Positions 1 to 64,000 of a DNA stretch of 64,000 bases are shown here, one piece after another. This stretch comes from Bacteroidales bacterium (GTDB taxonomy: Bacteria; Bacteroidota; Bacteroidia; Bacteroidales; UBA12077). The stretch covers positions 201-64,200 of the forward strand of contig WTBR01000027.1 in assembly GCA_013138975.1 (NCBI GenBank), given 5' to 3'. The notes beneath the pieces were generated by a model. The model was not told the origin of the DNA and made no database searches. It was given only the letters and a program-made list of their open reading frames with translations. Within the stretch, counting starts at the first letter, position 1; every line of letters starts with the position of its first letter. Both the position numbers and the translations under genes were made by a program.

Positions 1-206
1 TATCGTAATATTTAGATCACTTTTCTCTCAATCTTCAATATCATTTAAAATCTACACGATTTAAATTATAAATACTCCTAACATTAATAATATAACAATA
101 CACATTTGTTCGTTACAAAACTTTTAAAATTTAACTAATTTATTAACTTATGAAGTTATATTAATAATCATTAATATTTTCACCAGTATAAATACAATCC
201 TATTAA

Positions 207-250
207 TTTATTCCCCTCCTCTAATTTATTTGTAAAAAAAGGGGAATAAA
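207..250 (-). terminator. Putative stem-loop after the permease gene (possible operon end)
   Basis: Perfect 11-bp inverted repeat tttattcccct (207-217) / aggggaataaa (240-250) with a 22-nt loop, about 20 nt downstream of the TAA stop at 271-273. The loop is large and no clear U-tract follows on the minus strand, so support is weak. Confidence 0.3.
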
Positions 251-270
251 ATAAATTATACAGCAGAAGT

Positions 271-2643
271 TTACTCATATTTTAATGCTTCAACTGGATT
301 TATGTATGCAGCTTTTAAAGAATGATAAATTACTGATATGAATCCAAATAAAAATGTTATTATACTTGATAATATATAAATGCCAATTCCTATGTTGGTT
401 TTGAATACAAAGCTATTCAACCATTGTTTTACAAACCAATGAGATAATGGGATTGCAATAATGACTGCTATTAATATTAAAATAGCAATATCTTTATAAA
501 GCAAAAAGATTATTTGAGAAATAGATGACCCTAATTGTTTTCTTATTGCTATTTCTTTGTTTCTACTTCCAATCATATAAGATGATAAACCTATTAAACC
601 TAGACATGATAAGATAAAACATATAATTGAAAACATTTTTACCGTTTTAAACTGGTTTACTTCTCCATTATAAGCTTGTGATATATGCTCATCAATAAAA
701 GAATATTGAAACTCTACTTCCGGTACTATTTCTTCCCAAATAGACCGTATATCCTGAATTGCATTATCAACTTTATTTTCATTCATCCTTACATGTAAAT
801 GTCCTCCTGGATATAAAATCATCACAATTGGTTCTACCTCGTTATGTAATGAATTTATATTAAAATCTTTTAGGACGCCTATTATTTCACCAATCGGCCA
901 TGCAGAGAAAGCTCCTCCAATTGCTTTAATCTTTTTTCCTACACCATTTTCCCAGCTCATATGCTTAACAAAAGCTTCATTAACTACATATGCTGAATAT
1001 GTATCAGAATTAATATTCTTGTCAAATCCTCTCCCCTCAACAACATTCATTTCCATCGTTTCAATATAATCAGGATCTACGATTAACCAATAAAACATTT
1101 GAGCTTCAAATCCAGATTCAGATTCGATATTAAAGTTAGCAATTCCAATTTGTGAATTTGGCAATGTATAAGCAGTTGCTGCATTTTTAATATTTGGACT
1201 TTTAAAAAGGTTTTCTTTTAAAACAGATATTCTTGAATGATCAATTCCTCTTAAAGGAATTGAAATTAAGTTTTCCTTATTAAATCCAAGATCCCTGTTG
1301 TTAATATAATTAATTTGTTTGTTCATTACTAAAACACCAATCAATACACTTATTGAAAGAACAAATTGAACAATTATTAATGATTTTCTAAAAATGGAAT
1401 CCTTTTTTTTATGTTTATATCCTGAACTAACAGCACCTAATGAAGAAATCATTGATAAACGAAAAGCAGGATATAATCCTGAAAGAAACCCAACTATTAA
1501 AGATAATCCCAAAGCCATTAACAGTAATTTAATATTTTCATTAAACTTAAATTGAAGTCTTGAATCCAATATCATATATAAATAATTTGAATCTATAATT
1601 ATCCTAACTATTACTATCCCAATTATAAATGCAATAAAAGTTAATAACATTGACTCGAAAATAAAATAAATACGAAGTGTATTAAGGTTTGCTCCAAATA
1701 TCTTTTTTAATCCAATTTCTTTTGTTCTGTTTATTGAAAATGCTGTTGACATGTTAATATAGTTTGTAGCTGATATCAATACTATAAAAAGACCAACAAT
1801 TCCAAATATGTATATATAAATTTTATTACCTTGAGACAGATCTCTTGGTAACCCTGAATTAAAATGAATATCGGCTAATGGCTCCAAAATAATTTTCGCA
1901 TCAACTTTTATCCTTTGAGCTGCCTCTGACATATATTTGTCAAATAATTGTGGATACTTTTCATAAATATTTTCAACTTTAGCTTTTTTATTTAATAATA
2001 CATATGTAAAACAACTTGTATTAAACCAGCCTTCTCCAATTGCTTCATAACTAACTAATGCATCAAATTTTAAATGAATATTTTCAGGCAAGTTCTTTAT
2101 AACACCTGTAACCTCATAATTTAAAGTGTCAATCATTAAAGTTTGACCAATTGGATTTTTATTTCCAAAGTATTTTTTAGCCAAATTACTCACAATAACA
2201 ATTGAATTTTTCTTTTCTAAAAAGTCTTCAACATTTCCTTCTAAAAACTCATACGAAAAGATATCAAACACACTTGTATCCGCAAAGAAAATGCCATTCT
2301 CTTCGTACGTTATATCATTATATTTTACAATAGCATCATAAATTTTTCTATACCTAACAAATGAGATTACTTCTGGGCATTCATTTTTAATCATAGGTCC
2401 CATTCTCTCCGATGACAATGCTTTCTTCATTGATTGACCAGATTCAGTAGTAAATTCTGATCCAATTCTATAGATCTGTGAATGTTTTTTATGATACTTA
2501 TCGTAGTTTAATGAACTCTCTAAATAAAATAAAATTATTACACCACAAACAATGCCTAATGTGAGATTAATGATATTGAACAAAAAGTATTTTTTATTCT
2601 TCATCATAATCCTGAATGCTAACTTTAGATTTTTTTTAATCAT
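271..2643 (-). CDS. FtsX/MacB-family ABC transporter permease (long two-repeat form, 790 aa)
   Basis: Intact ORF. The N-terminus MIKKNLKLAFRIMMKNKKYFLFNIINLTLGI is followed by a TM helix, a large extracytoplasmic region, a central block of TM helices, a second extracytoplasmic region and a C-terminal FtsX-like TM block. This long form is the family expanded in Bacteroidota. No ATPase partner is present in the window. Confidence 0.85.
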   Translation of the reverse strand: MIKKNLKLAFRIMMKNKKYFLFNIINLTLGIVCGVIILFYLESSLNYDKYHKKHSQIYRIGSEFTTESGQSMKKALSSERMGPMIKNECPEVISFVRYRKIYDAIVKYNDITYEENGIFFADTSVFDIFSYEFLEGNVEDFLEKKNSIVIVSNLAKKYFGNKNPIGQTLMIDTLNYEVTGVIKNLPENIHLKFDALVSYEAIGEGWFNTSCFTYVLLNKKAKVENIYEKYPQLFDKYMSEAAQRIKVDAKIILEPLADIHFNSGLPRDLSQGNKIYIYIFGIVGLFIVLISATNYINMSTAFSINRTKEIGLKKIFGANLNTLRIYFIFESMLLTFIAFIIGIVIVRIIIDSNYLYMILDSRLQFKFNENIKLLLMALGLSLIVGFLSGLYPAFRLSMISSLGAVSSGYKHKKKDSIFRKSLIIVQFVLSISVLIGVLVMNKQINYINNRDLGFNKENLISIPLRGIDHSRISVLKENLFKSPNIKNAATAYTLPNSQIGIANFNIESESGFEAQMFYWLIVDPDYIETMEMNVVEGRGFDKNINSDTYSAYVVNEAFVKHMSWENGVGKKIKAIGGAFSAWPIGEIIGVLKDFNINSLHNEVEPIVMILYPGGHLHVRMNENKVDNAIQDIRSIWEEIVPEVEFQYSFIDEHISQAYNGEVNQFKTVKMFSIICFILSCLGLIGLSSYMIGSRNKEIAIRKQLGSSISQIIFLLYKDIAILILIAVIIAIPLSHWFVKQWLNSFVFKTNIGIGIYILSSIITFLFGFISVIYHSLKAAYINPVEALKYE

Positions 2644-2794
2644 TTTTAAACACGGTTTAATTATTAATTATTAATTACTTTATGAAAAACACCACTTATG
2701 CATATTACCTTATAATCAGAGTTTTAATTGCAAAAAACGAATCTTAGATTTTAAATATCGTCATCAATTAACTGATTTTAAATACAATTTAGAA

Positions 2795-5700
2795 TTATAA
2801 ATTAATTTCATTTAACAAAATATCCTCATTCGAAATGATCTTGTTAAATATACTTTTAAAATGATTTCCTAACTGATTTATAAAATCAATAGAATATGCA
2901 TTTTTATTATATTGGAAAGAAATCTCCAATTTATCGGCATTAAAAACACTTATATCTATGTTATAATAGATTGAATCAATAAGTTTAATTTGATCCAAGC
3001 TAATTCTGTTAGTATCAGAAGGACTATTGAAAATATTTTCAACCTCACTAAAATAATTATAACGTTGCATTCCAACGATACTTTTTGTAAATTTTAATTT
3101 TTCTGCTTTTAATTTTTTAATTGTATTAATTTGAATATAGCCATGCTTTTTGCATTTTTCAAGATTGGATTCGACAGTTTTGAGCAAATCAATAAATCGA
3201 AAAGTTGGGTCAAATTGAATTTTAATTGGGATAATATTACTGAATGAGCCTACTGCACTGCATAGTCCTCGAATTTCATCTTGTCTTCCACTTAAAATCG
3301 CTCCAAAAACAACTTCATTCTTATTATATAATTTTGAAAGTATTATTCCCCATACTGAATAAAATATAGTCATAAATAATACATTTGAATTTAAATAAAA
3401 TTTATTAAGTAAATGTGTTTGTTGTTCGTTTAAAAAATCTTTATAAATTCCTTCCTCAAAAATTGAAGTTTCAGAATTAAGTTTTTTAAATTCTGATAAA
3501 TCAGTAAAACAATTAACATCTCTCAAATAGTTAACCCAAAACTTCTCGCTTTCAGCATAATCCTGATTTTTGACCCATTCGCAGTATCTTTGATATTGCA
3601 CAGGTCTCTTCAAAGATATTTCCTTTCCACATAAAATCAGTTGGTATATTTCTAATAATTGCTTCATTAAAATATTGATAGACATCGCATCCATTATTGC
3701 TTGATGCGAACTTATAATCATTCTATATTCTTTATTTTTGATCTTAAGAATGGTAACCCTAATTAAAGTATCGTTACTGAGATCAAATCCTTTTTCTTTA
3801 TCTTTTTGTTCATAATTCATTAATATTGATTCTAAATCATTAATATTATCCTTTTCAGATACATTATGATATAAAAAATCTATTTTACGTTCCTTTAAAA
3901 CCACTTTTAATGGCTGATTTGAATTACTAATATAAAAAACGGATCTTAATGTTTCATGACGTTTTAATAATTCATTAAAACTTTTCTCAAGAATCAAAAT
4001 ATTAATATCACCAGAAATTCTACAACTAAATTGAATTAAATTTGAATTTCCATAAACGTCCGCAGGTAAAACACTTAACTGCATAGGTGTTAATTTATCA
4101 ATATCTTCAATTTCAAATTTTGAACTTAAAAAATCAATTTCATTTAATGATATATTTTTATATGTGAAATCTGAAGAAACAGGAATTATTTTAGAATTTC
4201 TGGTGGAATAATCAACAATATTGATTAAAGAAACTTTATAATGATTAATTAAATCTGAAATCTGCCTTTCACTATAGTACTTTTTCTTATAATTTAGGGA
4301 TACTGTTAGTGCCCCTTTAGCTATCATGCAATTAAACGCTAAGTCTATATTGGTTTTTCTATTAGAACTTATAGAATCACCACCATATTCTTTAGCAATA
4401 CTAAACTGTTTCATTTGTTCAACTTCTGTGTCAAATTGTCCTAAATAGTTAAATATAATTTTTGGCTCATTTTCAAAACAGAGACCTTCTATTAATTCAG
4501 TCTTACTCAAGTGTTTTAAAACTCCATATCCAATTCCTTTATCTGGTACTCGTTGCAAATTTTCTTTTATACTATTTATTTGCATCGAAAGATTATCAAT
4601 ATATTTCATTTCAAGTAGTATTGGATACTTTGTAGTAAACCATCCTATAGTCCTACTTATATCAATATCTGGAAACAATTCTTCACGCCCATGCCCCTCA
4701 AGATAAACCAGTATATTCTCATTTCCTAAGGCTTCCCTAATTCCACAACCTAATCCGCAAAGAAGAATATCATTTATCTCGGTACTATTTGATCCATTTA
4801 TTTGAGTTAACAGTTTATTTGTTATTGTTGCACTTAGAGTAAATTGTTTATTTCCTATTTCATTATCACCAATGTTTTCATCATCAATATCGTGGTTTAA
4901 TGATAATCGATCTCTGTCAAGAATATTTTTCCAATATGTTCTTTGTTCGAGTAATTTTTTACTTTCTGCGTACTCTGTCAGTTTATCAGACCAATCTTTA
5001 AACGAATTACTTTTCGGAGGTAATTTTGGCTCATCTCCCGTTGATAATTTTTTATATAGAGTTTCAATATCCTCAAATATTATTCTCCATGAAATCCCAT
5101 CTGTTACTAAGTGATGAATTACAATTAAAAGTCTATCACCGTCTGATAAATGGAATAAACCTAACTTCATCAATGGTCCATCTTCTAAATTTATGGATCG
5201 TTGTATCTGATTTGCATAAAATGTTAAATTTTCATCTACATTACTATTGTCTTCTAGATTATAAACCTTAAGTGAAATTGGAGAACCTTCTGAATCCTTA
5301 TTATTTAAAACATATTCCCCGTCTTGGTATTTACATATTATTCTCAAAGCATCATGATGTTCTTGCAACTTCAAGATCACTTTTTCCAATATTTTCTTAT
5401 CCAGCCTTTTAATTGAATGTAGTAAAACTGATTGGTTATGATGATTTAAATCAGTTGTATCTTTAAAGAAATGGTGTTGAGCTGGAGTCTTTTTAATAAG
5501 GCCACTTACCGCAACTTGAGAAACTTCGTTCGCTTTTAGTGTAATTCGTGGTGCTAAATCCGAAATAGTAGGGAATTCAAATATACTTTTAACAGTAGTT
5601 CTATAGCCTGCTTTATTCATTCTAGCCTGAATCTGTATTGCTTTTATTGAATCCCCACCTATTTGAAAGAAGTTTTTATTAATTCCAATATTTTCTATAT

Positions 5701-8700
5701 TAAGCACTGTACTCCAAACTTCTGCTAATTTTCTTTCAATTTCGTTTCTTGGAGCTACAAAGCCATCATTTATTGATATATTAGGTATAAATAAAGATTC
5801 TTTGTCAATTTCTCCCTTTTCATTTCTCGGCATATTTCTAACAACAATAAAATATTCAGGAATAAACAATTCTGAGTATTTTTGCAGGAAAACATTTTTT
5901 AATCTTAATACTAACTGGCTTTCCTTTTTTAAATCAGATTGATCCTTAAACTCCACATAACAGTACAATTCACCTGATTCATCATGTAATATAATTACTA
6001 AATCAAGAACAAATTCTGATTCTTTTAAATATTTTTCTACTTCATCTAAATAAAAGTAATAATTTCTAACTTTCTTTTTAGAAGAATCTGATTTCAAAAA
6101 CTCAATATTTCCATCAGACATTAATCTTCCAATATCTCCACTAATATATATTAAATTATCTCCAAAGGGATTAGAAATAAAATTTCGTTTATTTTCATGT
6201 GAATATTCACTAAATAGTGTATTTATAGCAATTTTACCTGGCATTCCAATACCACATTTGTTCCTATTTTCATCAAGTATGGTCAGGTTTGAAAAAGAAT
6301 TTCCTTTTCCAATAACAGGTATTGATATGTTTGAATTCTCCTGTGTAATCTCATAACCTGAATTAATCATTGAAGTTAACTCAGTACCATATAAATTTAT
6401 AAATTTTGTATTTTTAGAATACTTACCATTCTTTTGTAGAATATCATTTAATGTCAATTGACTATTATAAAAAAATAAATATTGTAAATTGATTATTTGA
6501 TTATTTGATTCCGAATATAATTTATGAAAGAAAGAATTAGAACAAGTTATTAAATGACTTATATTAAACTTATTAATTAAAAAGGGCAGATCATAATTTC
6601 TCAGATTCAAATTTACAGGTTTACCTTCATTCTTATTTATTTTCTGATAATTAAAATCAAAACCTGCACTCCAAAATTTTTCAATTTTTCTGTACAAATA
6701 TGGTAAATCTGAGTCTTTATTATTTTGATGTTTTGTTAAATCATATAGCGAATATTTAGATTTGTCAAAATTTGCATGTTGTTTTACAAGTTGTATCAGA
6801 TTTTGTCCAGGGCCAATCTCTAATAATATTAATTTTTTATCTGTTAATATTTGAGATAATCCGGCGGAAAAATTAACTGTTGATCTTAATTGATTAAACC
6901 AAAAATCGTTGCTAAGATCTTCTTTCGATTTAATAATAGAACCTTTAAAACAAGTAATATAATCAATTTGAGGGTCTTTAATTGTTATTTCTTTTGAAAT
7001 TTCCTTAAAATCATCCTCAATCAAATTCATAAGTGAAGAATGGCTAGCTTTGTCAAAGTTCAATCTAATATATAATATTCCACTCTTATTTAATTCTTCT
7101 TCCAGATCAGTGATTTCATTTGTTAGTCCAGAAATAATACAATTTTCAGGTCCATTTATAGCTGCTATAGAAATTGAACCAAATAATAATTTGTTTATTT
7201 CATCAGCTGAGATGAATACATTTGTCATAGCCCCGTCTGGGGTTTTTAGCATTAATTTACTTCTTGTAACTATTAATTTCAGAATATCCGATAACGCAAC
7301 CACTTCTGCTATAGAAGCTGCAACATATTCACCAAAACTGTGTCCAATCAAAGCGGTTGGTTTTATTCCCCAACTGATAAGTAATTTTGAAAGGGAATAT
7401 TCATAGATAAATTTTATTGGAGCACTATAGGTTATAGATTTGAATTTATTCTGACTCTCTTTAAAATCAATATCTATAGGGTATAATACTGATTTAAGAT
7501 CAACATCCATAATTCTATTTAAAATGTCAAAACAATTATCAATTGTTTCTTTAAAGAAAGGTATATTTTCATATAAATCTCTACCCATATTAACATACTG
7601 TGAACCCAATCCAGAGTACATAAAAACAATATTAGTATCAGCAAATTCGTTAGTTGTACTAACATCAGAATCGATATTATATTTCGTTATACATTTCTGC
7701 AGATCATTAATACTATTTGATATGAAAGCCTTTTTGAATTGTAATGCTTTACTCTGGCATAAAGTATAAGATAAATCATTTATTTTAAGGTTTCTTTTTC
7801 TTTGTATAACTTGTTTTAAATTTTTTATACGATTATCTAAACCTAATTTAGTCGCAGATGATAATGGGATAAAATAATACTTTCCGTTATCATTTTCATA
7901 AGAATCTATTTGTGTAAGGACAGGCTCATCGTCCTCAAAACGTAAATTAAAATCTTGTTTTAAGTTATTTGTGTAATCAAGATTTAGATCTGTAATACAA
8001 ATTACTCCTCCACAAAATATGATTGACATTATTTCTAGTAAATTGAAAGAAACATCAAAATCAGAAGATAAAATGGTTTTTGGTGTAGTTTCAATCTTAT
8101 ATTTTTGAATAAACCAATATAGCAATGATGATAAATTCTCGTTTGTAATAGATGTTTTTATTATTTCATTCTTTTTTGAGTAAGTATTAAATATTGCAAT
8201 TTTGTCACCAGGTAAATAGTCTATTTCTATTTCAGTAAAATTTACATATGCTTGTTCAATAACTTCTTCGTATATAAATGAAAACTTATGATCTGTTATT
8301 GAATTACTAATTACTAAATCAACATCTTCTATTTTGACTGGAATCACATCACTTTTAGGAACATATGCGCATCCCGCCTTAATTACACCAAGTATTGAAA
8401 TGATCATCTCAATTTCATCACCCAGAAAAACACCTACTTTACTTCCTTTCTCAAAGTTCCTTTTAATGTAATTAGATATTATTGAAGCCCTTTTATTTAT
8501 TTCAGAGTAAGTTATCTGAATATCATCTTTTATTATTGCAATTCTGCCAGAATGGATATTAAATATTTCTTTTAATTCCATTTGAACTGGAATATTGTGT
8601 GTGTTTTTATTTTCGAAACTAAGAAATTCTTGAATAAGGTTTTCTTTCTCTATTGAATTTATTAAATCAATATCTACAATTTTTTGATTCTGGTTAATTA

Positions 8701-10138
8701 AAATTGAACTAAATATATTTTTAAAGTATGTTATATATCGGTCAATTGTTACGGATTTAAATAGTTTTGTACAATACTCAAAATTTAGTAATATTTGTTT
8801 ACCATAATCAACTGCTGTCAAGGATAAATCAAATTTTGATAATCTAACCTTATGAACATGTAAGTGGTTGCTAAAATCCGATAAAACCTTATCAGATTTT
8901 TCTTTATTAATCATATTAAACTTTACATCAAACAAGGGATTGCGACCAGCGTCTCGTATTACTAAAATTTTCTCAATTAGATCTTCGAACTGATAATCCT
9001 GATTTTCATAGGACTCAAGCGTCGTTTGCATTAATTTTTCAAAAAAAACCTTTACAGTATCTTCCCCTTTTACTTCGTTTCGAATAGCAAGTGTATTCAC
9101 AAACATCCCAACGATTTGGAACAAATCGGCATAATTACGTCCTACTAATGGGGTTCCCACCACAATATCTTCCTGACCACTTAACTTTGATAATAATATT
9201 TTAAAAACTGACAGAATTGCCATGGAAATAGTTATCCCATTCTCTTCTGTTAGTAACTTAATAGCTTCTGTTTCTTTTTGGTTTAATATAAAACTTACTG
9301 AGGCCCCTTCATGGCTCTGTACAACTGGACGTTTATAATCTGTCGGGAGACTCAATACCGGAACTTTTCTTTCAAATTTACGAATCCAGTAATCTGCTTG
9401 ACCTTTAATCTTTTTTTGCTGTACCTTACTATTTTGCCACTCACTATAATCTTTATATTGTAATTTTAAAGGAGTTAACTTTTGATCAGAATATAGGAGA
9501 AAAAATTCTTTTTCTAAAATACCGTCAGAGAATGCATCATTTATAATATGATGCATATCTAATAATAATACGGATTTCTTTCCTTTTATATTAACTAGTG
9601 CAGCCCTTATAAGTGGCGCTTTGTCTAAGTAAAAAGGTTTTTTAAATATATTCTCAATTTCATTTTCTTTGTTCTTATCAATAAAAAATTCCTCAATATT
9701 AAATTCCACCTTTTCCTTTATGCATTGAATAGGTTCTTCATCAAGCAATTCAAAGCTAGTTCTCATGCTTTCATGACGTTGTATCAAAATTTGAAATGTT
9801 GCTTCTATTTTTTCTTTATCCGGATTCAAGCCTAACGGTATAACATAAGGCATATTGTAAACTACAGACTCCAAATCCATCTGTTGTAATAAAAAGATTC
9901 TCCTTTGTGCAAAGGATAAATGATAATATTCTTTTTTTTCACTATTAATAATTAAAGATGATGATTCGCCTTGAAAATCTTTAAGAATCTTAATTACATC
10001 GCTTTTCTTCTTTTTTAATTCATTTATAAGTTCATCAATTAAGATTCCCTTAGGTATTTTTAGTTTTAGTTTTTCTTCTTCAACACTTAATATAACATGC
10101 TTCTTATTTAATTCCGCCAAAAGTTCTTTAACTTTCAT
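2795..10138 (-). CDS. NRPS subunit, last in the operon: dock-C-[degenerate A with embedded PKS-type AT]-T-E-[C-like, HQxxxDA]
   Basis: 2447-aa ORF. The N-terminus resembles a TubC-type docking region. C motif MHHIINDAFSDG (HH at 9548-9553). A-domain remnants are a2 LGVIKAGCAYVP, a P-loop replaced by FNTYSKKNEIIKT (~8163-8215), a4 SSDFDVSF (~8043-8070), a5 NLYGTELTS (~6369-6399) and a10 NEKGEIDK. AT motif ALIGHSFGEY at 7325-7354. T motif FFQIGGDSIKA (Ser 5648-5650). E motif HHLVTDGISWRI (HH 5111-5116). The terminal C-like domain carries HQAIMDA (3686-3706). Confidence 0.9.
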   Translation of the reverse strand: MKVKELLAELNKKHVILSVEEEKLKLKIPKGILIDELINELKKKKSDVIKILKDFQGESSSLIINSEKKEYYHLSFAQRRIFLLQQMDLESVVYNMPYVIPLGLNPDKEKIEATFQILIQRHESMRTSFELLDEEPIQCIKEKVEFNIEEFFIDKNKENEIENIFKKPFYLDKAPLIRAALVNIKGKKSVLLLDMHHIINDAFSDGILEKEFFLLYSDQKLTPLKLQYKDYSEWQNSKVQQKKIKGQADYWIRKFERKVPVLSLPTDYKRPVVQSHEGASVSFILNQKETEAIKLLTEENGITISMAILSVFKILLSKLSGQEDIVVGTPLVGRNYADLFQIVGMFVNTLAIRNEVKGEDTVKVFFEKLMQTTLESYENQDYQFEDLIEKILVIRDAGRNPLFDVKFNMINKEKSDKVLSDFSNHLHVHKVRLSKFDLSLTAVDYGKQILLNFEYCTKLFKSVTIDRYITYFKNIFSSILINQNQKIVDIDLINSIEKENLIQEFLSFENKNTHNIPVQMELKEIFNIHSGRIAIIKDDIQITYSEINKRASIISNYIKRNFEKGSKVGVFLGDEIEMIISILGVIKAGCAYVPKSDVIPVKIEDVDLVISNSITDHKFSFIYEEVIEQAYVNFTEIEIDYLPGDKIAIFNTYSKKNEIIKTSITNENLSSLLYWFIQKYKIETTPKTILSSDFDVSFNLLEIMSIIFCGGVICITDLNLDYTNNLKQDFNLRFEDDEPVLTQIDSYENDNGKYYFIPLSSATKLGLDNRIKNLKQVIQRKRNLKINDLSYTLCQSKALQFKKAFISNSINDLQKCITKYNIDSDVSTTNEFADTNIVFMYSGLGSQYVNMGRDLYENIPFFKETIDNCFDILNRIMDVDLKSVLYPIDIDFKESQNKFKSITYSAPIKFIYEYSLSKLLISWGIKPTALIGHSFGEYVAASIAEVVALSDILKLIVTRSKLMLKTPDGAMTNVFISADEINKLLFGSISIAAINGPENCIISGLTNEITDLEEELNKSGILYIRLNFDKASHSSLMNLIEDDFKEISKEITIKDPQIDYITCFKGSIIKSKEDLSNDFWFNQLRSTVNFSAGLSQILTDKKLILLEIGPGQNLIQLVKQHANFDKSKYSLYDLTKHQNNKDSDLPYLYRKIEKFWSAGFDFNYQKINKNEGKPVNLNLRNYDLPFLINKFNISHLITCSNSFFHKLYSESNNQIINLQYLFFYNSQLTLNDILQKNGKYSKNTKFINLYGTELTSMINSGYEITQENSNISIPVIGKGNSFSNLTILDENRNKCGIGMPGKIAINTLFSEYSHENKRNFISNPFGDNLIYISGDIGRLMSDGNIEFLKSDSSKKKVRNYYFYLDEVEKYLKESEFVLDLVIILHDESGELYCYVEFKDQSDLKKESQLVLRLKNVFLQKYSELFIPEYFIVVRNMPRNEKGEIDKESLFIPNISINDGFVAPRNEIERKLAEVWSTVLNIENIGINKNFFQIGGDSIKAIQIQARMNKAGYRTTVKSIFEFPTISDLAPRITLKANEVSQVAVSGLIKKTPAQHHFFKDTTDLNHHNQSVLLHSIKRLDKKILEKVILKLQEHHDALRIICKYQDGEYVLNNKDSEGSPISLKVYNLEDNSNVDENLTFYANQIQRSINLEDGPLMKLGLFHLSDGDRLLIVIHHLVTDGISWRIIFEDIETLYKKLSTGDEPKLPPKSNSFKDWSDKLTEYAESKKLLEQRTYWKNILDRDRLSLNHDIDDENIGDNEIGNKQFTLSATITNKLLTQINGSNSTEINDILLCGLGCGIREALGNENILVYLEGHGREELFPDIDISRTIGWFTTKYPILLEMKYIDNLSMQINSIKENLQRVPDKGIGYGVLKHLSKTELIEGLCFENEPKIIFNYLGQFDTEVEQMKQFSIAKEYGGDSISSNRKTNIDLAFNCMIAKGALTVSLNYKKKYYSERQISDLINHYKVSLINIVDYSTRNSKIIPVSSDFTYKNISLNEIDFLSSKFEIEDIDKLTPMQLSVLPADVYGNSNLIQFSCRISGDINILILEKSFNELLKRHETLRSVFYISNSNQPLKVVLKERKIDFLYHNVSEKDNINDLESILMNYEQKDKEKGFDLSNDTLIRVTILKIKNKEYRMIISSHQAIMDAMSINILMKQLLEIYQLILCGKEISLKRPVQYQRYCEWVKNQDYAESEKFWVNYLRDVNCFTDLSEFKKLNSETSIFEEGIYKDFLNEQQTHLLNKFYLNSNVLFMTIFYSVWGIILSKLYNKNEVVFGAILSGRQDEIRGLCSAVGSFSNIIPIKIQFDPTFRFIDLLKTVESNLEKCKKHGYIQINTIKKLKAEKLKFTKSIVGMQRYNYFSEVENIFNSPSDTNRISLDQIKLIDSIYYNIDISVFNADKLEISFQYNKNAYSIDFINQLGNHFKSIFNKIISNEDILLNEINL
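2798..4155 (-). other. Terminal condensation-like domain with altered active-site motif (HQAIMDA instead of HHxxxDG)
   Basis: Residues ~1995-2447 align with the DCL-type C domains elsewhere in the window (LTPMQ..., RHETLRSVF). Aligned on the conserved MD, SFHHILMDGWC in the other domains corresponds to SSHQAIMDAMS here, so the second (catalytic) His is Gln and the Gly is Ala. Confidence 0.7.
5760..8596 (-). other. Degenerate (probably non-adenylating) A-domain scaffold interrupted between a4 and a5
   Basis: The a4-to-a5 spacing is ~555 aa, against ~92 aa in the intact A domain of the 855-aa subunit in this window. The glycine-rich P-loop TSGSTGxPKG is absent (TYSKKNEIIKT). a5 lacks Pro (YGTELTS). 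a6 (GKIAINTLFSEY) and a8 (FLKSDSSKKKVRNYYFYLDEVE) are decayed. a7 YISGDIG and the a10 Lys are retained. Confidence 0.7.
6555..7880 (-). other. PKS/FAS-type KS-AT linker + acyltransferase + post-AT linker unit embedded in the A-domain scaffold
   Basis: KS-AT-linker-like YYFIPLSSATKLGLDNRIKNLKQ...LSYTLCQSKALQFKKAFISNSINDLQKCI. AT motifs are FMYSGLGSQYVNMG (~7600-7632), GHSFGE (Ser at 7337-7339), Arg at +25 from the Ser (LIVTRSKLM, as for FabD S92/R117), and KASH with His at +99. Post-AT linker-like LLEIGPGQNL...KFWSAGFDFNYQ...NYDLPFLINKF (~6555-6835). Confidence 0.8.
9971..10138 (-). other. TubC-type N-terminal docking region
   Basis: MKVKELLAELNKKHVILSVEEEKLKLKIPKGILIDELINELKKKKSDVIKILKDF has the pattern of TubC-like docking domains (helix; 'X-L-x-v-eg-d-kL-k-l-k-a-p-kg-l-l-t-d-eL' strand pair; helix). 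The upstream subunit ends with the acidic/hydrophobic tail ...IEYDEIEI. Confidence 0.6.
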
Positions 10139-10201
10139 TTCAGTATCAATTTTACTTTACAATAATCTGTTAATATCTCAATAATTATCAATTAAAAATA
10201 T

Positions 10202-12769
10202 CTAAATTTCGATTTCATCGTATTCGATTTTTCCTTGACTTACTGTATTCGTATATATTATTAAAGCAAGCATCCTAATTGTTGGATTTTTATAAACTTG
10301 TATATATGGTATTTTTATATTTAACTCCTTTTGAATCTGGTTGATCATAATTATAGCTTTAATTGAATGCCCTCCAATTTTAAAGAAATTCGATGTTATA
10401 CTTATATCTTCTTTTTTTATATTTAATAGTTCTGACCAAATTTCTACAAGTTTTTCTTCTGTATCATTTGAGGGGGCAATATAATCGTCACCTGCTTTTA
10501 CCTCTGGTAATGGCAGAGCTTTGCGATTTACCTTTCCATTGGGAGTTAGTGGTAAACTCTCCAATTCTACAAAATATGAAGGAATCATATTATAGGGAAG
10601 TTGCGATGATATATAAGCTCTTAACTCTTCTTGATTAAGTTCTTCTTTACAAACTACATATGCGCATAGGTACTTTTCATTGCTTTCTTCAATAGCAAGG
10701 ACTACACTCTCTTGTATATTTTCATGTTTTAATAAAGTACTCTCTATCTCTCCAAGCTCTATCCTAAAACCACGAATCTTTACTTGATGATCAATTCTGC
10801 CTAAAAATTCTATATTACCTTCTTTTGTCCACTTGCCTAAATCACCTGTGCGATACAATTTCTCTCCTTCTTTATAAGGATGATCTATGAATTTCTCTTG
10901 GGTTAAAATTTGATTTCCTAAATAACCTCGAGCTAAGCCAGCTCCACCAACACAAAGCTCTCCTGCTATACATACAGGTAAAGTCATATTGCATTTATCT
11001 AAAATATAAATTTGAACATTATCTACTGGTCTTCCTATTGATACTGTTAGGTTATTATCTTTTTCAAAATTATACTTATATATCATACATCCAACTACTG
11101 TTTCTGTTGGACCATATTCATTATATATCTCAATATTACCTTTATATTTATTATGAATTTCTTTAGCTAAATCAGTATTTAACTCTTCTCCACCCACAAT
11201 TAATCTTTTTATTCTTGAAACATTATTATTTTCTTTTAATAATTTCAAATGTGCAGGGGTTAGTTTTACAACATCAACTTTATTATCATTAAATACGTTC
11301 TCAATTACTAATTCATTTTCTTTTTCTTTATATATTATTACTTTATTTCCTGTAATTAAAGGAAGAAAGAGAGAAGTTACAGTTAAATCAAAAGATAATG
11401 ATGAATATAAAGGAAAATCAACCTTTTCACCTTTTATATATATTTTTGATGCCCAACACAAATAATTCACAACACCACTGTGAGTTATAAGAGTTCCTTT
11501 CGGTTTCCCTGTACTTCCAGAAGTATAAATTACATAGATTAAATCACTAATAGAATTTGTTATTTCTATATTTGACTTATTACCTTGGTATAGATTTTTA
11601 TCATTTAAATTTATTAGAAAAATATTTTTACAATCTTCTGCAATTTTTAAAAATGATTCCTGTGTTAATAAAATTTCAGCTTTACTATCTTTAAGTATAT
11701 ATCTTATGCGATCTTCTGGATAAGCCAGATCAATAGGCAAATAAGCTCCGCCTGCTTTTAAAATACCCATTATTCCAATAATCATTTCAAATGAACGATC
11801 AACCATGATACCAACAATTGTATCAGGCTTTACTCCTTTTGCTCTTAATAAGAGAGCTAATTGATTGGACCTTACATTCAATTCTTGAAAACTCATCCCT
11901 TCTTTTTCAAATACCAATGCAATATTATTTGGAGTTTTTTCTACTTGTTCTTCAAATAACTTATGAAGCATCTTATCTTTTGGATAATTAGAAGCAGTAT
12001 CATTAAATCCATACAGTAATTGATATTTTTCAGTCTCAGACAGAATATCTATTTTATCAATGTTTTTATTTGGATCTTTCAAAGAAAGGTTTAAAAGCCT
12101 CTCAAAATGTTTAAAGATCTGCTGAATATCTTCTTCAGTCTGAATATTTCTATTGTATTTAATATTACATTCTATATAATTTTCATGTCTTTCAAAGAAA
12201 AAGGTAAAATTATTATTAATATTTGTCAAAAAAATTTCATTCTGAATATTTTTAAGGAAAACGACAACATCGAATAAAGGGAAATTGCTATCATTATTAT
12301 CTATTTTCAACTCCCTTAATAAATTAACAATAGGATAATTAGAATGCTCGATTGCATTCTTAAGAAGAAATTGATTCTTAATTAGTAACTCTTTTAAAGT
12401 ATTTTTTCCATTCAATTCATTTTTTATTGGCAAAATCGTATTTATAAATTCACCTTCCTTTTCTTGATTTAAAATAGTAGTTCCAATTGTAATATCATTT
12501 AATTGAGAATACTTTCTCAATAGAACTACAACTTCAGTCATTAAAAATACTAACAACCTATTATCAGACCCCGAAGTAACTATCATAATTTTATTATAGA
12601 TATCTTCAGTGATTTTAAAATTCATTTCCTTAAGATTATTGTCTTTATTCTTATGTGATTCTAAATGTGAAAAATTACAAAATCCTGTTTTTTCTGAGAA
12701 TATATTCATCCAATATCTCTTTTCTTTACCATATTGAGTGGAGATTATATTTAATGCTTTATCATCCAT
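10202..12769 (-). CDS. NRPS subunit: half-C (C-terminal lobe only)-A(Asn-like code)-T
   Basis: 855-aa ORF. The N-terminal ~230 aa align with the post-HHxxxDG half of C domains (RYWMNIF..., DITIGTTIL, FINTILPIKN, PLFDVVV) but have no HHxxxDG. A motifs are LKAGGAYLPID, YVIYTSGSTGKPKGT (~11492-11540), NEYGPTE and GRIDHQVKIRGFRIELGEIE. The hand-read Stachelhaus code DLTKIGEVGK resembles Asn. T motif FFKIGGHSIKA (Ser 10364-10366). Confidence 0.9.
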   Translation of the reverse strand: MDDKALNIISTQYGKEKRYWMNIFSEKTGFCNFSHLESHKNKDNNLKEMNFKITEDIYNKIMIVTSGSDNRLLVFLMTEVVVLLRKYSQLNDITIGTTILNQEKEGEFINTILPIKNELNGKNTLKELLIKNQFLLKNAIEHSNYPIVNLLRELKIDNNDSNFPLFDVVVFLKNIQNEIFLTNINNNFTFFFERHENYIECNIKYNRNIQTEEDIQQIFKHFERLLNLSLKDPNKNIDKIDILSETEKYQLLYGFNDTASNYPKDKMLHKLFEEQVEKTPNNIALVFEKEGMSFQELNVRSNQLALLLRAKGVKPDTIVGIMVDRSFEMIIGIMGILKAGGAYLPIDLAYPEDRIRYILKDSKAEILLTQESFLKIAEDCKNIFLINLNDKNLYQGNKSNIEITNSISDLIYVIYTSGSTGKPKGTLITHSGVVNYLCWASKIYIKGEKVDFPLYSSLSFDLTVTSLFLPLITGNKVIIYKEKENELVIENVFNDNKVDVVKLTPAHLKLLKENNNVSRIKRLIVGGEELNTDLAKEIHNKYKGNIEIYNEYGPTETVVGCMIYKYNFEKDNNLTVSIGRPVDNVQIYILDKCNMTLPVCIAGELCVGGAGLARGYLGNQILTQEKFIDHPYKEGEKLYRTGDLGKWTKEGNIEFLGRIDHQVKIRGFRIELGEIESTLLKHENIQESVVLAIEESNEKYLCAYVVCKEELNQEELRAYISSQLPYNMIPSYFVELESLPLTPNGKVNRKALPLPEVKAGDDYIAPSNDTEEKLVEIWSELLNIKKEDISITSNFFKIGGHSIKAIIMINQIQKELNIKIPYIQVYKNPTIRMLALIIYTNTVSQGKIEYDEIEI
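12074..12769 (-). other. N-terminal truncated condensation domain (C-terminal lobe only, no active-site His motif)
   Basis: See the CDS entry above. Only 24 nt separate this start from the upstream stop, so the missing ~180-aa N-lobe cannot be hidden by a frameshift. Confidence 0.7.
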
Positions 12770-12793
12770 AACAAACCTTATCCTTTAATATTA

Positions 12794-14482
12794 TTAAACT
12801 AAATTAAAATCCCAATCTGTATCAAATAAATTGCTTGCTTTATTTATTATTTGCTTATTTCGACATTCCTTTACAACTGAATTTTCTTTTTCAAAATCAA
12901 TATAGCTTGGTACAGCATTTATATGAAGTTCTTTCCATCTCTTATCAGCATCAATTATTTCGTTCAATGAATAAGGATTAGGAATATTTAATTTCTTACA
13001 ATGTTCTATAAACCTGTTTACCCGACTATAAATTTCTTCTCTATTTGGTTCTGTATCAAGAAAATACGACTGCCCCAATAACATCTCTTTTTCATAATTA
13101 TCATATACTTCACCTATTTTGCCATTTTTTATAAAACTATCAGAACCAGACTGTCCAGTATACGAATAAATAAAGGGACAGCAATCTGCTTCATAAATAT
13201 CTTCACTTAATCTCTCTAACAGGTCCAGTGTCATTTGAAAATCTTCTTCAGTTTCACCAGGATAACCACAAATCCAATATGTTGTTGTTTTAACTCCTGC
13301 TTCAGCAAGGGATGAAATCGCAGATATTATTTCATCTATTTTTATTTTTTTATTCATTAAATCAAGTACTTTTTGAGAACCACTTTCAACTCCTATGCGT
13401 GCTCTGTAAAAACCACCCTTCCTCCATAAAAAAGAATTTTCAAGATAAGAACCATTCTTATCAACCCTAAGATACCCATCAAAATAAACAGGAGTATTTT
13501 CTTTAGCTATTTCTACTGACAGTTCCGTAATTATAGGATTTAAAAGTGAATCACACATAAGAAAAAGTTGATTCTTATGTGTTTTATACATTTCTTTTAA
13601 ATCATCTAGTACATGCTTTATATTCTTCGTTCTATATTTACCCTTATAAACTGTTTCAGAACAAAATTCACATTGCATATAACAGCTTCTTGAACCCTCA
13701 TAAGAATCTAACATGTAGAAAGATAAATCAAGATCAGAAAAATCAGGACTTTTCACATCAGAAATTGGAAATACCTCACCATCAAGATCTTTTATAGTAA
13801 AAACCCTTTTAGATTCAAGAAATTCATTTCTAAAATATTTCAATAACAATAATTCTGATTCACCTATAAAAATTTTATCAAAAATATCTTCTGTTTTTTT
13901 AAGAAAAAATTTAAAATTTGGAGAATTTAATGTCAAGTCTGAAAAAATTGAGCCTCCAATTAACGTCGTAATATAAGAAAATCTCTTTTTAATAATTCGA
14001 GCAGCAAAAAGAGAAGAAGGAAATGTATCATTGTAAACAGAAAATCCAATCGTTGTTGGTTTTTCTGTTTCAATTAAATCAATAATATATTTTTCAAAAT
14101 ATTCAAAATATTCTTTTATATAGTCATCGATTTCGTTAATTTGAAGATCATTCAATTTTGTAAAATAAGTCCTCCAAATTAACTTTCTTATTAAGTTTTT
14201 ATACCTTGCTTCATCTTTTCTATTAATAAAAGCCATCATATGATTTTTTAAAACATCATAGCCTATATTGAGAAAATTTCCTCTTTTTTGTTTTGGTATG
14301 ATTTTTTTTAAAAGCTCAAAATATAAGGAGATATACTCTTTTAGCTTTACATCAATATTTGCATCAACAATTCTAATATCATATCCATATTGTTTTAAAA
14401 AGCTTTTTAAAACTGAAATACCAGTCGGCGGTATCAATGTATCCCAAAAAGGTAACATTAAAAATATATTTTTTTCTTTCAA
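12794..14482 (-). CDS. B12-binding-domain-type (class B-like) radical SAM enzyme, stand-alone
   Basis: 562-aa ORF. N-terminal Rossmann/B12-binding-like region (FLMLPFWDTLIPPTGISVLKSFLKQYGYDIRIVDANI...TTIGFSVYND...TLIGGSIF...IFIGESELLL). CxxxCxxC motif SCYMQCEFC at 13661-13684. GFYRARIGVESGSQKVLDLMNK motif. About 45% identical by eye to the 563-aa paralogue at 23166-24857. The start in the ORF track is a TTG (14480-14482) preceded by AAAGGAG. Confidence 0.85.
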   Translation of the reverse strand: MKEKNIFLMLPFWDTLIPPTGISVLKSFLKQYGYDIRIVDANIDVKLKEYISLYFELLKKIIPKQKRGNFLNIGYDVLKNHMMAFINRKDEARYKNLIRKLIWRTYFTKLNDLQINEIDDYIKEYFEYFEKYIIDLIETEKPTTIGFSVYNDTFPSSLFAARIIKKRFSYITTLIGGSIFSDLTLNSPNFKFFLKKTEDIFDKIFIGESELLLLKYFRNEFLESKRVFTIKDLDGEVFPISDVKSPDFSDLDLSFYMLDSYEGSRSCYMQCEFCSETVYKGKYRTKNIKHVLDDLKEMYKTHKNQLFLMCDSLLNPIITELSVEIAKENTPVYFDGYLRVDKNGSYLENSFLWRKGGFYRARIGVESGSQKVLDLMNKKIKIDEIISAISSLAEAGVKTTTYWICGYPGETEEDFQMTLDLLERLSEDIYEADCCPFIYSYTGQSGSDSFIKNGKIGEVYDNYEKEMLLGQSYFLDTEPNREEIYSRVNRFIEHCKKLNIPNPYSLNEIIDADKRWKELHINAVPSYIDFEKENSVVKECRNKQIINKASNLFDTDWDFNLV

Positions 14483-14509
14483 AATACATCTCCTTTAAAA
14501 TTGATTATT

Positions 14510-17500
14510 CTATATATTAAAACCATCATCTAAATTTATATTGGTATTTACTTCTGTATACTTATGAGTAAATTTAATTTCTTCAAGCTTTCTATTTGGC
14601 GACTCAATAATTTTAGAAATTATTTCTTTTAAATAATAAGCATACTTTTCTATTGTTTGTTGCTTGAATAATTTAGAACAATAATCTATACTTATAAAAA
14701 GATTTTTCTCAAATTCCACACATGTAAATGTTATGTCAAAATGAACTTTAATTAGCTTTCCATAAATAAGTTCATCTGTATAATCATTTAATTGAGCTTG
14801 ATTTTGATTTAGAAAATTTATAATTACATCAAAAATGGGATTGTGACTTATATCTCGCTTTATCCCTAGTATATTTACTAAATCATCAAATTGATAATCC
14901 TGATTTTCAAAGGCTGAAATAGCTTTATTTCTAACATCCTTTAAGAATGAATCAAAACTTTTTTGCCCTTCAGGAAAATTTCGTAGAGGCAACATATTTA
15001 CAAACATTCCAATAACATTCTGCAAATCATTATGCCTCCTTCCACTAACACTCGTTCCTATAGTGATATCTTCTTGTCCACTCAGTTTAGATAAAAAAAT
15101 ATTAAATACTGCTAAAAGGACTATAAATAAAGTCGAATCACTTTCCCTTGCTATTTTGATAAGTTCTTTAGTTTCGTTTTCATTTAGGTAAAAACTTATA
15201 CTTGATCCTTCAAAATTTTGTACAACAGGTCGGACATAATCTGTAGGTAAGTTTAAACCTGAAAATTCTTTAACAAATTCATTTAACCAATACTCCTCCT
15301 GCTCCCTTATCTCAAATTGCTGTTTTTCTGTATTTTGCCATTCAGAATAGTCCTTATATTGTAGGTTTAAGGAGGGCAATTCTTCTCCTGAATACAATGA
15401 TTCAAATTCTTCCTTTAAGATTTTCTGCGAAGTTCCATCACTTATGATATGATGCATATCAATCATTAACAAGCTGTCTTCTCCTTTTATATCTACTATA
15501 GCTGCTCGTAAAAAAGGTGCTTTTGATAAATCAAAGGGCTTTATAAAATTATTTCGTGTGGTTTCAATTTCTGTGCTTTCTATACTTAGTTCTTCAAACT
15601 CAAACTCAACATCCCTACTTATAAGCTGAACAGCCTCACCATCAACTATAATTATGCTTGTACGGAAACTCTCATGACGATTTATTAGTTGTTTGAATAC
15701 TTCTTCTATTTTTAGCTTATCTGCCTCTTTTCCCAATGAAATTATAATGGGCATATTGTAGGCGGTTGAGGTCAAATCAATCTGCTGTAATAAGTATATC
15801 CGCTTTTGAGCAGAAGACATACTATAATTTGTCTTTTTTTCTGTCTTTAAAACTGATATAAAGAGCTTTTCATCACTTGATTTTATGTAATTAGCCTGCT
15901 GTTTGATTGTTCCATTTAGAAAAATATCTTTAAGCGAAAATTCTACTCCAATTTCTTTATGAATTGAACCCACTAATAAAATAGCTTTTAAAGAATGACC
16001 ACCTAAATTAAAAAAATTAGATGTCACACTAATTTCTTCTTGTGCTATATTTAATACTTTTGACCAAATTTCTGCGAGTTTCTCTTCTATTTCATTTGAT
16101 GGTTTTATATAATCTTCTCCAGCTTTTATTTCAGGAGTGGGTAATTTTTGTCGATCGACTTTTCCGTGATTAGTTAAAGGTAAGCCATCCATCTCAACAA
16201 AATATGAAGGGATCATATAATACGGTAAAGATTCTAGTAAATACTCACGAAGTTTTTCTTGATTAAAATTTTCTGCACATACTAAATATGCACAAAGAAA
16301 CTTATCATCATTTTCTTCCATGGCTAATACAATGCATTCTTTTACATTATTGAAACTGAGTAAGACATTTTCAATTTCTCCCAGTTCTATCCTGAAACCA
16401 CGAATTTTCACTTGCTCATCCACTCTTCCAATATATTCAATATTACCATCTGGTAACCATCTTGCCAAATCTCCTGTTCTATAAATTCTCTCGTTGTTCT
16501 TAAATGGATTTAAAATGAATTTTTCATTATCTAGTTCTGACTTGTTCATATATCCTCGTGCCAAACCAATGCCTCCTATACATAATTCACCGATAACTCC
16601 AATAGCAGATAACTTTAGATTTTTTGATAATATGTATATGGCTGTATTGTCTATTGGTTTACCTATAGGAATAGTCCTGCTTTTATCAACATCTTTACAA
16701 TCATAATATGTAACATCTATGGTTGCTTCGGTTGGACCATATAAATTTGAAATATTAATTTGTTTATTAAATTTGAATAATTCATTGAACTTCAACACAT
16801 CTTCTTTTCTTAATGCTTCTCCACTGCATATTACATGTCTAAGAAATAATAATTCCTCTGTATTATTTCCAAAATCTGATTCCAATACAATCAAAAACGT
16901 TTTTAACATAGATGGAACAAAATGAATTATTGAAACTTTACTATCAGCAATTGCTTTTATAATTTTTCTAGGTTCTTTTTCAGCTTCTGGTTCCAGTAAT
17001 ATTAATTTCGATCCACATATTGCCCATAATAACAATTCCCATACTGAAACATCAAATGTATATGGAGTTTTTTGGATAAAAATATCATCAGAAGAAACAT
17101 TATAGTAGTTCTTCATCCAACTTAACCTGTTAACCAATGACCGGCTCTCAATCATGGCTCCCTTGGGTCTGCCTGTGGTTCCAGATGTGTATATTATATA
17201 TTCTAATCTATTCCTTGTTGTTTGTTTACTATCTTTCTTAATATTAATATTTTCTTTATGCTCTATTTCATTTTCCAAGTATAAAGTATCAACTTTTATA
17301 ATAATACCTTTTGAATCCTTTTGGGTTGTAAGTAAAATTTCAGACTTACAGTCATTTAGAATATAATTAATTCTGTCTTTTGGATCTTTTGGTGAAATTG
17401 GTAAATAGACCCCTCCAGCTTTTAAAATTCCGAAAATCCCTACTAGCATTTCAATAGATCTATTTACCATTATTGGAACTACTTTATTTTCCTTTACACC

Positions 17501-19024
17501 CTTATTTATTAATACTGATGCTAGTAAATCTGTTTTCAATGCAAATTCGTGGTAAGTTAATTTAATACCATTAAACTCTAGAGCTTCATAATATGGATTT
17601 ACATTTACCTGATCGTCAAATAAATCAATTATATTTTTTACTTTTGAAATATCCTTTTCTGTATTATTGAATTCATATAACAATCGTTGTTTCTCGCTCT
17701 CTGTAATAAAATCAATATTTTGAATTTTGCAATTTACATCGTTGACAATCTTTTTAATTACAGCCTTTAATTGAGAAGCAAGGCTTTCTATAAACTCAGT
17801 ATTATAGTATTTTAAATCGTAATTAAATCTAATCTTATAATTTTTACCTGGAACTATTGCTATCCAAAAATTATAATTAGTTTGCTCATAAGTCTTAATC
17901 TTATTAGCTCTTAAATCAAAATCGGCTTTGTTTTCTTGCAGATATTCATTATTAATAATTGGATAATTTTCATATACCATAATATGATTAATGAATTCTC
18001 CTTTAACATTAGAATATGTCTTTATTTCTGATAAAAGAAGATATTCATATGCTTTTGCATCATTACTTTTTGCTTGATTCTCTAATAATACCTCTAAAAA
18101 TGTTTGATCATTGTTTGACTTTACTCTACATGGAATAGTATTAATACATAAACCAACCATCCTTTCTATTCCTTTTATTTCTGATGGCCTACCAGACACA
18201 ACAACTCCAAAAACCACGTCATTAGTATTATTATAGTTTTGTAAAACTATACCCCAAAGACTTTGGAAAAAAGTATTTGTCGTAACACTATTCTCTTTTG
18301 CAATCTTTTCTATTTCTAGTGAATATTGTTCATCTAATTCAAGAGTTATTTCTTTAGGGTTTAAAGGTTCGTTAGTATCATTATTCTTTAAAAGGGGCAA
18401 ATTCCCAACACCCTCATATCCATTCAGATAATCTTTCCAAAAATTTAATCCATTTTGCTTATTTTGTTTTCCAATCCAATCAATAAAATTAGAATATGGA
18501 ACAACATTGGATAAATTTAATTTAATAGATTTTTTTAAAGAATAGTATATTTGAAATAACTCCTGAAGTATTAATCCTAAGCACCATCCATCCATTATAA
18601 TATGATGAAATTCTAATATAATCCAATAAGATTCATTTTCTTTTTGAATTACTGTTAACTGAAACAATATATCCTTAGATAAATCAAATCCTATATTTCT
18701 GTTTTCACAACTATATTTATGCAGTTCTTGCTTCTTTTTTTCTATATGCAATTTTGAAAAATCTACAAACTTAACATCAAGACTGCGTTCTTTAACTACA
18801 ACCTGTATTGGTTTCTCTACATCCTGATATATAAAAACAGTCCTAAAAATATCATATCGTTCAATTAATTTATTATAACTTATATTTATTAAATTGATAT
18901 CTAATTCACCATTTAGCTCATAAACTGTTTGTTCAAAATATGCCTGGCTATTAGGATCCTCAATATGATGAAATAGCATCCCTAATTGCAGTGGGGACAA
19001 AGGATATATTTTTTTTATTTCCAT
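14510..19024 (-). CDS. NRPS subunit: C(DCL-type)-A(Ser-like code)-T-C(LCL-type)
   Basis: 1504-aa ORF. The N-terminus MEIKKIYPLSPLQLGMLFHH resembles a COM acceptor. C1 EFHHIIMDGWC (HH 18602-18607). A motifs YIIYTSGTTGRPKGA (~17160-17200), FDVSVWE, IIHFVPSML, VICSGEAL and NLYGPTEATIDV give the code DVWHISLIDK (Ser-like). T FFNLGGHSLKA (Ser 15992-15994). C2 MHHIISDGTS (HH 15449-15454). The protein ends ...NLDDGFNI. Confidence 0.92.
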   Translation of the reverse strand: MEIKKIYPLSPLQLGMLFHHIEDPNSQAYFEQTVYELNGELDINLINISYNKLIERYDIFRTVFIYQDVEKPIQVVVKERSLDVKFVDFSKLHIEKKKQELHKYSCENRNIGFDLSKDILFQLTVIQKENESYWIILEFHHIIMDGWCLGLILQELFQIYYSLKKSIKLNLSNVVPYSNFIDWIGKQNKQNGLNFWKDYLNGYEGVGNLPLLKNNDTNEPLNPKEITLELDEQYSLEIEKIAKENSVTTNTFFQSLWGIVLQNYNNTNDVVFGVVVSGRPSEIKGIERMVGLCINTIPCRVKSNNDQTFLEVLLENQAKSNDAKAYEYLLLSEIKTYSNVKGEFINHIMVYENYPIINNEYLQENKADFDLRANKIKTYEQTNYNFWIAIVPGKNYKIRFNYDLKYYNTEFIESLASQLKAVIKKIVNDVNCKIQNIDFITESEKQRLLYEFNNTEKDISKVKNIIDLFDDQVNVNPYYEALEFNGIKLTYHEFALKTDLLASVLINKGVKENKVVPIMVNRSIEMLVGIFGILKAGGVYLPISPKDPKDRINYILNDCKSEILLTTQKDSKGIIIKVDTLYLENEIEHKENINIKKDSKQTTRNRLEYIIYTSGTTGRPKGAMIESRSLVNRLSWMKNYYNVSSDDIFIQKTPYTFDVSVWELLLWAICGSKLILLEPEAEKEPRKIIKAIADSKVSIIHFVPSMLKTFLIVLESDFGNNTEELLFLRHVICSGEALRKEDVLKFNELFKFNKQINISNLYGPTEATIDVTYYDCKDVDKSRTIPIGKPIDNTAIYILSKNLKLSAIGVIGELCIGGIGLARGYMNKSELDNEKFILNPFKNNERIYRTGDLARWLPDGNIEYIGRVDEQVKIRGFRIELGEIENVLLSFNNVKECIVLAMEENDDKFLCAYLVCAENFNQEKLREYLLESLPYYMIPSYFVEMDGLPLTNHGKVDRQKLPTPEIKAGEDYIKPSNEIEEKLAEIWSKVLNIAQEEISVTSNFFNLGGHSLKAILLVGSIHKEIGVEFSLKDIFLNGTIKQQANYIKSSDEKLFISVLKTEKKTNYSMSSAQKRIYLLQQIDLTSTAYNMPIIISLGKEADKLKIEEVFKQLINRHESFRTSIIIVDGEAVQLISRDVEFEFEELSIESTEIETTRNNFIKPFDLSKAPFLRAAIVDIKGEDSLLMIDMHHIISDGTSQKILKEEFESLYSGEELPSLNLQYKDYSEWQNTEKQQFEIREQEEYWLNEFVKEFSGLNLPTDYVRPVVQNFEGSSISFYLNENETKELIKIARESDSTLFIVLLAVFNIFLSKLSGQEDITIGTSVSGRRHNDLQNVIGMFVNMLPLRNFPEGQKSFDSFLKDVRNKAISAFENQDYQFDDLVNILGIKRDISHNPIFDVIINFLNQNQAQLNDYTDELIYGKLIKVHFDITFTCVEFEKNLFISIDYCSKLFKQQTIEKYAYYLKEIISKIIESPNRKLEEIKFTHKYTEVNTNINLDDGFNI

Positions 19025-19043
19025 GGTAGAATTATTTATATAT

Positions 19044-22000
19044 TTAAATTTTATTTATAAGATTTTCAATCTGACCTAATTCTTCAATTGATAAATCATT
19101 ATATCCAACATCATTTGGTGTTATTTCTATTTTATCTTTATTACAACAATGATCAATAATTTCGATTAATGATTTTTCAAATTCTTTAGAAAGTCTTTTA
19201 ATCGTTTCTTTTTTGAACTCCAAGCCATTGAACTCCATTGAAAATGTAAAAACACCATTCATTAAAATACTGTTAATTTCCAATAAACCATTTCTTTCAC
19301 ATTCATCAGATATCTTTTTCCCAGAATCAATTTTCGAAATAGTAATGTCCTCCTTTGTTAATTCTTTAGAAAACTCCCCTAAATAATTGAAATTAATTTG
19401 AGGTTGATTATTAAAACTAACTTCCCGGTCCTTTGATGTTAAATATTGAAGTATTCCATAACCTATACCCTTATTAGGAATTTTTCTTAATGTTTCCTTA
19501 ATAAATTTAATATTATATGATAAATCAGAATTTTCAACATCCAATACAACAGGATATTGAGAAGTAAACCAACCAACTGTGCGTGAGACATTTACTTCTT
19601 TTAAAATATCTTCTCGACCATGACCTTCCAGGCTAATCAGAACCTTATTTATTTTTTGCCATTTTTTAATAGCTAACGCTAATGCTGTAAGCAATATATC
19701 GTTTATTTCTGTATTATATGCCTTGTTTACTTTGTACAATAACTTATCTGTATATTCTTTATTAATTTTAAGATATTCTACAGAAGTATTTTTTCTTTTA
19801 TTATCTATTTTTTCAATCTTGAAATCTGACACTAATTCCCTTGTATTTGTTTCGTCAATTTTTTTCCAGTAGTCCAGTTCTTCCAAAAGTTCATTACTAT
19901 TAGCGTAATCATTAAGTCTTTCTGACCAATATTTAAACGAATCAGTTTTATGTTTAAGTTTAATTTCTTTGTTTTGCAAAGCTAATTCATAAGCAGTAGT
20001 AAAATCTTCTATTATAATCCTCCATGAAACACTATCTATTACGCTATGATGAATTGTAATTAACACATGATCACCTTCCTTTACATTGAAAAGTCCTACT
20101 TTAACTAGAGGGCCGTTTTCTAAATCAATTGATTTCTGAATCATGTCACATTCTTTTTCAATCAATTCAACATGATCTTTCTTATCAGTAAAATCAAATG
20201 TATATAGATCGTAAAATGGTTCTAAAACAGGTCTATTATATTGTATAGTTTTATTGTTTTGTTTTGGGAAAATCATTCTTAAAGCATCATGGTGTTTAAC
20301 AATTGTGTCAAATGTTTTTTTCAAAGCTGGAATATTAATTTTATCCTTAGTAAAAAACATCACAGACTGATTAAAGTGATTAATATCAGTTAAAAAATTA
20401 TTGAAATACCAATACGTTACAGGGGTAAATAATACTTCTCCTTCTATAGTATCTTGAGGAATTATCCTATCAATTTTTGTTACAATGTCTTTTAATTCTG
20501 ATATTCTAGGATGGACAAACATATCTTTAATTTCTAACTTTAAACCCAGTTCCTGAGCATTACTAGAAATTTGTATTGCCTTTATTGAATCACCACCAAT
20601 CATGAAAAAATTATCATTAATTCCTATTCTTTCAACGTTCAATACTTTTTGATATATATCTACTAATATTCTCTCAGTCTCATCTCTTGGAGCTATATAA
20701 TCCTCAGAAGCTAATATTTCCGGTTCTGGTAACGCTCTCCTGTTCACTTTACCACTTTCTGTAAAAGGGATACTATCAATTTTGACAAAATAAATTGGTA
20801 TCATATAATCTGGCAAACTCTTTGAAAGATGTTCTTTTATTTCATGAAAAGATAACTCCTCTAATGAAACATAGTATGTACATAGGTATTTATCTTCGTT
20901 TAAATGTGTGCGTTCAATAACTATTGCATCATCAATTTTAGGATGATTTATTAAACACAATTCTACTTCTCTTAATTCAATCCTAAATCCCCTTATTTTT
21001 ACTTGTTGATCTTTTCTGTTAACAAACTCAATATTTCCATCAGGCAACCATTTTGCAATATCCCCTGTTTTATATAATCTTTCGTTTATTTCAAAATTAT
21101 TTGGAATAAATCTTTGATTAGTAAGTTCAATATCATTTAAATATTTCCTTGCTAATCCCACACCAGAGATGCATAATTCACCTTCTATTCCAATGGGTTG
21201 TAATCTTCCATTATTATTTAAAATATAAACTTTTTTATTTTCAATTGGTTTCCCAATTACTGGAGTTTTGGATGGATGTGAAGTAGGTAGTAATTCAGCA
21301 AATGTTGTCCAAACAGTATCTTCAGTTGGACCATACAGATTATATATTTTAAATGGATATTCTCTTAATGGATTTCTTCTAAAACAATCTCCTGCTGCCC
21401 TTATAGCTTTCAATGAAGATCTTTTCCCACTCCATTCATCCTCGAGTAATTTTTCGACCATATAAGTAGGTTGATATGAGATATTTACATGATTTTTAAT
21501 TAGCCACTTTTTCATTTTAAAAGGATCTTTCTGAATTTCATCATTTGCGATACACAAATTTCCCCCAGAAGTCAAACAAGGCCATATTTCAAATGACATA
21601 GCATCAAAACTGCAACTGGAAACCTGACTCATCCTTGAATTATGATCATTTTTAAAAATCCTTTTGTGGGATTGCACCATATTTACACATCCTTTATTTT
21701 CAATCAGAACTCCTTTAGGTTTTCCTGTTGAACCTGATGTGTAAATTATATATAACAAAGATTCAGGTTTATTATCATTATTGCCATTTTCTTTAAATTT
21801 GTTTTGAAATTCTAAGTCTTCAAATAAAAGAGTATCTTTATTAACAGAACCAGTTAAGTATTGATTTTCTGTAATTAAGATCTTTGCATCACTGTCATTT
21901 AAAATAAATTCTATTCTTTTTTCCGGATAATTTTTATCAATTGTTAAATAAGCTCCGCCAGCTTTTATGGTTCCAAGAATACTAACCAGCATATCTATAG

Positions 22001-22997
22001 ATCTATCTAATAAAATAGCTACAATAGATTCAGATTTTATTCCCTTTTCGCTTAAAATATTAGCTAATTGATTTGTTCTTTTATTTAATTCAGAAAATGT
22101 AATCTTCAAATCTCCATATTCGCAAGCAATTCTTTCTGGGTTTTTGGAAACCTGTTCATTAAATAATTCAATAATTGTTTTATCTGGAATATTGCAGTTT
22201 AATGTACCACTAAAATCATTTAAAACCTTGCTTTTTTCATTATCAGATAATAAATCTACTTCCGAAATTTTAACATCCAAATTAAATATAACTTGCTCCA
22301 ATAATCTATTAAAATGGCCTATTATTCTTTTAATTGTGCTTCTCTCATATAAAGATGAATTATATGAAAATTCTCCATATAACTCATTCCCTCTATTACT
22401 GAATATCAATTTAGTATTTAGTATTATATCTTTAAGATATTTCTCCTCATGAATATTTGAAAGTAATAATGCATTTGAAAATAATGGAAACTCTTTCTCA
22501 TTTGTAGAAAGATCTAATTTATATAATAATGAATCTATAGAGTAATTTTGATTTTCTATGTCCTTTATAAAATCTTCTCGCACCTTCAATAGAAACTCCT
22601 TAAACGTTAATTCTAAATTTATTTTATTTCGAAGTGCCAAAATAGTATTAACAAAATCACCATCAATATCTTGTTTCAAAACAGTTGTACCTATAATAAT
22701 ATCATTATTCGATGTATATTTCTCGATTAAAATATTCATTCCTGCCAATAATATCATATAAAGTCTAAAATCAGAATTATTGCTCAACTTAACTAACCTT
22801 TCATAAACTTCTCCTCCAATAACTAATGTTTCAATTTCTATTTGAGGATCAGTCTTCTTTTCTATCTTAAAATCATACGGGAAATATGATTTTGTTAGTT
22901 CTCCTGAAAACTTATTTAACCAATATTTTTCTTCTTTTGATCGATTATAAGTGTTGTTATTCTTATCTTCTAAATTATCTTTTTTCGCCATTTTCAA
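19044..22997 (-). CDS. NRPS subunit: half-C-A(unassigned code)-T-E
   Basis: 1317-aa ORF (the ATG two codons downstream of the TTG is an equally plausible start). N-terminal C-lobe only (EKYWLNKFSGEL..., DIIIGTTVL, FVNTILALRN, ENQNYS, PLFSNALL). A motifs IKAGGAYLTID and YIIYTSGSTGKPKGV (~21715-21760). T FFMIGGDSIKAIQ (Ser 20586-20588). E ITIHHSVIDSVSWRI (HH 20046-20051). The C-terminal tail ...LSIEELGQIENLINKI resembles a COM donor. Confidence 0.92.
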   Translation of the reverse strand: MKMAKKDNLEDKNNNTYNRSKEEKYWLNKFSGELTKSYFPYDFKIEKKTDPQIEIETLVIGGEVYERLVKLSNNSDFRLYMILLAGMNILIEKYTSNNDIIIGTTVLKQDIDGDFVNTILALRNKINLELTFKEFLLKVREDFIKDIENQNYSIDSLLYKLDLSTNEKEFPLFSNALLLSNIHEEKYLKDIILNTKLIFSNRGNELYGEFSYNSSLYERSTIKRIIGHFNRLLEQVIFNLDVKISEVDLLSDNEKSKVLNDFSGTLNCNIPDKTIIELFNEQVSKNPERIACEYGDLKITFSELNKRTNQLANILSEKGIKSESIVAILLDRSIDMLVSILGTIKAGGAYLTIDKNYPEKRIEFILNDSDAKILITENQYLTGSVNKDTLLFEDLEFQNKFKENGNNDNKPESLLYIIYTSGSTGKPKGVLIENKGCVNMVQSHKRIFKNDHNSRMSQVSSCSFDAMSFEIWPCLTSGGNLCIANDEIQKDPFKMKKWLIKNHVNISYQPTYMVEKLLEDEWSGKRSSLKAIRAAGDCFRRNPLREYPFKIYNLYGPTEDTVWTTFAELLPTSHPSKTPVIGKPIENKKVYILNNNGRLQPIGIEGELCISGVGLARKYLNDIELTNQRFIPNNFEINERLYKTGDIAKWLPDGNIEFVNRKDQQVKIRGFRIELREVELCLINHPKIDDAIVIERTHLNEDKYLCTYYVSLEELSFHEIKEHLSKSLPDYMIPIYFVKIDSIPFTESGKVNRRALPEPEILASEDYIAPRDETERILVDIYQKVLNVERIGINDNFFMIGGDSIKAIQISSNAQELGLKLEIKDMFVHPRISELKDIVTKIDRIIPQDTIEGEVLFTPVTYWYFNNFLTDINHFNQSVMFFTKDKINIPALKKTFDTIVKHHDALRMIFPKQNNKTIQYNRPVLEPFYDLYTFDFTDKKDHVELIEKECDMIQKSIDLENGPLVKVGLFNVKEGDHVLITIHHSVIDSVSWRIIIEDFTTAYELALQNKEIKLKHKTDSFKYWSERLNDYANSNELLEELDYWKKIDETNTRELVSDFKIEKIDNKRKNTSVEYLKINKEYTDKLLYKVNKAYNTEINDILLTALALAIKKWQKINKVLISLEGHGREDILKEVNVSRTVGWFTSQYPVVLDVENSDLSYNIKFIKETLRKIPNKGIGYGILQYLTSKDREVSFNNQPQINFNYLGEFSKELTKEDITISKIDSGKKISDECERNGLLEINSILMNGVFTFSMEFNGLEFKKETIKRLSKEFEKSLIEIIDHCCNKDKIEITPNDVGYNDLSIEELGQIENLINKI
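22278..22997 (-). other. N-terminal truncated condensation domain (C-terminal lobe only)
   Basis: Aligns with the region from the (E)YWL motif onward of full C domains in this window (for example C2 of the 1504-aa subunit: EEYWLNEF...DITIGTSVSGR...FVNMLPLRN...ENQDYQFDDL...PIFDV). No HHxxxDG. The upstream intergenic gap is only 168 nt. Confidence 0.7.
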
Positions 22998-23165
22998 TAC
23001 TTTTTTATGTGCAGTTTCTTTAAAAAAATGTTTTCGAGTTATAATTGTTTAGCTCTTTTACAATCTTTTATTTAATAGAATATTATAGTTATAATATCAA
23101 TTAAAACAACCTGCTTGTTGATATATTTGTGCTAACTCAATTTTGATGAAATTTCAGAATTATTA

Positions 23166-24857
23166 TTAGAAACTAAAATCACCTTCATCCAATAAAGTTG
23201 ATTTTAAACTACAAATTTCTTTAAACTCTTTATTTTCAGAAATTATGTCATTTCTATTTTGGAAATCGATTAATGAAGGAACAGCATTTTTATGTAATTT
23301 CATCCATCTTTCATCTGCAAATTGAATCTCATACAATGAATAAGGGTTAGGTATTCCAATATTTTTACAGTGTTCAACAAACCTTGAAACTCTATCATAT
23401 GTTTCCTTTCGAGACGGTTCACAATTTATAGTCCAAGATTCCATCATTAACATATCCTTTGCTTCTGCCGGATAAAGCAATTTTCTTTGTTTAACCCATT
23501 TTACTGAATCTGCTTGTCCCGTATATGCAAATATAAATGGGTTGCACTCTGTTTCCCAGATATAATTTCTCATTTCCGAAACAAAATCTAAGGTTTGTTG
23601 AAAATCTTTCTCTGTTTCTCCGGGGTGTCCTATGACTATATATGCAGTAGTTTTAATTCCAGCTTTTGCGAGAGCAGATAGGGTTCTTTTTGATTGTTCA
23701 ACTGTAATATTCTTCCCCATAAGATCAAGAACATTTTGAGAGCCACTTTCAATTCCAATTCTAGCGCGATAAAAACCCCCTTTTCTCCACTTAAGTGTAT
23801 TTTCAATTTTGCCACTCTCATCATCAACCCTTAAATAACCATCATAATATAACGATACATTCCTTGATATAAATTCTTTTGCCAAATCATCAATAATTGG
23901 ATTTAACAATGCATCATTCATGAAAAACATTTGATGCCCATACTTTTCATATAATTCAACCATTTCATCTACAGTTTGATCGACTGGTTTCTTTGTATAC
24001 TTTCCGTAAAATGTTGCTACATTACAAAAACTACATTGAAAAGGACAACTAGATGATCCTTGCGCTGCTAAATACGTATAATTTTGTCTGACATTGAAAT
24101 TACTCATATCCGGAAAATTCTCAAGAGACTCGTTTAGTTCTTTTTCACATATATCATTTAATGTAAAAACTTTCCGATCGTTAGGCAACTCTCCATTTAA
24201 TAATTTTAAGAATAAACCTTCACCTTTTCCAATTAAGATATTATCTATAAAAGGAGTTTTATCTATAAAATTCTTAAAATTGGGGGTGTCTTTGATTAGA
24301 TGATCCGAAAAGATACTTCCGCCCATTACGGTCATTATATTTGGATTTTTTTCCTTTATTAGTTTAAATATATATAATGATGGTGCAATTGTATCACGCA
24401 ATACAGAGATTCCCAATACATCAGGATTAAATTCATAAAATATTTTTAAAAAATAACTTTCTAATTGTTCAAAAAACTCATCTAGAATATTTTTTAATTC
24501 ATATAGAAATGATTCATCATTTTTGTAATAAAAGGTGTTAAATATTATAAGATCCAATAATTTGATATATTCGGTTTCATCAACATAATTAATATGAGCC
24601 ATCATATGATCTCTCATTACATTATGACCTAAATTATATAAATTACTAAGATTGTACTCAGGTATTGCATTTTTTAAGGTATTAAAATACCTGTCGTATA
24701 TTGATTTAAATTGACTCTCAATATTTGCATCTATTGTATAGACTGAGTGTCCATTTTTTTCGAGAGCACTTTTTAAATATGTAATTCCCTGTGGTGGAAT
24801 TAATGGTGTCCAGTATGGCAGTAAACCAAGCAGTACCTTCTTTTTATTATGTAACAT
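23166..24857 (-). CDS. B12-binding-domain-type (class B-like) radical SAM enzyme, stand-alone
   Basis: 563-aa ORF. N-terminal B12-binding-like region (VLLGLLPYWTPLIPPQGITYLKSALEKNGHSVYTIDANI...PDVLGISVLRD...TVMGGSIF...ILIGKGEGLFLKLL). CxxxCxxC motif SCPFQCSFC at 24024-24047. GFYRARIGIESGSQNVLDLMGK motif. Paralogue of 12794-14482. Confidence 0.85.
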   Translation of the reverse strand: MLHNKKKVLLGLLPYWTPLIPPQGITYLKSALEKNGHSVYTIDANIESQFKSIYDRYFNTLKNAIPEYNLSNLYNLGHNVMRDHMMAHINYVDETEYIKLLDLIIFNTFYYKNDESFLYELKNILDEFFEQLESYFLKIFYEFNPDVLGISVLRDTIAPSLYIFKLIKEKNPNIMTVMGGSIFSDHLIKDTPNFKNFIDKTPFIDNILIGKGEGLFLKLLNGELPNDRKVFTLNDICEKELNESLENFPDMSNFNVRQNYTYLAAQGSSSCPFQCSFCNVATFYGKYTKKPVDQTVDEMVELYEKYGHQMFFMNDALLNPIIDDLAKEFISRNVSLYYDGYLRVDDESGKIENTLKWRKGGFYRARIGIESGSQNVLDLMGKNITVEQSKRTLSALAKAGIKTTAYIVIGHPGETEKDFQQTLDFVSEMRNYIWETECNPFIFAYTGQADSVKWVKQRKLLYPAEAKDMLMMESWTINCEPSRKETYDRVSRFVEHCKNIGIPNPYSLYEIQFADERWMKLHKNAVPSLIDFQNRNDIISENKEFKEICSLKSTLLDEGDFSF

Positions 24858-24958
24858 AAATGCGGAATATTTTTAATAATTCATTAATATTTTATTGATA
24901 AGTAATTATTGTTTTAGTAAACTAAGATAGAAGTTAATAGCTTTGTCAATTAAAATAC

Positions 24959-27900
24959 TTAAAATTGAAATTCACCAAATAATTCTGTAGAGTTTTTTAC
25001 AATTATATCTTTCCGATGTTGACCTATTTTTAAATCTCCGATTGTATCTGATTTTTCTTCAATAATTTGCCTTGATATTTCAATAAAATATTTTAACAAA
25101 TTTTCTGCTGTTTCTATTTTATAAAGACTTGTAAAATACAATAGATTTAATAATATTTCATCCTTAAACTCTTGAACCCTAAACAATAAACTAAAATCAG
25201 CTTTTTTAATTTCCTTTCTAAGATCCATATTGTTTGATGAAAATTGAAGATCACGTGTTTTCGTACTTATATTATTAAATTCTAATACAATACCAAATAA
25301 CGAATCTTTATACATCTTTCCCTGCTTTCGTAATTTCACAATTAGTTCATCTAACGGATATTCCTGATTATCGTATAATTCAACAAGCTTATTATTTACT
25401 TCATTTAAGTAATTTATTATCTTTTTATCATATTTTGGATTAGTCCTTACGGGTAATATATTAACAAAATATCCAACTATATTTAGTAACTCCACAGATC
25501 TTCTTCCATTAACTACAGAACCAATAATTATATCCTCTTCTTGAGTTAATACATGAAACATCAGCTTGCACACTCCCAGAAAAAAGGAACTCAAACTAAT
25601 ATTTCTTAGTCTTACAAAAGACCTAATTTTTGATGTCAAATCTTTATCTATAAAATTTTCAACTAACTCATTTTTTAAAAAATGATTCTTTTTATCAAGA
25701 ATATCAGGTTTCAGATTTAAGACATTACTATTTTCTTTCAATTCACTCAACCAATATTTTTCCTGCTCTAAAATCCTATTCTTAAACAATATACTATGTT
25801 GCATTTCCGAATAATCTTTATATTGGTATTTTAATAAGTTTAATTTTTCTTTTTGTAATAGTTTATATAAGTCGTTAATAAGAATTGTAATTGAAACGGC
25901 ATCTGTTATAATATGATGAATATCAATCAATAATTGCATCTTGTTATTTTCATCTTTTAGAACACCTAATCTAACTAGAGGAGCCTTATCTAATTCAAAT
26001 GGTCGTATAAATTTTACTAAAATTTCATCAAGCGAATTATTCTTATCCTTTTTATATTTTTCAATATTTATATCTATATTTTCTGATATTTTCTGATATA
26101 TTTTCCCATTTAAATTAATAAAACTAGTTCTTAATATTTCATGTCTTAATATTAATTTATTAAATACACCTTTTAAAATATTTAAGTCAATGTCAGAATC
26201 AATTACAATTCTATCAAATATGTTATATTTTAAGCTAGCTTTATCAAACTGCTGAACAACGTACAATCTCTTTTGTGCAGATGACAAGGAATAATACTCT
26301 TTTTTCTCTGTAAAATAATATTGTGATTTTATTTTTCTTTTTTGTTTTACAATAAATAAAGACATTTTTTCAATTGTTTGCATGTTAAAAACATCTTTAT
26401 ATGAAATTTCCACTTGTAACTTTTTATATATTGCGGAAATTAAAATTGTAGCATTTAAAGAATTACCCCCTACATCAAAAAAATTATCTGTAGTTCCTAT
26501 TTTTTCTATAGAAATCTCTAATACTTCTGACCAAATTGATGTCAACTGTTTTTCGATATATGTTGAAGGTTCTTTATAATCAGAATCCAAATTGACCAAT
26601 GGATATGGAAGAGCCTTTTTATCAATCTTTCCATTTGATGTTAAAGGTAATTTTTCTAATTCAATAAATTTAGACGGAATCATATAATTTGGCAGCTTTG
26701 TTCCCAAATATAATTTAAACTCTGAGATCCCTATTTCGTCAAACTTATTTCTAACGTAGTATGCACATAAATATTTATTTCCGAATTGATCTTCATTTAC
26801 TGTAACAACTGATTCATTAACTCCTACATATTTTTCTATAAAGCTTTCAATTTCACTTAATTCAATTCTATTCCCTCGAATTTTCACCTGATCATCTACC
26901 CTTCCTACATATTCAATATTTCCATCGGGTAACCATCTTGCTAAATCACCTGTTCTATAAATTCTTTCTTCATTCTTATGCGGATTTAAAATAAATTTTT
27001 CATTGTCCAGCTCTGATTTATTCATGTATCCTCTTGCTAAGCCAATTCCTCCTATATATAATTCCCCAATAACTCCGACAGCACATAACTTCAGGTTATT
27101 TGATAATATATATATTTCTGTATTATCTATCGGTTTACCTATAGGAACTGTCCTATTTTTATCAACATTGTTACAATTGAAATAAGTAACATCGATAGTT
27201 GCTTCAGTTGGACCATATAAATTAGAAATGTTTAATTGCTGATTACTTTTGAATAAGTCATTGAATTTCAGTACATCTTCTTTCTTTAATGCTTCCCCAC
27301 TGCATATTACATGTTTTAAAGTTAATAGTTTGTCTATATTCTTTTCCAGATCCGATTCAATAACATTTAAAAATATCTTGAGCATTGATGGTACAAAATG
27401 AATAATTGAAACCCTGTTGTTGGCAATTGCTTTAATTATTTTACTTGGTTCTTTTTCTGCATCCGGCTCCAAAATTCCTAATTTCGCTCCGCATATTGCC
27501 CATAAATACAGTTCCCACACCGACACATCAAAAGTATAAGGAGTTTTTTGAATAAATATATCCTCGGAAGAAACATTGTAATAATTTTTCATCCAATTTA
27601 ACCTGTTGGATAATGACCGACTATCAATCATCACTCCTTTAGGTCTACCAGTTGTTCCTGAAGTATAAATTATGTATTCTAATCTATTATTTTGTGTATT
27701 ATTATTATCTATTTTAAAATTTCTAATTACTTTACTTTCAATTTCATTTTCCAAGTATATCAGATCAATATTTGAGTTAAAGTCATTCGAATCTTCTTTT
27801 GTTGTAAGTAAAACATCAGCCCCACTATCTTGTAGAATATATTTAATCCTTTCTTCGGGATCTTTTGGTGAAATTGGTAAATATGCCCCCCCTGCTTTTA

Positions 27901-30900
27901 AAATACCGAAAACACCAACTAACATTTCTATAGATCTATTTACCATTATAGGAACTACTGTATTTGGCTTTACTCCCTTTGTTAATAAAATTGATGCCAA
28001 TAATTCTATTTTTATAGAAAATTCATGATAATTTAAAGTATTACCATTAATCTCAATAGCTTCATGATCCGGATTTACATAAACCTGATCATTAAATAAA
28101 TCAATAACATTTTTCAGATCAGAAATATCCTTCCCGGTATTATTGAATTCATATAATAATTTTTCCTTTTCATCTGATTTCAGAAAATCAATTTCGGATA
28201 AATCTCTTAACGGATTATCTAAAATCTCATTTAGAATATTTTCAAAATATTTGACATATGCTAAAATTGTTTCACTTTTAAAGATTTTACGATAAAATTG
28301 AAATCCAATATAAAGACCATTTTTATACTCGGAAATATTTAGCGTAAGATCAAATCTTTTCATATAATCATTGTCGATTATATAGTTTTCACCTTGCTGC
28401 TCTATTATTTCATTATTAGAGTAAGAACCTAAATTATTCAGCATAACATTAAACAATGGATTTTGTCCTGATACTCTGTTTATTTTCAGTTCATCCACTA
28501 ATTCATCAAATTGATATTCCTGATTATCAATTGCACCAACATATTTACTTTTAACTTCTTTTAAAAAATCGACAAACGACTCATTTTCATTTACTTGAAC
28601 TTTTAGAACCACAGTATTAACCAACATTCCAACTGTATTTTCTATTTCCTCCTGCAATCGTCCATCTACTGACATTCCCATTGAAACTTCATTTTGCCCA
28701 CTTAACCTAGACAATAAAATACTAAATATCGATGCCATCATCATGTTATTTGTTACTTTATTTTCTCTAGATATTCTTGATAAAGAACTCATTATACTTT
28801 CATTCAAAGTAACATGAATTATCCCTCCATCATTACTCTCAAGTAGTGGGCGAGAATAGTCATATGGAAGTTCTAACATTGTTATGTCAGAGTTAAATTC
28901 CTGCAACCAATATTCCTTTTGTTTTAATATTTGTTGCCTATACTCTTCTGTATCTCTCCAGGTGGCAATGTCTTTGTATTGCACAAATTGAGGCTTTAAT
29001 ATGCTATTATTTAACAATTTATCAAAATCTGAAATTAGTATTTCGTTTGATCTGCCATCTGTTATAATGTGATGCATGTCAATTAATACTACTTTATTAT
29101 CTTTACCATTTATGTGAATAATAGCCACTCTAAATAAACCTTTTGAATCAAGCTTAAATGGCTTAACAAAATCCCTAATAGTTATATTTAATTGACTTTC
29201 ATCTATAATGAATTCATCTATATGCAGATTAATAGAATCAGCTATTTTTTGCACAAAATGATCATTTATTATTTCGAAAGATGTTCTAAAGCTTTCATGA
29301 CGTTTAATTAGTTGATTAAAAATTCCAGTAATTCTTTCTTTATTAATATCGTTTTTTATATCAATCTTACGCAACCTGTTGTAAGCAATTGAATTTTCAT
29401 CTGCTTGTTGAACTATGTACATTCTTTTTTGTGCAGAAGACATTGGATAATATTCTTTTTTTTCAGTCAACCTAACATTTGATTCTGAATCATGTTCATT
29501 ACCTTTTTCAATTAAAACGGCAAGTTCTCTAATTGTTGGATTTTCAAAGACATCAGTTAAAGCAAGTTTAACTTTAAGCTCTTTATTTATTTTACTTAAT
29601 AATTTCATTGCACGGATAGAATGTCCACCCATATCAAAAAAACTATCATTTACACCAATTTTTTCAATTAATAAAGTTTCAATGTATATTTCATGTAACT
29701 TTTTCTCGGTCATACCCTTTGGAACATCAAATACATCTGATTTAGTAAATGTAACTAACGGTAATTGCTTAATATCAGCTTTTCCATTCTTTGTTAATGG
29801 TATTTTATCAATTTCAATAAAATATAATGGAATCATATATTCTGGCAAATATTCTGATAATCCTAATTTTAGGTTTTCAATACTTATTTTTTGCGAAGTA
29901 ACTAAATAAGCTACAATAAACTTGTTATCATTTTTTTCGACAATATTAACCAAGGCTTCATTAATATGATCAAATTTTAATAAACAAAGTTTTATTTCGT
30001 TTAAATCAATCCTGTATCCTCTAATTTTAACTTCTTGATCTTTTCTTCCTAAGAATTCAATTTTTTCGTTATATAACCAACGTCCAATATCGCCAGTACG
30101 ATATAAATTCCCTGTGAAATTTGAATTTTCTATAAATTTCTCCATTGTCAACTCAGGATTATTTAAATATCCTTGAGCTAAATTTTCTCCAGCAACACAA
30201 ATTTCGCCAATTGCACTAAAGGGTTGTAAATTTGCGTCTTCATCACATATTATAACTTGATTATTATTAATCGGTTTACCAATTGTAGTATTAATTTTAT
30301 ACGATTCAAGCTCATTCAAATCAACATCTTGAGCAATAACTCCTATAGTACATTCTGTTGGTCCAAAATGGTTAATAACTTTTATATCCTTATATACTCC
30401 TTTTAGTTTTTCTAAATCATCGACATTTATTTTTTCTCCGCCAAAAACGATTAACCTCAACGTTTTAATATTTTCATATTCAAAAACTGGTGAAGTTATA
30501 ATAGGGTTGAATAGAGATGGTGTTAATTTCAAATATGTTATCTCATTTAACCGAATATAATTAATTAAATCTTCGGAATTCAAATATATTTTTGACTCAA
30601 TAACATGAAGTTCAGCACCATTTGTTATTGAAGAAAAAATTGAGGTATATCCTAAATCAAATGCATATGATGAAGTAAGCAAAGCTTTATCGTTAAATTT
30701 AATATCAAAATCTGATGAAACCCAACTTATATAATTAAATAAACTGCGTTCTTTTACCAGAACTCCTTTAGGTAAACCTGTTGATCCTGACGTATATATT
30801 ACGTATGCAAATTCTCCCTTCTCATTTTCATCTATTCTAACTTGCTTATCTGTATGGATATGAGAATAATTTAACAAATCCAAATTCACAGCATTATACG

Positions 30901-32632
30901 AATAATTAACCTTTTTCAGTTCATTAGTTCTGGTGATTATTATTTCTGCATAACTATCCTTTAACATGTAGTTGATTCTATTCTTGGGGAAAGTTTTATC
31001 GCAAGGTAAAAATGCAGCTCCTATTTTTAATATCCCAAGGATTGATATGATAATGTCAATATTTTGATCTAATAAAATCCCAATTATCATATTCCTTTTT
31101 GCACCCAATCTTATTAATTCATTCGCACAATAAATTGCTAAGTTATTAAGGTTACTGTAACTTAATTTTTTATCATTAAAAACAATGGCGATCTTGTCTG
31201 GATGACAATTAACCTGATCTTCAAATAACTCAATTATAGATTTATCTATATTATATTCACATTTTGTATCATTAAGCTTATTTAATAGATAATCACGTTC
31301 ATTATATGATAAAAAACTAATATCCTTTACATTAGACTCTACCTTTACTATTATAGAATCAATAATTTCTTCAAGCAATTTTGATATATGATTAACAGTT
31401 CTCTGATCATATACATTACTATTAAATTTATAAATAATATTGAGTTCTGAAGAAGGTACTATCAATACTTCTAAATCATAACTATTTCTTGAAATATTAC
31501 TTAGGTCTGAATTATCACTAGTAATTGTATCGGATTGATTTGTAGGTTTACTTGTTTTTAGAATCTGATGGTTCTCAAATACTATAATATGGTTAAAAAG
31601 ATTATTTTTTAACGAAGTTCCAGTTTGAATTTCTGCCAGAGAACATTGTTGATGATTCAGGCTTTTTACTGCATTGGCTTGTACTCCTTTAACTTGTTCA
31701 AGAAACTTAATATCTTTATTAAATTTAATTCTAACTGGTAAAGTATTTATAAATAGACCAATTATTGAATCAACATCTTCCAGTTCTGTGGATCTTCCAG
31801 AAACGACAGCACCAAAAACAACATCCGAACTACCACAATATTTAGATAACATAAATCCCCAAATAGTGGTAAAAAGGTTATTCAAAGTTATTCCATATTT
31901 CTTTGAAATATTTATTAATTCCTGATAATTAATGTTAGAAATAGTTTGTATGTGTTTTTTATAAGAAGCTTTTCCAGACCAACTCTTTTGTAAAAATCCT
32001 GTTTGAGTATTAAATGAATCAAGGTAATTTCCCCAGTATTCAATTGATTTTTTTTGATCTTGTTTAGTAAGCCATTTGATAAAATTGCTGTACTGAATTG
32101 CTTTTGGTAAATTTAATTTTCTTTCTTCTTTTTTAGAGTTATATATTTTCATAAACTCACTGAATACTAACTGCATGCACCATCCATCCATAAGAATATG
32201 ATGAAAACTCCATATTAATTTATATTCATTTTCATCCAATTTAAAGATGGCCATTTTGGTAAGTAAGTCTTTACTTAAATCAAATGAATTCGTCTTATTT
32301 TGCTTTTTAAATGCATTAATATATTTAGTCTTTGAATCTAAATCAGCTATATTGCTAATATCTTCATAGAATAATTCGTGTTTTCTATTTTTTAATACTA
32401 TTTGTAAAGGTCGCTCAAGGTTCTCATACTTAAATATAGTTCTAAAAATATCATACCTATCTATTAATTGTTGGAAACTTTCTTTCAAATAATCAAGATT
32501 CAAATCGTCATTGATTTGATATGTAAACTGCATAAAATAAATAGAATCGGATTCATAAATACTTTGAAATAACATTCCTTCCTGCATTGGACTCAAAGTA
32601 TAGATATCCTGTATATTTTTTTTATCAAGCAT
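24959..32632 (-). CDS. NRPS subunit: C(DCL)-A(Asp-like)-T-C(LCL)-A(Ser-like)-T-C
   Basis: 2557-aa ORF. COM-acceptor-like N-terminus MLDKKNIQDIYTLSPMQEGML. C1 SFHHILMDGWC (HH 32198-32203). A1 YVIYTSGSTGLPKGV (~30765-30810), code DLTKVGHIGK (Asp). T1 FFDMGGHSIRA (Ser 29618-29620). C2 MHHIITDGRS (HH 29069-29074). A2 YIIYTSGTTGRPKGV (~27636-27685), code DVWHISLIDK (Ser-like). T2 FFDVGGNSLNA (Ser 26459-26461). C3 IHHIITDAVS (HH 25913-25918). The protein ends ...LFGEFQF. Confidence 0.92.
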   Translation of the reverse strand: MLDKKNIQDIYTLSPMQEGMLFQSIYESDSIYFMQFTYQINDDLNLDYLKESFQQLIDRYDIFRTIFKYENLERPLQIVLKNRKHELFYEDISNIADLDSKTKYINAFKKQNKTNSFDLSKDLLTKMAIFKLDENEYKLIWSFHHILMDGWCMQLVFSEFMKIYNSKKEERKLNLPKAIQYSNFIKWLTKQDQKKSIEYWGNYLDSFNTQTGFLQKSWSGKASYKKHIQTISNINYQELINISKKYGITLNNLFTTIWGFMLSKYCGSSDVVFGAVVSGRSTELEDVDSIIGLFINTLPVRIKFNKDIKFLEQVKGVQANAVKSLNHQQCSLAEIQTGTSLKNNLFNHIIVFENHQILKTSKPTNQSDTITSDNSDLSNISRNSYDLEVLIVPSSELNIIYKFNSNVYDQRTVNHISKLLEEIIDSIIVKVESNVKDISFLSYNERDYLLNKLNDTKCEYNIDKSIIELFEDQVNCHPDKIAIVFNDKKLSYSNLNNLAIYCANELIRLGAKRNMIIGILLDQNIDIIISILGILKIGAAFLPCDKTFPKNRINYMLKDSYAEIIITRTNELKKVNYSYNAVNLDLLNYSHIHTDKQVRIDENEKGEFAYVIYTSGSTGLPKGVLVKERSLFNYISWVSSDFDIKFNDKALLTSSYAFDLGYTSIFSSITNGAELHVIESKIYLNSEDLINYIRLNEITYLKLTPSLFNPIITSPVFEYENIKTLRLIVFGGEKINVDDLEKLKGVYKDIKVINHFGPTECTIGVIAQDVDLNELESYKINTTIGKPINNNQVIICDEDANLQPFSAIGEICVAGENLAQGYLNNPELTMEKFIENSNFTGNLYRTGDIGRWLYNEKIEFLGRKDQEVKIRGYRIDLNEIKLCLLKFDHINEALVNIVEKNDNKFIVAYLVTSQKISIENLKLGLSEYLPEYMIPLYFIEIDKIPLTKNGKADIKQLPLVTFTKSDVFDVPKGMTEKKLHEIYIETLLIEKIGVNDSFFDMGGHSIRAMKLLSKINKELKVKLALTDVFENPTIRELAVLIEKGNEHDSESNVRLTEKKEYYPMSSAQKRMYIVQQADENSIAYNRLRKIDIKNDINKERITGIFNQLIKRHESFRTSFEIINDHFVQKIADSINLHIDEFIIDESQLNITIRDFVKPFKLDSKGLFRVAIIHINGKDNKVVLIDMHHIITDGRSNEILISDFDKLLNNSILKPQFVQYKDIATWRDTEEYRQQILKQKEYWLQEFNSDITMLELPYDYSRPLLESNDGGIIHVTLNESIMSSLSRISRENKVTNNMMMASIFSILLSRLSGQNEVSMGMSVDGRLQEEIENTVGMLVNTVVLKVQVNENESFVDFLKEVKSKYVGAIDNQEYQFDELVDELKINRVSGQNPLFNVMLNNLGSYSNNEIIEQQGENYIIDNDYMKRFDLTLNISEYKNGLYIGFQFYRKIFKSETILAYVKYFENILNEILDNPLRDLSEIDFLKSDEKEKLLYEFNNTGKDISDLKNVIDLFNDQVYVNPDHEAIEINGNTLNYHEFSIKIELLASILLTKGVKPNTVVPIMVNRSIEMLVGVFGILKAGGAYLPISPKDPEERIKYILQDSGADVLLTTKEDSNDFNSNIDLIYLENEIESKVIRNFKIDNNNTQNNRLEYIIYTSGTTGRPKGVMIDSRSLSNRLNWMKNYYNVSSEDIFIQKTPYTFDVSVWELYLWAICGAKLGILEPDAEKEPSKIIKAIANNRVSIIHFVPSMLKIFLNVIESDLEKNIDKLLTLKHVICSGEALKKEDVLKFNDLFKSNQQLNISNLYGPTEATIDVTYFNCNNVDKNRTVPIGKPIDNTEIYILSNNLKLCAVGVIGELYIGGIGLARGYMNKSELDNEKFILNPHKNEERIYRTGDLARWLPDGNIEYVGRVDDQVKIRGNRIELSEIESFIEKYVGVNESVVTVNEDQFGNKYLCAYYVRNKFDEIGISEFKLYLGTKLPNYMIPSKFIELEKLPLTSNGKIDKKALPYPLVNLDSDYKEPSTYIEKQLTSIWSEVLEISIEKIGTTDNFFDVGGNSLNATILISAIYKKLQVEISYKDVFNMQTIEKMSLFIVKQKRKIKSQYYFTEKKEYYSLSSAQKRLYVVQQFDKASLKYNIFDRIVIDSDIDLNILKGVFNKLILRHEILRTSFINLNGKIYQKISENIDINIEKYKKDKNNSLDEILVKFIRPFELDKAPLVRLGVLKDENNKMQLLIDIHHIITDAVSITILINDLYKLLQKEKLNLLKYQYKDYSEMQHSILFKNRILEQEKYWLSELKENSNVLNLKPDILDKKNHFLKNELVENFIDKDLTSKIRSFVRLRNISLSSFFLGVCKLMFHVLTQEEDIIIGSVVNGRRSVELLNIVGYFVNILPVRTNPKYDKKIINYLNEVNNKLVELYDNQEYPLDELIVKLRKQGKMYKDSLFGIVLEFNNISTKTRDLQFSSNNMDLRKEIKKADFSLLFRVQEFKDEILLNLLYFTSLYKIETAENLLKYFIEISRQIIEEKSDTIGDLKIGQHRKDIIVKNSTELFGEFQF

Positions 32633-32661
32633 ATTTAAAATAATTTAAGTGCTAAAATCTG

Positions 32662-35600
32662 TTAAGCATCAAATAAAGAATCTAATTCGTTTTGAGATAT
32701 CTCTTTGTAAGTAAAGTCACTTGGCGAATATTCTCGGTCATCTTTATTTAAACAAAAATTTATAATGTTATTTAGGCTTACATTAAAGTTTTGTATTAAG
32801 TTATTAATTACTGAATCAGAGAACTCTTTTTTACTGAATGTAGCACTAATTTCTAATCTATCTTTTATAATTATTCCTGTAAATCCAAGTTTAAATTGTC
32901 TTTTTTCATTATAATTTAGTAAATCCCCCATGTTTTCATACGATACTTTAAATGGCAAATTGCTTATATCTTCACCAAACTGCCCTAAGTAATTGAAAAA
33001 GATTTCTGGCAAAACAGTAGTACTATTATTATCTTTTTTCTCTGGAGTTGTTAAAAAGTTTAATATACCATAACCAATACCTTTATTAGGAATTTTATGT
33101 AAGTTTTCCTTAACGTTTTTTATGTGATCCGATAAATCATTAGATTCTTCAACATCAATAAAAATTGGAAATAATGATGTAAACCAACCCGTAGTTCTAC
33201 TTAAGTTTAATTCCTTAAAAATATCTTCTCTGCCATGCCCTTCCATTGCAATTGCTATTTTTTGCATTTTGAAAGTTTTGTTTAATCCTAAGCATAAACC
33301 CGTGATAAGTATATCATTTATATTTGTTCCAAAAGCATTATTTACTTTTGTTTTTAAATGGTGAGTAGTTTCTTTTGAAAGTGAAAAAGATATAGATCTT
33401 GAATCCAAAACACCGCTCTGTTCACTATTATTAATGTCTAATTTAATGGGATGAATTAAAGGTTTACTATTCCAATAATCAATTTGTTTAGAAAATTCTT
33501 CAGAATTAGCATAATCCTTTAATTTCTTTGCCCACAATCCGTATGAGGTTTCTTCTGAAATTATCTCTAGTTTTTCTTTGTTCATATACTGTTCATACAA
33601 CATTCCCATATCTTCCATAAGAATTCTCCACGATACTGTATCAATTGCCAGATGGTGAATAACGATAAGTATTCGGGTTTCTTTATGCAAATGAAATAAT
33701 CCAATTTTCATCATCGGACCTTTCCCCAAATCTATTCCTTGCTGGATAATGTTGGATTTTTCTTTTATATATTCCTCTGTATTTTCACATCCAACACAGT
33801 CAAATTTCAACAAAGATAAAGGAAGATCTCCTGAGAGAATTTCCGGTTGTATTATCCCATTAACATTTTTATATACCGTTTTTAAGCTATCATGTGTATT
33901 TTGAATTTTAAAAAACATTTCCGTTACCATTTTTTCGTCTAAAAAACCTTCTTTCGAAATAACAATTGATTGATTGAAATGATTTTTATGAATAATATGA
34001 TTACTGAAAAAATATTCTTGTATAGGAGTTAATGGTATTTTACCAACCATTTTAGAATTTGTGGTCTTTTTTATATTATGTAATATCTTAGATAAGTCTC
34101 TAATTGTTGGATATTCAAAAATATCTTTTATTTTTATTTGGTATCCCTCTCTATTTATTTTTGAAATCAACTGAATTGATTTTATTGAATCTCCGCCCAA
34201 TCTAAAAAAACTATCATCAATTCCCACTCCTTCTATTCCGAGTGTAGATTCATAAATATTAATGAGCATCTGATCACGATCGTTTCTTGGGGGCACATAT
34301 GTATCTTTTTTCAATAAATTTGGTAATGGCAAAGCCTTTTTATCCACTTTCCCATTAGAAGTTAAAGGAAAAACATCAAGTTTTGTAAAAAAAGCAGGAA
34401 TCATATATGTCGGAAGTTCATTTAATAGTTGGCTTTTTAAAACTTCCTCGTCAATTTGTAAATTTGAGAGATAATAAGCACTTATATATTTATCACCATG
34501 TGCATTGTATTTAATTGATACGGCGACATCTTTTATATCAACAAATTCCCTAATACGTTTTTCTATTTCGCTGAGCTCTATTCTATAACCTCTAATTTTA
34601 ACTTGCTCATCTTTTCTTCCTAAAAATTCAATATTACCATCATCTAACCAACTAACGATATCTCCAGTTTTATAGATAATATCATTATTCAAATAAGGGT
34701 TTTCTATAAAATTAGTTGATGTTAATTCCGGATTATTTAGATATCCTTTTGCAATTCCTATTCCTCCCAAACACATTTCCGCTGCAACACCTTTAGGTAC
34801 CAATTTTTCATTTCGAGGATCTAGAATATAAACTTTTGCGTTTGATATCGGTTTTCCAATTGGTATATTTTTAGAGTTTTTTTCTACTTTAAAACTTGTA
34901 CTTACAACTGTTCCTTCTGTTGGTCCATAATTATTAAATAATTCGTATGTAGAATTGATAGTTTGTAGTTTATCTCCTCCTGTAAGCAAACACCTTAAGT
35001 AATTTCCTTCTGAATTTTGAATAAACTGCTCACATATTGGAGTTGGTAAAAAGCTTATAGTTATTCCTCTTTTTTTAAATGTTTTATGAAGTAGATCAAC
35101 TTCCAATTTTATAGATTTATCTATTAATAAGATAGAAGATCCTTTTATTAAGTAAGGAAAAATCTCCCATACAGAAGCGTCAAATCCCAAACCTGCATAT
35201 TGAGTTGTTTTATCAAGGCTAGAAACTTCATAATAATCATTATGCCAGTGACATAAATTTGCTAATGACTCATGGCCAATTATCACACCTTTTGGAGTTC
35301 CAGTTGTTCCAGATGTATACGTTATGTAAGCCACGCTATTTTTATCATAATTTACAATTACATCATGATTTTTGTGTTTATTCAGTACTGATAAATCGTG
35401 TCTATTTTTATTCCTTTTAACATTTTTCTGAGTAATATTATTTTTATCAATCTTTAAAATTACATCATAACGATATTTTGTAAGTTCATTTTCTATACAA
35501 AATATCTTATCTGAGAACTGAATATTATTAATTTCGGAAAAATCAATAAATAAATCATTAAAAAACTGACGAGATAAAAATAATTCTTCTGAAAAACTTA

Positions 35601-37398
35601 ATTTTGTTCTATAGTCTTTATCTTCATTATTCTTTTTAAAATTTATTAAATCCTGTATCATTCTATCTTTCTGTTCCAGATCCATTATATCTCCCAGAAA
35701 TATCAATCCTTTGTTGCCTGTTAGTTTTATACAGCTTTTTATTACATTCCTTAAATAATTATGACCATGAAAAGCTTGAATAACACTATTTATAATAATT
35801 ATATCAAAATCATTTTCCAGTATTTTCTCAATATCATGAGCGGGCAAGCATTCTAATTTGATATTAACAATTTTATTTTTTACAATATATTCCCTATTCC
35901 AATCTAGAATACTTTCAGATAAATCTGTTCCATAATATGATTTCACTTTAGGAGAAATTCTGTACATACTGATACCAGAAGCACAACCAATTTCTAAAAC
36001 TTTAATGTTTTCATTTAAATATGGATCTATTTTTTTTAATACGTTATCACCATACTCATCCATTTCATCTCTGGAAAAAGGTTTACCTGTAAAACTATTT
36101 AACCAACCTCCTCCTGTTATATCATCTATTGCATTTTCACCTACATGTTCCCAAAGTTCCTTATTCATTAAATTACTTTTATCACTTTCTTCAACAGCAT
36201 CTATATCATAGGTATCTGTACATAAAAATGTTTCTAAACAATTGCATTGCCATTGCAACCTGTTTAAAAGCCTTATATGCATTTTTTGAGAAATGACAAT
36301 ACGAATATTAGCATCATCTATCATGAATTTCAACCTGTTCTCTGGCAAATCAGTAGGAAGAGGGACAAACGCACCTCCTGACTTTAAAATACCAATAAGT
36401 GCAACCATTCGGTCATATTCACTATCCATTAAAACTCCAACAGGTTGATTTTTTGATAATTTATGTTCATCAATTAGATAATTGGCCAATTTATTAGAAT
36501 CTGAATTTAACTGAGTATAGGTCCAAAAATTATTATTCTTTATGATTGCAATATTATCTGGAGTTTTTAACAATTGATCATAAAACAACTTTACCCAATT
36601 TTCATTATCTGAATGTTTAATCTTGTTTTCATTTAGCACAGTCACTAACTCATTCTTTTCAAATTCATTTAGAAAATCAATTTCATTAATAGTTAATTCA
36701 TCAGGATTAGCTAATCCTATTTCGAGAATATTAATGTAATGATTTACAATTTTATCAATTCTTCTTTCATTATATAATTGTGGATCATATTCGATATTTA
36801 ATTCCAGATTCTCTGATTCACGAAAAAAAGAAAAAATAAAATTTGACTTTATGGAATTTAAAGATTTTCTATCATGTATATTTTCTAATAAAATACTAAC
36901 AGAAACTAACTCTTTAGTAAAATTCTTATTTTGTTTTAAAAAAGCTATTACCGGAAAATTCTGATTCTTAGTAGCTTCAATGATTAATTGTTTTGTTTTT
37001 ATTAACAAACTTTTAAATGTTTCATCCTCATCAATTCGGTTTCTCACAATTAAGATTGAATTTAGAGCTTCTTTTAATTCTTTACGTTCAAGTACAGGAC
37101 AAGTAATACTTATATCATTTTTTCCTGAGTATCTATACAGTAAGATATTTAATATATTAGTAAGAATAGTAAATAACAAATGATCAGAATTATTACTTAA
37201 TTTAAAAATCTTCTCAGTAATTGTTTCATTAAATATGAACTGTTTCAGTTGCAAAGAATCTGAACTTTTATAAGAATTTCTGAGAAAACTACTAAATAAA
37301 AAATCCCCTGAAAGTACATTTTTCCAAAATTCCTTTTCTTGTTTTTTTTCACTAATCACCAATAAATCATTACCCATGTTATTTTCACTTTTCATCAT
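32662..37398 (-). CDS. NRPS subunit: half-C-A(Leu-like code, interrupted by a class I SAM methyltransferase between a2 and a3)-T-E
   Basis: 1578-aa ORF. N-terminal C-lobe only (EKEFWKNVLSGDF..., NDISITCPVL, KNQNFPV). a2 ILKSGGAFVP (~36361-36395). MT motif VLEIGCASG at 35974-36000, preceded by ELWEHVGENAIDDITGGGWLNSFTGKPFSRDEMDEYGD. a3 AYITYTSGTTGTPKGV (~35286-35331). Code DAW(S/F)LGNVVK. T FFRLGGDSIKS (Ser 34186-34188). E IVIHHLAIDTVSWRI (HH 33652-33657). COM-donor-like tail ...ISQNELDSLFDA. Confidence 0.92.
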   Translation of the reverse strand: MMKSENNMGNDLLVISEKKQEKEFWKNVLSGDFLFSSFLRNSYKSSDSLQLKQFIFNETITEKIFKLSNNSDHLLFTILTNILNILLYRYSGKNDISITCPVLERKELKEALNSILIVRNRIDEDETFKSLLIKTKQLIIEATKNQNFPVIAFLKQNKNFTKELVSVSILLENIHDRKSLNSIKSNFIFSFFRESENLELNIEYDPQLYNERRIDKIVNHYINILEIGLANPDELTINEIDFLNEFEKNELVTVLNENKIKHSDNENWVKLFYDQLLKTPDNIAIIKNNNFWTYTQLNSDSNKLANYLIDEHKLSKNQPVGVLMDSEYDRMVALIGILKSGGAFVPLPTDLPENRLKFMIDDANIRIVISQKMHIRLLNRLQWQCNCLETFLCTDTYDIDAVEESDKSNLMNKELWEHVGENAIDDITGGGWLNSFTGKPFSRDEMDEYGDNVLKKIDPYLNENIKVLEIGCASGISMYRISPKVKSYYGTDLSESILDWNREYIVKNKIVNIKLECLPAHDIEKILENDFDIIIINSVIQAFHGHNYLRNVIKSCIKLTGNKGLIFLGDIMDLEQKDRMIQDLINFKKNNEDKDYRTKLSFSEELFLSRQFFNDLFIDFSEINNIQFSDKIFCIENELTKYRYDVILKIDKNNITQKNVKRNKNRHDLSVLNKHKNHDVIVNYDKNSVAYITYTSGTTGTPKGVIIGHESLANLCHWHNDYYEVSSLDKTTQYAGLGFDASVWEIFPYLIKGSSILLIDKSIKLEVDLLHKTFKKRGITISFLPTPICEQFIQNSEGNYLRCLLTGGDKLQTINSTYELFNNYGPTEGTVVSTSFKVEKNSKNIPIGKPISNAKVYILDPRNEKLVPKGVAAEMCLGGIGIAKGYLNNPELTSTNFIENPYLNNDIIYKTGDIVSWLDDGNIEFLGRKDEQVKIRGYRIELSEIEKRIREFVDIKDVAVSIKYNAHGDKYISAYYLSNLQIDEEVLKSQLLNELPTYMIPAFFTKLDVFPLTSNGKVDKKALPLPNLLKKDTYVPPRNDRDQMLINIYESTLGIEGVGIDDSFFRLGGDSIKSIQLISKINREGYQIKIKDIFEYPTIRDLSKILHNIKKTTNSKMVGKIPLTPIQEYFFSNHIIHKNHFNQSIVISKEGFLDEKMVTEMFFKIQNTHDSLKTVYKNVNGIIQPEILSGDLPLSLLKFDCVGCENTEEYIKEKSNIIQQGIDLGKGPMMKIGLFHLHKETRILIVIHHLAIDTVSWRILMEDMGMLYEQYMNKEKLEIISEETSYGLWAKKLKDYANSEEFSKQIDYWNSKPLIHPIKLDINNSEQSGVLDSRSISFSLSKETTHHLKTKVNNAFGTNINDILITGLCLGLNKTFKMQKIAIAMEGHGREDIFKELNLSRTTGWFTSLFPIFIDVEESNDLSDHIKNVKENLHKIPNKGIGYGILNFLTTPEKKDNNSTTVLPEIFFNYLGQFGEDISNLPFKVSYENMGDLLNYNEKRQFKLGFTGIIIKDRLEISATFSKKEFSDSVINNLIQNFNVSLNNIINFCLNKDDREYSPSDFTYKEISQNELDSLFDA
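35420..36180 (-). other. Embedded class I SAM-dependent methyltransferase (NRPS M-domain type) in the a2-a3 loop
   Basis: The a2-to-a3 spacing is ~345 aa, against ~68 aa in uninterrupted A domains of this window. SAM-binding motif VLEIGCASG. The W..S..G.P....EM.E motif is typical of NRPS M domains. Confidence 0.8.
36703..37398 (-). other. N-terminal truncated condensation domain (C-terminal lobe only)
   Basis: Residues ~15-232 are homologous to the other two half-C regions and to the C-terminal halves of full C domains. There is no HHxxxDG. The upstream gap is 80 nt. Confidence 0.7.
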
Positions 37399-37478
37399 TC
37401 ACAAAAATTATTTATCAAGACATTTATACTATAGATATCTCACAGTAAAAATTAATTTTTAGTATTAAGTGTATTAAT

Positions 37479-40400
37479 CTAAAAAGAGAAGTTCGAATCT
37501 GAAAAAGATGAATCACTTACTATCATTTCTGTTGATAGCTTTATATCCTTCAGTAAAATATTTTTATCCTCAATAACCTGATTAAAAATCTTTTCTAAAT
37601 AATTTCCAATCTGCTCTATAAACAATTGCGAATAAGCATTTTTATTATATTTAAAAGATACTACCATTTCATCTTCATCAAATATTCTAATATCCATATC
37701 ATAATTTGTTGGATCAGAAATTTCAATTTTGTCAACTTTAATTTCGTTATTGGCTGAATTGTATAAATTAGTATCAGAAATATCTAATTTCTGATAATTT
37801 TGAAATCCCAAAATATGATCAAAAAGTTTTTCTTCAGAGGATTTCATCTTATTAATTTTATCTAATGGGAAATGGTGATGAATTTCACTTTCTAAAGCTT
37901 TTGACTGAATCTTTTTAATCAATTCAATAAAACTAGATTCTAGTTCTAATTGAATTCTTACTGGAATTGTATTAATAAATAATCCTAAAATTGATTCTAC
38001 TCCACTAATTTCAGAGGATCTACCTGAAACAACTATTCCAAATATAACATCTAATTTATCATTAAGCTTTGAAAGCAATAATCCCCACACTGCATGAAAT
38101 AATGTATTTAGTGTTACTTGAGCATTATTAGAAATCTGTTTTAAAATCGTTGTATTTTGATTTCCAAGAGAAATCTTATAATTCCCTTCATCATAAGCGA
38201 TCAATTCAGGTTCTGTTTTCTTATAATGTGATAGACTAGAGTTTTGTTTAAAGCCATCTAAATATTTACTCCAAAATTGTTCACTTTCGTTACTTTCAAG
38301 TTTATTAATCCATTTAATATAGTTTTTGTATTGTGTTGGATGTTCTAGACTAATTTTTCTACCAAGAGTTAATTGCCCATAAATCTCAGTTAATTCTTTT
38401 ACAATAATTCCAATACACCATCCGTCCATTAAAATATGATGAAAACTCCATACTAACTTATAATTTTGTTCAGCAGTTTTAAAAACATATACTCTCATTA
38501 GAACGTCCTTGCTTAAATCAAATGATTTTTCCTTATCATTCTTCATCAATTTATCGATCAATAATTCTTTCTCATTTTTATCATATATTTCAGTCAAATC
38601 TTGATAATTAAATTCAATTTTTCGTTCTTTTAAAACAACTTGCAAAGGAAGATCAACGTTTTCGTGAACAAATACAGTTCTTAATATATCATGTCTTTCA
38701 ATAATTTTATTAAAACTATTTCTTAGAACTTCGATTTTTAGATCCCCAGAAAGTGGTATCACAGATTGAATATTATATGAAGGAGATGTTTCGTATAATG
38801 AATGAAATAAAATACCTTCTTGTAATGGTGCTAACCTATAAATATCTTCAATATCAAATTTTGCACTTAAGTGATCCAGATCGTGAATGGGTAATCCCTT
38901 ATAAGTTAAATCTGATGGTGTTAATATTTTATCAGGAACATTAATGCAATGACTTATAATATCTTCCAAAGACTTCTGGTAATTATTAAGTAAGCTAAGA
39001 ACAAATTCCTCAGTGTAATATTTCTTCTTATAATTAAGAGAAATTGATAATTTACCACCTGCAAGTATACAAATGACTGAAAAATCCGAATTTGTAGTTC
39101 TATTTAAACTAACTGAATCACCGCTACTTTCATCTGCCATTCTAAACTTAGTCATTTGTGCAACATCTGAGTCAAATTGACCTAAGTAGTTGAACTCAAC
39201 ACCCATTTTATCATCAAACTGCATATCTTCCTTTAATTCTTCTGGCGTTAAGTATTTTAGAATACCATAACCAATCCCTTTTTGAGGCACTTGACGCAAG
39301 CTCTCTTTAACTTGTCTTAATTGTAATGATAGGTTATCTATTTGTCTCACATCAAGCAATACAGGATAAGCAGATGTAAACCAACCAATTGTTCTACTTA
39401 CATCAATATCTGGAAAAATATCTTCGCGACCGTGTCCTTCAAGATAAACAAGTACTTTTTCATTACCAAAAGTTTTTCGAATACTAGAACCTAATCCACA
39501 AAGAAGAATATCATTTATTTCTGTTCCATACGCTTGGTTTGTTTGAGTTATTAACTGAGTAGTTGTTTTCTCATCAAGAGAAAACTGCATGCTCGCTCTT
39601 TCGTTAATTTTTATATTTTCATGATTAAGATCTCGTTTTAACGGTAAAACCTCTTGATTAACAATTTCATTCCAAAATTCTTTTTGTTTTAGAATCTGAT
39701 CACTTTCTGCATATTTTGTTAATTTTTCAGACCAATCTTTAAATGAGTTGTTTTTTAATGGTAATGAAAGTGCTTGTCCTTTTTTTGCTTGTTCGTAAAG
39801 CATTTCTATATCTTCAAATATAATTCTCCATGAAACTCCATCAGTTACAAGATGGTGAATTACAATTAATAATCTATCTCCATCATCTAAGTGAAATAAT
39901 CCTAACTTCATTAGCGGTTCATTTTCTAAATCTATTGATCTTTGAATTTGATTAGCATAAGCTGTTAATTTCTCTTTAGCTTCACTCTCACCTTCAAGAT
40001 TGTATATGTTAAGTGAGATTGGAAAATCTTCTATTCCTTTATTATATAAACTAAAGCTTCCCTTATTTCTTTTACTTACAATTCTTAAAGCATCATGATG
40101 ATCCTGTAGTTTTCTAAATACCTCTTTTAAAATATTCTCATCAATTCTTTCTTCTGAAAACAACATTACGGACTGATTAAAATGGTGCATATCAATTTGA
40201 TTTTCAAAGAAAAAATGCTGTATAGGAGTTGGCTTAATATCACCACTTACATTATCTTGTGAAACTTCCTTTGTTTTCAATTTTACCTTAGTTGCCAAAC
40301 ATGAAATAGTTGGATTTTCAAATATTTCATTAACTCTAATAAGATAACCTTTCTCACTCATTTTTGCTTGTAACTGAATCGCTTTTATTGAATCACAACC

Positions 40401-43400
40401 CAAATTAAAAATATTATTATTAATTCCAATTTTATCAATACCAAGCACAAACGACCACGCTTCTGCTAACTTCTTCTCTATTTCATTTCTTGGAGCAACA
40501 AAATCATCTAATGCAACTTCAGGTTCAGGCAATGAATTCTTATCTACCTTTCCATTAATTGTTACAGGAATATTATCCATTTCAACAAAATATGTTGGAA
40601 CCATATAATCAGGCAACATGCTGCTCAAATGTTTCCTTAAGCTAGCTGCGCTTATTTCTGTAGTACTTTTTACTTCGGTAGCACCTTCTAATTCATGATA
40701 TAATCCTTTATAAAACTCATTACTTTTATGTGATTTAATAAAATGAGACATGTCGCAATTAAAATTAATATTCTCATCATTTTCCCTATGTAATGTTCCT
40801 TTAATTTTATAATCTGAATTTAATTCATTCTCATTAATATTACGAATTATGCTAGCTCTTATATAATCATTTTTAGATACTCTTATACCATCTTGGAAAA
40901 CTGGCACATAAACAGGTAACCAACAATATTCATTCTCAATAATATTTATTATTTCTTCATTTGTAATATGTAAATTTAACCACAATAAAAATCCATTAAT
41001 GTTAGAATCATTTTCAATAACTAAATGAATTTCATGTGATTGATTTACATCAATAATTTTCGTGTAATCAAGATCCTCAAACACATCAACACTTGAAATT
41101 ATTCTTTCTTTAGGGAAATTACGAACACATAATCTGATATCACTTTTATATTCTAAGTAATTGAAAACTTTATTGAAATATTCTTTCGTTTGAGAAGTTA
41201 ATAAATGATCTTCATTCCAATTTACCGGAAATGTGACAGCAGCAATTTTTGTTACACTTCTTTGCGGAATGATTTGTGCATTTTCTTTTATCAGATGACG
41301 TGTTTTATTTAAAATTATAGATGCACCCTCCGATCCTCCAATTGATCCAACGATTTCGGATAAGTGTACATCTGCTTTTTCAGGTAATTCAACCTTTGTT
41401 GCATCACCATGTATAATTATTATTTTATCTTGTAGTCCTAATTTTTCAATTTGTCTTTTTGCTTCTTTATAACTCTTCTCAAGTAATTCTATTGCATATA
41501 CTTTCTTTGCACCAGCCTCAATACAAAATCTAGCGAGAATAGCATCTCTACCTGTTCCAACATCTACGACAATTTTATCTTTAACACATTTCTGAATACC
41601 AATCTGATAACTCTTATTTCTTAACTCATCATTTGTCATTGCATGATAAAGTAATTCATCGTAAATATAATATTCACTAATAGATGGCCATATTTCAATA
41701 TCATTTGTAACATACTTTGTAAAATAAGCGCTTAAATAACTTTGTTTTTGATTGTCTTCCTTAGCTACCACAACAGCTTCTTTAATATATGGAAGTTTCA
41801 ACATTTGATTCTCAATTTCTCCTGTTTCAATTCTAAAGCCTCGTATTTTTACCTGTTGATCAATTCTACCTACCAATTGAATATTTCCATCAGATGACCA
41901 TTTGGCTTGATCTCCCGTTTTATAGAGTATTCCTTTGCCAAATGGATTTTTTATGAATTTTTCTTCTGTTAACTCAACATTATTCAGATATCCTTTGGCC
42001 AATCCTACGCCTCCAATACATAGTTCTCCTGATACACCAATAGGTTGTATATTTCCACTCTTATCAAGTATAAATAGAGATGTATTTGAAATTGGCTTCC
42101 CAATTTTAATAACACTATTGAGTTCCTGATTTCGATACATTGCAGATAGTACAGAACTCTCAGATACTCCGTATTCATTTACTATTTCAATATCTATGTT
42201 CTTTTCTTTAGTTTTTTCTATTGTACCATAATTTAACATATCCCCAGCCAGTGTGACAACCTGCAAGGAACTATTCGTTCCATCAGACATATTTTCAATT
42301 ATTGTATTATAGAGCTGAGGTATGCTAATAAAGTGTGTGACTTGATGTTGCTTTAGTATTGAATTTATATATTCTGGTTCAATAATTTTATTTTTTTCAA
42401 TAAATATTGTTTTCGAACCAGAAATCATAGGTGTAAAGAAGCTTGTAATAAATCCATCGAAGCCAAACGAAAACAATTGAAGAGAAACAGATTTTTCATC
42501 CATTTTATACTCATTTTTTCGGTGTAATAAAGTATTAACTATACTGTTATGATCTACAATCGTTCCTTTTGGGAATCCTGAAGTTCCAGATGTATATATA
42601 CTATAAGCTGTATTTGTAGGTTCTGAATCAATACCAATTTTATTAAAATCTAAAATATCGTCATTCTCAAAATCGAACAAATCATAATATATAGGTTTCA
42701 CATTTTGGTCTCTAATTTTCTTTATATCTTTCCTAAATATTAATCCATTTATTTTTTCTAATTCATCTACATTCGGCAATTGTTTGTTATTTTCAATTAT
42801 TTTCCCAATTAATTCTGAAAAAGTTATTTCCCCTTCACCGTATACAACTACATCAACATTAGAATCTTCAAGTAAAGTATTATAATCACTTGAAGCATAT
42901 GGCCCTCCAGTAATAATTGGTACATTATAACCGAGATTTCGTATAATAGATATTGTTTTATGAAAAAACTCTTTAAAATATGTTAAAGTTCTTATTCCGA
43001 TCACGTCAGGTTTAAACTCATCTAATAATTCTCTGAATTCCTGATAACTATCAAAATCTATCCTAGATTTTAATATTTTACCATTTACTTTTCTTCCAAA
43101 TTCTTTATTTATTTGAGTTAATAAATACACTAAACCTAATGGAGGATCCACAACATCATCAATATTCTTTGAATTGCTAGTAAAAAATTGAGATAAGTCT
43201 AAGAGTAAGACTCTTAAAGCATCCTTATCTTTATCTTTATCTTTATGAATAAATAACTTCGTTTTAATTAACTCATCCAAATTTGGTACTAGATAAGTAT
43301 CATCAGGCAATGGTTGTAGTCCATTCAATTCACTTTCTTCAATATTAAATATATCTAACAAATCACTGAACTTCTTAATTTTGTTCGGTAAATAACTACT

Positions 43401-46223
43401 ATAAACTTGGATAAGTTCTTTTTCAGTAAACGCGGCTAATTGATGAGGGAGAACAGCCAAAAGTCTATCTTTTGACAAAAAATAATTGTTTAAAAAATCT
43501 CCTTGATATTTCTTAGTAAAAACCTTATCGAAAGGTAATGTGTCGGGTAACTCATTATATGCGAATTTTACTGAATTTTCAATATCAATTTTTCTAACGC
43601 CATTTTCTAGTGCTAGTTTTTCCATTTCAGTATTAGGAAAAATCTTTAAGATAAAGATAAATGGAAAATGTAATGTTTTAATACTTTTAATGAAATTAAG
43701 TGTTTTGGTTGCTTCTTCTTCCGTTTCAGAAGGGAATCCATGCATAGTATACAACCTCAAAATTACTTGAGGGTATTTTGATGTAAAATATTTAATATTT
43801 TTATATAACTTATCAATATTAAGATTCTTTTTTATTAATTTCTGGAGTCTTGGAGAAGCTGTTTCAAGTGCAAGAGCAAGACCAACTAAACCAGCTTTGA
43901 CCATTAAATCAATGTAGTCCTCAGTTAAAATATCGCCCCTCAAACCATTCGGAAAGAAAAGTTGAATCTTTAATCCATTTTCTATTATTAAATTAAAAAA
44001 CCTAGTACTATTTTTTATATTTAAATTAAAAATATCATCAATAAAAGAAAATCTTCGAACTCCAATATTGTAATACATTAAGACTTCTTCAAATATATTT
44101 TCTGCTGAACGAATAATATTTTTCTTTGGCCAAATTTTATGACAATAAGTACATTTGTAAGGACATCCTCTTGTTGCAAGAATATTAATTCCGTTATTAA
44201 TCATTCCTAGACCTATGTATTTACTGTATTCATTATTATTAATGAATGATCTATCCGGAAACGGTAAGGAATCTAAGTCAGTTATTTGCTCTCTGTTATT
44301 TGTAATTATTATATCCTCATTCAAACTTTTTTCTTGATATAAACTTGAAGGTATTAAATCGCTTTCAGACAACAAAAAATTCACATTTGCGTCTTTTAAC
44401 ATATATTTTATCCTTTCCTCTGGATAATCAGAATCAATTGGCAAGAAAGCATTTCCTGATTTTAAAACAGCAAATAATGAAATTCCTATTTGTAAGGGAT
44501 TTTCAAGTATTATTGCAATAATTTCATTTTTAATATTTTTTTTACTAATAAGACTAGCTAATCGATCAGATTTAACATTTAATTCTCTATATGTTAGTTT
44601 TTCATTTTTATATAAAAGAGCTTCTCCATCTGGATTTTTCTCTACCTGCTCTTCAAATAATTGATGAATTGTACTTTTTCTAGAATAGTCATTATTAGTA
44701 TTGTTAAAATCAAATAACAACTGTTGTTTTTCTTCATTAGAAATTATTACAATCTCAGAGATTGGTATATCTATTCCACTATTTATTTGATTTATGATAT
44801 TTTTAAAAAATATGATAAAGCGATCAATGGTTTCCTTTTTAAATAATTGAGTGTAATATTCAAAATTTAAGACTAAATAATCATCAAACTCTGATACCGA
44901 CAGAACTAAATCAGCTTTTGACACACTTTCTACATGCGAACCTATATTTTTTAATGTAAATAAATTATCAGGCTGATTATCATTATTATGAAAATTAAAC
45001 CCTATTCCAGAAATGGCATTATTGCTTTCATTTCTTTTTATTGCTACTTTAGTTACTAAATCATCAAGGGGGTATTCTTGATTTGCAAAAGTTTCCAGAG
45101 TATCGTTTTTTATTATTTCAATAAACTCCTTAATAGTTATTTCTGGAGACAAGTTATTTCTAAAGAATATAGTATTAACAAACATTCCTGATATTGAACT
45201 TAGCTGTGCATGTGTTCTACCATTCGTTACTGAACCAATTATAATATCTCTCTTTCCACTAATCTTTGACAAAAAGATGTTGTAAATTGCTAACAAACTC
45301 ATATAAATAGTAGTACCGCATTCTGTAGAAATTTGTCTTATAGAATCGGTTTCTTCCTTATTTAATAAGAAATTAACATTAGCTCCATTATAATTTACTG
45401 TTTTCTTGGTTTCAAAATTATCAGATAAATTAAGAGTGGTCCATTCTTTCGAAAATTTGTTCGTCCAGAATTTTTCTTGTAATTTAATTCGATCCTTTTG
45501 TTCTTTGCAATTTAACCATTCCGAATAATCAATATATCCCAATGGTAACTGTTTCAATTCTTTATTATCAAATAATCTGGTAAATTCACGTTTAACAATA
45601 TTAAGCGAAAAGCTATCACTTATTATATGGTGCATATCAACAAACAATATTTTCTCATTCGAATTACATGTAATTAGTTTAGCTCGAAATAAAGGTGCTT
45701 TGTTTAAATCGAAAGGTTTAATAAATTCAAGTTTTGCCTTCTCAACATCTTCCTTTTGCAAAAAGCTCTCAATAATCTCCAATTTAACGTTCTTGTTAAT
45801 TTTTTGAACAATTTCACCATCAATTATATCAAAACTTGTTTTAAAACTATCGTGTCTCGAAATCAGCTTTTCAAATACTTTTATTACCAATTTAAGATCT
45901 GTATTAAATGGAAGATTTATCGCCTTTGATATATTGTAAGCAATACTTTGTAGATCTTGTTCCTGTGTTAAATACAATCGTTGTTGTGCCGGGGTTATTC
46001 TATAATATTCTTTTTTTTCAGCTTTTTTAATTGTTTTAGACAATGCTTTGTTTTGTCTTTGTTTATTAAGATAACTTATCAATGAATCCCTATTTTCAGA
46101 GATCTCTTTTTTAAGTGCATTATTAAGAACTCCGCTAGGAGCAGTTACATCTATTTTATCATTTTTTATATTCAACTGAATATTCAATTTATTCAATTTA
46201 ATTAAAAGGTTTGAAGTACTCAT
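37479..46223 (-). CDS. NRPS subunit: dock-C-A(Tyr-like code; doubly interrupted by radical SAM/B12-like unit and PRMT-like methyltransferase)-T-E-C(DCL)
   Basis: 2914-aa ORF whose ATG overlaps the upstream TGA (ATGA at 46220-46223). C1 MHHIISDSFS (HH 45627-45632). a2 AVLKSGNAFLPID (44433-44471). Radical SAM motif CPYKCTYC (44142-44165). a3 TAYSIYTSGTSGFPKGT (42561-42611). a5 NEYGVSE. a8 GRIDQQVKIRGFRIETGEIE (~41811-41870). MT motif VVDVGTGRDAILA (41533-41570). a9/a10 LPDYMVP...INGKVDK (~40540-40616). T FNLGCDSIKA (Ser 40389-40391). E IVIHHLVTDGVSWRI (HH 39852-39857). C2 SFHHILMDGWC (HH 38436-38441). The protein ends ...SDSNFSF. Confidence 0.92.
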   Translation of the reverse strand: MSTSNLLIKLNKLNIQLNIKNDKIDVTAPSGVLNNALKKEISENRDSLISYLNKQRQNKALSKTIKKAEKKEYYRITPAQQRLYLTQEQDLQSIAYNISKAINLPFNTDLKLVIKVFEKLISRHDSFKTSFDIIDGEIVQKINKNVKLEIIESFLQKEDVEKAKLEFIKPFDLNKAPLFRAKLITCNSNEKILFVDMHHIISDSFSLNIVKREFTRLFDNKELKQLPLGYIDYSEWLNCKEQKDRIKLQEKFWTNKFSKEWTTLNLSDNFETKKTVNYNGANVNFLLNKEETDSIRQISTECGTTIYMSLLAIYNIFLSKISGKRDIIIGSVTNGRTHAQLSSISGMFVNTIFFRNNLSPEITIKEFIEIIKNDTLETFANQEYPLDDLVTKVAIKRNESNNAISGIGFNFHNNDNQPDNLFTLKNIGSHVESVSKADLVLSVSEFDDYLVLNFEYYTQLFKKETIDRFIIFFKNIINQINSGIDIPISEIVIISNEEKQQLLFDFNNTNNDYSRKSTIHQLFEEQVEKNPDGEALLYKNEKLTYRELNVKSDRLASLISKKNIKNEIIAIILENPLQIGISLFAVLKSGNAFLPIDSDYPEERIKYMLKDANVNFLLSESDLIPSSLYQEKSLNEDIIITNNREQITDLDSLPFPDRSFINNNEYSKYIGLGMINNGINILATRGCPYKCTYCHKIWPKKNIIRSAENIFEEVLMYYNIGVRRFSFIDDIFNLNIKNSTRFFNLIIENGLKIQLFFPNGLRGDILTEDYIDLMVKAGLVGLALALETASPRLQKLIKKNLNIDKLYKNIKYFTSKYPQVILRLYTMHGFPSETEEEATKTLNFIKSIKTLHFPFIFILKIFPNTEMEKLALENGVRKIDIENSVKFAYNELPDTLPFDKVFTKKYQGDFLNNYFLSKDRLLAVLPHQLAAFTEKELIQVYSSYLPNKIKKFSDLLDIFNIEESELNGLQPLPDDTYLVPNLDELIKTKLFIHKDKDKDKDALRVLLLDLSQFFTSNSKNIDDVVDPPLGLVYLLTQINKEFGRKVNGKILKSRIDFDSYQEFRELLDEFKPDVIGIRTLTYFKEFFHKTISIIRNLGYNVPIITGGPYASSDYNTLLEDSNVDVVVYGEGEITFSELIGKIIENNKQLPNVDELEKINGLIFRKDIKKIRDQNVKPIYYDLFDFENDDILDFNKIGIDSEPTNTAYSIYTSGTSGFPKGTIVDHNSIVNTLLHRKNEYKMDEKSVSLQLFSFGFDGFITSFFTPMISGSKTIFIEKNKIIEPEYINSILKQHQVTHFISIPQLYNTIIENMSDGTNSSLQVVTLAGDMLNYGTIEKTKEKNIDIEIVNEYGVSESSVLSAMYRNQELNSVIKIGKPISNTSLFILDKSGNIQPIGVSGELCIGGVGLAKGYLNNVELTEEKFIKNPFGKGILYKTGDQAKWSSDGNIQLVGRIDQQVKIRGFRIETGEIENQMLKLPYIKEAVVVAKEDNQKQSYLSAYFTKYVTNDIEIWPSISEYYIYDELLYHAMTNDELRNKSYQIGIQKCVKDKIVVDVGTGRDAILARFCIEAGAKKVYAIELLEKSYKEAKRQIEKLGLQDKIIIIHGDATKVELPEKADVHLSEIVGSIGGSEGASIILNKTRHLIKENAQIIPQRSVTKIAAVTFPVNWNEDHLLTSQTKEYFNKVFNYLEYKSDIRLCVRNFPKERIISSVDVFEDLDYTKIIDVNQSHEIHLVIENDSNINGFLLWLNLHITNEEIINIIENEYCWLPVYVPVFQDGIRVSKNDYIRASIIRNINENELNSDYKIKGTLHRENDENINFNCDMSHFIKSHKSNEFYKGLYHELEGATEVKSTTEISAASLRKHLSSMLPDYMVPTYFVEMDNIPVTINGKVDKNSLPEPEVALDDFVAPRNEIEKKLAEAWSFVLGIDKIGINNNIFNLGCDSIKAIQLQAKMSEKGYLIRVNEIFENPTISCLATKVKLKTKEVSQDNVSGDIKPTPIQHFFFENQIDMHHFNQSVMLFSEERIDENILKEVFRKLQDHHDALRIVSKRNKGSFSLYNKGIEDFPISLNIYNLEGESEAKEKLTAYANQIQRSIDLENEPLMKLGLFHLDDGDRLLIVIHHLVTDGVSWRIIFEDIEMLYEQAKKGQALSLPLKNNSFKDWSEKLTKYAESDQILKQKEFWNEIVNQEVLPLKRDLNHENIKINERASMQFSLDEKTTTQLITQTNQAYGTEINDILLCGLGSSIRKTFGNEKVLVYLEGHGREDIFPDIDVSRTIGWFTSAYPVLLDVRQIDNLSLQLRQVKESLRQVPQKGIGYGILKYLTPEELKEDMQFDDKMGVEFNYLGQFDSDVAQMTKFRMADESSGDSVSLNRTTNSDFSVICILAGGKLSISLNYKKKYYTEEFVLSLLNNYQKSLEDIISHCINVPDKILTPSDLTYKGLPIHDLDHLSAKFDIEDIYRLAPLQEGILFHSLYETSPSYNIQSVIPLSGDLKIEVLRNSFNKIIERHDILRTVFVHENVDLPLQVVLKERKIEFNYQDLTEIYDKNEKELLIDKLMKNDKEKSFDLSKDVLMRVYVFKTAEQNYKLVWSFHHILMDGWCIGIIVKELTEIYGQLTLGRKISLEHPTQYKNYIKWINKLESNESEQFWSKYLDGFKQNSSLSHYKKTEPELIAYDEGNYKISLGNQNTTILKQISNNAQVTLNTLFHAVWGLLLSKLNDKLDVIFGIVVSGRSSEISGVESILGLFINTIPVRIQLELESSFIELIKKIQSKALESEIHHHFPLDKINKMKSSEEKLFDHILGFQNYQKLDISDTNLYNSANNEIKVDKIEISDPTNYDMDIRIFDEDEMVVSFKYNKNAYSQLFIEQIGNYLEKIFNQVIEDKNILLKDIKLSTEMIVSDSSFSDSNFSF
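40674..41714 (-). other. Embedded PRMT-like (protein arginine methyltransferase fold) SAM methyltransferase in the a8-a9 loop
   Basis: EYYIYDELLYHAMTNDELRNKSYQIGIQKCVKDKIVVDVGTGRDAILARFCIEAGAKKVYAIE...IIIIHGDATKVELPEKADVHLSEIVGSIGGSEG parallels PRMT1 (YF.SY...IHEEMLKD.VRT..Y...I......KVVLDVGSGTGIL..FAAKAGA.KV.GIE...V..I.GK.EEVELP..KVDIIISEWMGY.L.YESM). A beta-barrel-like C-terminal part follows. The a8-to-a9 spacing is ~418 aa, against ~72 aa in an uninterrupted domain of this window. Confidence 0.7.
42774..43220 (-). other. B12-binding-like Rossmann domain embedded in the A domain (C-terminal to the radical SAM core)
   Basis: ALRVLLLDLSQ...VDPPLGLVYLLTQINKEFG...FKPDVIGIRTLTYF...NVPIITGGPYASSDY...VDVVVYGEGEITFSELIGK follows the pattern of the N-terminal domains of the two stand-alone radical SAM proteins (PP.G...L; PDV.GI; .GG; .GEGE..F..L). 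Confidence 0.6.
43524..44246 (-). other. Radical SAM core embedded in the A domain (a2-a3 loop)
   Basis: ILATRGCPYKCTYCHKIW, with Cys687/691/694 at 44142-44165. Downstream elements match a radical SAM TIM barrel: FIDDIFNLN, GLVGLALALETASPRLQKLIKKN (the GxxxxxxGxES element) and LYTMHGFPSETEEE. Confidence 0.8.
46056..46223 (-). other. TubC-type N-terminal docking region
   Basis: MSTSNLLIKLNKLNIQLNIKNDKIDVTAPSGVLNNALKKEISENRDSLISYLNK. The upstream subunit ends ...DTNIENFEL. Confidence 0.6.
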
Positions 46224-49200
46224 AATTCAAAATTTTCTATATTAGTATCTTTAATAATATTTTTTTGTGTAATAGATCCTATTAATGCTGAAATCTCACT
46301 AATAGTTGGATGAGCAAAAATATCAGCCAATAAAAGAAACACTTTATATTTATAATTAATTTTAGAAATTACAATGTTAGCTTTGAGAGAGTGACCTCCC
46401 AAATCAAAGAAATTAGCATTAATACTAATTTTTTCTTTAGGTATATTTAAGACTTCGGACCATATTGCTATAAGAGCTGATTCAATTTCATTTGTAGGTG
46501 CAATATAATCATCTCCAACTTTAACCTCTGGTTTAGGTAAAGCAGTTTTATCTATTTTACCATTTGGAGTTAATGGTAATTCTTGAATTTCCACATAATA
46601 AGAAGGAATCATGTAGGTAGGAAGGTTTTCCTTAAGATAATCATGTAATAATTGTTTTAAGCCAGGAATAGAATCTTTTGGAATATAATATGCACATATT
46701 AATTTATCTTCATCTTTCTCTCCAACAACTGTTACAACTACATTATCTAGTTTTCCATGAGTAAGCATTACCGAACGAATATCTTCTAGTTCTATTCGAA
46801 TGCCCCTTATTTTAATTTGATTATCAATCCTTCCTAATAATTCTATTTGTCCATTCTCAAGCTCTCTACCTAAGTCCCCTGTTTTATACAAAAAATCAGT
46901 TTCATCTAGGTTAAATGGATTTTTTATAAAATATTGTATATTTAATTCTTTTGCATTGTAATATCCTTTGGTTCTATAAGGAGTACGAATATGCACCTCT
47001 CCCTTTACTCCTATTGGGCAAATATTTAAATATTTATCCAGGATTATAAATTTTGATCCTTTGATAGGATTCACGGGTATTAACGAACGATTAACATCTT
47101 TTGGCTTTATTCTGTAAGCAGACTTTGCAAGTGTGGTTTCAGTTGGCCCATAAACATTTAACAGTTGAATTCGATCATTATAAATCTCATACCAATCTTT
47201 TAATTCCAATGGATTTATTTTTTCACCTGCCAGTAAAATATATTTTAAAGATTTAAAATTATCTTTATTTAAGTTTGCTTGATTTATTAATTTAAAGAGA
47301 CTTGGAACACAATGTATTAAGTTGATTTCGTTATCATCAATCCATTGTACTAATTTTACAGAATCTTTCATTGATTCTTCTTCAATAATACAAATAGTAC
47401 CACCTGAACACAAAGGAACAAAGATGTCTCTTAAAAAGACATCAAACCCAATGCTAGTAAACTGACTAATATTATATTTTTGGGTTATATCTAGTTCATT
47501 TATTTCCCAATCAATAAAATGTAATAAACTTTTATTTTCTCCTATTATCGCTTTTGGAGTACCAGTTGTACCAGAAGTAAAATAAATATATATCGAATCA
47601 TCAGGTAAATATTTTATGTCTTCCAATATATTTTTCCCACTAATCGATTCGATAAAGGTATTGTTTTCAATATCTATTATTTGAATTGATAAATCATTAA
47701 TATATTCTTGTTGCAGTGTTTGATAATTTTTTTTATCAGCAAAAATGCAGTTAATCGCTGTTAATTTAATCATCCTTTTTATCCTGTTTAAAGGATATGT
47801 ATTATCAAGAGGCACAAAAACACACCCTGATTTAATAATTCCTAATATTAAAGATATTACTTCTACCCTGTCGGTTACGTATATTCCAATAAATGTTTCT
47901 TTTTTAATTCCAAATTTCTGAATTAATGTAGCAATACCAATGGCTTTACTATATAATTCGCTATATTTTACATCTCCATTTTTAGCTCGTATCGCAACAT
48001 TTTCTGAATAAGTAGTAAAACTTTTATCTAAATGATTCTGAATACAACACGATTCTATTTCTTTTTGTTTCAAATTAGAATTAAAGTCCCTTATTTTATT
48101 TTCTTTTTCTTTTTCTTCAATTACATCTATTTTTGATAATAAAACTTGTGGGTTTTGGAGTATTTGTTCAATAATCCTCTTAAAACATCCAATTATTCTG
48201 TTTATTGTTTTATCCTTAAATAGTTTTGTTCTATACTCTATGTTAAGTGAAATTATATCAACACCTTCAATTACACGAAAATATAAATCAAATTTAGTAC
48301 TTCGCATACTATGCACATATTTCTCTTCTTCCGTATCACTATTAGAAATTATATTGTATTTTTCACTTTTTATTAAATTAAATAGCACATCGAAAACCGG
48401 ATTTCGACCTATATCACGAGGTGCATTAAGCTGATCAACAATATCTTCAAATTGATATTCCTGATTCTCATAAGCCTGTAACGTGTTATTTTTTACTTCT
48501 GATAAAAACTCATTATAACTTTTTTCGCCTATCGGGAAATTACGCATTATCAAAGTATTTAGAAAAACTCCAATAATCTTTTCTAAATCCACATGATTAC
48601 GTCCGGCAACTGGTGTCCCAATAATGATATCTTCTTGATCGCAAATCTTAGACAACAGTATATTGAACACAGATAATAAAAAAATATACAATGTTGTTTT
48701 GGTTTCTTGTACTAATGCCTTTATCAAATCAGTTTGTTCTCTATCTACTATAACATGTACATATGCTCCCTCAAATTCCTTAACCAAGGGTCTTGTATAA
48801 TCAAATGGTAAATCCAAAACCTGAAGCTCCCCTGATAACATATTAAGCCAATACTTCTTCTGCTTATTTATTCGTTCTTGTTGTTCCTTACTATTTTGCC
48901 ATTCACTAAAATCCTTATATTGTAAACGTAATAGATCCAACTTTTCCCCTAATAATAATTGATTGAACTCTTCTTCAAGTACAGTATGAGAATGCCCATC
49001 ACAAATAATGTGATGCATATCTACAATTAGTACTGATTTTCTCCCTTTTATTTGTAATAACTCAACCCTAAGTAAGGGAGTTTGTGATAAATCAAATGGG
49101 CGAATAAATTCTATCCGTTTATTTTCTAAGAAATTTTCTTCTATAGTTTCTTCAATTATTTTAAAGTCCACCTTCGAATGAATTCGCTGAACAAGAGATT

Positions 49201-52200
49201 CATCTTTCATCTCAAAACTGGTTCTGAAATTTTCATGCCTACTGATAATTTTGCTAAAAATTAATTCTAACCTTTCTTTACTTATTATTTCTGGCAAGTG
49301 AATTTGCATTGGCATATTATAAGCCGTATTTTTCGGCTCCATTTGTTGTAAAATAAACAAACGTTTTTGGGCTGAGGATACATCATAATACTCTCGATGT
49401 TCTGCTTTTGATATGACAATAAAATCTTTCATATTGCTTGCCCCTATATTGCAATACAGGTCTCTAATAGTTGAATGTAAAAACACTTCTTTTAAGGTGA
49501 ATTTAACACCCATTTCTTTATGGATTTTTCCCATTAACATTGAAGCTTTAAGTGAATGTCCACCTAAAGCAAAAAAATTATCCTTAACGCCTATTTCTTC
49601 TCTTGGAACATTTAATACTTCTGACCAAATTTCTACTAATTTTTCTTCTACTTTATTTGATGGGGCAACATATTTGTCGCTCGCTTTTACTTCAGGAAAA
49701 GGTAATACCTTACGATTTAGTTTCCCATTAGTAGTTAAGGGTAATTCATCTAATTCTACAAAATAAGATGGAATCATATAATCTGGCAAAAAATCTTTTA
49801 TATAACTTCTACACTCTTCCTTATCAAAACTATTTTCACATATTATATAAGCACACAAATACTTTTCGTCATTATCTTCCCGAGCTAAAACAACACATTC
49901 TTTTATATTTTCATATTTCAGCAAAGTGCTTTCTATCTCGCCTAACTCGATCCTATAACCCCGAATTTTTACTTGTTGGTCAATCCTGCCTAAAAATTCA
50001 ATATTACCATCCGGCATCCAACGAGCTAAATCACCTGAGCGATATAATCGTTCCCCTTTTTTAAAGGGATGTAATATAAACTTCTCTGCTGTTAGATTAT
50101 CATTATTTGCATAACCACGACTTAAGCCAGTACCTCCTATGCATATTTCACCAGCGACTCCTACTGGTAATAATTCTAAAGAATTTCCTAAAACATAAAC
50201 AGAAGAATTCAATATAGGACTCCCAATAGGAATATTGTCAACATAATCCTTTTCACATTCATAGTACAATGCACATACGGTTGTTTCTGTTGGACCATAA
50301 GTGTTGTAAACCCTAGAAAATGCTATTATATTATTAATATAGGAATAGCGCAATTGATCTCCCCCACTTATAAAGAGCCTTACATTAAGTAATACATGAG
50401 AAGGAAATAAATTTATCTCATTTAGCAATAAAGGAGAACAACTTATAACCGTTATATTGTAATTCAATATTAATTCACCAATCTTTTCTACATCTAATAT
50501 CTCATCCTTTCCCATAACTGCAAGCATTCCTCCTTGTGTTAGAATTGGATATACTTCCTCTACAAATGTATCAAATGAAATAGATGCTTGTTGCATCATA
50601 ACATCTCTAGAATTAAGGCAAAACTCTTCCTGAAAAGCGCTGATGTATGAAACTACATTTCTATGTTCAACTATTACACCTTTAGGTTTACCTGTCGAGC
50701 CTGACGTGTAAATTATATATGAAAGATCAGATGGTTTGTTAATGTTCTCCAAATTACTTTTAGACCCTTGATATATTCTTTTATCATCTAAATCAATACC
50801 AATTCCTATATTTCTAAAATTGCTTAAATTAACTTGTGAAAAAAATAAAATATCAATTTCAGAATCTTCAACAGTATAATGAATTCTCTCTTCAGGATAA
50901 CTACTATCTATCGGAACATAACACCCTCCTGATTTCATAATCCCTAACATCCCTATTAGCATAAGTAATGAATGATCTGCTAGTAATCCTATTTTGCTTC
51001 CGTTAACAACTCCCTTATTTCTGCAATATCTAGATAATTGATTTGCCCTACTATTTAATTCTCGATATGTTAAACATCCTTCTCCTTTTAATACCGCAAT
51101 ATTATCTGGCGTTCTTTTTACTTGCTCTTCAAATAATTGATGAATAACTTTATCTTTAGGATAATCTCTTGCTGTATCATTAAATTCATAAAGCAACTGC
51201 CGTTTCTCAGATTCAGTAAGGATATTCAATTCACTGATAGTTTGGACAGAGTTGTCAGAGAAACTCTTAACTAATTCTTTGAAGTATCCTATAAAGCGTT
51301 CTATCGTTTCAGGCTTAAATAACTTCGTGCTATATTCAAATATCAATTCTATGCCCGATCCACAATCTAATGCCGTTAAACTTAAATCAAACTTCGAAAT
51401 ATTTTTTATATGATGTAATTCTTCATCTATCAAATTTATTGTTTCATGTTGTGTTACTTCACTATAATTGAACATTACATCAAACAAAGGATTACGGCTT
51501 GTGTCACGATCTTTGACAATTTTTTCTACTAAATCCTCAAACGGGTACTCTTGGTTCTCATATGCTTCAAGAGTATTCTCCTTTAATAAATGGAAATAAT
51601 CTCGTATACTACTTTCTCTATTTACCTCATTGTGTAAAGCTAATGTATTAACAAACATTCCTGTAACACAATCCAATTCAGCATTGCGACGAGCAGCAAT
51701 TGGAAGGCCAACAATAATATCTTCTTGACCACTTAACTTTGATAAAAGAATATTATATATAAACAATAGTGACATAAAAGGAGTTAAACCATGCTCCTTA
51801 CAAAGATCTCTTATGATACTTGTTTCTTCTGAACTTAGCATAAAACGCACACTCGAACCAGTAAAATCCTGCATTTTAGGGCGACTAAAATCAGTTGGCA
51901 GTTGCAAAACAGGAATTTCACCACTAAACCTCTCTAACCAATACTGTTTTTGTTCATTTATCTGATCCTGTTGTTCTTTGCTATTTTGCCATTCACAGTA
52001 ATCTTTGTATTGTAAACGTACAGGTTTTATTTCTTCTCCATTTAATAATTTTGTAAATTCTTCTGCTAGAATTGCATGAGAACGACCATCACTGATGATA
52101 TGATGCATATCTAGCATTAACATATCAGAACCATCGGAGACTTCCAAATAAGCTATCCGAAATAAGGGAGCAATACTTAGGTCAAATGATTGAATAAACG

Positions 52201-52690
52201 ATTCACGAACGCTCGATATTTCTTCTTTACTTATTTGGTATTCTGATAAACTAAAAGAAACTTCTGGATGGATTCGCTGAATAAGTAAATCTTCAACAGC
52301 TTCAAAACTTGTACGGAAAATTTCATGACGAGAAATTAATATCTTGAAAACTCTTTCGATATCAGACTTACTTAATCTATCAGGTACAGAAAAAATATTT
52401 GGAATATTATAAGCTATACTATATAAATCCATTTGCTGTAACAAATACAAACGACGCTGAGAAGATGATAATTTATAAAAAGATTTTAATTCACAATTCC
52501 TAATAACTTCAAAAGAATCACTTTTATATCTCTTAAGATAGCTTATTATATCATCCTTTTTCATTTTTAAGGATGATAGTAAATCATTAGTTAAAGCGGT
52601 TTTATTACCTTTAACTTTAAGTTGATCATTAAGAAGTTCAATGCGTATACCTTTATCCTTAAGATCTATAATTAAATCAATAATACTCAT
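46220..52690 (-). CDS. NRPS subunit: dock-C-A(Lys-like code)-T-C-A(atypical subtype)-T
   Basis: 2156-aa ORF whose ATG overlaps the upstream TGA (ATGA at 52687-52690). C1 MHHIISDGRS (HH 52100-52105). A1 YIIYTSGSTGKPKGV (~50688-50735), code DTESIGTVCK (compare Lys, DAESIGSVCK). T1 FFALGGHSLKA (Ser 49553-49555). C2 MHHIICDGHS (HH 49010-49015). A2 IYIYFTSGTTGTPKAI (~47549-47600), with a4 FDVFLRD and an atypical a6 GEVHIRTPYRTKGYY. T2 FFDLGGHSLKA (Ser 46388-46390). Confidence 0.92.
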   Translation of the reverse strand: MSIIDLIIDLKDKGIRIELLNDQLKVKGNKTALTNDLLSSLKMKKDDIISYLKRYKSDSFEVIRNCELKSFYKLSSSQRRLYLLQQMDLYSIAYNIPNIFSVPDRLSKSDIERVFKILISRHEIFRTSFEAVEDLLIQRIHPEVSFSLSEYQISKEEISSVRESFIQSFDLSIAPLFRIAYLEVSDGSDMLMLDMHHIISDGRSHAILAEEFTKLLNGEEIKPVRLQYKDYCEWQNSKEQQDQINEQKQYWLERFSGEIPVLQLPTDFSRPKMQDFTGSSVRFMLSSEETSIIRDLCKEHGLTPFMSLLFIYNILLSKLSGQEDIIVGLPIAARRNAELDCVTGMFVNTLALHNEVNRESSIRDYFHLLKENTLEAYENQEYPFEDLVEKIVKDRDTSRNPLFDVMFNYSEVTQHETINLIDEELHHIKNISKFDLSLTALDCGSGIELIFEYSTKLFKPETIERFIGYFKELVKSFSDNSVQTISELNILTESEKRQLLYEFNDTARDYPKDKVIHQLFEEQVKRTPDNIAVLKGEGCLTYRELNSRANQLSRYCRNKGVVNGSKIGLLADHSLLMLIGMLGIMKSGGCYVPIDSSYPEERIHYTVEDSEIDILFFSQVNLSNFRNIGIGIDLDDKRIYQGSKSNLENINKPSDLSYIIYTSGSTGKPKGVIVEHRNVVSYISAFQEEFCLNSRDVMMQQASISFDTFVEEVYPILTQGGMLAVMGKDEILDVEKIGELILNYNITVISCSPLLLNEINLFPSHVLLNVRLFISGGDQLRYSYINNIIAFSRVYNTYGPTETTVCALYYECEKDYVDNIPIGSPILNSSVYVLGNSLELLPVGVAGEICIGGTGLSRGYANNDNLTAEKFILHPFKKGERLYRSGDLARWMPDGNIEFLGRIDQQVKIRGYRIELGEIESTLLKYENIKECVVLAREDNDEKYLCAYIICENSFDKEECRSYIKDFLPDYMIPSYFVELDELPLTTNGKLNRKVLPFPEVKASDKYVAPSNKVEEKLVEIWSEVLNVPREEIGVKDNFFALGGHSLKASMLMGKIHKEMGVKFTLKEVFLHSTIRDLYCNIGASNMKDFIVISKAEHREYYDVSSAQKRLFILQQMEPKNTAYNMPMQIHLPEIISKERLELIFSKIISRHENFRTSFEMKDESLVQRIHSKVDFKIIEETIEENFLENKRIEFIRPFDLSQTPLLRVELLQIKGRKSVLIVDMHHIICDGHSHTVLEEEFNQLLLGEKLDLLRLQYKDFSEWQNSKEQQERINKQKKYWLNMLSGELQVLDLPFDYTRPLVKEFEGAYVHVIVDREQTDLIKALVQETKTTLYIFLLSVFNILLSKICDQEDIIIGTPVAGRNHVDLEKIIGVFLNTLIMRNFPIGEKSYNEFLSEVKNNTLQAYENQEYQFEDIVDQLNAPRDIGRNPVFDVLFNLIKSEKYNIISNSDTEEEKYVHSMRSTKFDLYFRVIEGVDIISLNIEYRTKLFKDKTINRIIGCFKRIIEQILQNPQVLLSKIDVIEEKEKENKIRDFNSNLKQKEIESCCIQNHLDKSFTTYSENVAIRAKNGDVKYSELYSKAIGIATLIQKFGIKKETFIGIYVTDRVEVISLILGIIKSGCVFVPLDNTYPLNRIKRMIKLTAINCIFADKKNYQTLQQEYINDLSIQIIDIENNTFIESISGKNILEDIKYLPDDSIYIYFTSGTTGTPKAIIGENKSLLHFIDWEINELDITQKYNISQFTSIGFDVFLRDIFVPLCSGGTICIIEEESMKDSVKLVQWIDDNEINLIHCVPSLFKLINQANLNKDNFKSLKYILLAGEKINPLELKDWYEIYNDRIQLLNVYGPTETTLAKSAYRIKPKDVNRSLIPVNPIKGSKFIILDKYLNICPIGVKGEVHIRTPYRTKGYYNAKELNIQYFIKNPFNLDETDFLYKTGDLGRELENGQIELLGRIDNQIKIRGIRIELEDIRSVMLTHGKLDNVVVTVVGEKDEDKLICAYYIPKDSIPGLKQLLHDYLKENLPTYMIPSYYVEIQELPLTPNGKIDKTALPKPEVKVGDDYIAPTNEIESALIAIWSEVLNIPKEKISINANFFDLGGHSLKANIVISKINYKYKVFLLLADIFAHPTISEISALIGSITQKNIIKDTNIENFEL
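51190..52500 (-). repeat. C-domain segment related to the three T-C repeats (in the next gene)
   Basis: C1 of the 2156-aa subunit ends with the same linker, KPETIERFIGYFKELVKSFSDNSVQTISELNILTESEKRQLLYEFNDT, with long nucleotide runs shared with 57640-57770 and 54500-54630. Confidence 0.6.
52523..52690 (-). other. TubC-type N-terminal docking region
   Basis: MSIIDLIIDLKDKGIRIELLNDQLKVKGNKTALTNDLLSSLKMKKDDIISYLKRY. The upstream subunit ends ...SDSEDIEVLL. Confidence 0.6.
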
Positions 52691-55600
52691 AATAATACTT
52701 CTATGTCTTCTGAATCAGAATTGATTTCTTCAACATTAATAGAAATCAGTGAAACAATTTTAGCTAATTTAATAATTGATGGATTTGAAAAAACTTCTTG
52801 AAAAGGTATCTTTATATTAAACTCCTTATGAATTTGATATACTAAGGAAGTTACCTTTAATGAGCTTCCTCCCAATTCAAAAAAGTTAGCATCTGTACTA
52901 ATTTTCTCTTTTGAAATATTTAATATATTTGACCAAATATTAGAAAGTTTTTCCTCTATTTCATTAGAGGGAGTAATAAATTCTTTATTATACTTTAAAT
53001 CAGGATCCGGTAGAATTTTCTTATTAATCTTTCCATTTAATAATAAAGAAAAAGTATCCATCATTATAAAATAAGAAGGAAGCATATAATCCGGAAGGAA
53101 CTTTAATATATGTGATCGTAGTATTTCCTCTAAGTTAACTCCTTTCTTTTTAGGAATAACATAAGCACAAATATACTTTTCGCCTGTATTATCTTCACGT
53201 GAAATTACAATCGTATCTTTTAATGCAGAATGTTTTAGTAAACAATTCTCAATCTCGCCTAACTCAATCCTAAATCCGCGAATTTTTACTTGATTATCCA
53301 GACGATCTAAAAATTCAATATTACCATCCGGTAGCCATCTTGCTAAATCACCTGTTTTATATAACAGTTCTTCTTTTTCAAAAGGATTTAAGATAAGTTT
53401 TTTATTTGTTAGTTCTTGGTTATTTAAATACCCTATCATCAATCCATCTCCACTTAGACCTATTTCTCCAGCTACACCTATGGGTTGTATATTATTCCAC
53501 TTATCCAATATATATGTTCTTGTATTTTCTACATTTTTACCAATTGGAATATTCTTGTATTTTTTTTCAACTTTGAAACGCGTTGCTAATACTGTATTCT
53601 CTGTAGGTCCATAATTATTGTATAACTCATATGATGTATTTATGAATGTTCTTAATTTATCTCCTCCAGTTAAAAGTATACGTAAAGAAGTATTATTGTA
53701 TTTTATAAACTGCTCACATATTTGTGTTGGAAGAAAACTAATTGTAATATCTCTTTCTTCAAAAAATTCATTCATTTTAGCAATATCAAGTTTACAATCA
53801 TCAGGAATTATATATAATGATGCTCCTATTATCAATCCTGGAAAAATTTCCCAAATTGAAGCATCAAAACTCATATCAGCATATTTACTTATATGATCTT
53901 TTTTATTTATTTCAAATTTATTAATATGCCCCCAGCATAAATTAACAAGTGATTGTGTATTTACTAAAACACCCTTTGGAATCCCAGTTGATCCAGATGT
54001 ATAAATAATATAACTATATTTATTTTCTCCTTGTTTCGATTTTGTTTTTATCTGAGTTGAAAAATTTTTATTTTTTATTAAATCATCAATTATCAACACA
54101 GTACACAAATCATGATTTTGTTTTATTTTTTCATTTGATAATAATACTTTCATATTACTATCCTTAATTGTATAATTTAGTCTAGCTTCAGGTGTTTTTA
54201 ATGATAAAGGAATAAAACATCCTCCCAGCTTAGAAATTGAGATTATTCCAATTATAAAATTAATAGATTGTTTATAACATATACCTACTATATCATCATT
54301 TCTAACACCATTTTCTTGAAGTATATTAGCTATAATATTAACTTTCTTACTAAATTCTAAATAAGTTATAACTTGATCATTATGAACCAAGGCTACAATA
54401 TCTGGTGTACTTTCTACTTGTTCCTCAAATAAATGATAAATAGTCTTGTCTTTTGGATAATCTGTCCTTGTATCGTTAAAATCATATAATAATTGCTGTT
54501 TCTCAGATTCAGTAAGAATATTTAATTCACTGATAGTTTGAACTGAGTTGCCAGAGAAACTCTTAACTAATTCTTTGAAATGTCCTATAAAGCGTTCTAT
54601 CGTTTCAGGTCTAAATAGTTTCGTACTATATTCAAAACTTAACTGTAATTCAGAACCTAGCTTCAAAGCTGTTAAACTTAAATCAAATTTAGAAACCCCT
54701 TTTTTATGATTTAAATTTCTCTCTGTTGAATCTTGTCCTTCTTGCAATCCTCCTTCCAACAAATTAAACATTACATCGAATAACGGATTGTGACTAGTAT
54801 CTCTATTTTTTACAACAAGATCTACTAAATCCTCAAACTGATATTCTTGGTTTTCGTATGCTTCTAAAGTATTCTCTTTTAAATCTTGCAGATAATCAAT
54901 TAAACATTTATCTCCTGAAACATCATTACGTATTGTCAGGGTATTTACAAACATCCCTACTATAACATCCAAATCTGCATGGCGTCGTGCTGCTATCGGA
55001 CTTCCTACAATGATATCTTCCTGACCACTTAATTTAGATAGCAAGATTGTGAAAACTGATAACAATGACATATATAGTGTGAGACCTTGTTCCCTGCAAA
55101 TGTCTTGAATTATTACTGTTTCTTCTGCTGACAATATAAAACCTACTCTCGCTCCTTCGAAACTCTGTATTACCGGACGAGAATAATCCGTGGGAAGTTC
55201 TAGTACAGGAAGTTCGTCTGTAAACTTATCTAACCAGTATGCTTCCTGTCCTTTTATTCTTTCTTGTTGCTCCAGGCTATTTTGCCACTGTGAATAATCT
55301 TTATATTGTAAGCGTAAAGGCTCTAATTCTTTTCCTTCTATTAATTGATTAAACTCTTCTTCCAAAATGGCATGAGACTTTCCATCACTTATGATATGAT
55401 GCATATCGATAAGCAACATATCATCGCCATCACTAATTTCTACATATGCCACGCGCAATAAAGGTGCTAAGCTTAGGTCAAAGGCTTGTACAAAATTTTT
55501 GCGAACATTAGATAGTTCAGCATTTGTTATCTTGTATTTATCAATCCAAAATGAAACCTCTGAATGGATGCGTTGCACCGGTAACCCATCTTCTACTTCG

Positions 55601-58600
55601 AAACTCGTCCTGAAGTTTTCGTGTTGTGAGATCAATTGATTAAAAGCATCTTCAATTTGGTACTTTTCGTGACCTTCGGGTACAGCTATTAATCCCGGCA
55701 TATTATATGCCGTACTCCCTAAATCCATCTGTTGCAATAAATACAAACGGCGTTGAGATGAGGATAAGGGATAATATTCTTCTATTCTTGCCTTTGGAAT
55801 TGAAAAGTACGATATACTCTCTGATGAATTTATCAACTCTGCTTGCCCTTGGACGGTCGGATATTGAAAAACTTCACGCAACTCTAAACGTACATCTAAT
55901 TCTTTATGGATTCGGGATACTAAAACCGTTGCTTTTAGGGAATGACCTCCCAGCTCGAAGAAACTCACAGTGGTACTGATCTCTTTCGATGCTATAGCTA
56001 ATACTTCTGACCAAATCTTTATTAATTTCGTCTCTATTAAGGTTTTTGGAGCCTCATATGATGATCCTGCTTTTATTTCCGGTGTCGGCAAAGATTTGCG
56101 GTCTATTTTACCATTACTGGTTAATGGTATCTTGGCTAATTCCACAAAATATGTTGGAATCATATAATCTGGCAATAAGCCAGATAAATAAATCCGTAAG
56201 GCTTGCTCTACTTTATTTTCCTGACTCTTGATAACTACATAAGCACATAAATATTTCTCCCCTCTCTGGTCTTCCCTACACAATACAACACACTCCTTTA
56301 CACCTGAGTATTTCAATATGCTGCTTTCAATCTCTCCTAACTCGATCCTAAAACCTCTAATTTTTACCTGAGAATCAATCCTTCCAAAAAATTCTATGTT
56401 GCCATCGGGAAGCCAACGAGTTAAGTCTCCTGTACGATATAATCGTCCACCTTTTATAAATGGATGTTCTATGAATTTTTCTGATGTTAATTTCTCCTGT
56501 TTCAAATACCCTCGTGATAACCCTACTCCAGAGATCATCAACTCCCCTACAACCCCTATAGCCTTAGCATTTAGCGTGTTTTTATCTAGTATATACAATT
56601 GTATATTATCTATTGGTTTCCCAATTGGAATGTTTTGAAAATCAATACCCCTTTTACATTCGAAATATGAAACATCAACAGTAGCTTCTGTGGGTCCATA
56701 AAGGTTAACTAACTTTGTATTAATATTCTCTTTGAATAGGTCATAAAATCCTTTCACTTGATTAGCCTTTAATACTTCACCACTTGAAAATACATATTTC
56801 ATACTTCCAAGATTAAATTCAGGAGAATCTTCACTTATTACATTAAAAAAAGCTTCTAACATCGATGGCACAAAATGCATCACATTTATCTTGTGTTCGT
56901 CAATTGTATTTGCTATTATGACTGGATCTTTTTCTCCTTCCGGTTCTAACATAAAAACACTAGCTCCTATAAACGACCACCAAAACAACTCCCAAACTGA
57001 AACATCAAAAGTATATGGCGTCTTTTGCATTACTACATCATTTAGTTCAATTGGATATTCCTTTTGCATCCACATTATTCGGTTGACAACAGAATGATTT
57101 TCAATCGGCACTCCTTTTGGCTGTCCTGTGGTTCCTGATGTATAAATTATATATGCCAAATCATTAGGCTGCCTTGTTACATCCTTTTGTTGTTGGAAAC
57201 AAGGAATTGATTCTAAGACATCCAGATTTATAATTTCAATATGTGTTGTTAACTTCTCCTGATATTTTGTTTGAGTTAACACCAAATTACATTCACTTTC
57301 AGCCATAATATATTCAAAACGGGATATAGGCATATCTGGCATCAACGGTAAATAACAACAACCTGACTTAAGAACTCCCATTAATCCAACAATCATCTCA
57401 ATAGACCTATCAAGCATCAGTCCTATTACTCTTCCTGAATGAATTCCTTTCGATCTAATAATTTTAGCTAATTTATCAGATCTATTCCATAAATCAGTAT
57501 AAGTTATTGATTGGTTTTTTGTTGAAACAGCAATATTTTTTGGAAACCTTCTCGCCGACTCTTCAAACAGCTGATATACAGATTTATCTGATGGATAATC
57601 TGTCCGTGTATCATTAAACTCATATAACAACTGCTGTTTCTCAGCTTCAGTAAGAATATTTAATTCACTAATAGTTTGAACTGAGTTACCAGAGAAACTC
57701 TTAACTAATTCTTTGAAGTATCCTATAAAGCGTTCTATCGTTTCAGGTCTAAATAGTTTCGTGCTATATTCAATATTTAACTGTAATTCAGATTCTAGGT
57801 TTAGTGCTGTTAAACTTAAATCAAATTTTGAAATCCCTTGAATATGTTTTAACTCTTCTTTTGATGAATCTTTTACTTCTTGGAATTCGCCTTCCAATAA
57901 ATTAAACATTACATCAAATAACGGATTACGGCTAGTGTCTCTATTTACAACAAGCTTTTCTACTAAATCTTCAAACTGATATTCCTGATTTTCGTATGCT
58001 TCTAAGGTATTTTCCTTTAATTCCTGCAAATAATCAATCAGTTGCTTATCTCCTGAAACATCAGATCGTATTGCAAGAGTATTTACAAACATTCCTACTA
58101 TATCTTCCAAATCCGAATGACGACGGGCAGCTATTGGGCTACCTACAATAATATCTTCCTGACCGCTTAATTTGGATAACAAAATTGTGAAAACTGATAA
58201 CAAGGACATGTATAATGTAAGACCTTGTTCCCTGCAAATGTCATGAATCATTGCTGTTTCTTCCGGGGGCAGTACAAAACGCACGCTGGCTCCTTCAAAA
58301 CTTTGCATAACAGGACGTGGATAATCAACAGGAAGTTCCAATACAGGAAGTTCGTCTGTAAACTTATCGAGCCAGTAAGACTCCTGCTCTTTTATCCTTT
58401 CTTGCTGACCTGAACTGTTTTGCCACTCACTATAATCTTTATATTGTAACCGTAATGGTTCTAATTCTTTTCCAACTAGTAATTGATAAAACTCTTCTTC
58501 TAAAATGGAATGTGACTTTCCGTCACTTATGATATGATGCATATCTACGAACAACATATCATCACCATCACTGATCTCTAAATACGCTACTCGTAACAGG

Positions 58601-61600
58601 GGTGCATGACTTAAGTCAAAGGCGTGTACAAAGTTTTCGCGAACATTGGAGAGTTCTGTGTTTGTTATCTGGTAGCTTTTTATCGAAAAGGATACTTCTG
58701 AATGGATACGTTGAACAGGGAATTCATTCTCTACTTCAAAACTAGTCCTGAAGTTTTCGTGTCGTGCAATCAACTTATTAAAAACCGCTGTAATTTGGTG
58801 CTTATTTTGTCCCTTTGGAACAGCTAGTAATCCCGGCATATTATAAGCCGTACTTCCCAAATCCATCTGTTGCAACAAGTACAAACGTCGTTGAGAGGAA
58901 GATAAAGAATAATATTCCTGAGTTTTTGCCTTAGGTATGGAGAAATACGAAATATTTTCTGAAGAATTTATGAGTTTTGATTGTGCTAGAATAGTCTGGA
59001 ATTGAAAAACTTCTCGTAATTCTATTCGTACATCTAATTCTTTATGGATACGCGATACCAAAACCGTAGCTTTCAATGAATGACCACCTAGCTCAAAGAA
59101 ATTTGCATTTGTACTTATTTCTTTGGAAGCTACATTTAATACTTCGGACCAAATCTTTACAAGTTTGGTTTCTATTAAGGTTTGTGGAGCCACATAACCT
59201 GAACCTGCTTTTATTTCGGGTACAGGTAATGATTTGCGATCAACCTTTCCGTTACTTGTTAGAGGGATTTTATCCAACTCTACAAAATATGACGGTATCA
59301 TATAATCGGGAAGGCTTTCCGATAAATAAGTACGTAATTCTTCTTCCTTGAGATCTTCCTCTGTGACTAAATAAGCACAAAGGTATTTATCTCTGTTTTC
59401 TTCTCTGGCTAATACTTCACATTCTTCAATGTTTTCATGTGCCTTTAATACATTCGAAATTTCTTCCAATTCAATGCGATATCCACGAATCTTTACCTGA
59501 TTATCAATTCTACCTAAAAATTCAACATTACCTTCTGGCAACCAACGTGCTAAATCTCCCGTTCGATACAACTTCTCACCATTTTTAAATGGGTGAGATA
59601 TAAATTTCTCATCTGTTAGAGATAAGTTATTTAAGTATCCTTGTGCTAATCCTTCACCACTAATACATAATTCACCTGCTACTCCTATTGGTAATAAATT
59701 AACAGATTCATCAACAATATAAGCATTAGTATTATGAATAGGATTCCCTATAACTGGTCTATCTAAAAATGAATTAAGATTCTCTTTACTAATAGGATAA
59801 GTAATACAACCTATCGTTGCTTCTGTTGGTCCATAATGGTTTATAATTTGAATATCTTCATTTAAAGATATAGTTTTTTCAACTACATAGGTATTAATTG
59901 ACTCTCCTCCTAACAATAAAAGTTTCAGATTTTTAATCGCCATTGCAAATAAATCACAATCAACCATCGATGAATATAACGAGGGAGTTGTTTTTAAATA
60001 ACTGATTTTATTGTCAATTATATAACGATTAAAATCTCTTGTCGATAAATATAATTCTTTGGGTAAAAGATGCAACTCATAACCATTTACAAGAGATGAG
60101 TATATAGATGTATAACCTAAATCAAATGAATAAGAAGTTGTTAATACTGTTTTTTCTTCATGACCTAATTGTTTAAAATTGTTAAACCAACTAGTATAAT
60201 TAATCAGATTTTCATGTTTTAAAATAACACCTTTTGGTTTTCCTGTTGTTCCTGATGTATAAATTACATAAATTGGATCTGCAACGGTATTTATGCATTC
60301 TGGATTACCACTCTCTTTATTGAAGAAATTATCATTTATATGAATTAAGTTAATGTTAAATGGGTTTTCATTATACGAAGAATTGTTTGTCAGAATTAAC
60401 GAACTTTCTGAGTCACTTAATATATAAGAAATTCTATCATTAGGTAATTCCAGATTAATTGGTAGATAACAAGCACCTGATTTTAACACACCAAGAAGAC
60501 ATATTATCATTTCATGACTGGGTTCAAAGATTAAAGCTACAACAGAATTTCGAGTTACTCCATTGTTCCTTAAATAATGTGCAATTTGATTGCTTTTCTG
60601 ATTTAAGTCATAATAGCTAAGACCTTCTTGTTCAAAAATAAGAGCATTCTTTAATAGAGTTCTTTCTACTTGCTCTTCGAATAACTGATGAATCGTTTTA
60701 TCTCTTGGATAATCTCTTTTTGTATCATTAAAGTCATATAATAATTGTTGCTTTTCTGCTTCAGTTATAATTTCAAGCTCTGATAGCTTTTCATTTAATT
60801 TTTCTGGTAGTTGATTTATAATTTGTTTAAAATAACTGATAAATCTATCAATCGTTTCTGATTTGAAGAGTTTTGTGCTATATTGAAAACTTAACTGTAC
60901 ACTTGAACCCGAATCTAAAGCTGATAAACTTAAATCAAACTTCGATACCCAGTCTTCATGTATTGATTCACCCTCTTTAATCTCTTGAAAATCCTCTGAA
61001 TCTATTTCCAATAAATTAAACATCACATCAAATATCGGATTACGGCTAGTGTCTCTATTTACAACCAGCATTTCTACTAAATCTTCAAACTGGTATTCCT
61101 GATTTTCGTATGCTTCTAGAGTATTCTCTTTTAATTCCTGCAGATAATCAATCAGGCATTTGTCTCCTGATACTTCATTACGCAAAGCAAGAGTATTGAC
61201 AAACATTCCTACTATATCTTCCAAATCCGAATGGCGACGTGCAGCTATTGGACTTCCTACAATAATATCTTCCTGACCGCTTAATTTGGATAACAAAATT
61301 GTGAAAACTGATAACAAGGACATATACAATGTTAAGCCCTGTCCCTTGCAGAGATCATGAATAATCTTTGTTTCTTCTGCTGATAATACAAAACTCACAC
61401 TAGCTCCTTCGAAACTTTGCATTACAGGACGAGAATTATCTGTTGGTAGTTCCAATATAGGTAGTTCTCCAGTAAACTTATCCAACCAGTAAGACTCTTG
61501 TACTTTGATCCGCTCTTGTTGTTCTTTACTGTTTTGCCACTGTGAATAATCTTTATATTGTAAGTGTAAAGCTTCTAATTCTTTTCCTGCTAGTAATTGA

Positions 61601-64000
61601 GAAAAATTTTCTTCTAATATAGCATAAGACCTTCCATCACTTATGATATGATGCATATCTATCAGCAACATATCATCGCCATCACTGATTTCTAAATATC
61701 CTACTCGTAATAAGGGAGCTAGGTTTAGGTCAAAAGCTTTAACAAAGTCTTCCTTGATATTGGATAACTCAGATTTTTTTATTTGATATTCTTTGATAGA
61801 AAAAGCTACTTCTGAATGAATGCGTTGCACTGGAATCTCGTCCTCAAATTCAAAACTCGTCCTGAAATTTTCGTGACGGGCTATCAACTTATTAAAAACT
61901 TCTTTTATTTGATTCTTATCTTGTCCTTTGGGAACAGCTAATAGTCCCGGCATATTATAAGCCGTACTTCCTAAATCCATTTGTTGCAACAGATACAAAC
62001 GTCGTTGAGAAGAAGATAAGGGATAATAGTCCTGTTTTTTTGCTTTTGGTATAGAGAAATATGAACTACTTTCTGATGAATTTATTAATTCTGATTGTAC
62101 TTGGATAGTCTGGTATTGAAAGATATCCCGCAATTCTAATCGCACATCTAATTCTTTATGAATACGAGATACCAAGACGGTAGCTTTCAAGGAATGACCA
62201 CCCAACTCAAAGAAACTTACATTCGTACTTATTTCTTTTGTAGCTATATTTAATACCTCTGACCAAATTTTTACTAACTTGGTTTCTATTAAGTTATTGG
62301 GAGCCACATAATCTGATCCTGCTTTTATTTCTGGTGCGAGTAATGACTTCTTGTCAATCTTTCCATTACGGGTTAAAGGTATCTTTTCTAATGCCACAAA
62401 ATAAGTTGGAATCATGTAGTTAGGAAGATGCTCTGATAAATAATTGCGTATTTCTTCTTTATTAAATACCTCTTCAACAACTACATAAGCACACAAGTAC
62501 TTGTCCTCCCCTTGTCCCCAGACTAATACTACACTCTCTTTTATATTTTTATACCTTAATAAGGTGTTTTCTATCTCGCCTAACTCGATCCTAAAGCCCC
62601 TGATTTTAACCTGATCGTCTATACGACCTAAAAATTCGATATTACCGTCATCTAACCATCGAGCTAAATCACCTGTTCGATATAGCTTTTCTCCTTTTTT
62701 ATAGGGATGATCGATAAATTTTTCTGATGTTAATTCTTCCATCCCTAAATATCCTCTAGATAAACCTACACCTGAAAGACAAAGTTCACCAACAACTCCT
62801 ATTGCCTGAAGTTGTCGATTCTCTCTATTTAAGATATAAACTTGAGTATTAGCGATAGGTTTTCCTATTGGAATACTATTATATTGATCTTGATTACAAT
62901 TAAAATAAGTAACATCAACTGTTGCTTCTGTTGGTCCATATAAATTAACTAATAAACAACGAGAATCTGTCCCAAATATTTCATAAAACTTTTCTACATG
63001 TCTAACTTTCAACTCCTCTCCACTAGCAAACACAAAACGTAAACTGTCTAACCAAGCCACATTTTTATGCTCTATTAAGTAATCTAAGAAAACATCTAAC
63101 ATTGATGGTACAAAATGAATAATACTCACTTTATTCTCTGAAATACTTGAAGCTATCTTTAAAGGATCTTTTTCTCCACCTTTTTCTAATAAAAATAATG
63201 AACTGCCCTCAAAAGACCACCAGAATAATTCCCATACTGATACATCAAATGTATAAGGAGTCTTTTGTATTAAAATGTCATTCGATCCTATCGGATAACT
63301 ATTTTGCATCCATTTCAATCTGTTAATTACAGAATGATGTTCAATCATAACACCTTTAGGCTCACCCGTTGAACCTGATGTATAAATAACATAAGATAAT
63401 TTCTGAGCATTCGTTGTTTTTCCCAGATTTAATAATTCTTTTTTTGCCGTTTGATCAAGATCAATTGCAAGTACCGGTAAATTATAATTATTCCCTTTCT
63501 TCTTATCTTTGTGCAATAATAGAACCTTAGAATTACTATCATTTAAAATATAATTAACTCGTTTTTCCGGAGCTTCAGAGTCGATCGGTAAATAAGTCCC
63601 TCCTGCTTTTAATATCCCCATTATTCCTACCATCATTTCAACTGAACGATCTATTTGCAGACTTACAATACTCTCAGAATAAACACCCAATTCAACTAAC
63701 ACAAGTGCTAACCTGTTACACATTGTATTAAATTCACGATAGCTTATGTGTCTTCCTCCAATAATTAAAGCATCACTATTTGGAGTACGTTCCACTTGTT
63801 CTTCAAATAATTCGTGAATACATTTATTCTTAAGGTAATCTGTTTCTGTATCATTAAAATCATACAATATTTGTTTCTTTTCTTCTTCAGGTATAATATT
63901 TATATCTTTTATGTAGCGTCCAAAATTATCGGGCAAATCTTTCAACAAGTGCTTAAAGTAACTAATAAACCTGTTTATGCTTTCTGTACGAAACAGCTTA
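52687..64000 (-). CDS. NRPS subunit, 5'-truncated by the window edge: ...C(end)-A(Ser)-T-C-A(Asp-like)-T-C-A(Ser)-T-C-A(Leu-like)-T
   Basis: The frame stays open to nt 64000. The translation upstream of the ORF-track start reads KLFRTESINRFISYFKHLLKDLP, which matches the C-A linkers of the other modules, so the TTG at 63948 is not the real start. A-domain a3 motifs lie at ~63355-63400, ~60232-60280, ~57112-57160 and ~53972-54020. T-domain serines are at 62191-62193, 59077-59079, 55939-55941 and 52861-52863. C-domain HH motifs are at 61648-61653, 58534-58539 and 55396-55401. Hand-read codes are DVWHFSLVDK (Ser), DLTKLGHIGK (Asp-like), DVWHFSLVDK (Ser) and DAW(S/F)LGNVLK (Leu-like). Confidence 0.92.
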   Translation of the reverse strand, partial: KLFRTESINRFISYFKHLLKDLPDNFGRYIKDINIIPEEEKKQILYDFNDTETDYLKNKCIHELFEEQVERTPNSDALIIGGRHISYREFNTMCNRLALVLVELGVYSESIVSLQIDRSVEMMVGIMGILKAGGTYLPIDSEAPEKRVNYILNDSNSKVLLLHKDKKKGNNYNLPVLAIDLDQTAKKELLNLGKTTNAQKLSYVIYTSGSTGEPKGVMIEHHSVINRLKWMQNSYPIGSNDILIQKTPYTFDVSVWELFWWSFEGSSLFLLEKGGEKDPLKIASSISENKVSIIHFVPSMLDVFLDYLIEHKNVAWLDSLRFVFASGEELKVRHVEKFYEIFGTDSRCLLVNLYGPTEATVDVTYFNCNQDQYNSIPIGKPIANTQVYILNRENRQLQAIGVVGELCLSGVGLSRGYLGMEELTSEKFIDHPYKKGEKLYRTGDLARWLDDGNIEFLGRIDDQVKIRGFRIELGEIENTLLRYKNIKESVVLVWGQGEDKYLCAYVVVEEVFNKEEIRNYLSEHLPNYMIPTYFVALEKIPLTRNGKIDKKSLLAPEIKAGSDYVAPNNLIETKLVKIWSEVLNIATKEISTNVSFFELGGHSLKATVLVSRIHKELDVRLELRDIFQYQTIQVQSELINSSESSSYFSIPKAKKQDYYPLSSSQRRLYLLQQMDLGSTAYNMPGLLAVPKGQDKNQIKEVFNKLIARHENFRTSFEFEDEIPVQRIHSEVAFSIKEYQIKKSELSNIKEDFVKAFDLNLAPLLRVGYLEISDGDDMLLIDMHHIISDGRSYAILEENFSQLLAGKELEALHLQYKDYSQWQNSKEQQERIKVQESYWLDKFTGELPILELPTDNSRPVMQSFEGASVSFVLSAEETKIIHDLCKGQGLTLYMSLLSVFTILLSKLSGQEDIIVGSPIAARRHSDLEDIVGMFVNTLALRNEVSGDKCLIDYLQELKENTLEAYENQEYQFEDLVEMLVVNRDTSRNPIFDVMFNLLEIDSEDFQEIKEGESIHEDWVSKFDLSLSALDSGSSVQLSFQYSTKLFKSETIDRFISYFKQIINQLPEKLNEKLSELEIITEAEKQQLLYDFNDTKRDYPRDKTIHQLFEEQVERTLLKNALIFEQEGLSYYDLNQKSNQIAHYLRNNGVTRNSVVALIFEPSHEMIICLLGVLKSGACYLPINLELPNDRISYILSDSESSLILTNNSSYNENPFNINLIHINDNFFNKESGNPECINTVADPIYVIYTSGTTGKPKGVILKHENLINYTSWFNNFKQLGHEEKTVLTTSYSFDLGYTSIYSSLVNGYELHLLPKELYLSTRDFNRYIIDNKISYLKTTPSLYSSMVDCDLFAMAIKNLKLLLLGGESINTYVVEKTISLNEDIQIINHYGPTEATIGCITYPISKENLNSFLDRPVIGNPIHNTNAYIVDESVNLLPIGVAGELCISGEGLAQGYLNNLSLTDEKFISHPFKNGEKLYRTGDLARWLPEGNVEFLGRIDNQVKIRGYRIELEEISNVLKAHENIEECEVLAREENRDKYLCAYLVTEEDLKEEELRTYLSESLPDYMIPSYFVELDKIPLTSNGKVDRKSLPVPEIKAGSGYVAPQTLIETKLVKIWSEVLNVASKEISTNANFFELGGHSLKATVLVSRIHKELDVRIELREVFQFQTILAQSKLINSSENISYFSIPKAKTQEYYSLSSSQRRLYLLQQMDLGSTAYNMPGLLAVPKGQNKHQITAVFNKLIARHENFRTSFEVENEFPVQRIHSEVSFSIKSYQITNTELSNVRENFVHAFDLSHAPLLRVAYLEISDGDDMLFVDMHHIISDGKSHSILEEEFYQLLVGKELEPLRLQYKDYSEWQNSSGQQERIKEQESYWLDKFTDELPVLELPVDYPRPVMQSFEGASVRFVLPPEETAMIHDICREQGLTLYMSLLSVFTILLSKLSGQEDIIVGSPIAARRHSDLEDIVGMFVNTLAIRSDVSGDKQLIDYLQELKENTLEAYENQEYQFEDLVEKLVVNRDTSRNPLFDVMFNLLEGEFQEVKDSSKEELKHIQGISKFDLSLTALNLESELQLNIEYSTKLFRPETIERFIGYFKELVKSFSGNSVQTISELNILTEAEKQQLLYEFNDTRTDYPSDKSVYQLFEESARRFPKNIAVSTKNQSITYTDLWNRSDKLAKIIRSKGIHSGRVIGLMLDRSIEMIVGLMGVLKSGCCYLPLMPDMPISRFEYIMAESECNLVLTQTKYQEKLTTHIEIINLDVLESIPCFQQQKDVTRQPNDLAYIIYTSGTTGQPKGVPIENHSVVNRIMWMQKEYPIELNDVVMQKTPYTFDVSVWELFWWSFIGASVFMLEPEGEKDPVIIANTIDEHKINVMHFVPSMLEAFFNVISEDSPEFNLGSMKYVFSSGEVLKANQVKGFYDLFKENINTKLVNLYGPTEATVDVSYFECKRGIDFQNIPIGKPIDNIQLYILDKNTLNAKAIGVVGELMISGVGLSRGYLKQEKLTSEKFIEHPFIKGGRLYRTGDLTRWLPDGNIEFFGRIDSQVKIRGFRIELGEIESSILKYSGVKECVVLCREDQRGEKYLCAYVVIKSQENKVEQALRIYLSGLLPDYMIPTYFVELAKIPLTSNGKIDRKSLPTPEIKAGSSYEAPKTLIETKLIKIWSEVLAIASKEISTTVSFFELGGHSLKATVLVSRIHKELDVRLELREVFQYPTVQGQAELINSSESISYFSIPKARIEEYYPLSSSQRRLYLLQQMDLGSTAYNMPGLIAVPEGHEKYQIEDAFNQLISQHENFRTSFEVEDGLPVQRIHSEVSFWIDKYKITNAELSNVRKNFVQAFDLSLAPLLRVAYVEISDGDDMLLIDMHHIISDGKSHAILEEEFNQLIEGKELEPLRLQYKDYSQWQNSLEQQERIKGQEAYWLDKFTDELPVLELPTDYSRPVIQSFEGARVGFILSAEETVIIQDICREQGLTLYMSLLSVFTILLSKLSGQEDIIVGSPIAARRHADLDVIVGMFVNTLTIRNDVSGDKCLIDYLQDLKENTLEAYENQEYQFEDLVDLVVKNRDTSHNPLFDVMFNLLEGGLQEGQDSTERNLNHKKGVSKFDLSLTALKLGSELQLSFEYSTKLFRPETIERFIGHFKELVKSFSGNSVQTISELNILTESEKQQLLYDFNDTRTDYPKDKTIYHLFEEQVESTPDIVALVHNDQVITYLEFSKKVNIIANILQENGVRNDDIVGICYKQSINFIIGIISISKLGGCFIPLSLKTPEARLNYTIKDSNMKVLLSNEKIKQNHDLCTVLIIDDLIKNKNFSTQIKTKSKQGENKYSYIIYTSGSTGIPKGVLVNTQSLVNLCWGHINKFEINKKDHISKYADMSFDASIWEIFPGLIIGASLYIIPDDCKLDIAKMNEFFEERDITISFLPTQICEQFIKYNNTSLRILLTGGDKLRTFINTSYELYNNYGPTENTVLATRFKVEKKYKNIPIGKNVENTRTYILDKWNNIQPIGVAGEIGLSGDGLMIGYLNNQELTNKKLILNPFEKEELLYKTGDLARWLPDGNIEFLDRLDNQVKIRGFRIELGEIENCLLKHSALKDTIVISREDNTGEKYICAYVIPKKKGVNLEEILRSHILKFLPDYMLPSYFIMMDTFSLLLNGKINKKILPDPDLKYNKEFITPSNEIEEKLSNIWSNILNISKEKISTDANFFELGGSSLKVTSLVYQIHKEFNIKIPFQEVFSNPSIIKLAKIVSLISINVEEINSDSEDIEVLL
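54490..56010 (-). repeat. T-C segment, copy 3
   Basis: Same block. Encodes the linker ...RPETIERFIGHFKELVKSFSGNSVQTISELNILTESEKQQLLYDFNDT. Confidence 0.65.
57620..59150 (-). repeat. T-C segment, copy 2
   Basis: Same protein block as copies 1 and 3. Its C-A linker (~57620-57800) is about 90% identical by eye to 54490-54670 and is also close to 51190-51360. Confidence 0.65.
60740..62260 (-). repeat. T-C segment, copy 1 of a diverged ~1.5-kb intragenic repeat
   Basis: Encodes FFELGGHSLKATVLVSRIHKELDVRLELR...SSSQRRLYLLQQMDLGSTAYNMPGLLAVP...MHHIISDG...SGQEDIIVGSPIAARRH. Shares a 68-nt identical run (61256-61323 = 58142-58209) with copy 2. Confidence 0.65.

Follow-up and report, generated by a model that had tools for sequence, protein, structure and literature searches.

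In the stretch of DNA analysed here (the window, 64,000 nucleotides of contig WTBR01000027.1 from a Bacteroidales bacterium), the adenylation (A) domain of one NRPS protein has, between its core motifs a2 and a3, an insert of ~580 aa that joins a radical SAM (rSAM) core to a C-terminal Rossmann domain of the B12-binding type. The best explanation is that this insert works in cis as a tailoring domain of a kind not described before, predicted to carry one [4Fe-4S] cluster and, C-terminal to the rSAM part, a cobalamin-type Rossmann domain. By a cobalamin-dependent radical reaction it would C-methylate, in cis, the residue tethered to the carrier, a reading that we consider somewhat more probable than all else.

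A split adenylation domain with two inserts

The host gene is a single stop-free ORF whose product reads dock-C-A-T-E-C, with A split by the rSAM/B12 unit, when mapped with Pfam and our own HMMs (Table 1). The frame is continuous throughout the 2914 aa, as the earlier note had stated for the C-A-T-E-C context. The arrangement is that of an interrupted A domain, whose halves share one reading frame with the foreign domain between them. Checked on the DNA, motif a2 (AVLKSGNAFLPID) lies at 44433-44471, a3 (TAYSIYTSGTSGFPKGT) at 42561-42611 and the cysteine motif CPYKCTYC at 44142-44165, which bears out the proposed placement of the insert between a2 and a3 of a single A domain; in a regular-expression search the a2-a3 gap measured 612 aa, versus 67 aa in o10202, an intact A domain of the window. 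When an intact A domain was used as BLAST query, the host A domain was returned in three pieces (aa 512-619, 1207-1502 and 1862-1895), and the A-domain HMM matched it over profile positions 2-123, 99-444 and 447-487.

The translation has core motifs a1-a10 all intact, the P-loop of a3 and the lysine of a10 among them. HMM alignment to PheA gives the specificity code DGTITAEVLK, ending on K517, and thereby reproduces the code read earlier by hand, whereas pairwise methods disagree with it in giving S at position 4. By prediction, the host A domain is functional and of Tyr type. In the AF2 model of A core plus insert (pLDDT 90.2, pTM 0.87) the A core can be superimposed, across the insert, on A domains that have no interruption (4d4i, TMt 0.76; 1amu_A, TMt 0.69), and it is predicted to come together again around its cargo. 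The earlier note had proposed a profile search and an AlphaFold model among its checks, and both came out in favour of the split domain: PF04055 and PF02310 score above threshold in the insert with A-domain halves on both sides, and the confident model matches uninterrupted A-domain structures.

The same note had described a single insert. The unit at a2-a3 stands, but a PRMT-like class I methyltransferase at a8-a9, retrieved by Pfam, BLAST and PDB sequence search, had been overlooked, and the host A domain is doubly interrupted. The PRMT-like insert recurs in homologues P0229, P0259 and P0145. The a2-a3 loop is the known site of side-chain methyltransferases that interrupt A domains, and a8-a9 is that of backbone methyltransferases. 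The next gene in the window has a class I methyltransferase at a2-a3 of its own A domain. The 64-kb window has a GC content of ~27% and a gene set of the anaerobe type.

Table 1. Features of the host NRPS gene (positions in the window; aa, residues of the 2914-aa protein)
Feature	Position	Strand	Evidence
Whole NRPS gene, 2914 aa, dock-C-A(rSAM/B12)(MT)-T-E-C	37479..46223	-	Stop-free single ORF; Pfam domains; own HMM map
TubC_N-type N-terminal docking domain, aa 5-53	46065..46211	-	Pfam PF18563, E 8.6e-10
Condensation domain, aa 68-484	44772..46022	-	C-domain HMM positions 1-435/444, E 1.8e-151; Pfam Condensation
A domain part 1, aa 512-619, a1 (LTYRELN) and a2 (LKSGNAFLPID)	44367..44690	-	BLAST vs intact A domain, query 3-111; A-HMM 2-123; motifs from translation
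Insert, aa ~620-1200: rSAM barrel, helical region, C-terminal Rossmann B12-binding domain; permuted class-B-type	42624..44366	-	Family HMM 4-542/561, E 3.9e-263; AF2; Foldseek
Radical_SAM core, aa 683-845, holding CxxxCxxC (44142-44165)	43689..44177	-	PF04055, E 5.5e-21; three Cys invariant in 87 family members
B12-binding Rossmann domain, aa 1027-1138, C-terminal to rSAM core	42810..43145	-	PF02310, E 6.3e-12, above cutoff; GGP and GEGE invariant
A domain part 2, aa 1201-1502, a3-a8	41718..42623	-	BLAST vs intact A domain, query 154-460; YTSGTSGFPKG (P-loop), NEYGVSE, GELCIGG, YKTGD, GRIDQQVKIRGFRIE read in translation
Second insert, aa 1503-1861, PRMT-like class I methyltransferase between a8 and a9	40641..41717	-	Pfam PRMT5 and Methyltransf_18; PDB sequence search PRMT6, E 1.8e-16
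A domain part 3, aa 1862-1895, a9 (LPDYMVP) and a10 (NGKVDK)	40539..40640	-	BLAST query 470-503; A-HMM 447-487
Thiolation (carrier) domain, aa 1911-1983	40275..40493	-	PF00550; T-HMM E 1.2e-29
Epimerisation-type domain, aa 2003-2433	38925..40217	-	C-superfamily HMM; HHLVTDGVSW and FNYLGQFD in translation
C-terminal condensation domain, after E, aa 2457-2895	37539..38855	-	C-HMM positions 2-443, E 8.2e-147

The rSAM/B12 insert and its relatives

Taken alone, the insert scores 75.9 bits with Radical_SAM (cutoff 29.5) and 45.8 bits with B12-binding (cutoff 32.1), profile scores that lie far beyond chance. All residues invariant among the 87 family members, including C90, C94, C97, GGP and GEGE, are kept in it. 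The AF2 model of the insert (pLDDT 88.6, pTM 0.87) shows alternating strands and helices that match rSAM structures, with five parallel strands in the B12 part, so that the CxxxCxxC motif, the rSAM barrel elements and the Rossmann region noticed earlier were all recovered. Foldseek matches included AprD4, MgmA, TsrM, CysS and TokK, and the best single PDB match of the rSAM core, by sequence as well as by fold, was the diol dehydratase AprD4, which is not known to use cobalamin. The Rossmann part aligns to B12 regions that are N-terminal in TokK and in the KedN5 and HpnR models; it is a domain of the PF02310 type, predicted to bind cobalamin, and a DUF512 match was absent from the insert at E<=1. 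None of the NCBIfam B12-rSAM equivalog cutoffs was reached, the best match (BchE) scoring 101 bits against 481 and all 26 matches (BchE, PhpK, ApyD, KedN5, HpnR, rSAM_ocin_1 and others) lying far below.

The order of the two domains, rSAM and then B12, is the reverse of that in canonical class B enzymes, whose B12 domain is N-terminal, and on the BchE, KedN5 and HpnR profiles the coordinates of the two parts come out exchanged. The insert is accordingly assigned, on its sequence, to a separate permuted family. With the class B C-methyltransferases (CysS, TokK/ThnK, PoyB/PoyC, DscE) it shares fold families and motifs, at an identity of only ~15-20%. By their PDB titles, the crystal structures of CysS and TokK contain pantetheinylated substrates. 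The class B enzymes are free-standing and have B12 N-terminal to rSAM, whereas the insert is reversed and embedded in an A domain. The only characterised Cbl-rSAM enzyme with rSAM first and a C-terminal cobalamin domain is Mmp10 (PMC13331322). The insert has the domain order of this Mmp10/DUF512 class, but its Rossmann domain is of the PF02310 type, with five strands in the model, as opposed to the 4-stranded DUF512 domain, and Mmp10 is a weak fold match (rank 49 in Foldseek).

Closer at hand, the same NRPS operon includes two stand-alone genes for radical SAM plus B12-binding proteins, o12794 (12794-14482) and o23166 (23166-24857), which had been thought to resemble the insert in their B12 domains. 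This likeness is weakly supported for o23166 (26% over 100 aa, E 0.012) and fails for o12794, which gave no significant match. Both have the canonical order of B12 and then rSAM, their matching regions appear in swapped order on the family HMM, and identity to the insert is ~21% in the rSAM core; the insert is not a relative of these two proteins. Among their best partial matches in NCBIfam is rSAM_ocin_1, a model of RiPP C-methylases.

As in other A domains interrupted by methyltransferases (TioS A4-M-A4, PDB 5WMM; KtzH; ColG), the tailoring domain is spliced in and the A core is intact, and 5WMM was itself among the fold matches of the modelled A core plus insert. The A domain of ColG is di-interrupted, as is the host A domain. 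The differences lie in the cargo, here a two-domain metallo-enzyme (Fe-S plus B12-type) of ~580 aa as against a class I SAM methyltransferase of ~300-400 aa, in the chemistry, which here would be radical and oxygen-sensitive, and in the a8-a9 domain, which is PRMT-like in place of the usual NRPS N-MT. The interruptions known so far from A domains are all simple domains that tolerate oxygen (class I methyltransferases, KR, Ox, monooxygenase). What appears to be new is an rSAM core followed by a canonical Rossmann B12 domain inside an A domain. The earlier claim that no rSAM or cobalamin enzyme has been characterised in this position agrees with the literature searched, two recent B12-rSAM reviews included, where no description of the arrangement was found; this literature lacked most subscription papers, and absence from it is not proof.

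The unit is no one-off: dozens of NRPS clusters across several phyla have it, with many uncultured anaerobes among the carriers, and it also occurs in other positions and free-standing. When cluster representatives at 50% identity were examined, at least 60 of the best 150 had the unit, mostly at the a2-a3 site. Of the 65 units in these 60 NRPS representatives, ~52 lie at a2-a3, 8 stand between A and T and 1 is at a8-a9. Wherever a downstream T domain was mapped, the unit shares its module and is N-terminal to it, the remainder of the A domain separating the two in the case of a2-a3 units. Junctions are shared by ~50 independent NRPS representatives (A-HMM ~110 upstream, ~100-140 downstream). 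A scan of a genome collection gave three true relatives, in MAGs of Aminicenantes, Deltaproteobacteria and Spirochaetales, while a metagenome scan with generic patterns (RGCPxxCxxC, GEGE) returned no further family members, only distant canonical class B rSAMs (24-36% identity). The 78 free-standing relatives also have rSAM before B12, and free-standing members sit between NRPS genes; A_N-rSAM proteins adjoin complete A domains, and A_N-rSAM-half-C proteins occur as well. Embedded and free-standing forms are interleaved in a crude NJ tree, and no single origin of the embedded forms can therefore be claimed.

Proposed function and competing explanations

For the insert, the analysis provides an architecture, its conservation, a predicted fold and a predicted diversity of substrates. 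The earlier proposal of an in-cis radical, probably cobalamin-dependent C-methylation is still the best hypothesis. The predicted specificities of host A domains number at least 11 (Thr, Lys-like, Ile, Pro, Leu, Tyr, Val, Ser, Asp, Asn and Glu), and chemistry specific to Tyr is therefore unlikely. Bottromycin is one case of the range of residues accepted by B12-rSAM peptide C-methylases. Ranges about as wide as that of the host specificities are known for such enzymes from polytheonamide and discodermin (PMC12858407). Depletion of Gly/Ala hosts was considered as support for side-chain chemistry and dropped as not significant, Gly-specific hosts numbering 0/54 against a background of 3%.

In the proposed pathway, the A domain would adenylate its own amino acid and load it onto the T domain of the same module, from which the phosphopantetheine arm would bring the thioester to the rSAM active site. 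Reductive cleavage of SAM would yield a 5'-deoxyadenosyl radical that abstracts hydrogen from an unactivated sp3 carbon of the side chain, the likeliest position being Cbeta, since every predicted substrate has it. The substrate radical would receive a methyl group from methylcobalamin, to be regenerated by a second SAM. The PRMT-like domain may attach a further N- or O-methyl, and the E domain would epimerise the residue, which the next C domain would take on. The E domain of the window requires Calpha-H, and this argues against alpha-methylation here.

The apparent affinity to class B enzymes counts for methylation: MgmA, TsrM, CysS and TokK are among the fold and sequence matches, and the KedN5 and HpnR models, to whose B12 regions the insert aligns, are those of methylcobalamin-dependent C-methylases. 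Location in the module of the T domain, N-terminal to it, lends positional support to a presumed cis action on the carrier, and the C-methylation of discodermin by DscE, a stand-alone B12-rSAM enzyme, provides a precedent in an NRPS pathway. On the other side, AprD4 as best PDB match of the rSAM core would count against methylation, as would the fact that the family has no characterised member and all its NCBIfam scores are below cutoff. These same data, with the cyclase BchE as top partial NCBIfam match, could point to an insert that is active without methylating, performing on the tethered residue some other radical chemistry (dehydration/dehydroxylation, desaturation, C-C or C-heteroatom bond formation, rearrangement), with a Rossmann domain that has another cobalamin role or none, as in AprD4, OxsB and BchE. 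Cbl-rSAM enzymes other than methyltransferases are indeed noted in a recent review (PMC13331322). Such a role is unlikely, though worth serious attention: the Rossmann domain exceeds the PF02310 threshold, matches best the B12 domains of the genuine methylases TokK, KedN5 and HpnR and has motifs invariant across phyla, and the very broad predicted substrates fit generic C-H methylation better than chemistry that depends on a functional group.

Free-standing and A_N-rSAM-only members indicate that the enzyme need not sit inside an A domain, and the substrate might then be a peptidyl intermediate. It is conceivable, but we think quite improbable, that the unit has the growing chain or a neighbouring residue as its substrate, its place in the A domain being a mere anchor to the assembly line; the A_N-rSAM-half-C proteins and the action of DscE on a finished peptide would agree with this. 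All cis units with a mapped downstream T domain lie, however, in the module of that T domain, and the recurrence of particular host codes (Thr x8, Pro-like, Ile, Lys-like), together with the pairing of a Tyr-like code with a PRMT-like MT in P0229 and P0259, suggests a tie to the module's own residue. A radical epimerase replacing E domains in anaerobes, comparable to PoyD in proteusins, would account for the absence of E domains from most rSAM-containing modules. This role was rejected as very improbable, given that each of the 51 C domains that follow an E-less rSAM module was LCL by a DCL/LCL classifier that was correct for 16/16 DCL and 321/326 LCL held-out domains. Moreover, the module of the window has an E domain of its own, and rSAM epimerases are not known to have a B12 domain. 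Radical SAM peptide epimerases do occur in RiPP pathways (EreD, PMC9259500). Least credible of all is an artefact or relic, that is, a mis-assembly or frameshift joining different genes, or an inactive remnant. The window comes from one 64-kb contig, its proteins are singletons in the database, and one homologue (L090) has the unit divided over two ORFs at the junction; yet the frame is continuous, base composition is even, the same junctions recur in the ~50 independent representatives and the MAGs of the three other lineages, and the insert, 47-57% identical to its relatives, retains every invariant residue.

C-methylation on the carrier is also at the centre of a wider reading, to which we give an even chance: that the insert is, as far as the literature searched goes, the first recognised example of a widespread NRPS tailoring domain of anaerobes, a circularly permuted cobalamin/rSAM enzyme that would C-methylate amino acids on the carrier, on line and by radical chemistry, at carbons that are not activated. 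Its placements, at the same strength as part of this joint reading, would be splicing at a2-a3 or a8-a9, insertion between A and T, or docking via vestigial A and C fragments.

Implications for peptide biosynthesis in anaerobes

Tools for BGC annotation may not yet call the domain, in which case structure predictions for such clusters may miss the modification. A self-contained A(rSAM)-T construct would join substrate, carrier and radical enzyme by covalent bonds and so be convenient for studies of B12-rSAM mechanism and structure, and the unit is a possible engineering part for site-specific C-methylation. If the proposed function is true, the family would add a third structural arrangement to the two classes of Cbl-dependent radical SAM enzymes that current reviews list, and would open a non-ribosomal route to residues of the tert-leucine, beta-methyl and 3-methylproline types, so far known mainly from RiPPs. 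NRPSs would then be able to functionalise unactivated C-H bonds without O2, by means of an Fe-S/cobalamin enzyme within the module, which would explain how strict anaerobes diversify their non-ribosomal peptides.

An adenylation domain interrupted at two sites

The window has a GC content of ~27%, and all its large ORFs lie on the minus strand, within one NRPS cluster. Translation of ORF 37479-46223 (-) gave 2914 codons without a stop, bearing out the continuous frame described in the earlier note, whose a2, CPYKCTYC and a3 landmarks were confirmed to the nucleotide. When an intact A domain from the window served as BLAST query, the host A domain aligned as three collinear segments (aa 512-619, 1207-1502 and 1862-1895), meaning that it is interrupted twice: ~580 aa separate a2 from a3 and ~360 aa separate a8 from a9. 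The a2-a3 gap, previously estimated at ~610 aa against ~68 aa in intact domains, measured 612 aa by regular expression, versus 67 aa for protein o10202, whose A domain is intact. The presence of a radical SAM/B12 (rSAM-B12) insert in an A domain is confirmed.

Features of the 2914-aa NRPS and of its cluster
Feature	Position	Strand	Basis or detail
a2 motif AVLKSGNAFLPID	44433-44471	-	located on DNA
CPYKCTYC	44142-44165	-	located on DNA
a3 motif TAYSIYTSGTSGFPKGT	42561-42611	-	located on DNA
TubC_N dock, then Condensation		-	Pfam, whole protein
AMP-binding, two stretches		-	Pfam, whole protein
Radical_SAM	aa 683-845	-	Pfam, whole protein
B12-binding	aa 1027-1138	-	Pfam, whole protein
PRMT5/Methyltransf_18-type methyltransferase	aa ~1517-1659	-	Pfam, whole protein
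AMP-binding_C, PP-binding, two further Condensation-type domains	C-terminal to methyltransferase	-	Pfam, whole protein
PRMT-like class I methyltransferase between a8 and a9	40641-41717, aa 1503-1861	-	PRMT6 E 1.8e-16; Pfam PRMT5/Methyltransf_18
Class I methyltransferase at a2-a3, ORF 32662-37398	~35464-36258, aa 381-645	-	Methyltransf_31/12/25/11
A domain of degenerate appearance, ORF 2795-10138	~6581-7984, aa 719-1186	-
Acyl_transf_1 inside that A domain	aa 838-1123	-	GHSFGE motif intact
Stand-alone B12-rSAM o12794	12794-14482	-	562 aa, canonical order
Stand-alone B12-rSAM o23166	23166-24857	-	563 aa, canonical order
MacB/FtsX-type permease	271-2643	-	790 aa, downstream end of cluster

The host A-domain translation shows all ten core motifs, among them the P-loop and the a10 lysine. 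HMM alignment to PheA reproduced the hand-read specificity (Stachelhaus) code DGTITAEVLK, which agrees at nine of ten positions with DGTITAEVAK, the classical Tyr code; in a check, the PheA sequence used gave DAWTIAAICK at the canonical positions. Reassembly of the A core, which the earlier note had left to structure prediction, is supported by an AlphaFold2 model spanning the A core and the insert (aa 505-1505; mean pLDDT 90.2, pTM 0.87), in which the two pieces are predicted to form a normal core around the insert. Foldseek aligned this model to uninterrupted A domains over ~1000 columns, with target-normalised TM scores of 0.76 (4d4i) and 0.69 (1amu_A).

The a8-a9 insert is PRMT-like, unlike the usual NRPS N-methyltransferase. 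Similar domains occur in related NRPSs, three of which carry one in the same A domain as an rSAM unit: P0229 and P0259 have, as in the window, a di-interrupted Tyr-type A domain, and P0145 is a third di-interrupted case whose code differs from the Tyr type. The next gene, 32662-37398 (-), encodes a Leu-type A domain (DAWFLGNVVK) whose methyltransferase insert, with relatives at 50-59% identity, uses the same a2-a3 site as the rSAM-B12 unit.

Fold and domain order of the insert

The excised insert scored 75.9 bits (E 5.5e-21) against Radical_SAM and 45.8 bits (E 6.3e-12) against B12-binding, above the curated Pfam cutoff in each case; in the protein, these domains lie between the AMP-binding stretches, in line with the domain call of the earlier note. 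An AlphaFold2 model of the insert alone (pLDDT 88.6, pTM 0.87), disordered only in terminal linker residues, has AprD4, MgmA, TsrM, MiaB/RimO, CysS and TokK as top structural matches, and a PDB sequence search matched the barrel to AprD4 and the Rossmann part to TokK. No NCBIfam family cutoff was approached (best match 101 bits, cutoff 481). Insert residues 39-246 align to BchE profile positions 156-360 and residues 431-574 to KedN5 positions 17-159, and o23166 aligns to the insert-family HMM with its regions in swapped order. The domain order of the insert is the reverse of that of canonical class B enzymes. According to a December 2025 review (PMC13331322), only Mmp10 among the characterised Cbl-rSAM enzymes, with a four-stranded DUF512 domain, has its cobalamin domain at the C-terminus. 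In contrast to Mmp10, the insert gave no Pfam match to DUF512 and carries a PF02310-type Rossmann domain, five-stranded in the model, which suggests that it represents a third arrangement beside the canonical and Mmp10/DUF512 ones.

GGP and GEGE are invariant in the Rossmann domain of the insert family. The resemblance previously noted to the two stand-alone rSAM proteins of the operon holds as generic kinship; identity of ~21% in the rSAM core speaks against a close one.

Distribution and architectures

A word-indexed search returned at least 932 relatives; the best 120 share 47-57% identity with the insert. Family members occur in NRPS or NRPS-PKS clusters of MAGs labelled Aminicenantes, Deltaproteobacteria, Spirochaetales, Acidobacteriota, Clostridia, Bacteroidales and others. 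Architectures were mapped for 127 of them using HMMs of the insert family and of A, C and T domains taken from the window. Most are free-standing proteins of ~540-600 aa with the same reversed order (78), followed by true A_N-rSAM-A_rest (21; A_N denotes the a1-a2 piece), A_N-rSAM of ~724 aa (12), A_N-rSAM-half-C of ~1040 aa (9), rSAM-A_rest (3) and four singletons, rSAM-T and A-rSAM-T-C among them.

In an exhaustive phmmer search (query aa 505-1505) of 1.84 billion 50%-cluster representatives, the unit was present in 60 of the best 150 matches, with 65 units in total. About 52 interrupt an otherwise complete A domain in its a2-a3 loop, with the same junctions; six sit in A(full)-A_N-rSAM-T with a vestigial A_N piece (P0131, P0133, P0186, P0188, P0200, P0213), two in A-rSAM-T without that piece (P0145 aa 2852-3385; P0244) and one at a8-a9 (P0126 aa 3142-3674). 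Wherever a downstream T domain was mapped, the unit is N-terminal to the T domain of its own module. Because identical junctions recur in independent assemblies, the insert is very unlikely to be a product of mis-assembly. The architecture, whose novelty the earlier note had queried, is thus widespread and not unique to the window. In the metagenomic homologue L090 (~2440-2570) the interrupted A domain is spread over two overlapping ORFs, broken exactly at the A_N/rSAM junction, either by a genuine split or by an assembly frameshift.

Three proteins of the cluster (32662-37398, 19044-22997 and 10202-12769) open with a truncated C domain of which only the C-terminal half is present (aa ~14-250; HMM ~182-443). 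Each comes after a protein ending in a complete C domain, with a stand-alone B12-rSAM gene in between in two of the three cases, and A_N-rSAM-half-C fusions exist among homologues (e.g., P0010). Half-C and A_N fragments may be docking pieces. TubC_N docking domains start the NRPS proteins 37479-46223, 46220-52690 and 2795-10138.

Candidate chemistry and cluster surroundings

Host A domains are predicted to cover at least 11 amino-acid classes (Thr 8; Lys-like 7; Ile 6; Pro-like at least 5; Leu 4; Tyr-like 4; Val 3; Ser, Asp, Asn and Glu 1 each), so the chemistry must target a feature common to these residues. We lean towards the in-cis radical C-methylation proposed in the earlier note, a plausible function: the insert would act on the residue tethered to the T domain of its own module, methylating a side-chain sp3 carbon, most plausibly Cbeta, in a cobalamin-dependent manner. 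This is made plausible by the conserved Rossmann domain, which in sequence and profile searches has its closest matches among B12 domains of genuine methylases, and by the a2-a3 location, the site of side-chain methyltransferase inserts. It also draws on CysS and TokK, class B methylases acting on pantetheinylated substrates (PDB titles), and on DscE, a B12-rSAM that methylates an NRPS product (PMC12858407).

The main rival, some other radical chemistry, would fit the best matches AprD4 and BchE and a family with zero characterised members; given the methylase-like B12 domain, we consider it rather unlikely. Action of the insert on the peptidyl chain, not on its own module's residue, is less likely still. 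Epimerisation, with the rSAM unit replacing an E domain, is disfavoured, since a DCL/LCL classifier trained on C domains following E domains or plain modules (16/16 DCL and 321/326 LCL correct on held-out domains) assigned every one of the 51 C domains that follow E-less rSAM modules to the LCL type. E domains require a Calpha-H, and that of the window's module looks intact in translation (HHLVTDGVSW, FNYLGQFD), which makes alpha-methylation unlikely there.

Elsewhere in the cluster, the apparently degenerate A domain of 2795-10138 (-) has lost its P-loop (IAIFNTYSKKNE replaces YTSGSTGxPKG), its a8 is degenerate and alignment gives E, not K, at the last code position; the AT inside it may have taken over T-domain loading. 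For o12794 and o23166, the RiPP C-methyltransferase model rSAM_ocin_1 is among the best partial NCBIfam matches, far under cutoff; it ranks first for o12794 and is outscored by BchE and PhpK for o23166. Both may be C-methylases that, like DscE, act on the peptide at a late stage, and the permease is probably the exporter.

The lack of a characterised precedent asserted in the earlier note holds: the searched full texts, mostly outside subscription journals, nowhere describe an NRPS module or A domain that houses a radical SAM or cobalamin domain. Two B12-rSAM reviews (December 2025, February 2026) use none of the words NRPS, nonribosomal, adenylation and permutation, and relatives carry only automatic database names ('AMP-binding protein', 'radical SAM protein', 'YgiQ family'). 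The case for absence from the literature is strong, short of conclusive. This genuine and widespread architecture, apparently unstudied so far, combines two known kinds, interrupted A domains and class B radical SAM enzymes.

Follow-up and report, generated by a model that had tools for sequence, protein, structure and literature searches.

A predicted PRMT-fold tyrosine O-methyltransferase is the second of two interruptions in an NRPS adenylation domain that also carries a radical SAM unit

The window, a 64,000-nucleotide stretch of DNA, encodes on its minus strand an NRPS in which one adenylation (A) domain is interrupted twice, by an insert of ~525 aa between motifs a2 and a3 and by an insert of 347 aa between a8 and a9. 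The second of these inserts is most probably a functional, SAM-dependent O-methyltransferase of type III with a PRMT fold that resides in the a8–a9 loop of a tyrosine-activating A domain, a reading to which we assign a probability of about 0.72. The prediction draws on the fold, the type III motifs, homology and an active-site signature.

Results

Organization of the host synthetase

The NRPS gene (37479–46223, minus strand, as for all features described here) is a single intact open reading frame of 2914 aa that was delineated with the open reading frame list and its translation and partitioned with Pfam and NCBIfam. The domain order is a TubC-type docking domain, C, the A domain with its two interruptions, T, E and C. 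Motif scanning and translation divided the A domain into three pieces. The N-terminal piece (44277–44666) contains a1 (LTYREL, aa 543) and a2 (LKSGNAFLPID, aa 587). The core (41715–42701) runs from a3 to a8, with a3 at aa 1210, a5 at aa 1349, a6 at aa 1399, a7 at aa 1434 and a8, which reads GRIDQQVKIRGFRIETGEIE, at aa 1452–1471; it includes the specificity pocket, the code of which, extracted by alignment, appears to be of the tyrosine type. The C-terminal piece (40509–40673) holds a9 (LPDYMVP, aa 1870) and a10 (NGKVDK, aa 1890). The thiolation (carrier) domain follows at 40293–40472 (Pfam PP-binding, aa 1918–1977), with its serine at ~aa 1945 within LGCDSI (aa 1941–1946), and by analogy may present the tyrosyl thioester to both predicted inserted enzymes. 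The next domain (38868–40256; HHLVTDG at aa 2123) is probably an epimerization domain, as the match to TIGR01720 at aa 2298–2452 points to E rather than C. A flanking ABC permease has its nearest named relatives in Bacteroidales and Bacteroidetes MAGs, at 58–63% identity.

Fold and active site of the second insert

The second insert comprises aa 1504–1850 and corresponds exactly to positions 40674–41714. The spacing from a8 to a9 is 418 aa in the host A domain, whereas those A domains of the window that lack an interruption have 67–70 aa, and therefore the host accommodates ~350 extra residues; the initial annotation of this DNA had counted ~345 ahead of a9 and a10. The insert matched Pfam PRMT5 (PF05185) with an E value of 2.7e-8 and 34.3 bits, above the gathering cutoff of 22.9 bits. 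In a phmmer search of the PDB, 60 of the 60 matches listed were arginine methyltransferases, the best being PRMT6 (E 1.7e-16). One chain among the 60 is deposited as a 'PUA domain-containing protein'. When an AlphaFold2 model of the insert (pLDDT 94.3, pTM 0.92) was compared with the PDB by Foldseek, the best 50 matches were all PRMT6 or CARM1, with E values of ~5e-25, TM scores of ~0.7 and ~335 aligned columns that included the β-barrel. Thus, on the modeled structure, the second insert adopts the PRMT fold and the resemblance is far above chance. The PRMT-fold insert in the a8–a9 loop proposed in the initial annotation is therefore borne out concordantly by Pfam, phmmer and AlphaFold2/Foldseek, and the profile and structure searches suggested there placed PRMTs first. 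An ordinary NRPS N-methyltransferase was also considered for the insert and rejected, no NRPS M-domain structure being present among the best 50 Foldseek matches.

The motifs that had been quoted for the insert, namely Y..YDELLYHAMTNDELRNKSY, VVDVGTGRDA, AGAKKVYAIE and SEIVGSIGGSEG, all were present. The SAM-binding motif I (VVDVGTGRDA) was translated from positions 41541–41570. The double-E loop SEIVGSIGGSEG (41325–41360), recognized from the PDB phmmer alignments, the family alignment and translation, contains Glu1623 and Glu1632 in an E-x8-E arrangement and is probably the catalytic and substrate-binding loop. This spacing equals that of the double-E loop in PRMT1. In an alignment of 61 sequences of the insert's family, G53, G55, R32, D29, E76, G103, E120 and E129 were invariant or at least 90% conserved, with G53 and G55 of motif I invariant and both glutamates of the double-E loop at least 90% conserved, and all are found in the window insert. 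D104, which is kept in 40 of 41 tyrosine-linked members, also is present. The WLPVYVP motif (40902–40922) presumably occupies the position of the PRMT 'THW' loop, as judged against the PRMT1 THW sequence. The inferred THW-equivalent position reads Y-C-W: the tryptophan is invariant, the histidine is replaced by cysteine or serine across the family, and the PRMT-type catalytic histidine accordingly is absent from the second insert. One helix of the AlphaFold2 model, at residues 174–187, may lie at the place of a dimerization arm.

Eukaryotic type I PRMTs (PRMT6, CARM1/PRMT4, PRMT1 and PRMT3) and the insert therefore have in common the Rossmann and β-barrel fold, an N-terminal Y..Y...H..M..D..R helix, motif I, an acidic post-I residue, the E-x8-E loop and the THW tryptophan. 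However, structure-based identity is only ~18%, the THW histidine is replaced by cysteine or serine, and type I PRMTs are free-standing whereas the insert is embedded in an NRPS domain. Moreover, the predicted acceptor of the insert is the phenol of a carrier-bound tyrosine, which would undergo O-methylation, rather than a protein arginine.

Membership in the type III M domains

In the initial annotation a PRMT-like unit was, by implication, alien to the a8–a9 loop. Such domains, however, already have a place in the published classification: they are the type III M domain, Ms(O,Tyr,a8-a9), which occurs in families 2b and 5b of interrupted A domains and is represented by ThxA2, DidJ and VatN (Lundy, Mori and Garneau-Tsodikova, 2020; PMC8341866). 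Type III M domains measure 350 ± 10 residues and follow a boundary motif L(V/A/I)(A/G)(Y/F) after a8 (PMC8341866); the homologous region in the window is 347 aa, is preceded by the boundary ...YLSAYF, and ends ahead of a9 at aa 1870. The published motifs are i, V(V/L)(E/D)(I/V)GxGxxA; ii, GD..x..(L/I)PEx(A/V)(D/E)xC(V/I)SEI(V/I/F)GxI; iii, (I/V)FxxxxxxFDLR; and iv, WLPV(F/Y)(F/L)P (PMC8341866, Table 1). In the insert, VVDVGTGRDA matched motif i exactly, GDATKVELPEKADVHLSEIVGSI matched motif ii with two substitutions (C to H and V/I to L), VFNYLEYKSDIR matched motif iii with two substitutions (F to S and L to I), and WLPVYVP matched motif iv with one (F/L to V). The four motifs occur in the published order, and the match overall is near-consensus rather than exact.

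Homology searches led to the same domains. In tblastn the insert was 48.8% identical over 336 aa to a domain of the NRPS that takes the CrpC position in the cryptophycin cluster, on pNsp_c of Nostoc ATCC 53789, and 38.2% identical to a domain on plasmid pTM3 of Tistrella mobilis that presumably is DidJ of didemnin. Both alignments were almost without gaps. In the pTM3 protein, a10 lies ~465 aa downstream of the methyltransferase, a gap that could accommodate the further M domain, of type I, that family 5b proteins contain. The cryptophycin unit B is 3-chloro-O-methyl-D-Tyr (PMC6835634), and N,O-diMe-Tyr has been cited for DidJ (PMC8341866). Similarity to arginine methyltransferases has already been noted for LynB3, and LynB3 and LynB5, presumed tyrosine O-methyltransferases, have ~30% similarity to PRMTs (PMC10127204).

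Judged by these motifs and alignments, the second insert is a member of the known type III kind of M domain and not a new type of NRPS methyltransferase. It has in common with ThxA2, DidJ, VatN, LynB3/LynB5 and the CrpC-position domain the site, size, motifs, predicted tyrosine type of the host A domain and PRMT-like fold. The earlier expectation that it would differ from the M domains of known interrupted A domains thus was correct for the N-methyltransferase-type domain of the following gene but not for type III, which it resembles in site, size and motifs. Unlike the known type III hosts, the A domain in the window also holds a radical SAM insert at a2–a3, it has a DGTI-type instead of a DAST-type code, and motifs ii–iv of the insert deviate at single residues from the published consensus. 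The genome has a low GC content (~27–29%) and probably belongs to the Bacteroidota, outside the phyla named for these families (PMC8341866). For the M domain in the next gene, the initial annotation had proposed a separate class at the a8–a9 site. The separate class was upheld, as no similarity was detectable between the second insert and this type V, N-methyltransferase-type M domain, but the latter has the type V motifs GGWLNSF and VLEIGCASG and is situated at a2–a3.

The radical SAM insert and recurrence of the double interruption

The first interruption (42702–44276) consists of a cobalamin-type radical SAM unit, ~525 aa in length, that was recognized by Pfam Radical_SAM and B12-binding matches, BLAST and NCBIfam. 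Radical_SAM covers aa 683–845 and includes CPYKCTYC at aa 687; B12-binding covers aa 1027–1138. Both lie between a2 and a3, and the A domain therefore is naturally di-interrupted, as had been proposed. The radical SAM core precedes the B12-binding domain, an order permuted from that of canonical class B enzymes. The swapped order was apparent in BLAST comparisons with the window's two stand-alone B12 radical SAM proteins, canonical class B enzymes encoded in the same cluster. In NCBIfam alignments, residues 2–233 of the insert fell on profile positions ~246–479 and residues 384–525 on positions 17–157 of KedN5. The best family matches were to class B methylases, yet lay below every curated family cutoff. 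Creation of the permuted order by the insertion itself was rejected: stand-alone proteins of 540–580 aa match 98–100% of the insert at ~50–59% identity, and because they match it nearly full length a common order is inferred. Cobalamin radical SAM C-methyltransferases of peptide or NRPS substrates (PoyB/PoyC, CysS and DscE of discodermin; PMC12858407) likewise combine the two domains, but the first insert differs from these in being embedded in an A domain and in its permuted order. All radical SAM chemistry ascribed here to the first insert is a prediction.

A look-up of the exact protein gave no hit. At least 559 relatives, with a top identity of at most 53%, were recovered in a scan of GTDB reference genomes, and only two loci, both distant, in a metagenome scan. 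Collinear radical SAM unit, A core and methyltransferase occurred in the representatives of 13 further clusters at 50% identity, 10 of which were looked up and all proved to be metagenome-derived, and in a Ca. Aminicenantes MAG (L075) that is 41% identical over 2241 aa. This recurrence means that the architecture is no assembly artifact. Two auxiliary units in one A domain are known from family 5 (ColG, DidJ and VatN), in which two class I M domains lie back to back in a8–a9, and from family 7, in which a type V M domain at a2–a3 is combined with a type VI M domain at a6–a7 (PMC8341866). The A domain in the window resembles both families in housing two catalytic units predicted to act on the same tethered residue, and resembles family 7 in that two separate loops, one of them a2–a3, are occupied. 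However, it has the layout of neither: in place of a class I methyltransferase, a2–a3 contains a cobalamin-type radical SAM unit of ~525 aa, and a8–a9 serves as the second site. A literature search on radical-SAM-interrupted A domains found no paper, and the words 'radical' and 'arginine' are absent from the 2020 classification (PMC8341866). Thus, di-interrupted A domains are already known and only the pairing of radical SAM and type III units appears to be undescribed.

Substrate and regiochemistry

The specificity code extracted from the host A domain is DGTITAEVL(K), nine of ten positions of which are identical to DGTITAEVAK, the Stachelhaus tyrosine code; DGTI-type codes are tentatively read as tyrosine here. 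A text search of the literature for the string DGTITAEVAK gave no match. Among 53 relatives embedded at a8–a9 in reference genomes, 30 have A-domain codes of the DAST[VI/T]AAV[CG] type or near-identical, and the DAST-type code recurs in the A domain at the CrpC position and in that of the presumed DidJ. Each of 41 methyltransferases that are paired with tyrosine-type codes has the first glutamate of the double-E loop (SEIVG), whereas a variant, [SA]NQ[IC]G, accompanies only non-tyrosine codes. The window insert carries SEIVG, GGSEG and YCWLPV, the tyrosine-linked signature.

The family extends beyond tyrosine: 11 of the 53 relatives are paired with codes of the DVE[DNS].. type, di-interrupted relatives also have the codes DVMNFGIIN and DPENIG.ID, and methyltransferase relatives are found in a C-MT-A arrangement, in PKS loading modules and as stand-alone proteins that carry a docking domain. 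Family membership alone therefore leaves the substrate unfixed, and in a distance tree the window methyltransferase clusters with L075, a non-tyrosine member, on long branches. The regiochemistry was said in the initial annotation to be beyond deduction. Nevertheless, because the code is read as tyrosine-type and SEIVG supplies the first glutamate, phenolic O-methylation of carrier-bound tyrosine by the second insert is predictable with fair confidence. The O-position is suggested by homology to the CrpC- and DidJ-position domains and by covariation with A-domain codes, and methylation on the carrier domain is suggested by published work on other interrupted A domains.

Discussion

Other readings of the second insert were weighed against O-methylation of tyrosine. 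PRMTs are N-methyltransferases, some relatives of the insert have non-tyrosine codes of which certain resemble basic-residue codes, and the tyrosine assignment of the DGTI-type code is tentative; the enzyme therefore might act on a nucleophile other than the phenol, either the α-amine in backbone N-methylation or a non-tyrosine substrate. This is unlikely: cryptophycin unit B is O-methylated and is not known to carry an N-methyl group, no second methyltransferase is annotated in 29 kb of the cryptophycin cluster (with the upstream PKS gene crpA and the halogenase gene outside this region), and the window enzyme has the tyrosine-linked SEIVG/CW signature and not the NQ variant. In family 5b, moreover, the N-methyl group requires a separate type I domain (PMC8341866). 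That the insert is an inactive relic kept for structural reasons is very improbable. Small deviations from the published motif consensus are compatible with decay, but none of the SAM-binding and double-E residues with at least 90% conservation in the family has been lost, the reading frame is without interruption, the confident model is a complete PRMT-like structure, and identities of 41–54% to the 13 di-interrupted relatives across the whole domain indicate purifying selection. It is scarcely credible that the insert is a true arginine N-methyltransferase with an arginine of the peptide as its substrate, despite its PRMT fold and the PRMT-like E-x8-E spacing of its double-E loop: the host code matches the tyrosine code and has none of the acidic pocket residues typical of arginine, lysine and ornithine codes, the THW histidine is replaced, and the closest relatives of known product are linked to O-methyl-tyrosine.

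A further alternative couples the two inserts, such that O-methyl-tyrosine is made first and its methoxy carbon is then methylated by the radical SAM unit, once or perhaps several times, to give an O-ethyl or O-isopropyl ether. Both enzymes are housed in one A domain, the pairing recurs in the 13 other representatives, and CysS reportedly extends a methoxy group after O-methylation on carrier-bound substrates in cystobactamid biosynthesis. However, 78 A domains among the best 150 representatives contain this radical SAM insert but no methyltransferase, and these have Thr-, Leu-, Ile-, Pro-, Val-, Glu/Gln-, Asp/Asn- and Ser-type codes, and therefore a methoxy group cannot be its usual substrate. 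Tyrosine-type A domains also are found with the radical SAM unit only (P0433), the methyltransferase only (P0485) or both, which suggests that the two are independent modules. Coupled chemistry thus is quite unlikely.

For the preferred reading, tyrosine O-methylation by a type III M domain, the following course is proposed. The A domain would adenylate L-tyrosine and load it onto the downstream carrier domain, from which the phosphopantetheine arm would deliver the tyrosyl thioester to the inserted methyltransferase. The double-E loop, which in PRMTs holds the guanidinium group, here would position and deprotonate the phenol through Glu1623 and Glu1632, and transfer of the SAM methyl group to the phenolic oxygen would yield O-methyl-tyrosyl-S-T. 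The permuted cobalamin radical SAM unit most likely would C-methylate the same tethered residue independently of O-methylation, and the downstream E domain would then invert the residue, so that the predicted building block is C-methyl-O-methyl-D-tyrosine. Whether the double interruption represents an unclassified eighth family of interrupted A domains in uncultured bacteria (Bacteroidota-like and Aminicenantes), in which a permuted radical SAM unit and a PRMT-fold methyltransferase act on one tyrosine to give C-methyl-O-methyl-tyrosine or, in a rarer reading, a CysS-like O-alkyl ether, is an evenly balanced proposition. If so, a single domain would perform adenylation, loading, radical C-methylation and O-methylation.

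The insert adds one member to the catalogued type III M domains. The classification of these domains does not discuss a relation to arginine methyltransferases and describes the position of the acidic SAM-binding residue as uncertain pending a structure (PMC8341866). The model and the sequence evidence point to a PRMT fold, with the double-E loop retained, for the type III NRPS O-methyltransferases. The covariation of SEIVG with tyrosine codes, and of the NQ variant with other codes, provides a usable predictor of tyrosine O-methylation. Furthermore, the radical SAM pairing would widen the range of naturally multifunctional A domains past class I methyltransferases, ketoreductases and oxidases, and points to many uncharacterized NRPS modules with radical SAM interruptions in uncultured anaerobic bacteria, which are of interest for genome mining and for the engineering of multiply methylated peptides.

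Organization of the doubly interrupted A domain

The minus strand carries all large open reading frames of the window, in which the GC content is 25–35%. Among these is an intact NRPS gene at 37479–46223 (−) that specifies a protein of 2914 aa with the module order C-A(rSAM)(M-III)-T-E, followed by a further C domain. The tailored residue probably enters the peptide as a D residue, like its counterpart in cryptophycin. In a motif scan, the N-terminal part of the host A domain contained a1 (aa 543) and a2 (aa 587), the core contained a3 (aa 1210) followed by a5, a6, a7, and a8 (aa 1452–1471), and the end contained a9 (aa 1870) and a10 (aa 1890), with the carrier-domain serine at ~aa 1945. Two extra stretches interrupt this series: one of ~525 aa separates a2 from a3, and one of 347 aa (aa 1504–1850; window 40674–41714) separates a8 from a9. 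The distance between the starts of a8 and a9 is 418 residues, compared to 67–70 residues in uninterrupted A domains elsewhere in the window. Motif scan and translation showed that the coordinates and motifs quoted for the second insert in the initial annotation were correct.

The second insert has a PRMT fold

The second insert had been interpreted initially as a PRMT-like methyltransferase (MT), and profile, sequence, and structure comparisons bear out this fold. The Pfam PRMT5 family (PF05185) matched with an E value of 2.7e-8 and 34.3 bits against a cut-off of 22.9 bits, and the tail of the insert produced weak Pfam matches to PRMT beta-barrel families. All 60 matches listed in a phmmer comparison with PDB sequences were arginine methyltransferases, including one chain deposited as a 'PUA domain-containing protein'; they comprised PRMT6 (1.7e-16) as well as CARM1, PRMT3, PRMT1, PRMT7, PRMT8, PRMT9, PRMT2, and PRMT5. 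An AlphaFold2 model built from a 61-sequence homologue alignment had a pLDDT of 94.3 and a pTM of 0.92. The best 50 Foldseek matches of this model in the PDB were all PRMT6 or CARM1 (E ~5e-25, TM ~0.7), with ~335 aligned columns that span the Rossmann domain as well as the beta-barrel. Ordinary NRPS M domains, which had been named at the outset as the outcome that would speak against the PRMT fold, were absent from the best matches in the HMM and structure searches, and no similarity was detectable between the insert and the M domain of the next gene (32662–37398). The loop SEIVGSIGGSEG contains two Glu residues with eight residues between them, the spacing of the PRMT double-E loop. The insert also possesses YCW at what is presumably the place of the THW loop in PRMT1; all family members share this Trp, but not the His.

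The insert matches a catalogued NRPS domain type

[quoted passage not shown] The type III M domain, Ms(O,Tyr,a8-a9), comprises 350±10 aa between a8 and a9; its representatives ThxA2, DidJ, and VatN are associated with O-methyl- or N,O-dimethyl-tyrosine (PMC8341866). The four type III motifs (PMC8341866) can be followed through the insert. Motif i, V(V/L)(E/D)(I/V)GxGxxA, is present as VVDVGTGRDA without deviation; motif ii, GD..x..(L/I)PEx(A/V)(D/E)xC(V/I)SEI(V/I/F)GxI, as GDATKVELPEKADVHLSEIVGSI with two deviations; motif iii, (I/V)FxxxxxxFDLR, as VFNYLEYKSDIR with two; and motif iv, WLPV(F/Y)(F/L)P, as WLPVYVP with one. Arginine methyltransferases are mentioned nowhere in this classification (PMC8341866), and the LynB3 A domain was described as containing a presumed Tyr O-methyltransferase that is ~30% similar to PRMTs (lyngbyapeptin paper, PMC10127204). 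Judged by its site, size, and motifs, the second insert is a member of an NRPS domain type that is already catalogued. The fold proposed for this a8-a9 domain in the initial annotation stands, but the domain is not a new kind of NRPS methyltransferase.

Predicted substrate and regiochemistry

Pocket residues extracted by alignment gave the host A domain specificity code D-G-T-I-T-A-E-V-L. This code is identical at 9 of 10 positions to the Stachelhaus Tyr code DGTITAEVAK; a text search of the literature for the latter string yielded no match. The Tyr reading is supported independently by covariation of the MT signature with the host codes. The MT family is present at no fewer than 559 loci (≥559) in reference genomes, and the MT occupies the a8-a9 slot in ~55 of the 80 best of these. 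Codes were extractable from 53 a8-a9-embedded relatives, 30 of which were DAST[VI/T]AAV[CG]-type or near-identical. In a set that combined embedded reference-genome relatives with those from an exhaustive protein search, all 41 MTs that accompany a Tyr-type host code of the DAST or DGTI type retained the initial Glu of the double-E loop (SEIVG), and D104, which is present in the window insert, was conserved in 40 of these 41. The [SA]NQ[IC]G variant occurred only with non-Tyr codes (DVMNFGIIN, DPENIG.ID, DAENIGAVT).

The window insert carries the Tyr-type signature. Its SAM-binding residues R32, D29, G53, G55, E76, and G103 (insert numbering) and both Glu residues are intact, and are invariant or ≥90% conserved in the family alignment. 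The Tyr-type host code, the signature, and the intact SAM-binding residues in combination predict that tyrosine is O-methylated at its phenol group. The methyl group would be expected to be added to the carrier-bound tyrosyl thioester, as published for other interrupted A domains. The regiochemistry, which had been considered not to be deducible from sequence, can therefore be predicted from the active-site signature and host code.

The [SA]NQ[IC]G subgroup, which has Asn where the SEIVG MTs have the first double-E Glu, includes an MT at a locus in an Aminicenantes MAG (L075, 6068–12880) and the proteins P0364, P0366, P0414, P0416, P0377, and P0486. The acceptor of this subgroup, whose host codes are all non-Tyr, probably differs from that of the SEIVG MTs.

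A tblastn comparison of the insert with plasmids tied it to pathways with known products. The cryptophycin cluster on pNsp_c of Nostoc sp. ATCC 53789 matched with 48.8% identity over 336 aa, in an NRPS at the CrpC position, after a PKS and before P450, TauD-like, and PanD genes. A match with 38.2% identity was located on Tistrella mobilis pTM3, the didemnin megaplasmid, and the matching protein presumably is DidJ. In this presumed DidJ, a10 lies ~465 aa beyond the MT, a distance that would accommodate a second (type I) M domain as in family 5b. The host A domains at the CrpC position and in presumed DidJ both have DAST-type codes (DASTIAGIG and DASTLAAVC, respectively). Unit B of cryptophycin is 3-chloro-O-methyl-D-tyrosine (PMC6835634).

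The MT family also occurs outside the a8-a9 slot. The domain lies between C and A domains (C-MT-A-T) at three loci (L027, 8186–16843; L031, 1750–6207; L032, 5375–15892), in an A-MT-ACP-KS-AT PKS loading module at L016 (6194–16948) and in the same layout at L003, where the MT was found by tblastn only, and in an MT-A-KR-ACP arrangement at L019 (3931–9261). A Nostoc protein (P0001) is a stand-alone MT with a TubC-type docking domain. The published classification, which concerns interrupted A domains, deals with embedded M domains only (PMC8341866). Among the 53 embedded relatives, 11 have DVE[DNS]..-type host codes, which resemble those for basic residues. In view of these other contexts and non-Tyr codes, the acceptor cannot be read from family membership by itself, and the prediction of Tyr O-methylation derives from the active-site signature and host code together.

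Other features of the cluster

The M domain of the next gene (32662–37398, −) had been placed at a8-a9, but the motif scan locates it at 35329–36201 between a2 (aa 338) and a3 (aa 694). This site and its type V backbone N-methyltransferase motifs (GGWLNSF, VLEIGCASG) assign it to family 4 (A2MbA3). Two stand-alone canonical B12-binding radical SAM proteins of 563 and 562 aa (23166–24857 and 12794–14482, both −) share 43% identity, and their genes are interleaved with NRPS genes. A canonical B12-radical SAM gene (L075, 4114–5868) also adjoins the di-interrupted NRPS at the L075 locus. The two genes and the L075 parallel suggest a heavily C-methylated peptide product.

An odd A domain is encoded at 2795–10138 (−; aa 538–1529). 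Its a1-a2 (aa 538–600) and a4/a5-a10 plus T (aa 1208–1529) regions align to a normal A domain, and the ~600 aa in between include an Acyl_transf_1 (acyltransferase) domain at aa 838–1123. No a3 P-loop was recognizable in this A domain, which, from its sequence, may be acyltransferase-interrupted and perhaps inactive. The cluster ends with a MacB/FtsX-type ABC permease (271–2643, −) whose closest named relatives are in Bacteroidales and Bacteroidetes MAGs (58–63% identity).

A cobalamin radical SAM unit and a type III M domain in one A domain

In the first insert (42702–44276, −; aa 650–1174), a radical SAM core (CPYKCTYC at aa 687) precedes a B12-binding domain, an order that is swapped compared to the canonical stand-alone proteins at 23166–24857 and 12794–14482. 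NCBIfam alignments agreed with this order: insert residues 2–233 fell on class B profile positions ~246–479 and residues 384–525 on the B12 region at the N terminus of KedN5 and HpnR; no family cut-off was reached against curated families. The insert has more than 2000 homologues (E ≤ 1e-10), and of the 120 listed the majority are stand-alone proteins of ~540–580 aa. Stand-alone proteins of this size cover 98–100% of the insert at ~50–59% identity. As these proteins match nearly the whole insert, they are inferred to share its domain order, and the permutation probably was not created by the insertion.

The region spanning both inserts (aa 650–1849) was compared to 1.84 billion cluster representatives in an exhaustive HMMER search. 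The best 150, which included the window's own protein, contained 13 other representatives with collinear rSAM insert, A core, and type III M domain (33–59% identity to the window over the three segments), 78 A domains with the rSAM insert without the M domain, and 11 with the M domain without the rSAM insert. The ten of the 13 that were looked up originate from metagenomes or MAGs (e.g., Ca. Aminicenantes UCH92154.1) and have only generic names. L075 is a further di-interrupted example that is 41% identical to the window protein over 2241 aa.

The two inserts could act in series, with the rSAM unit extending the O-methyl group as in CysS. This is made less likely by the codes of the rSAM-only A domains, which are of Thr-, Leu-, Ile-, Pro-, Val-, Glu/Gln-, Asp/Asn-, Ser-, and Lys-type and mark the rSAM unit as a general tailoring module that is not tied to a methoxy group. 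Moreover, Tyr-type (DGTI) A domains occur with the rSAM insert only (P0433), the M domain only (P0485), or both. The pattern favours two independent modifications by the di-interrupted domain, which most plausibly would be a C-methylation and the O-methylation.

Only two kinds of di-interrupted A domain are listed in the 2020 classification: family 5, in which a8-a9 contains two consecutive class I M domains, and family 7 with a type V M domain at a2-a3 and a type VI M domain at a6-a7 (PMC8341866). Radical SAM is not mentioned in that work, and literature searches did not reveal any A domain reported to be interrupted by a radical SAM unit. The rSAM insert and type III M domain in one A domain constitute a recurrent, undescribed architecture, the novelty of which lies mostly in the first interruption by a permuted cobalamin radical SAM unit and not in the second by a PRMT-fold domain.
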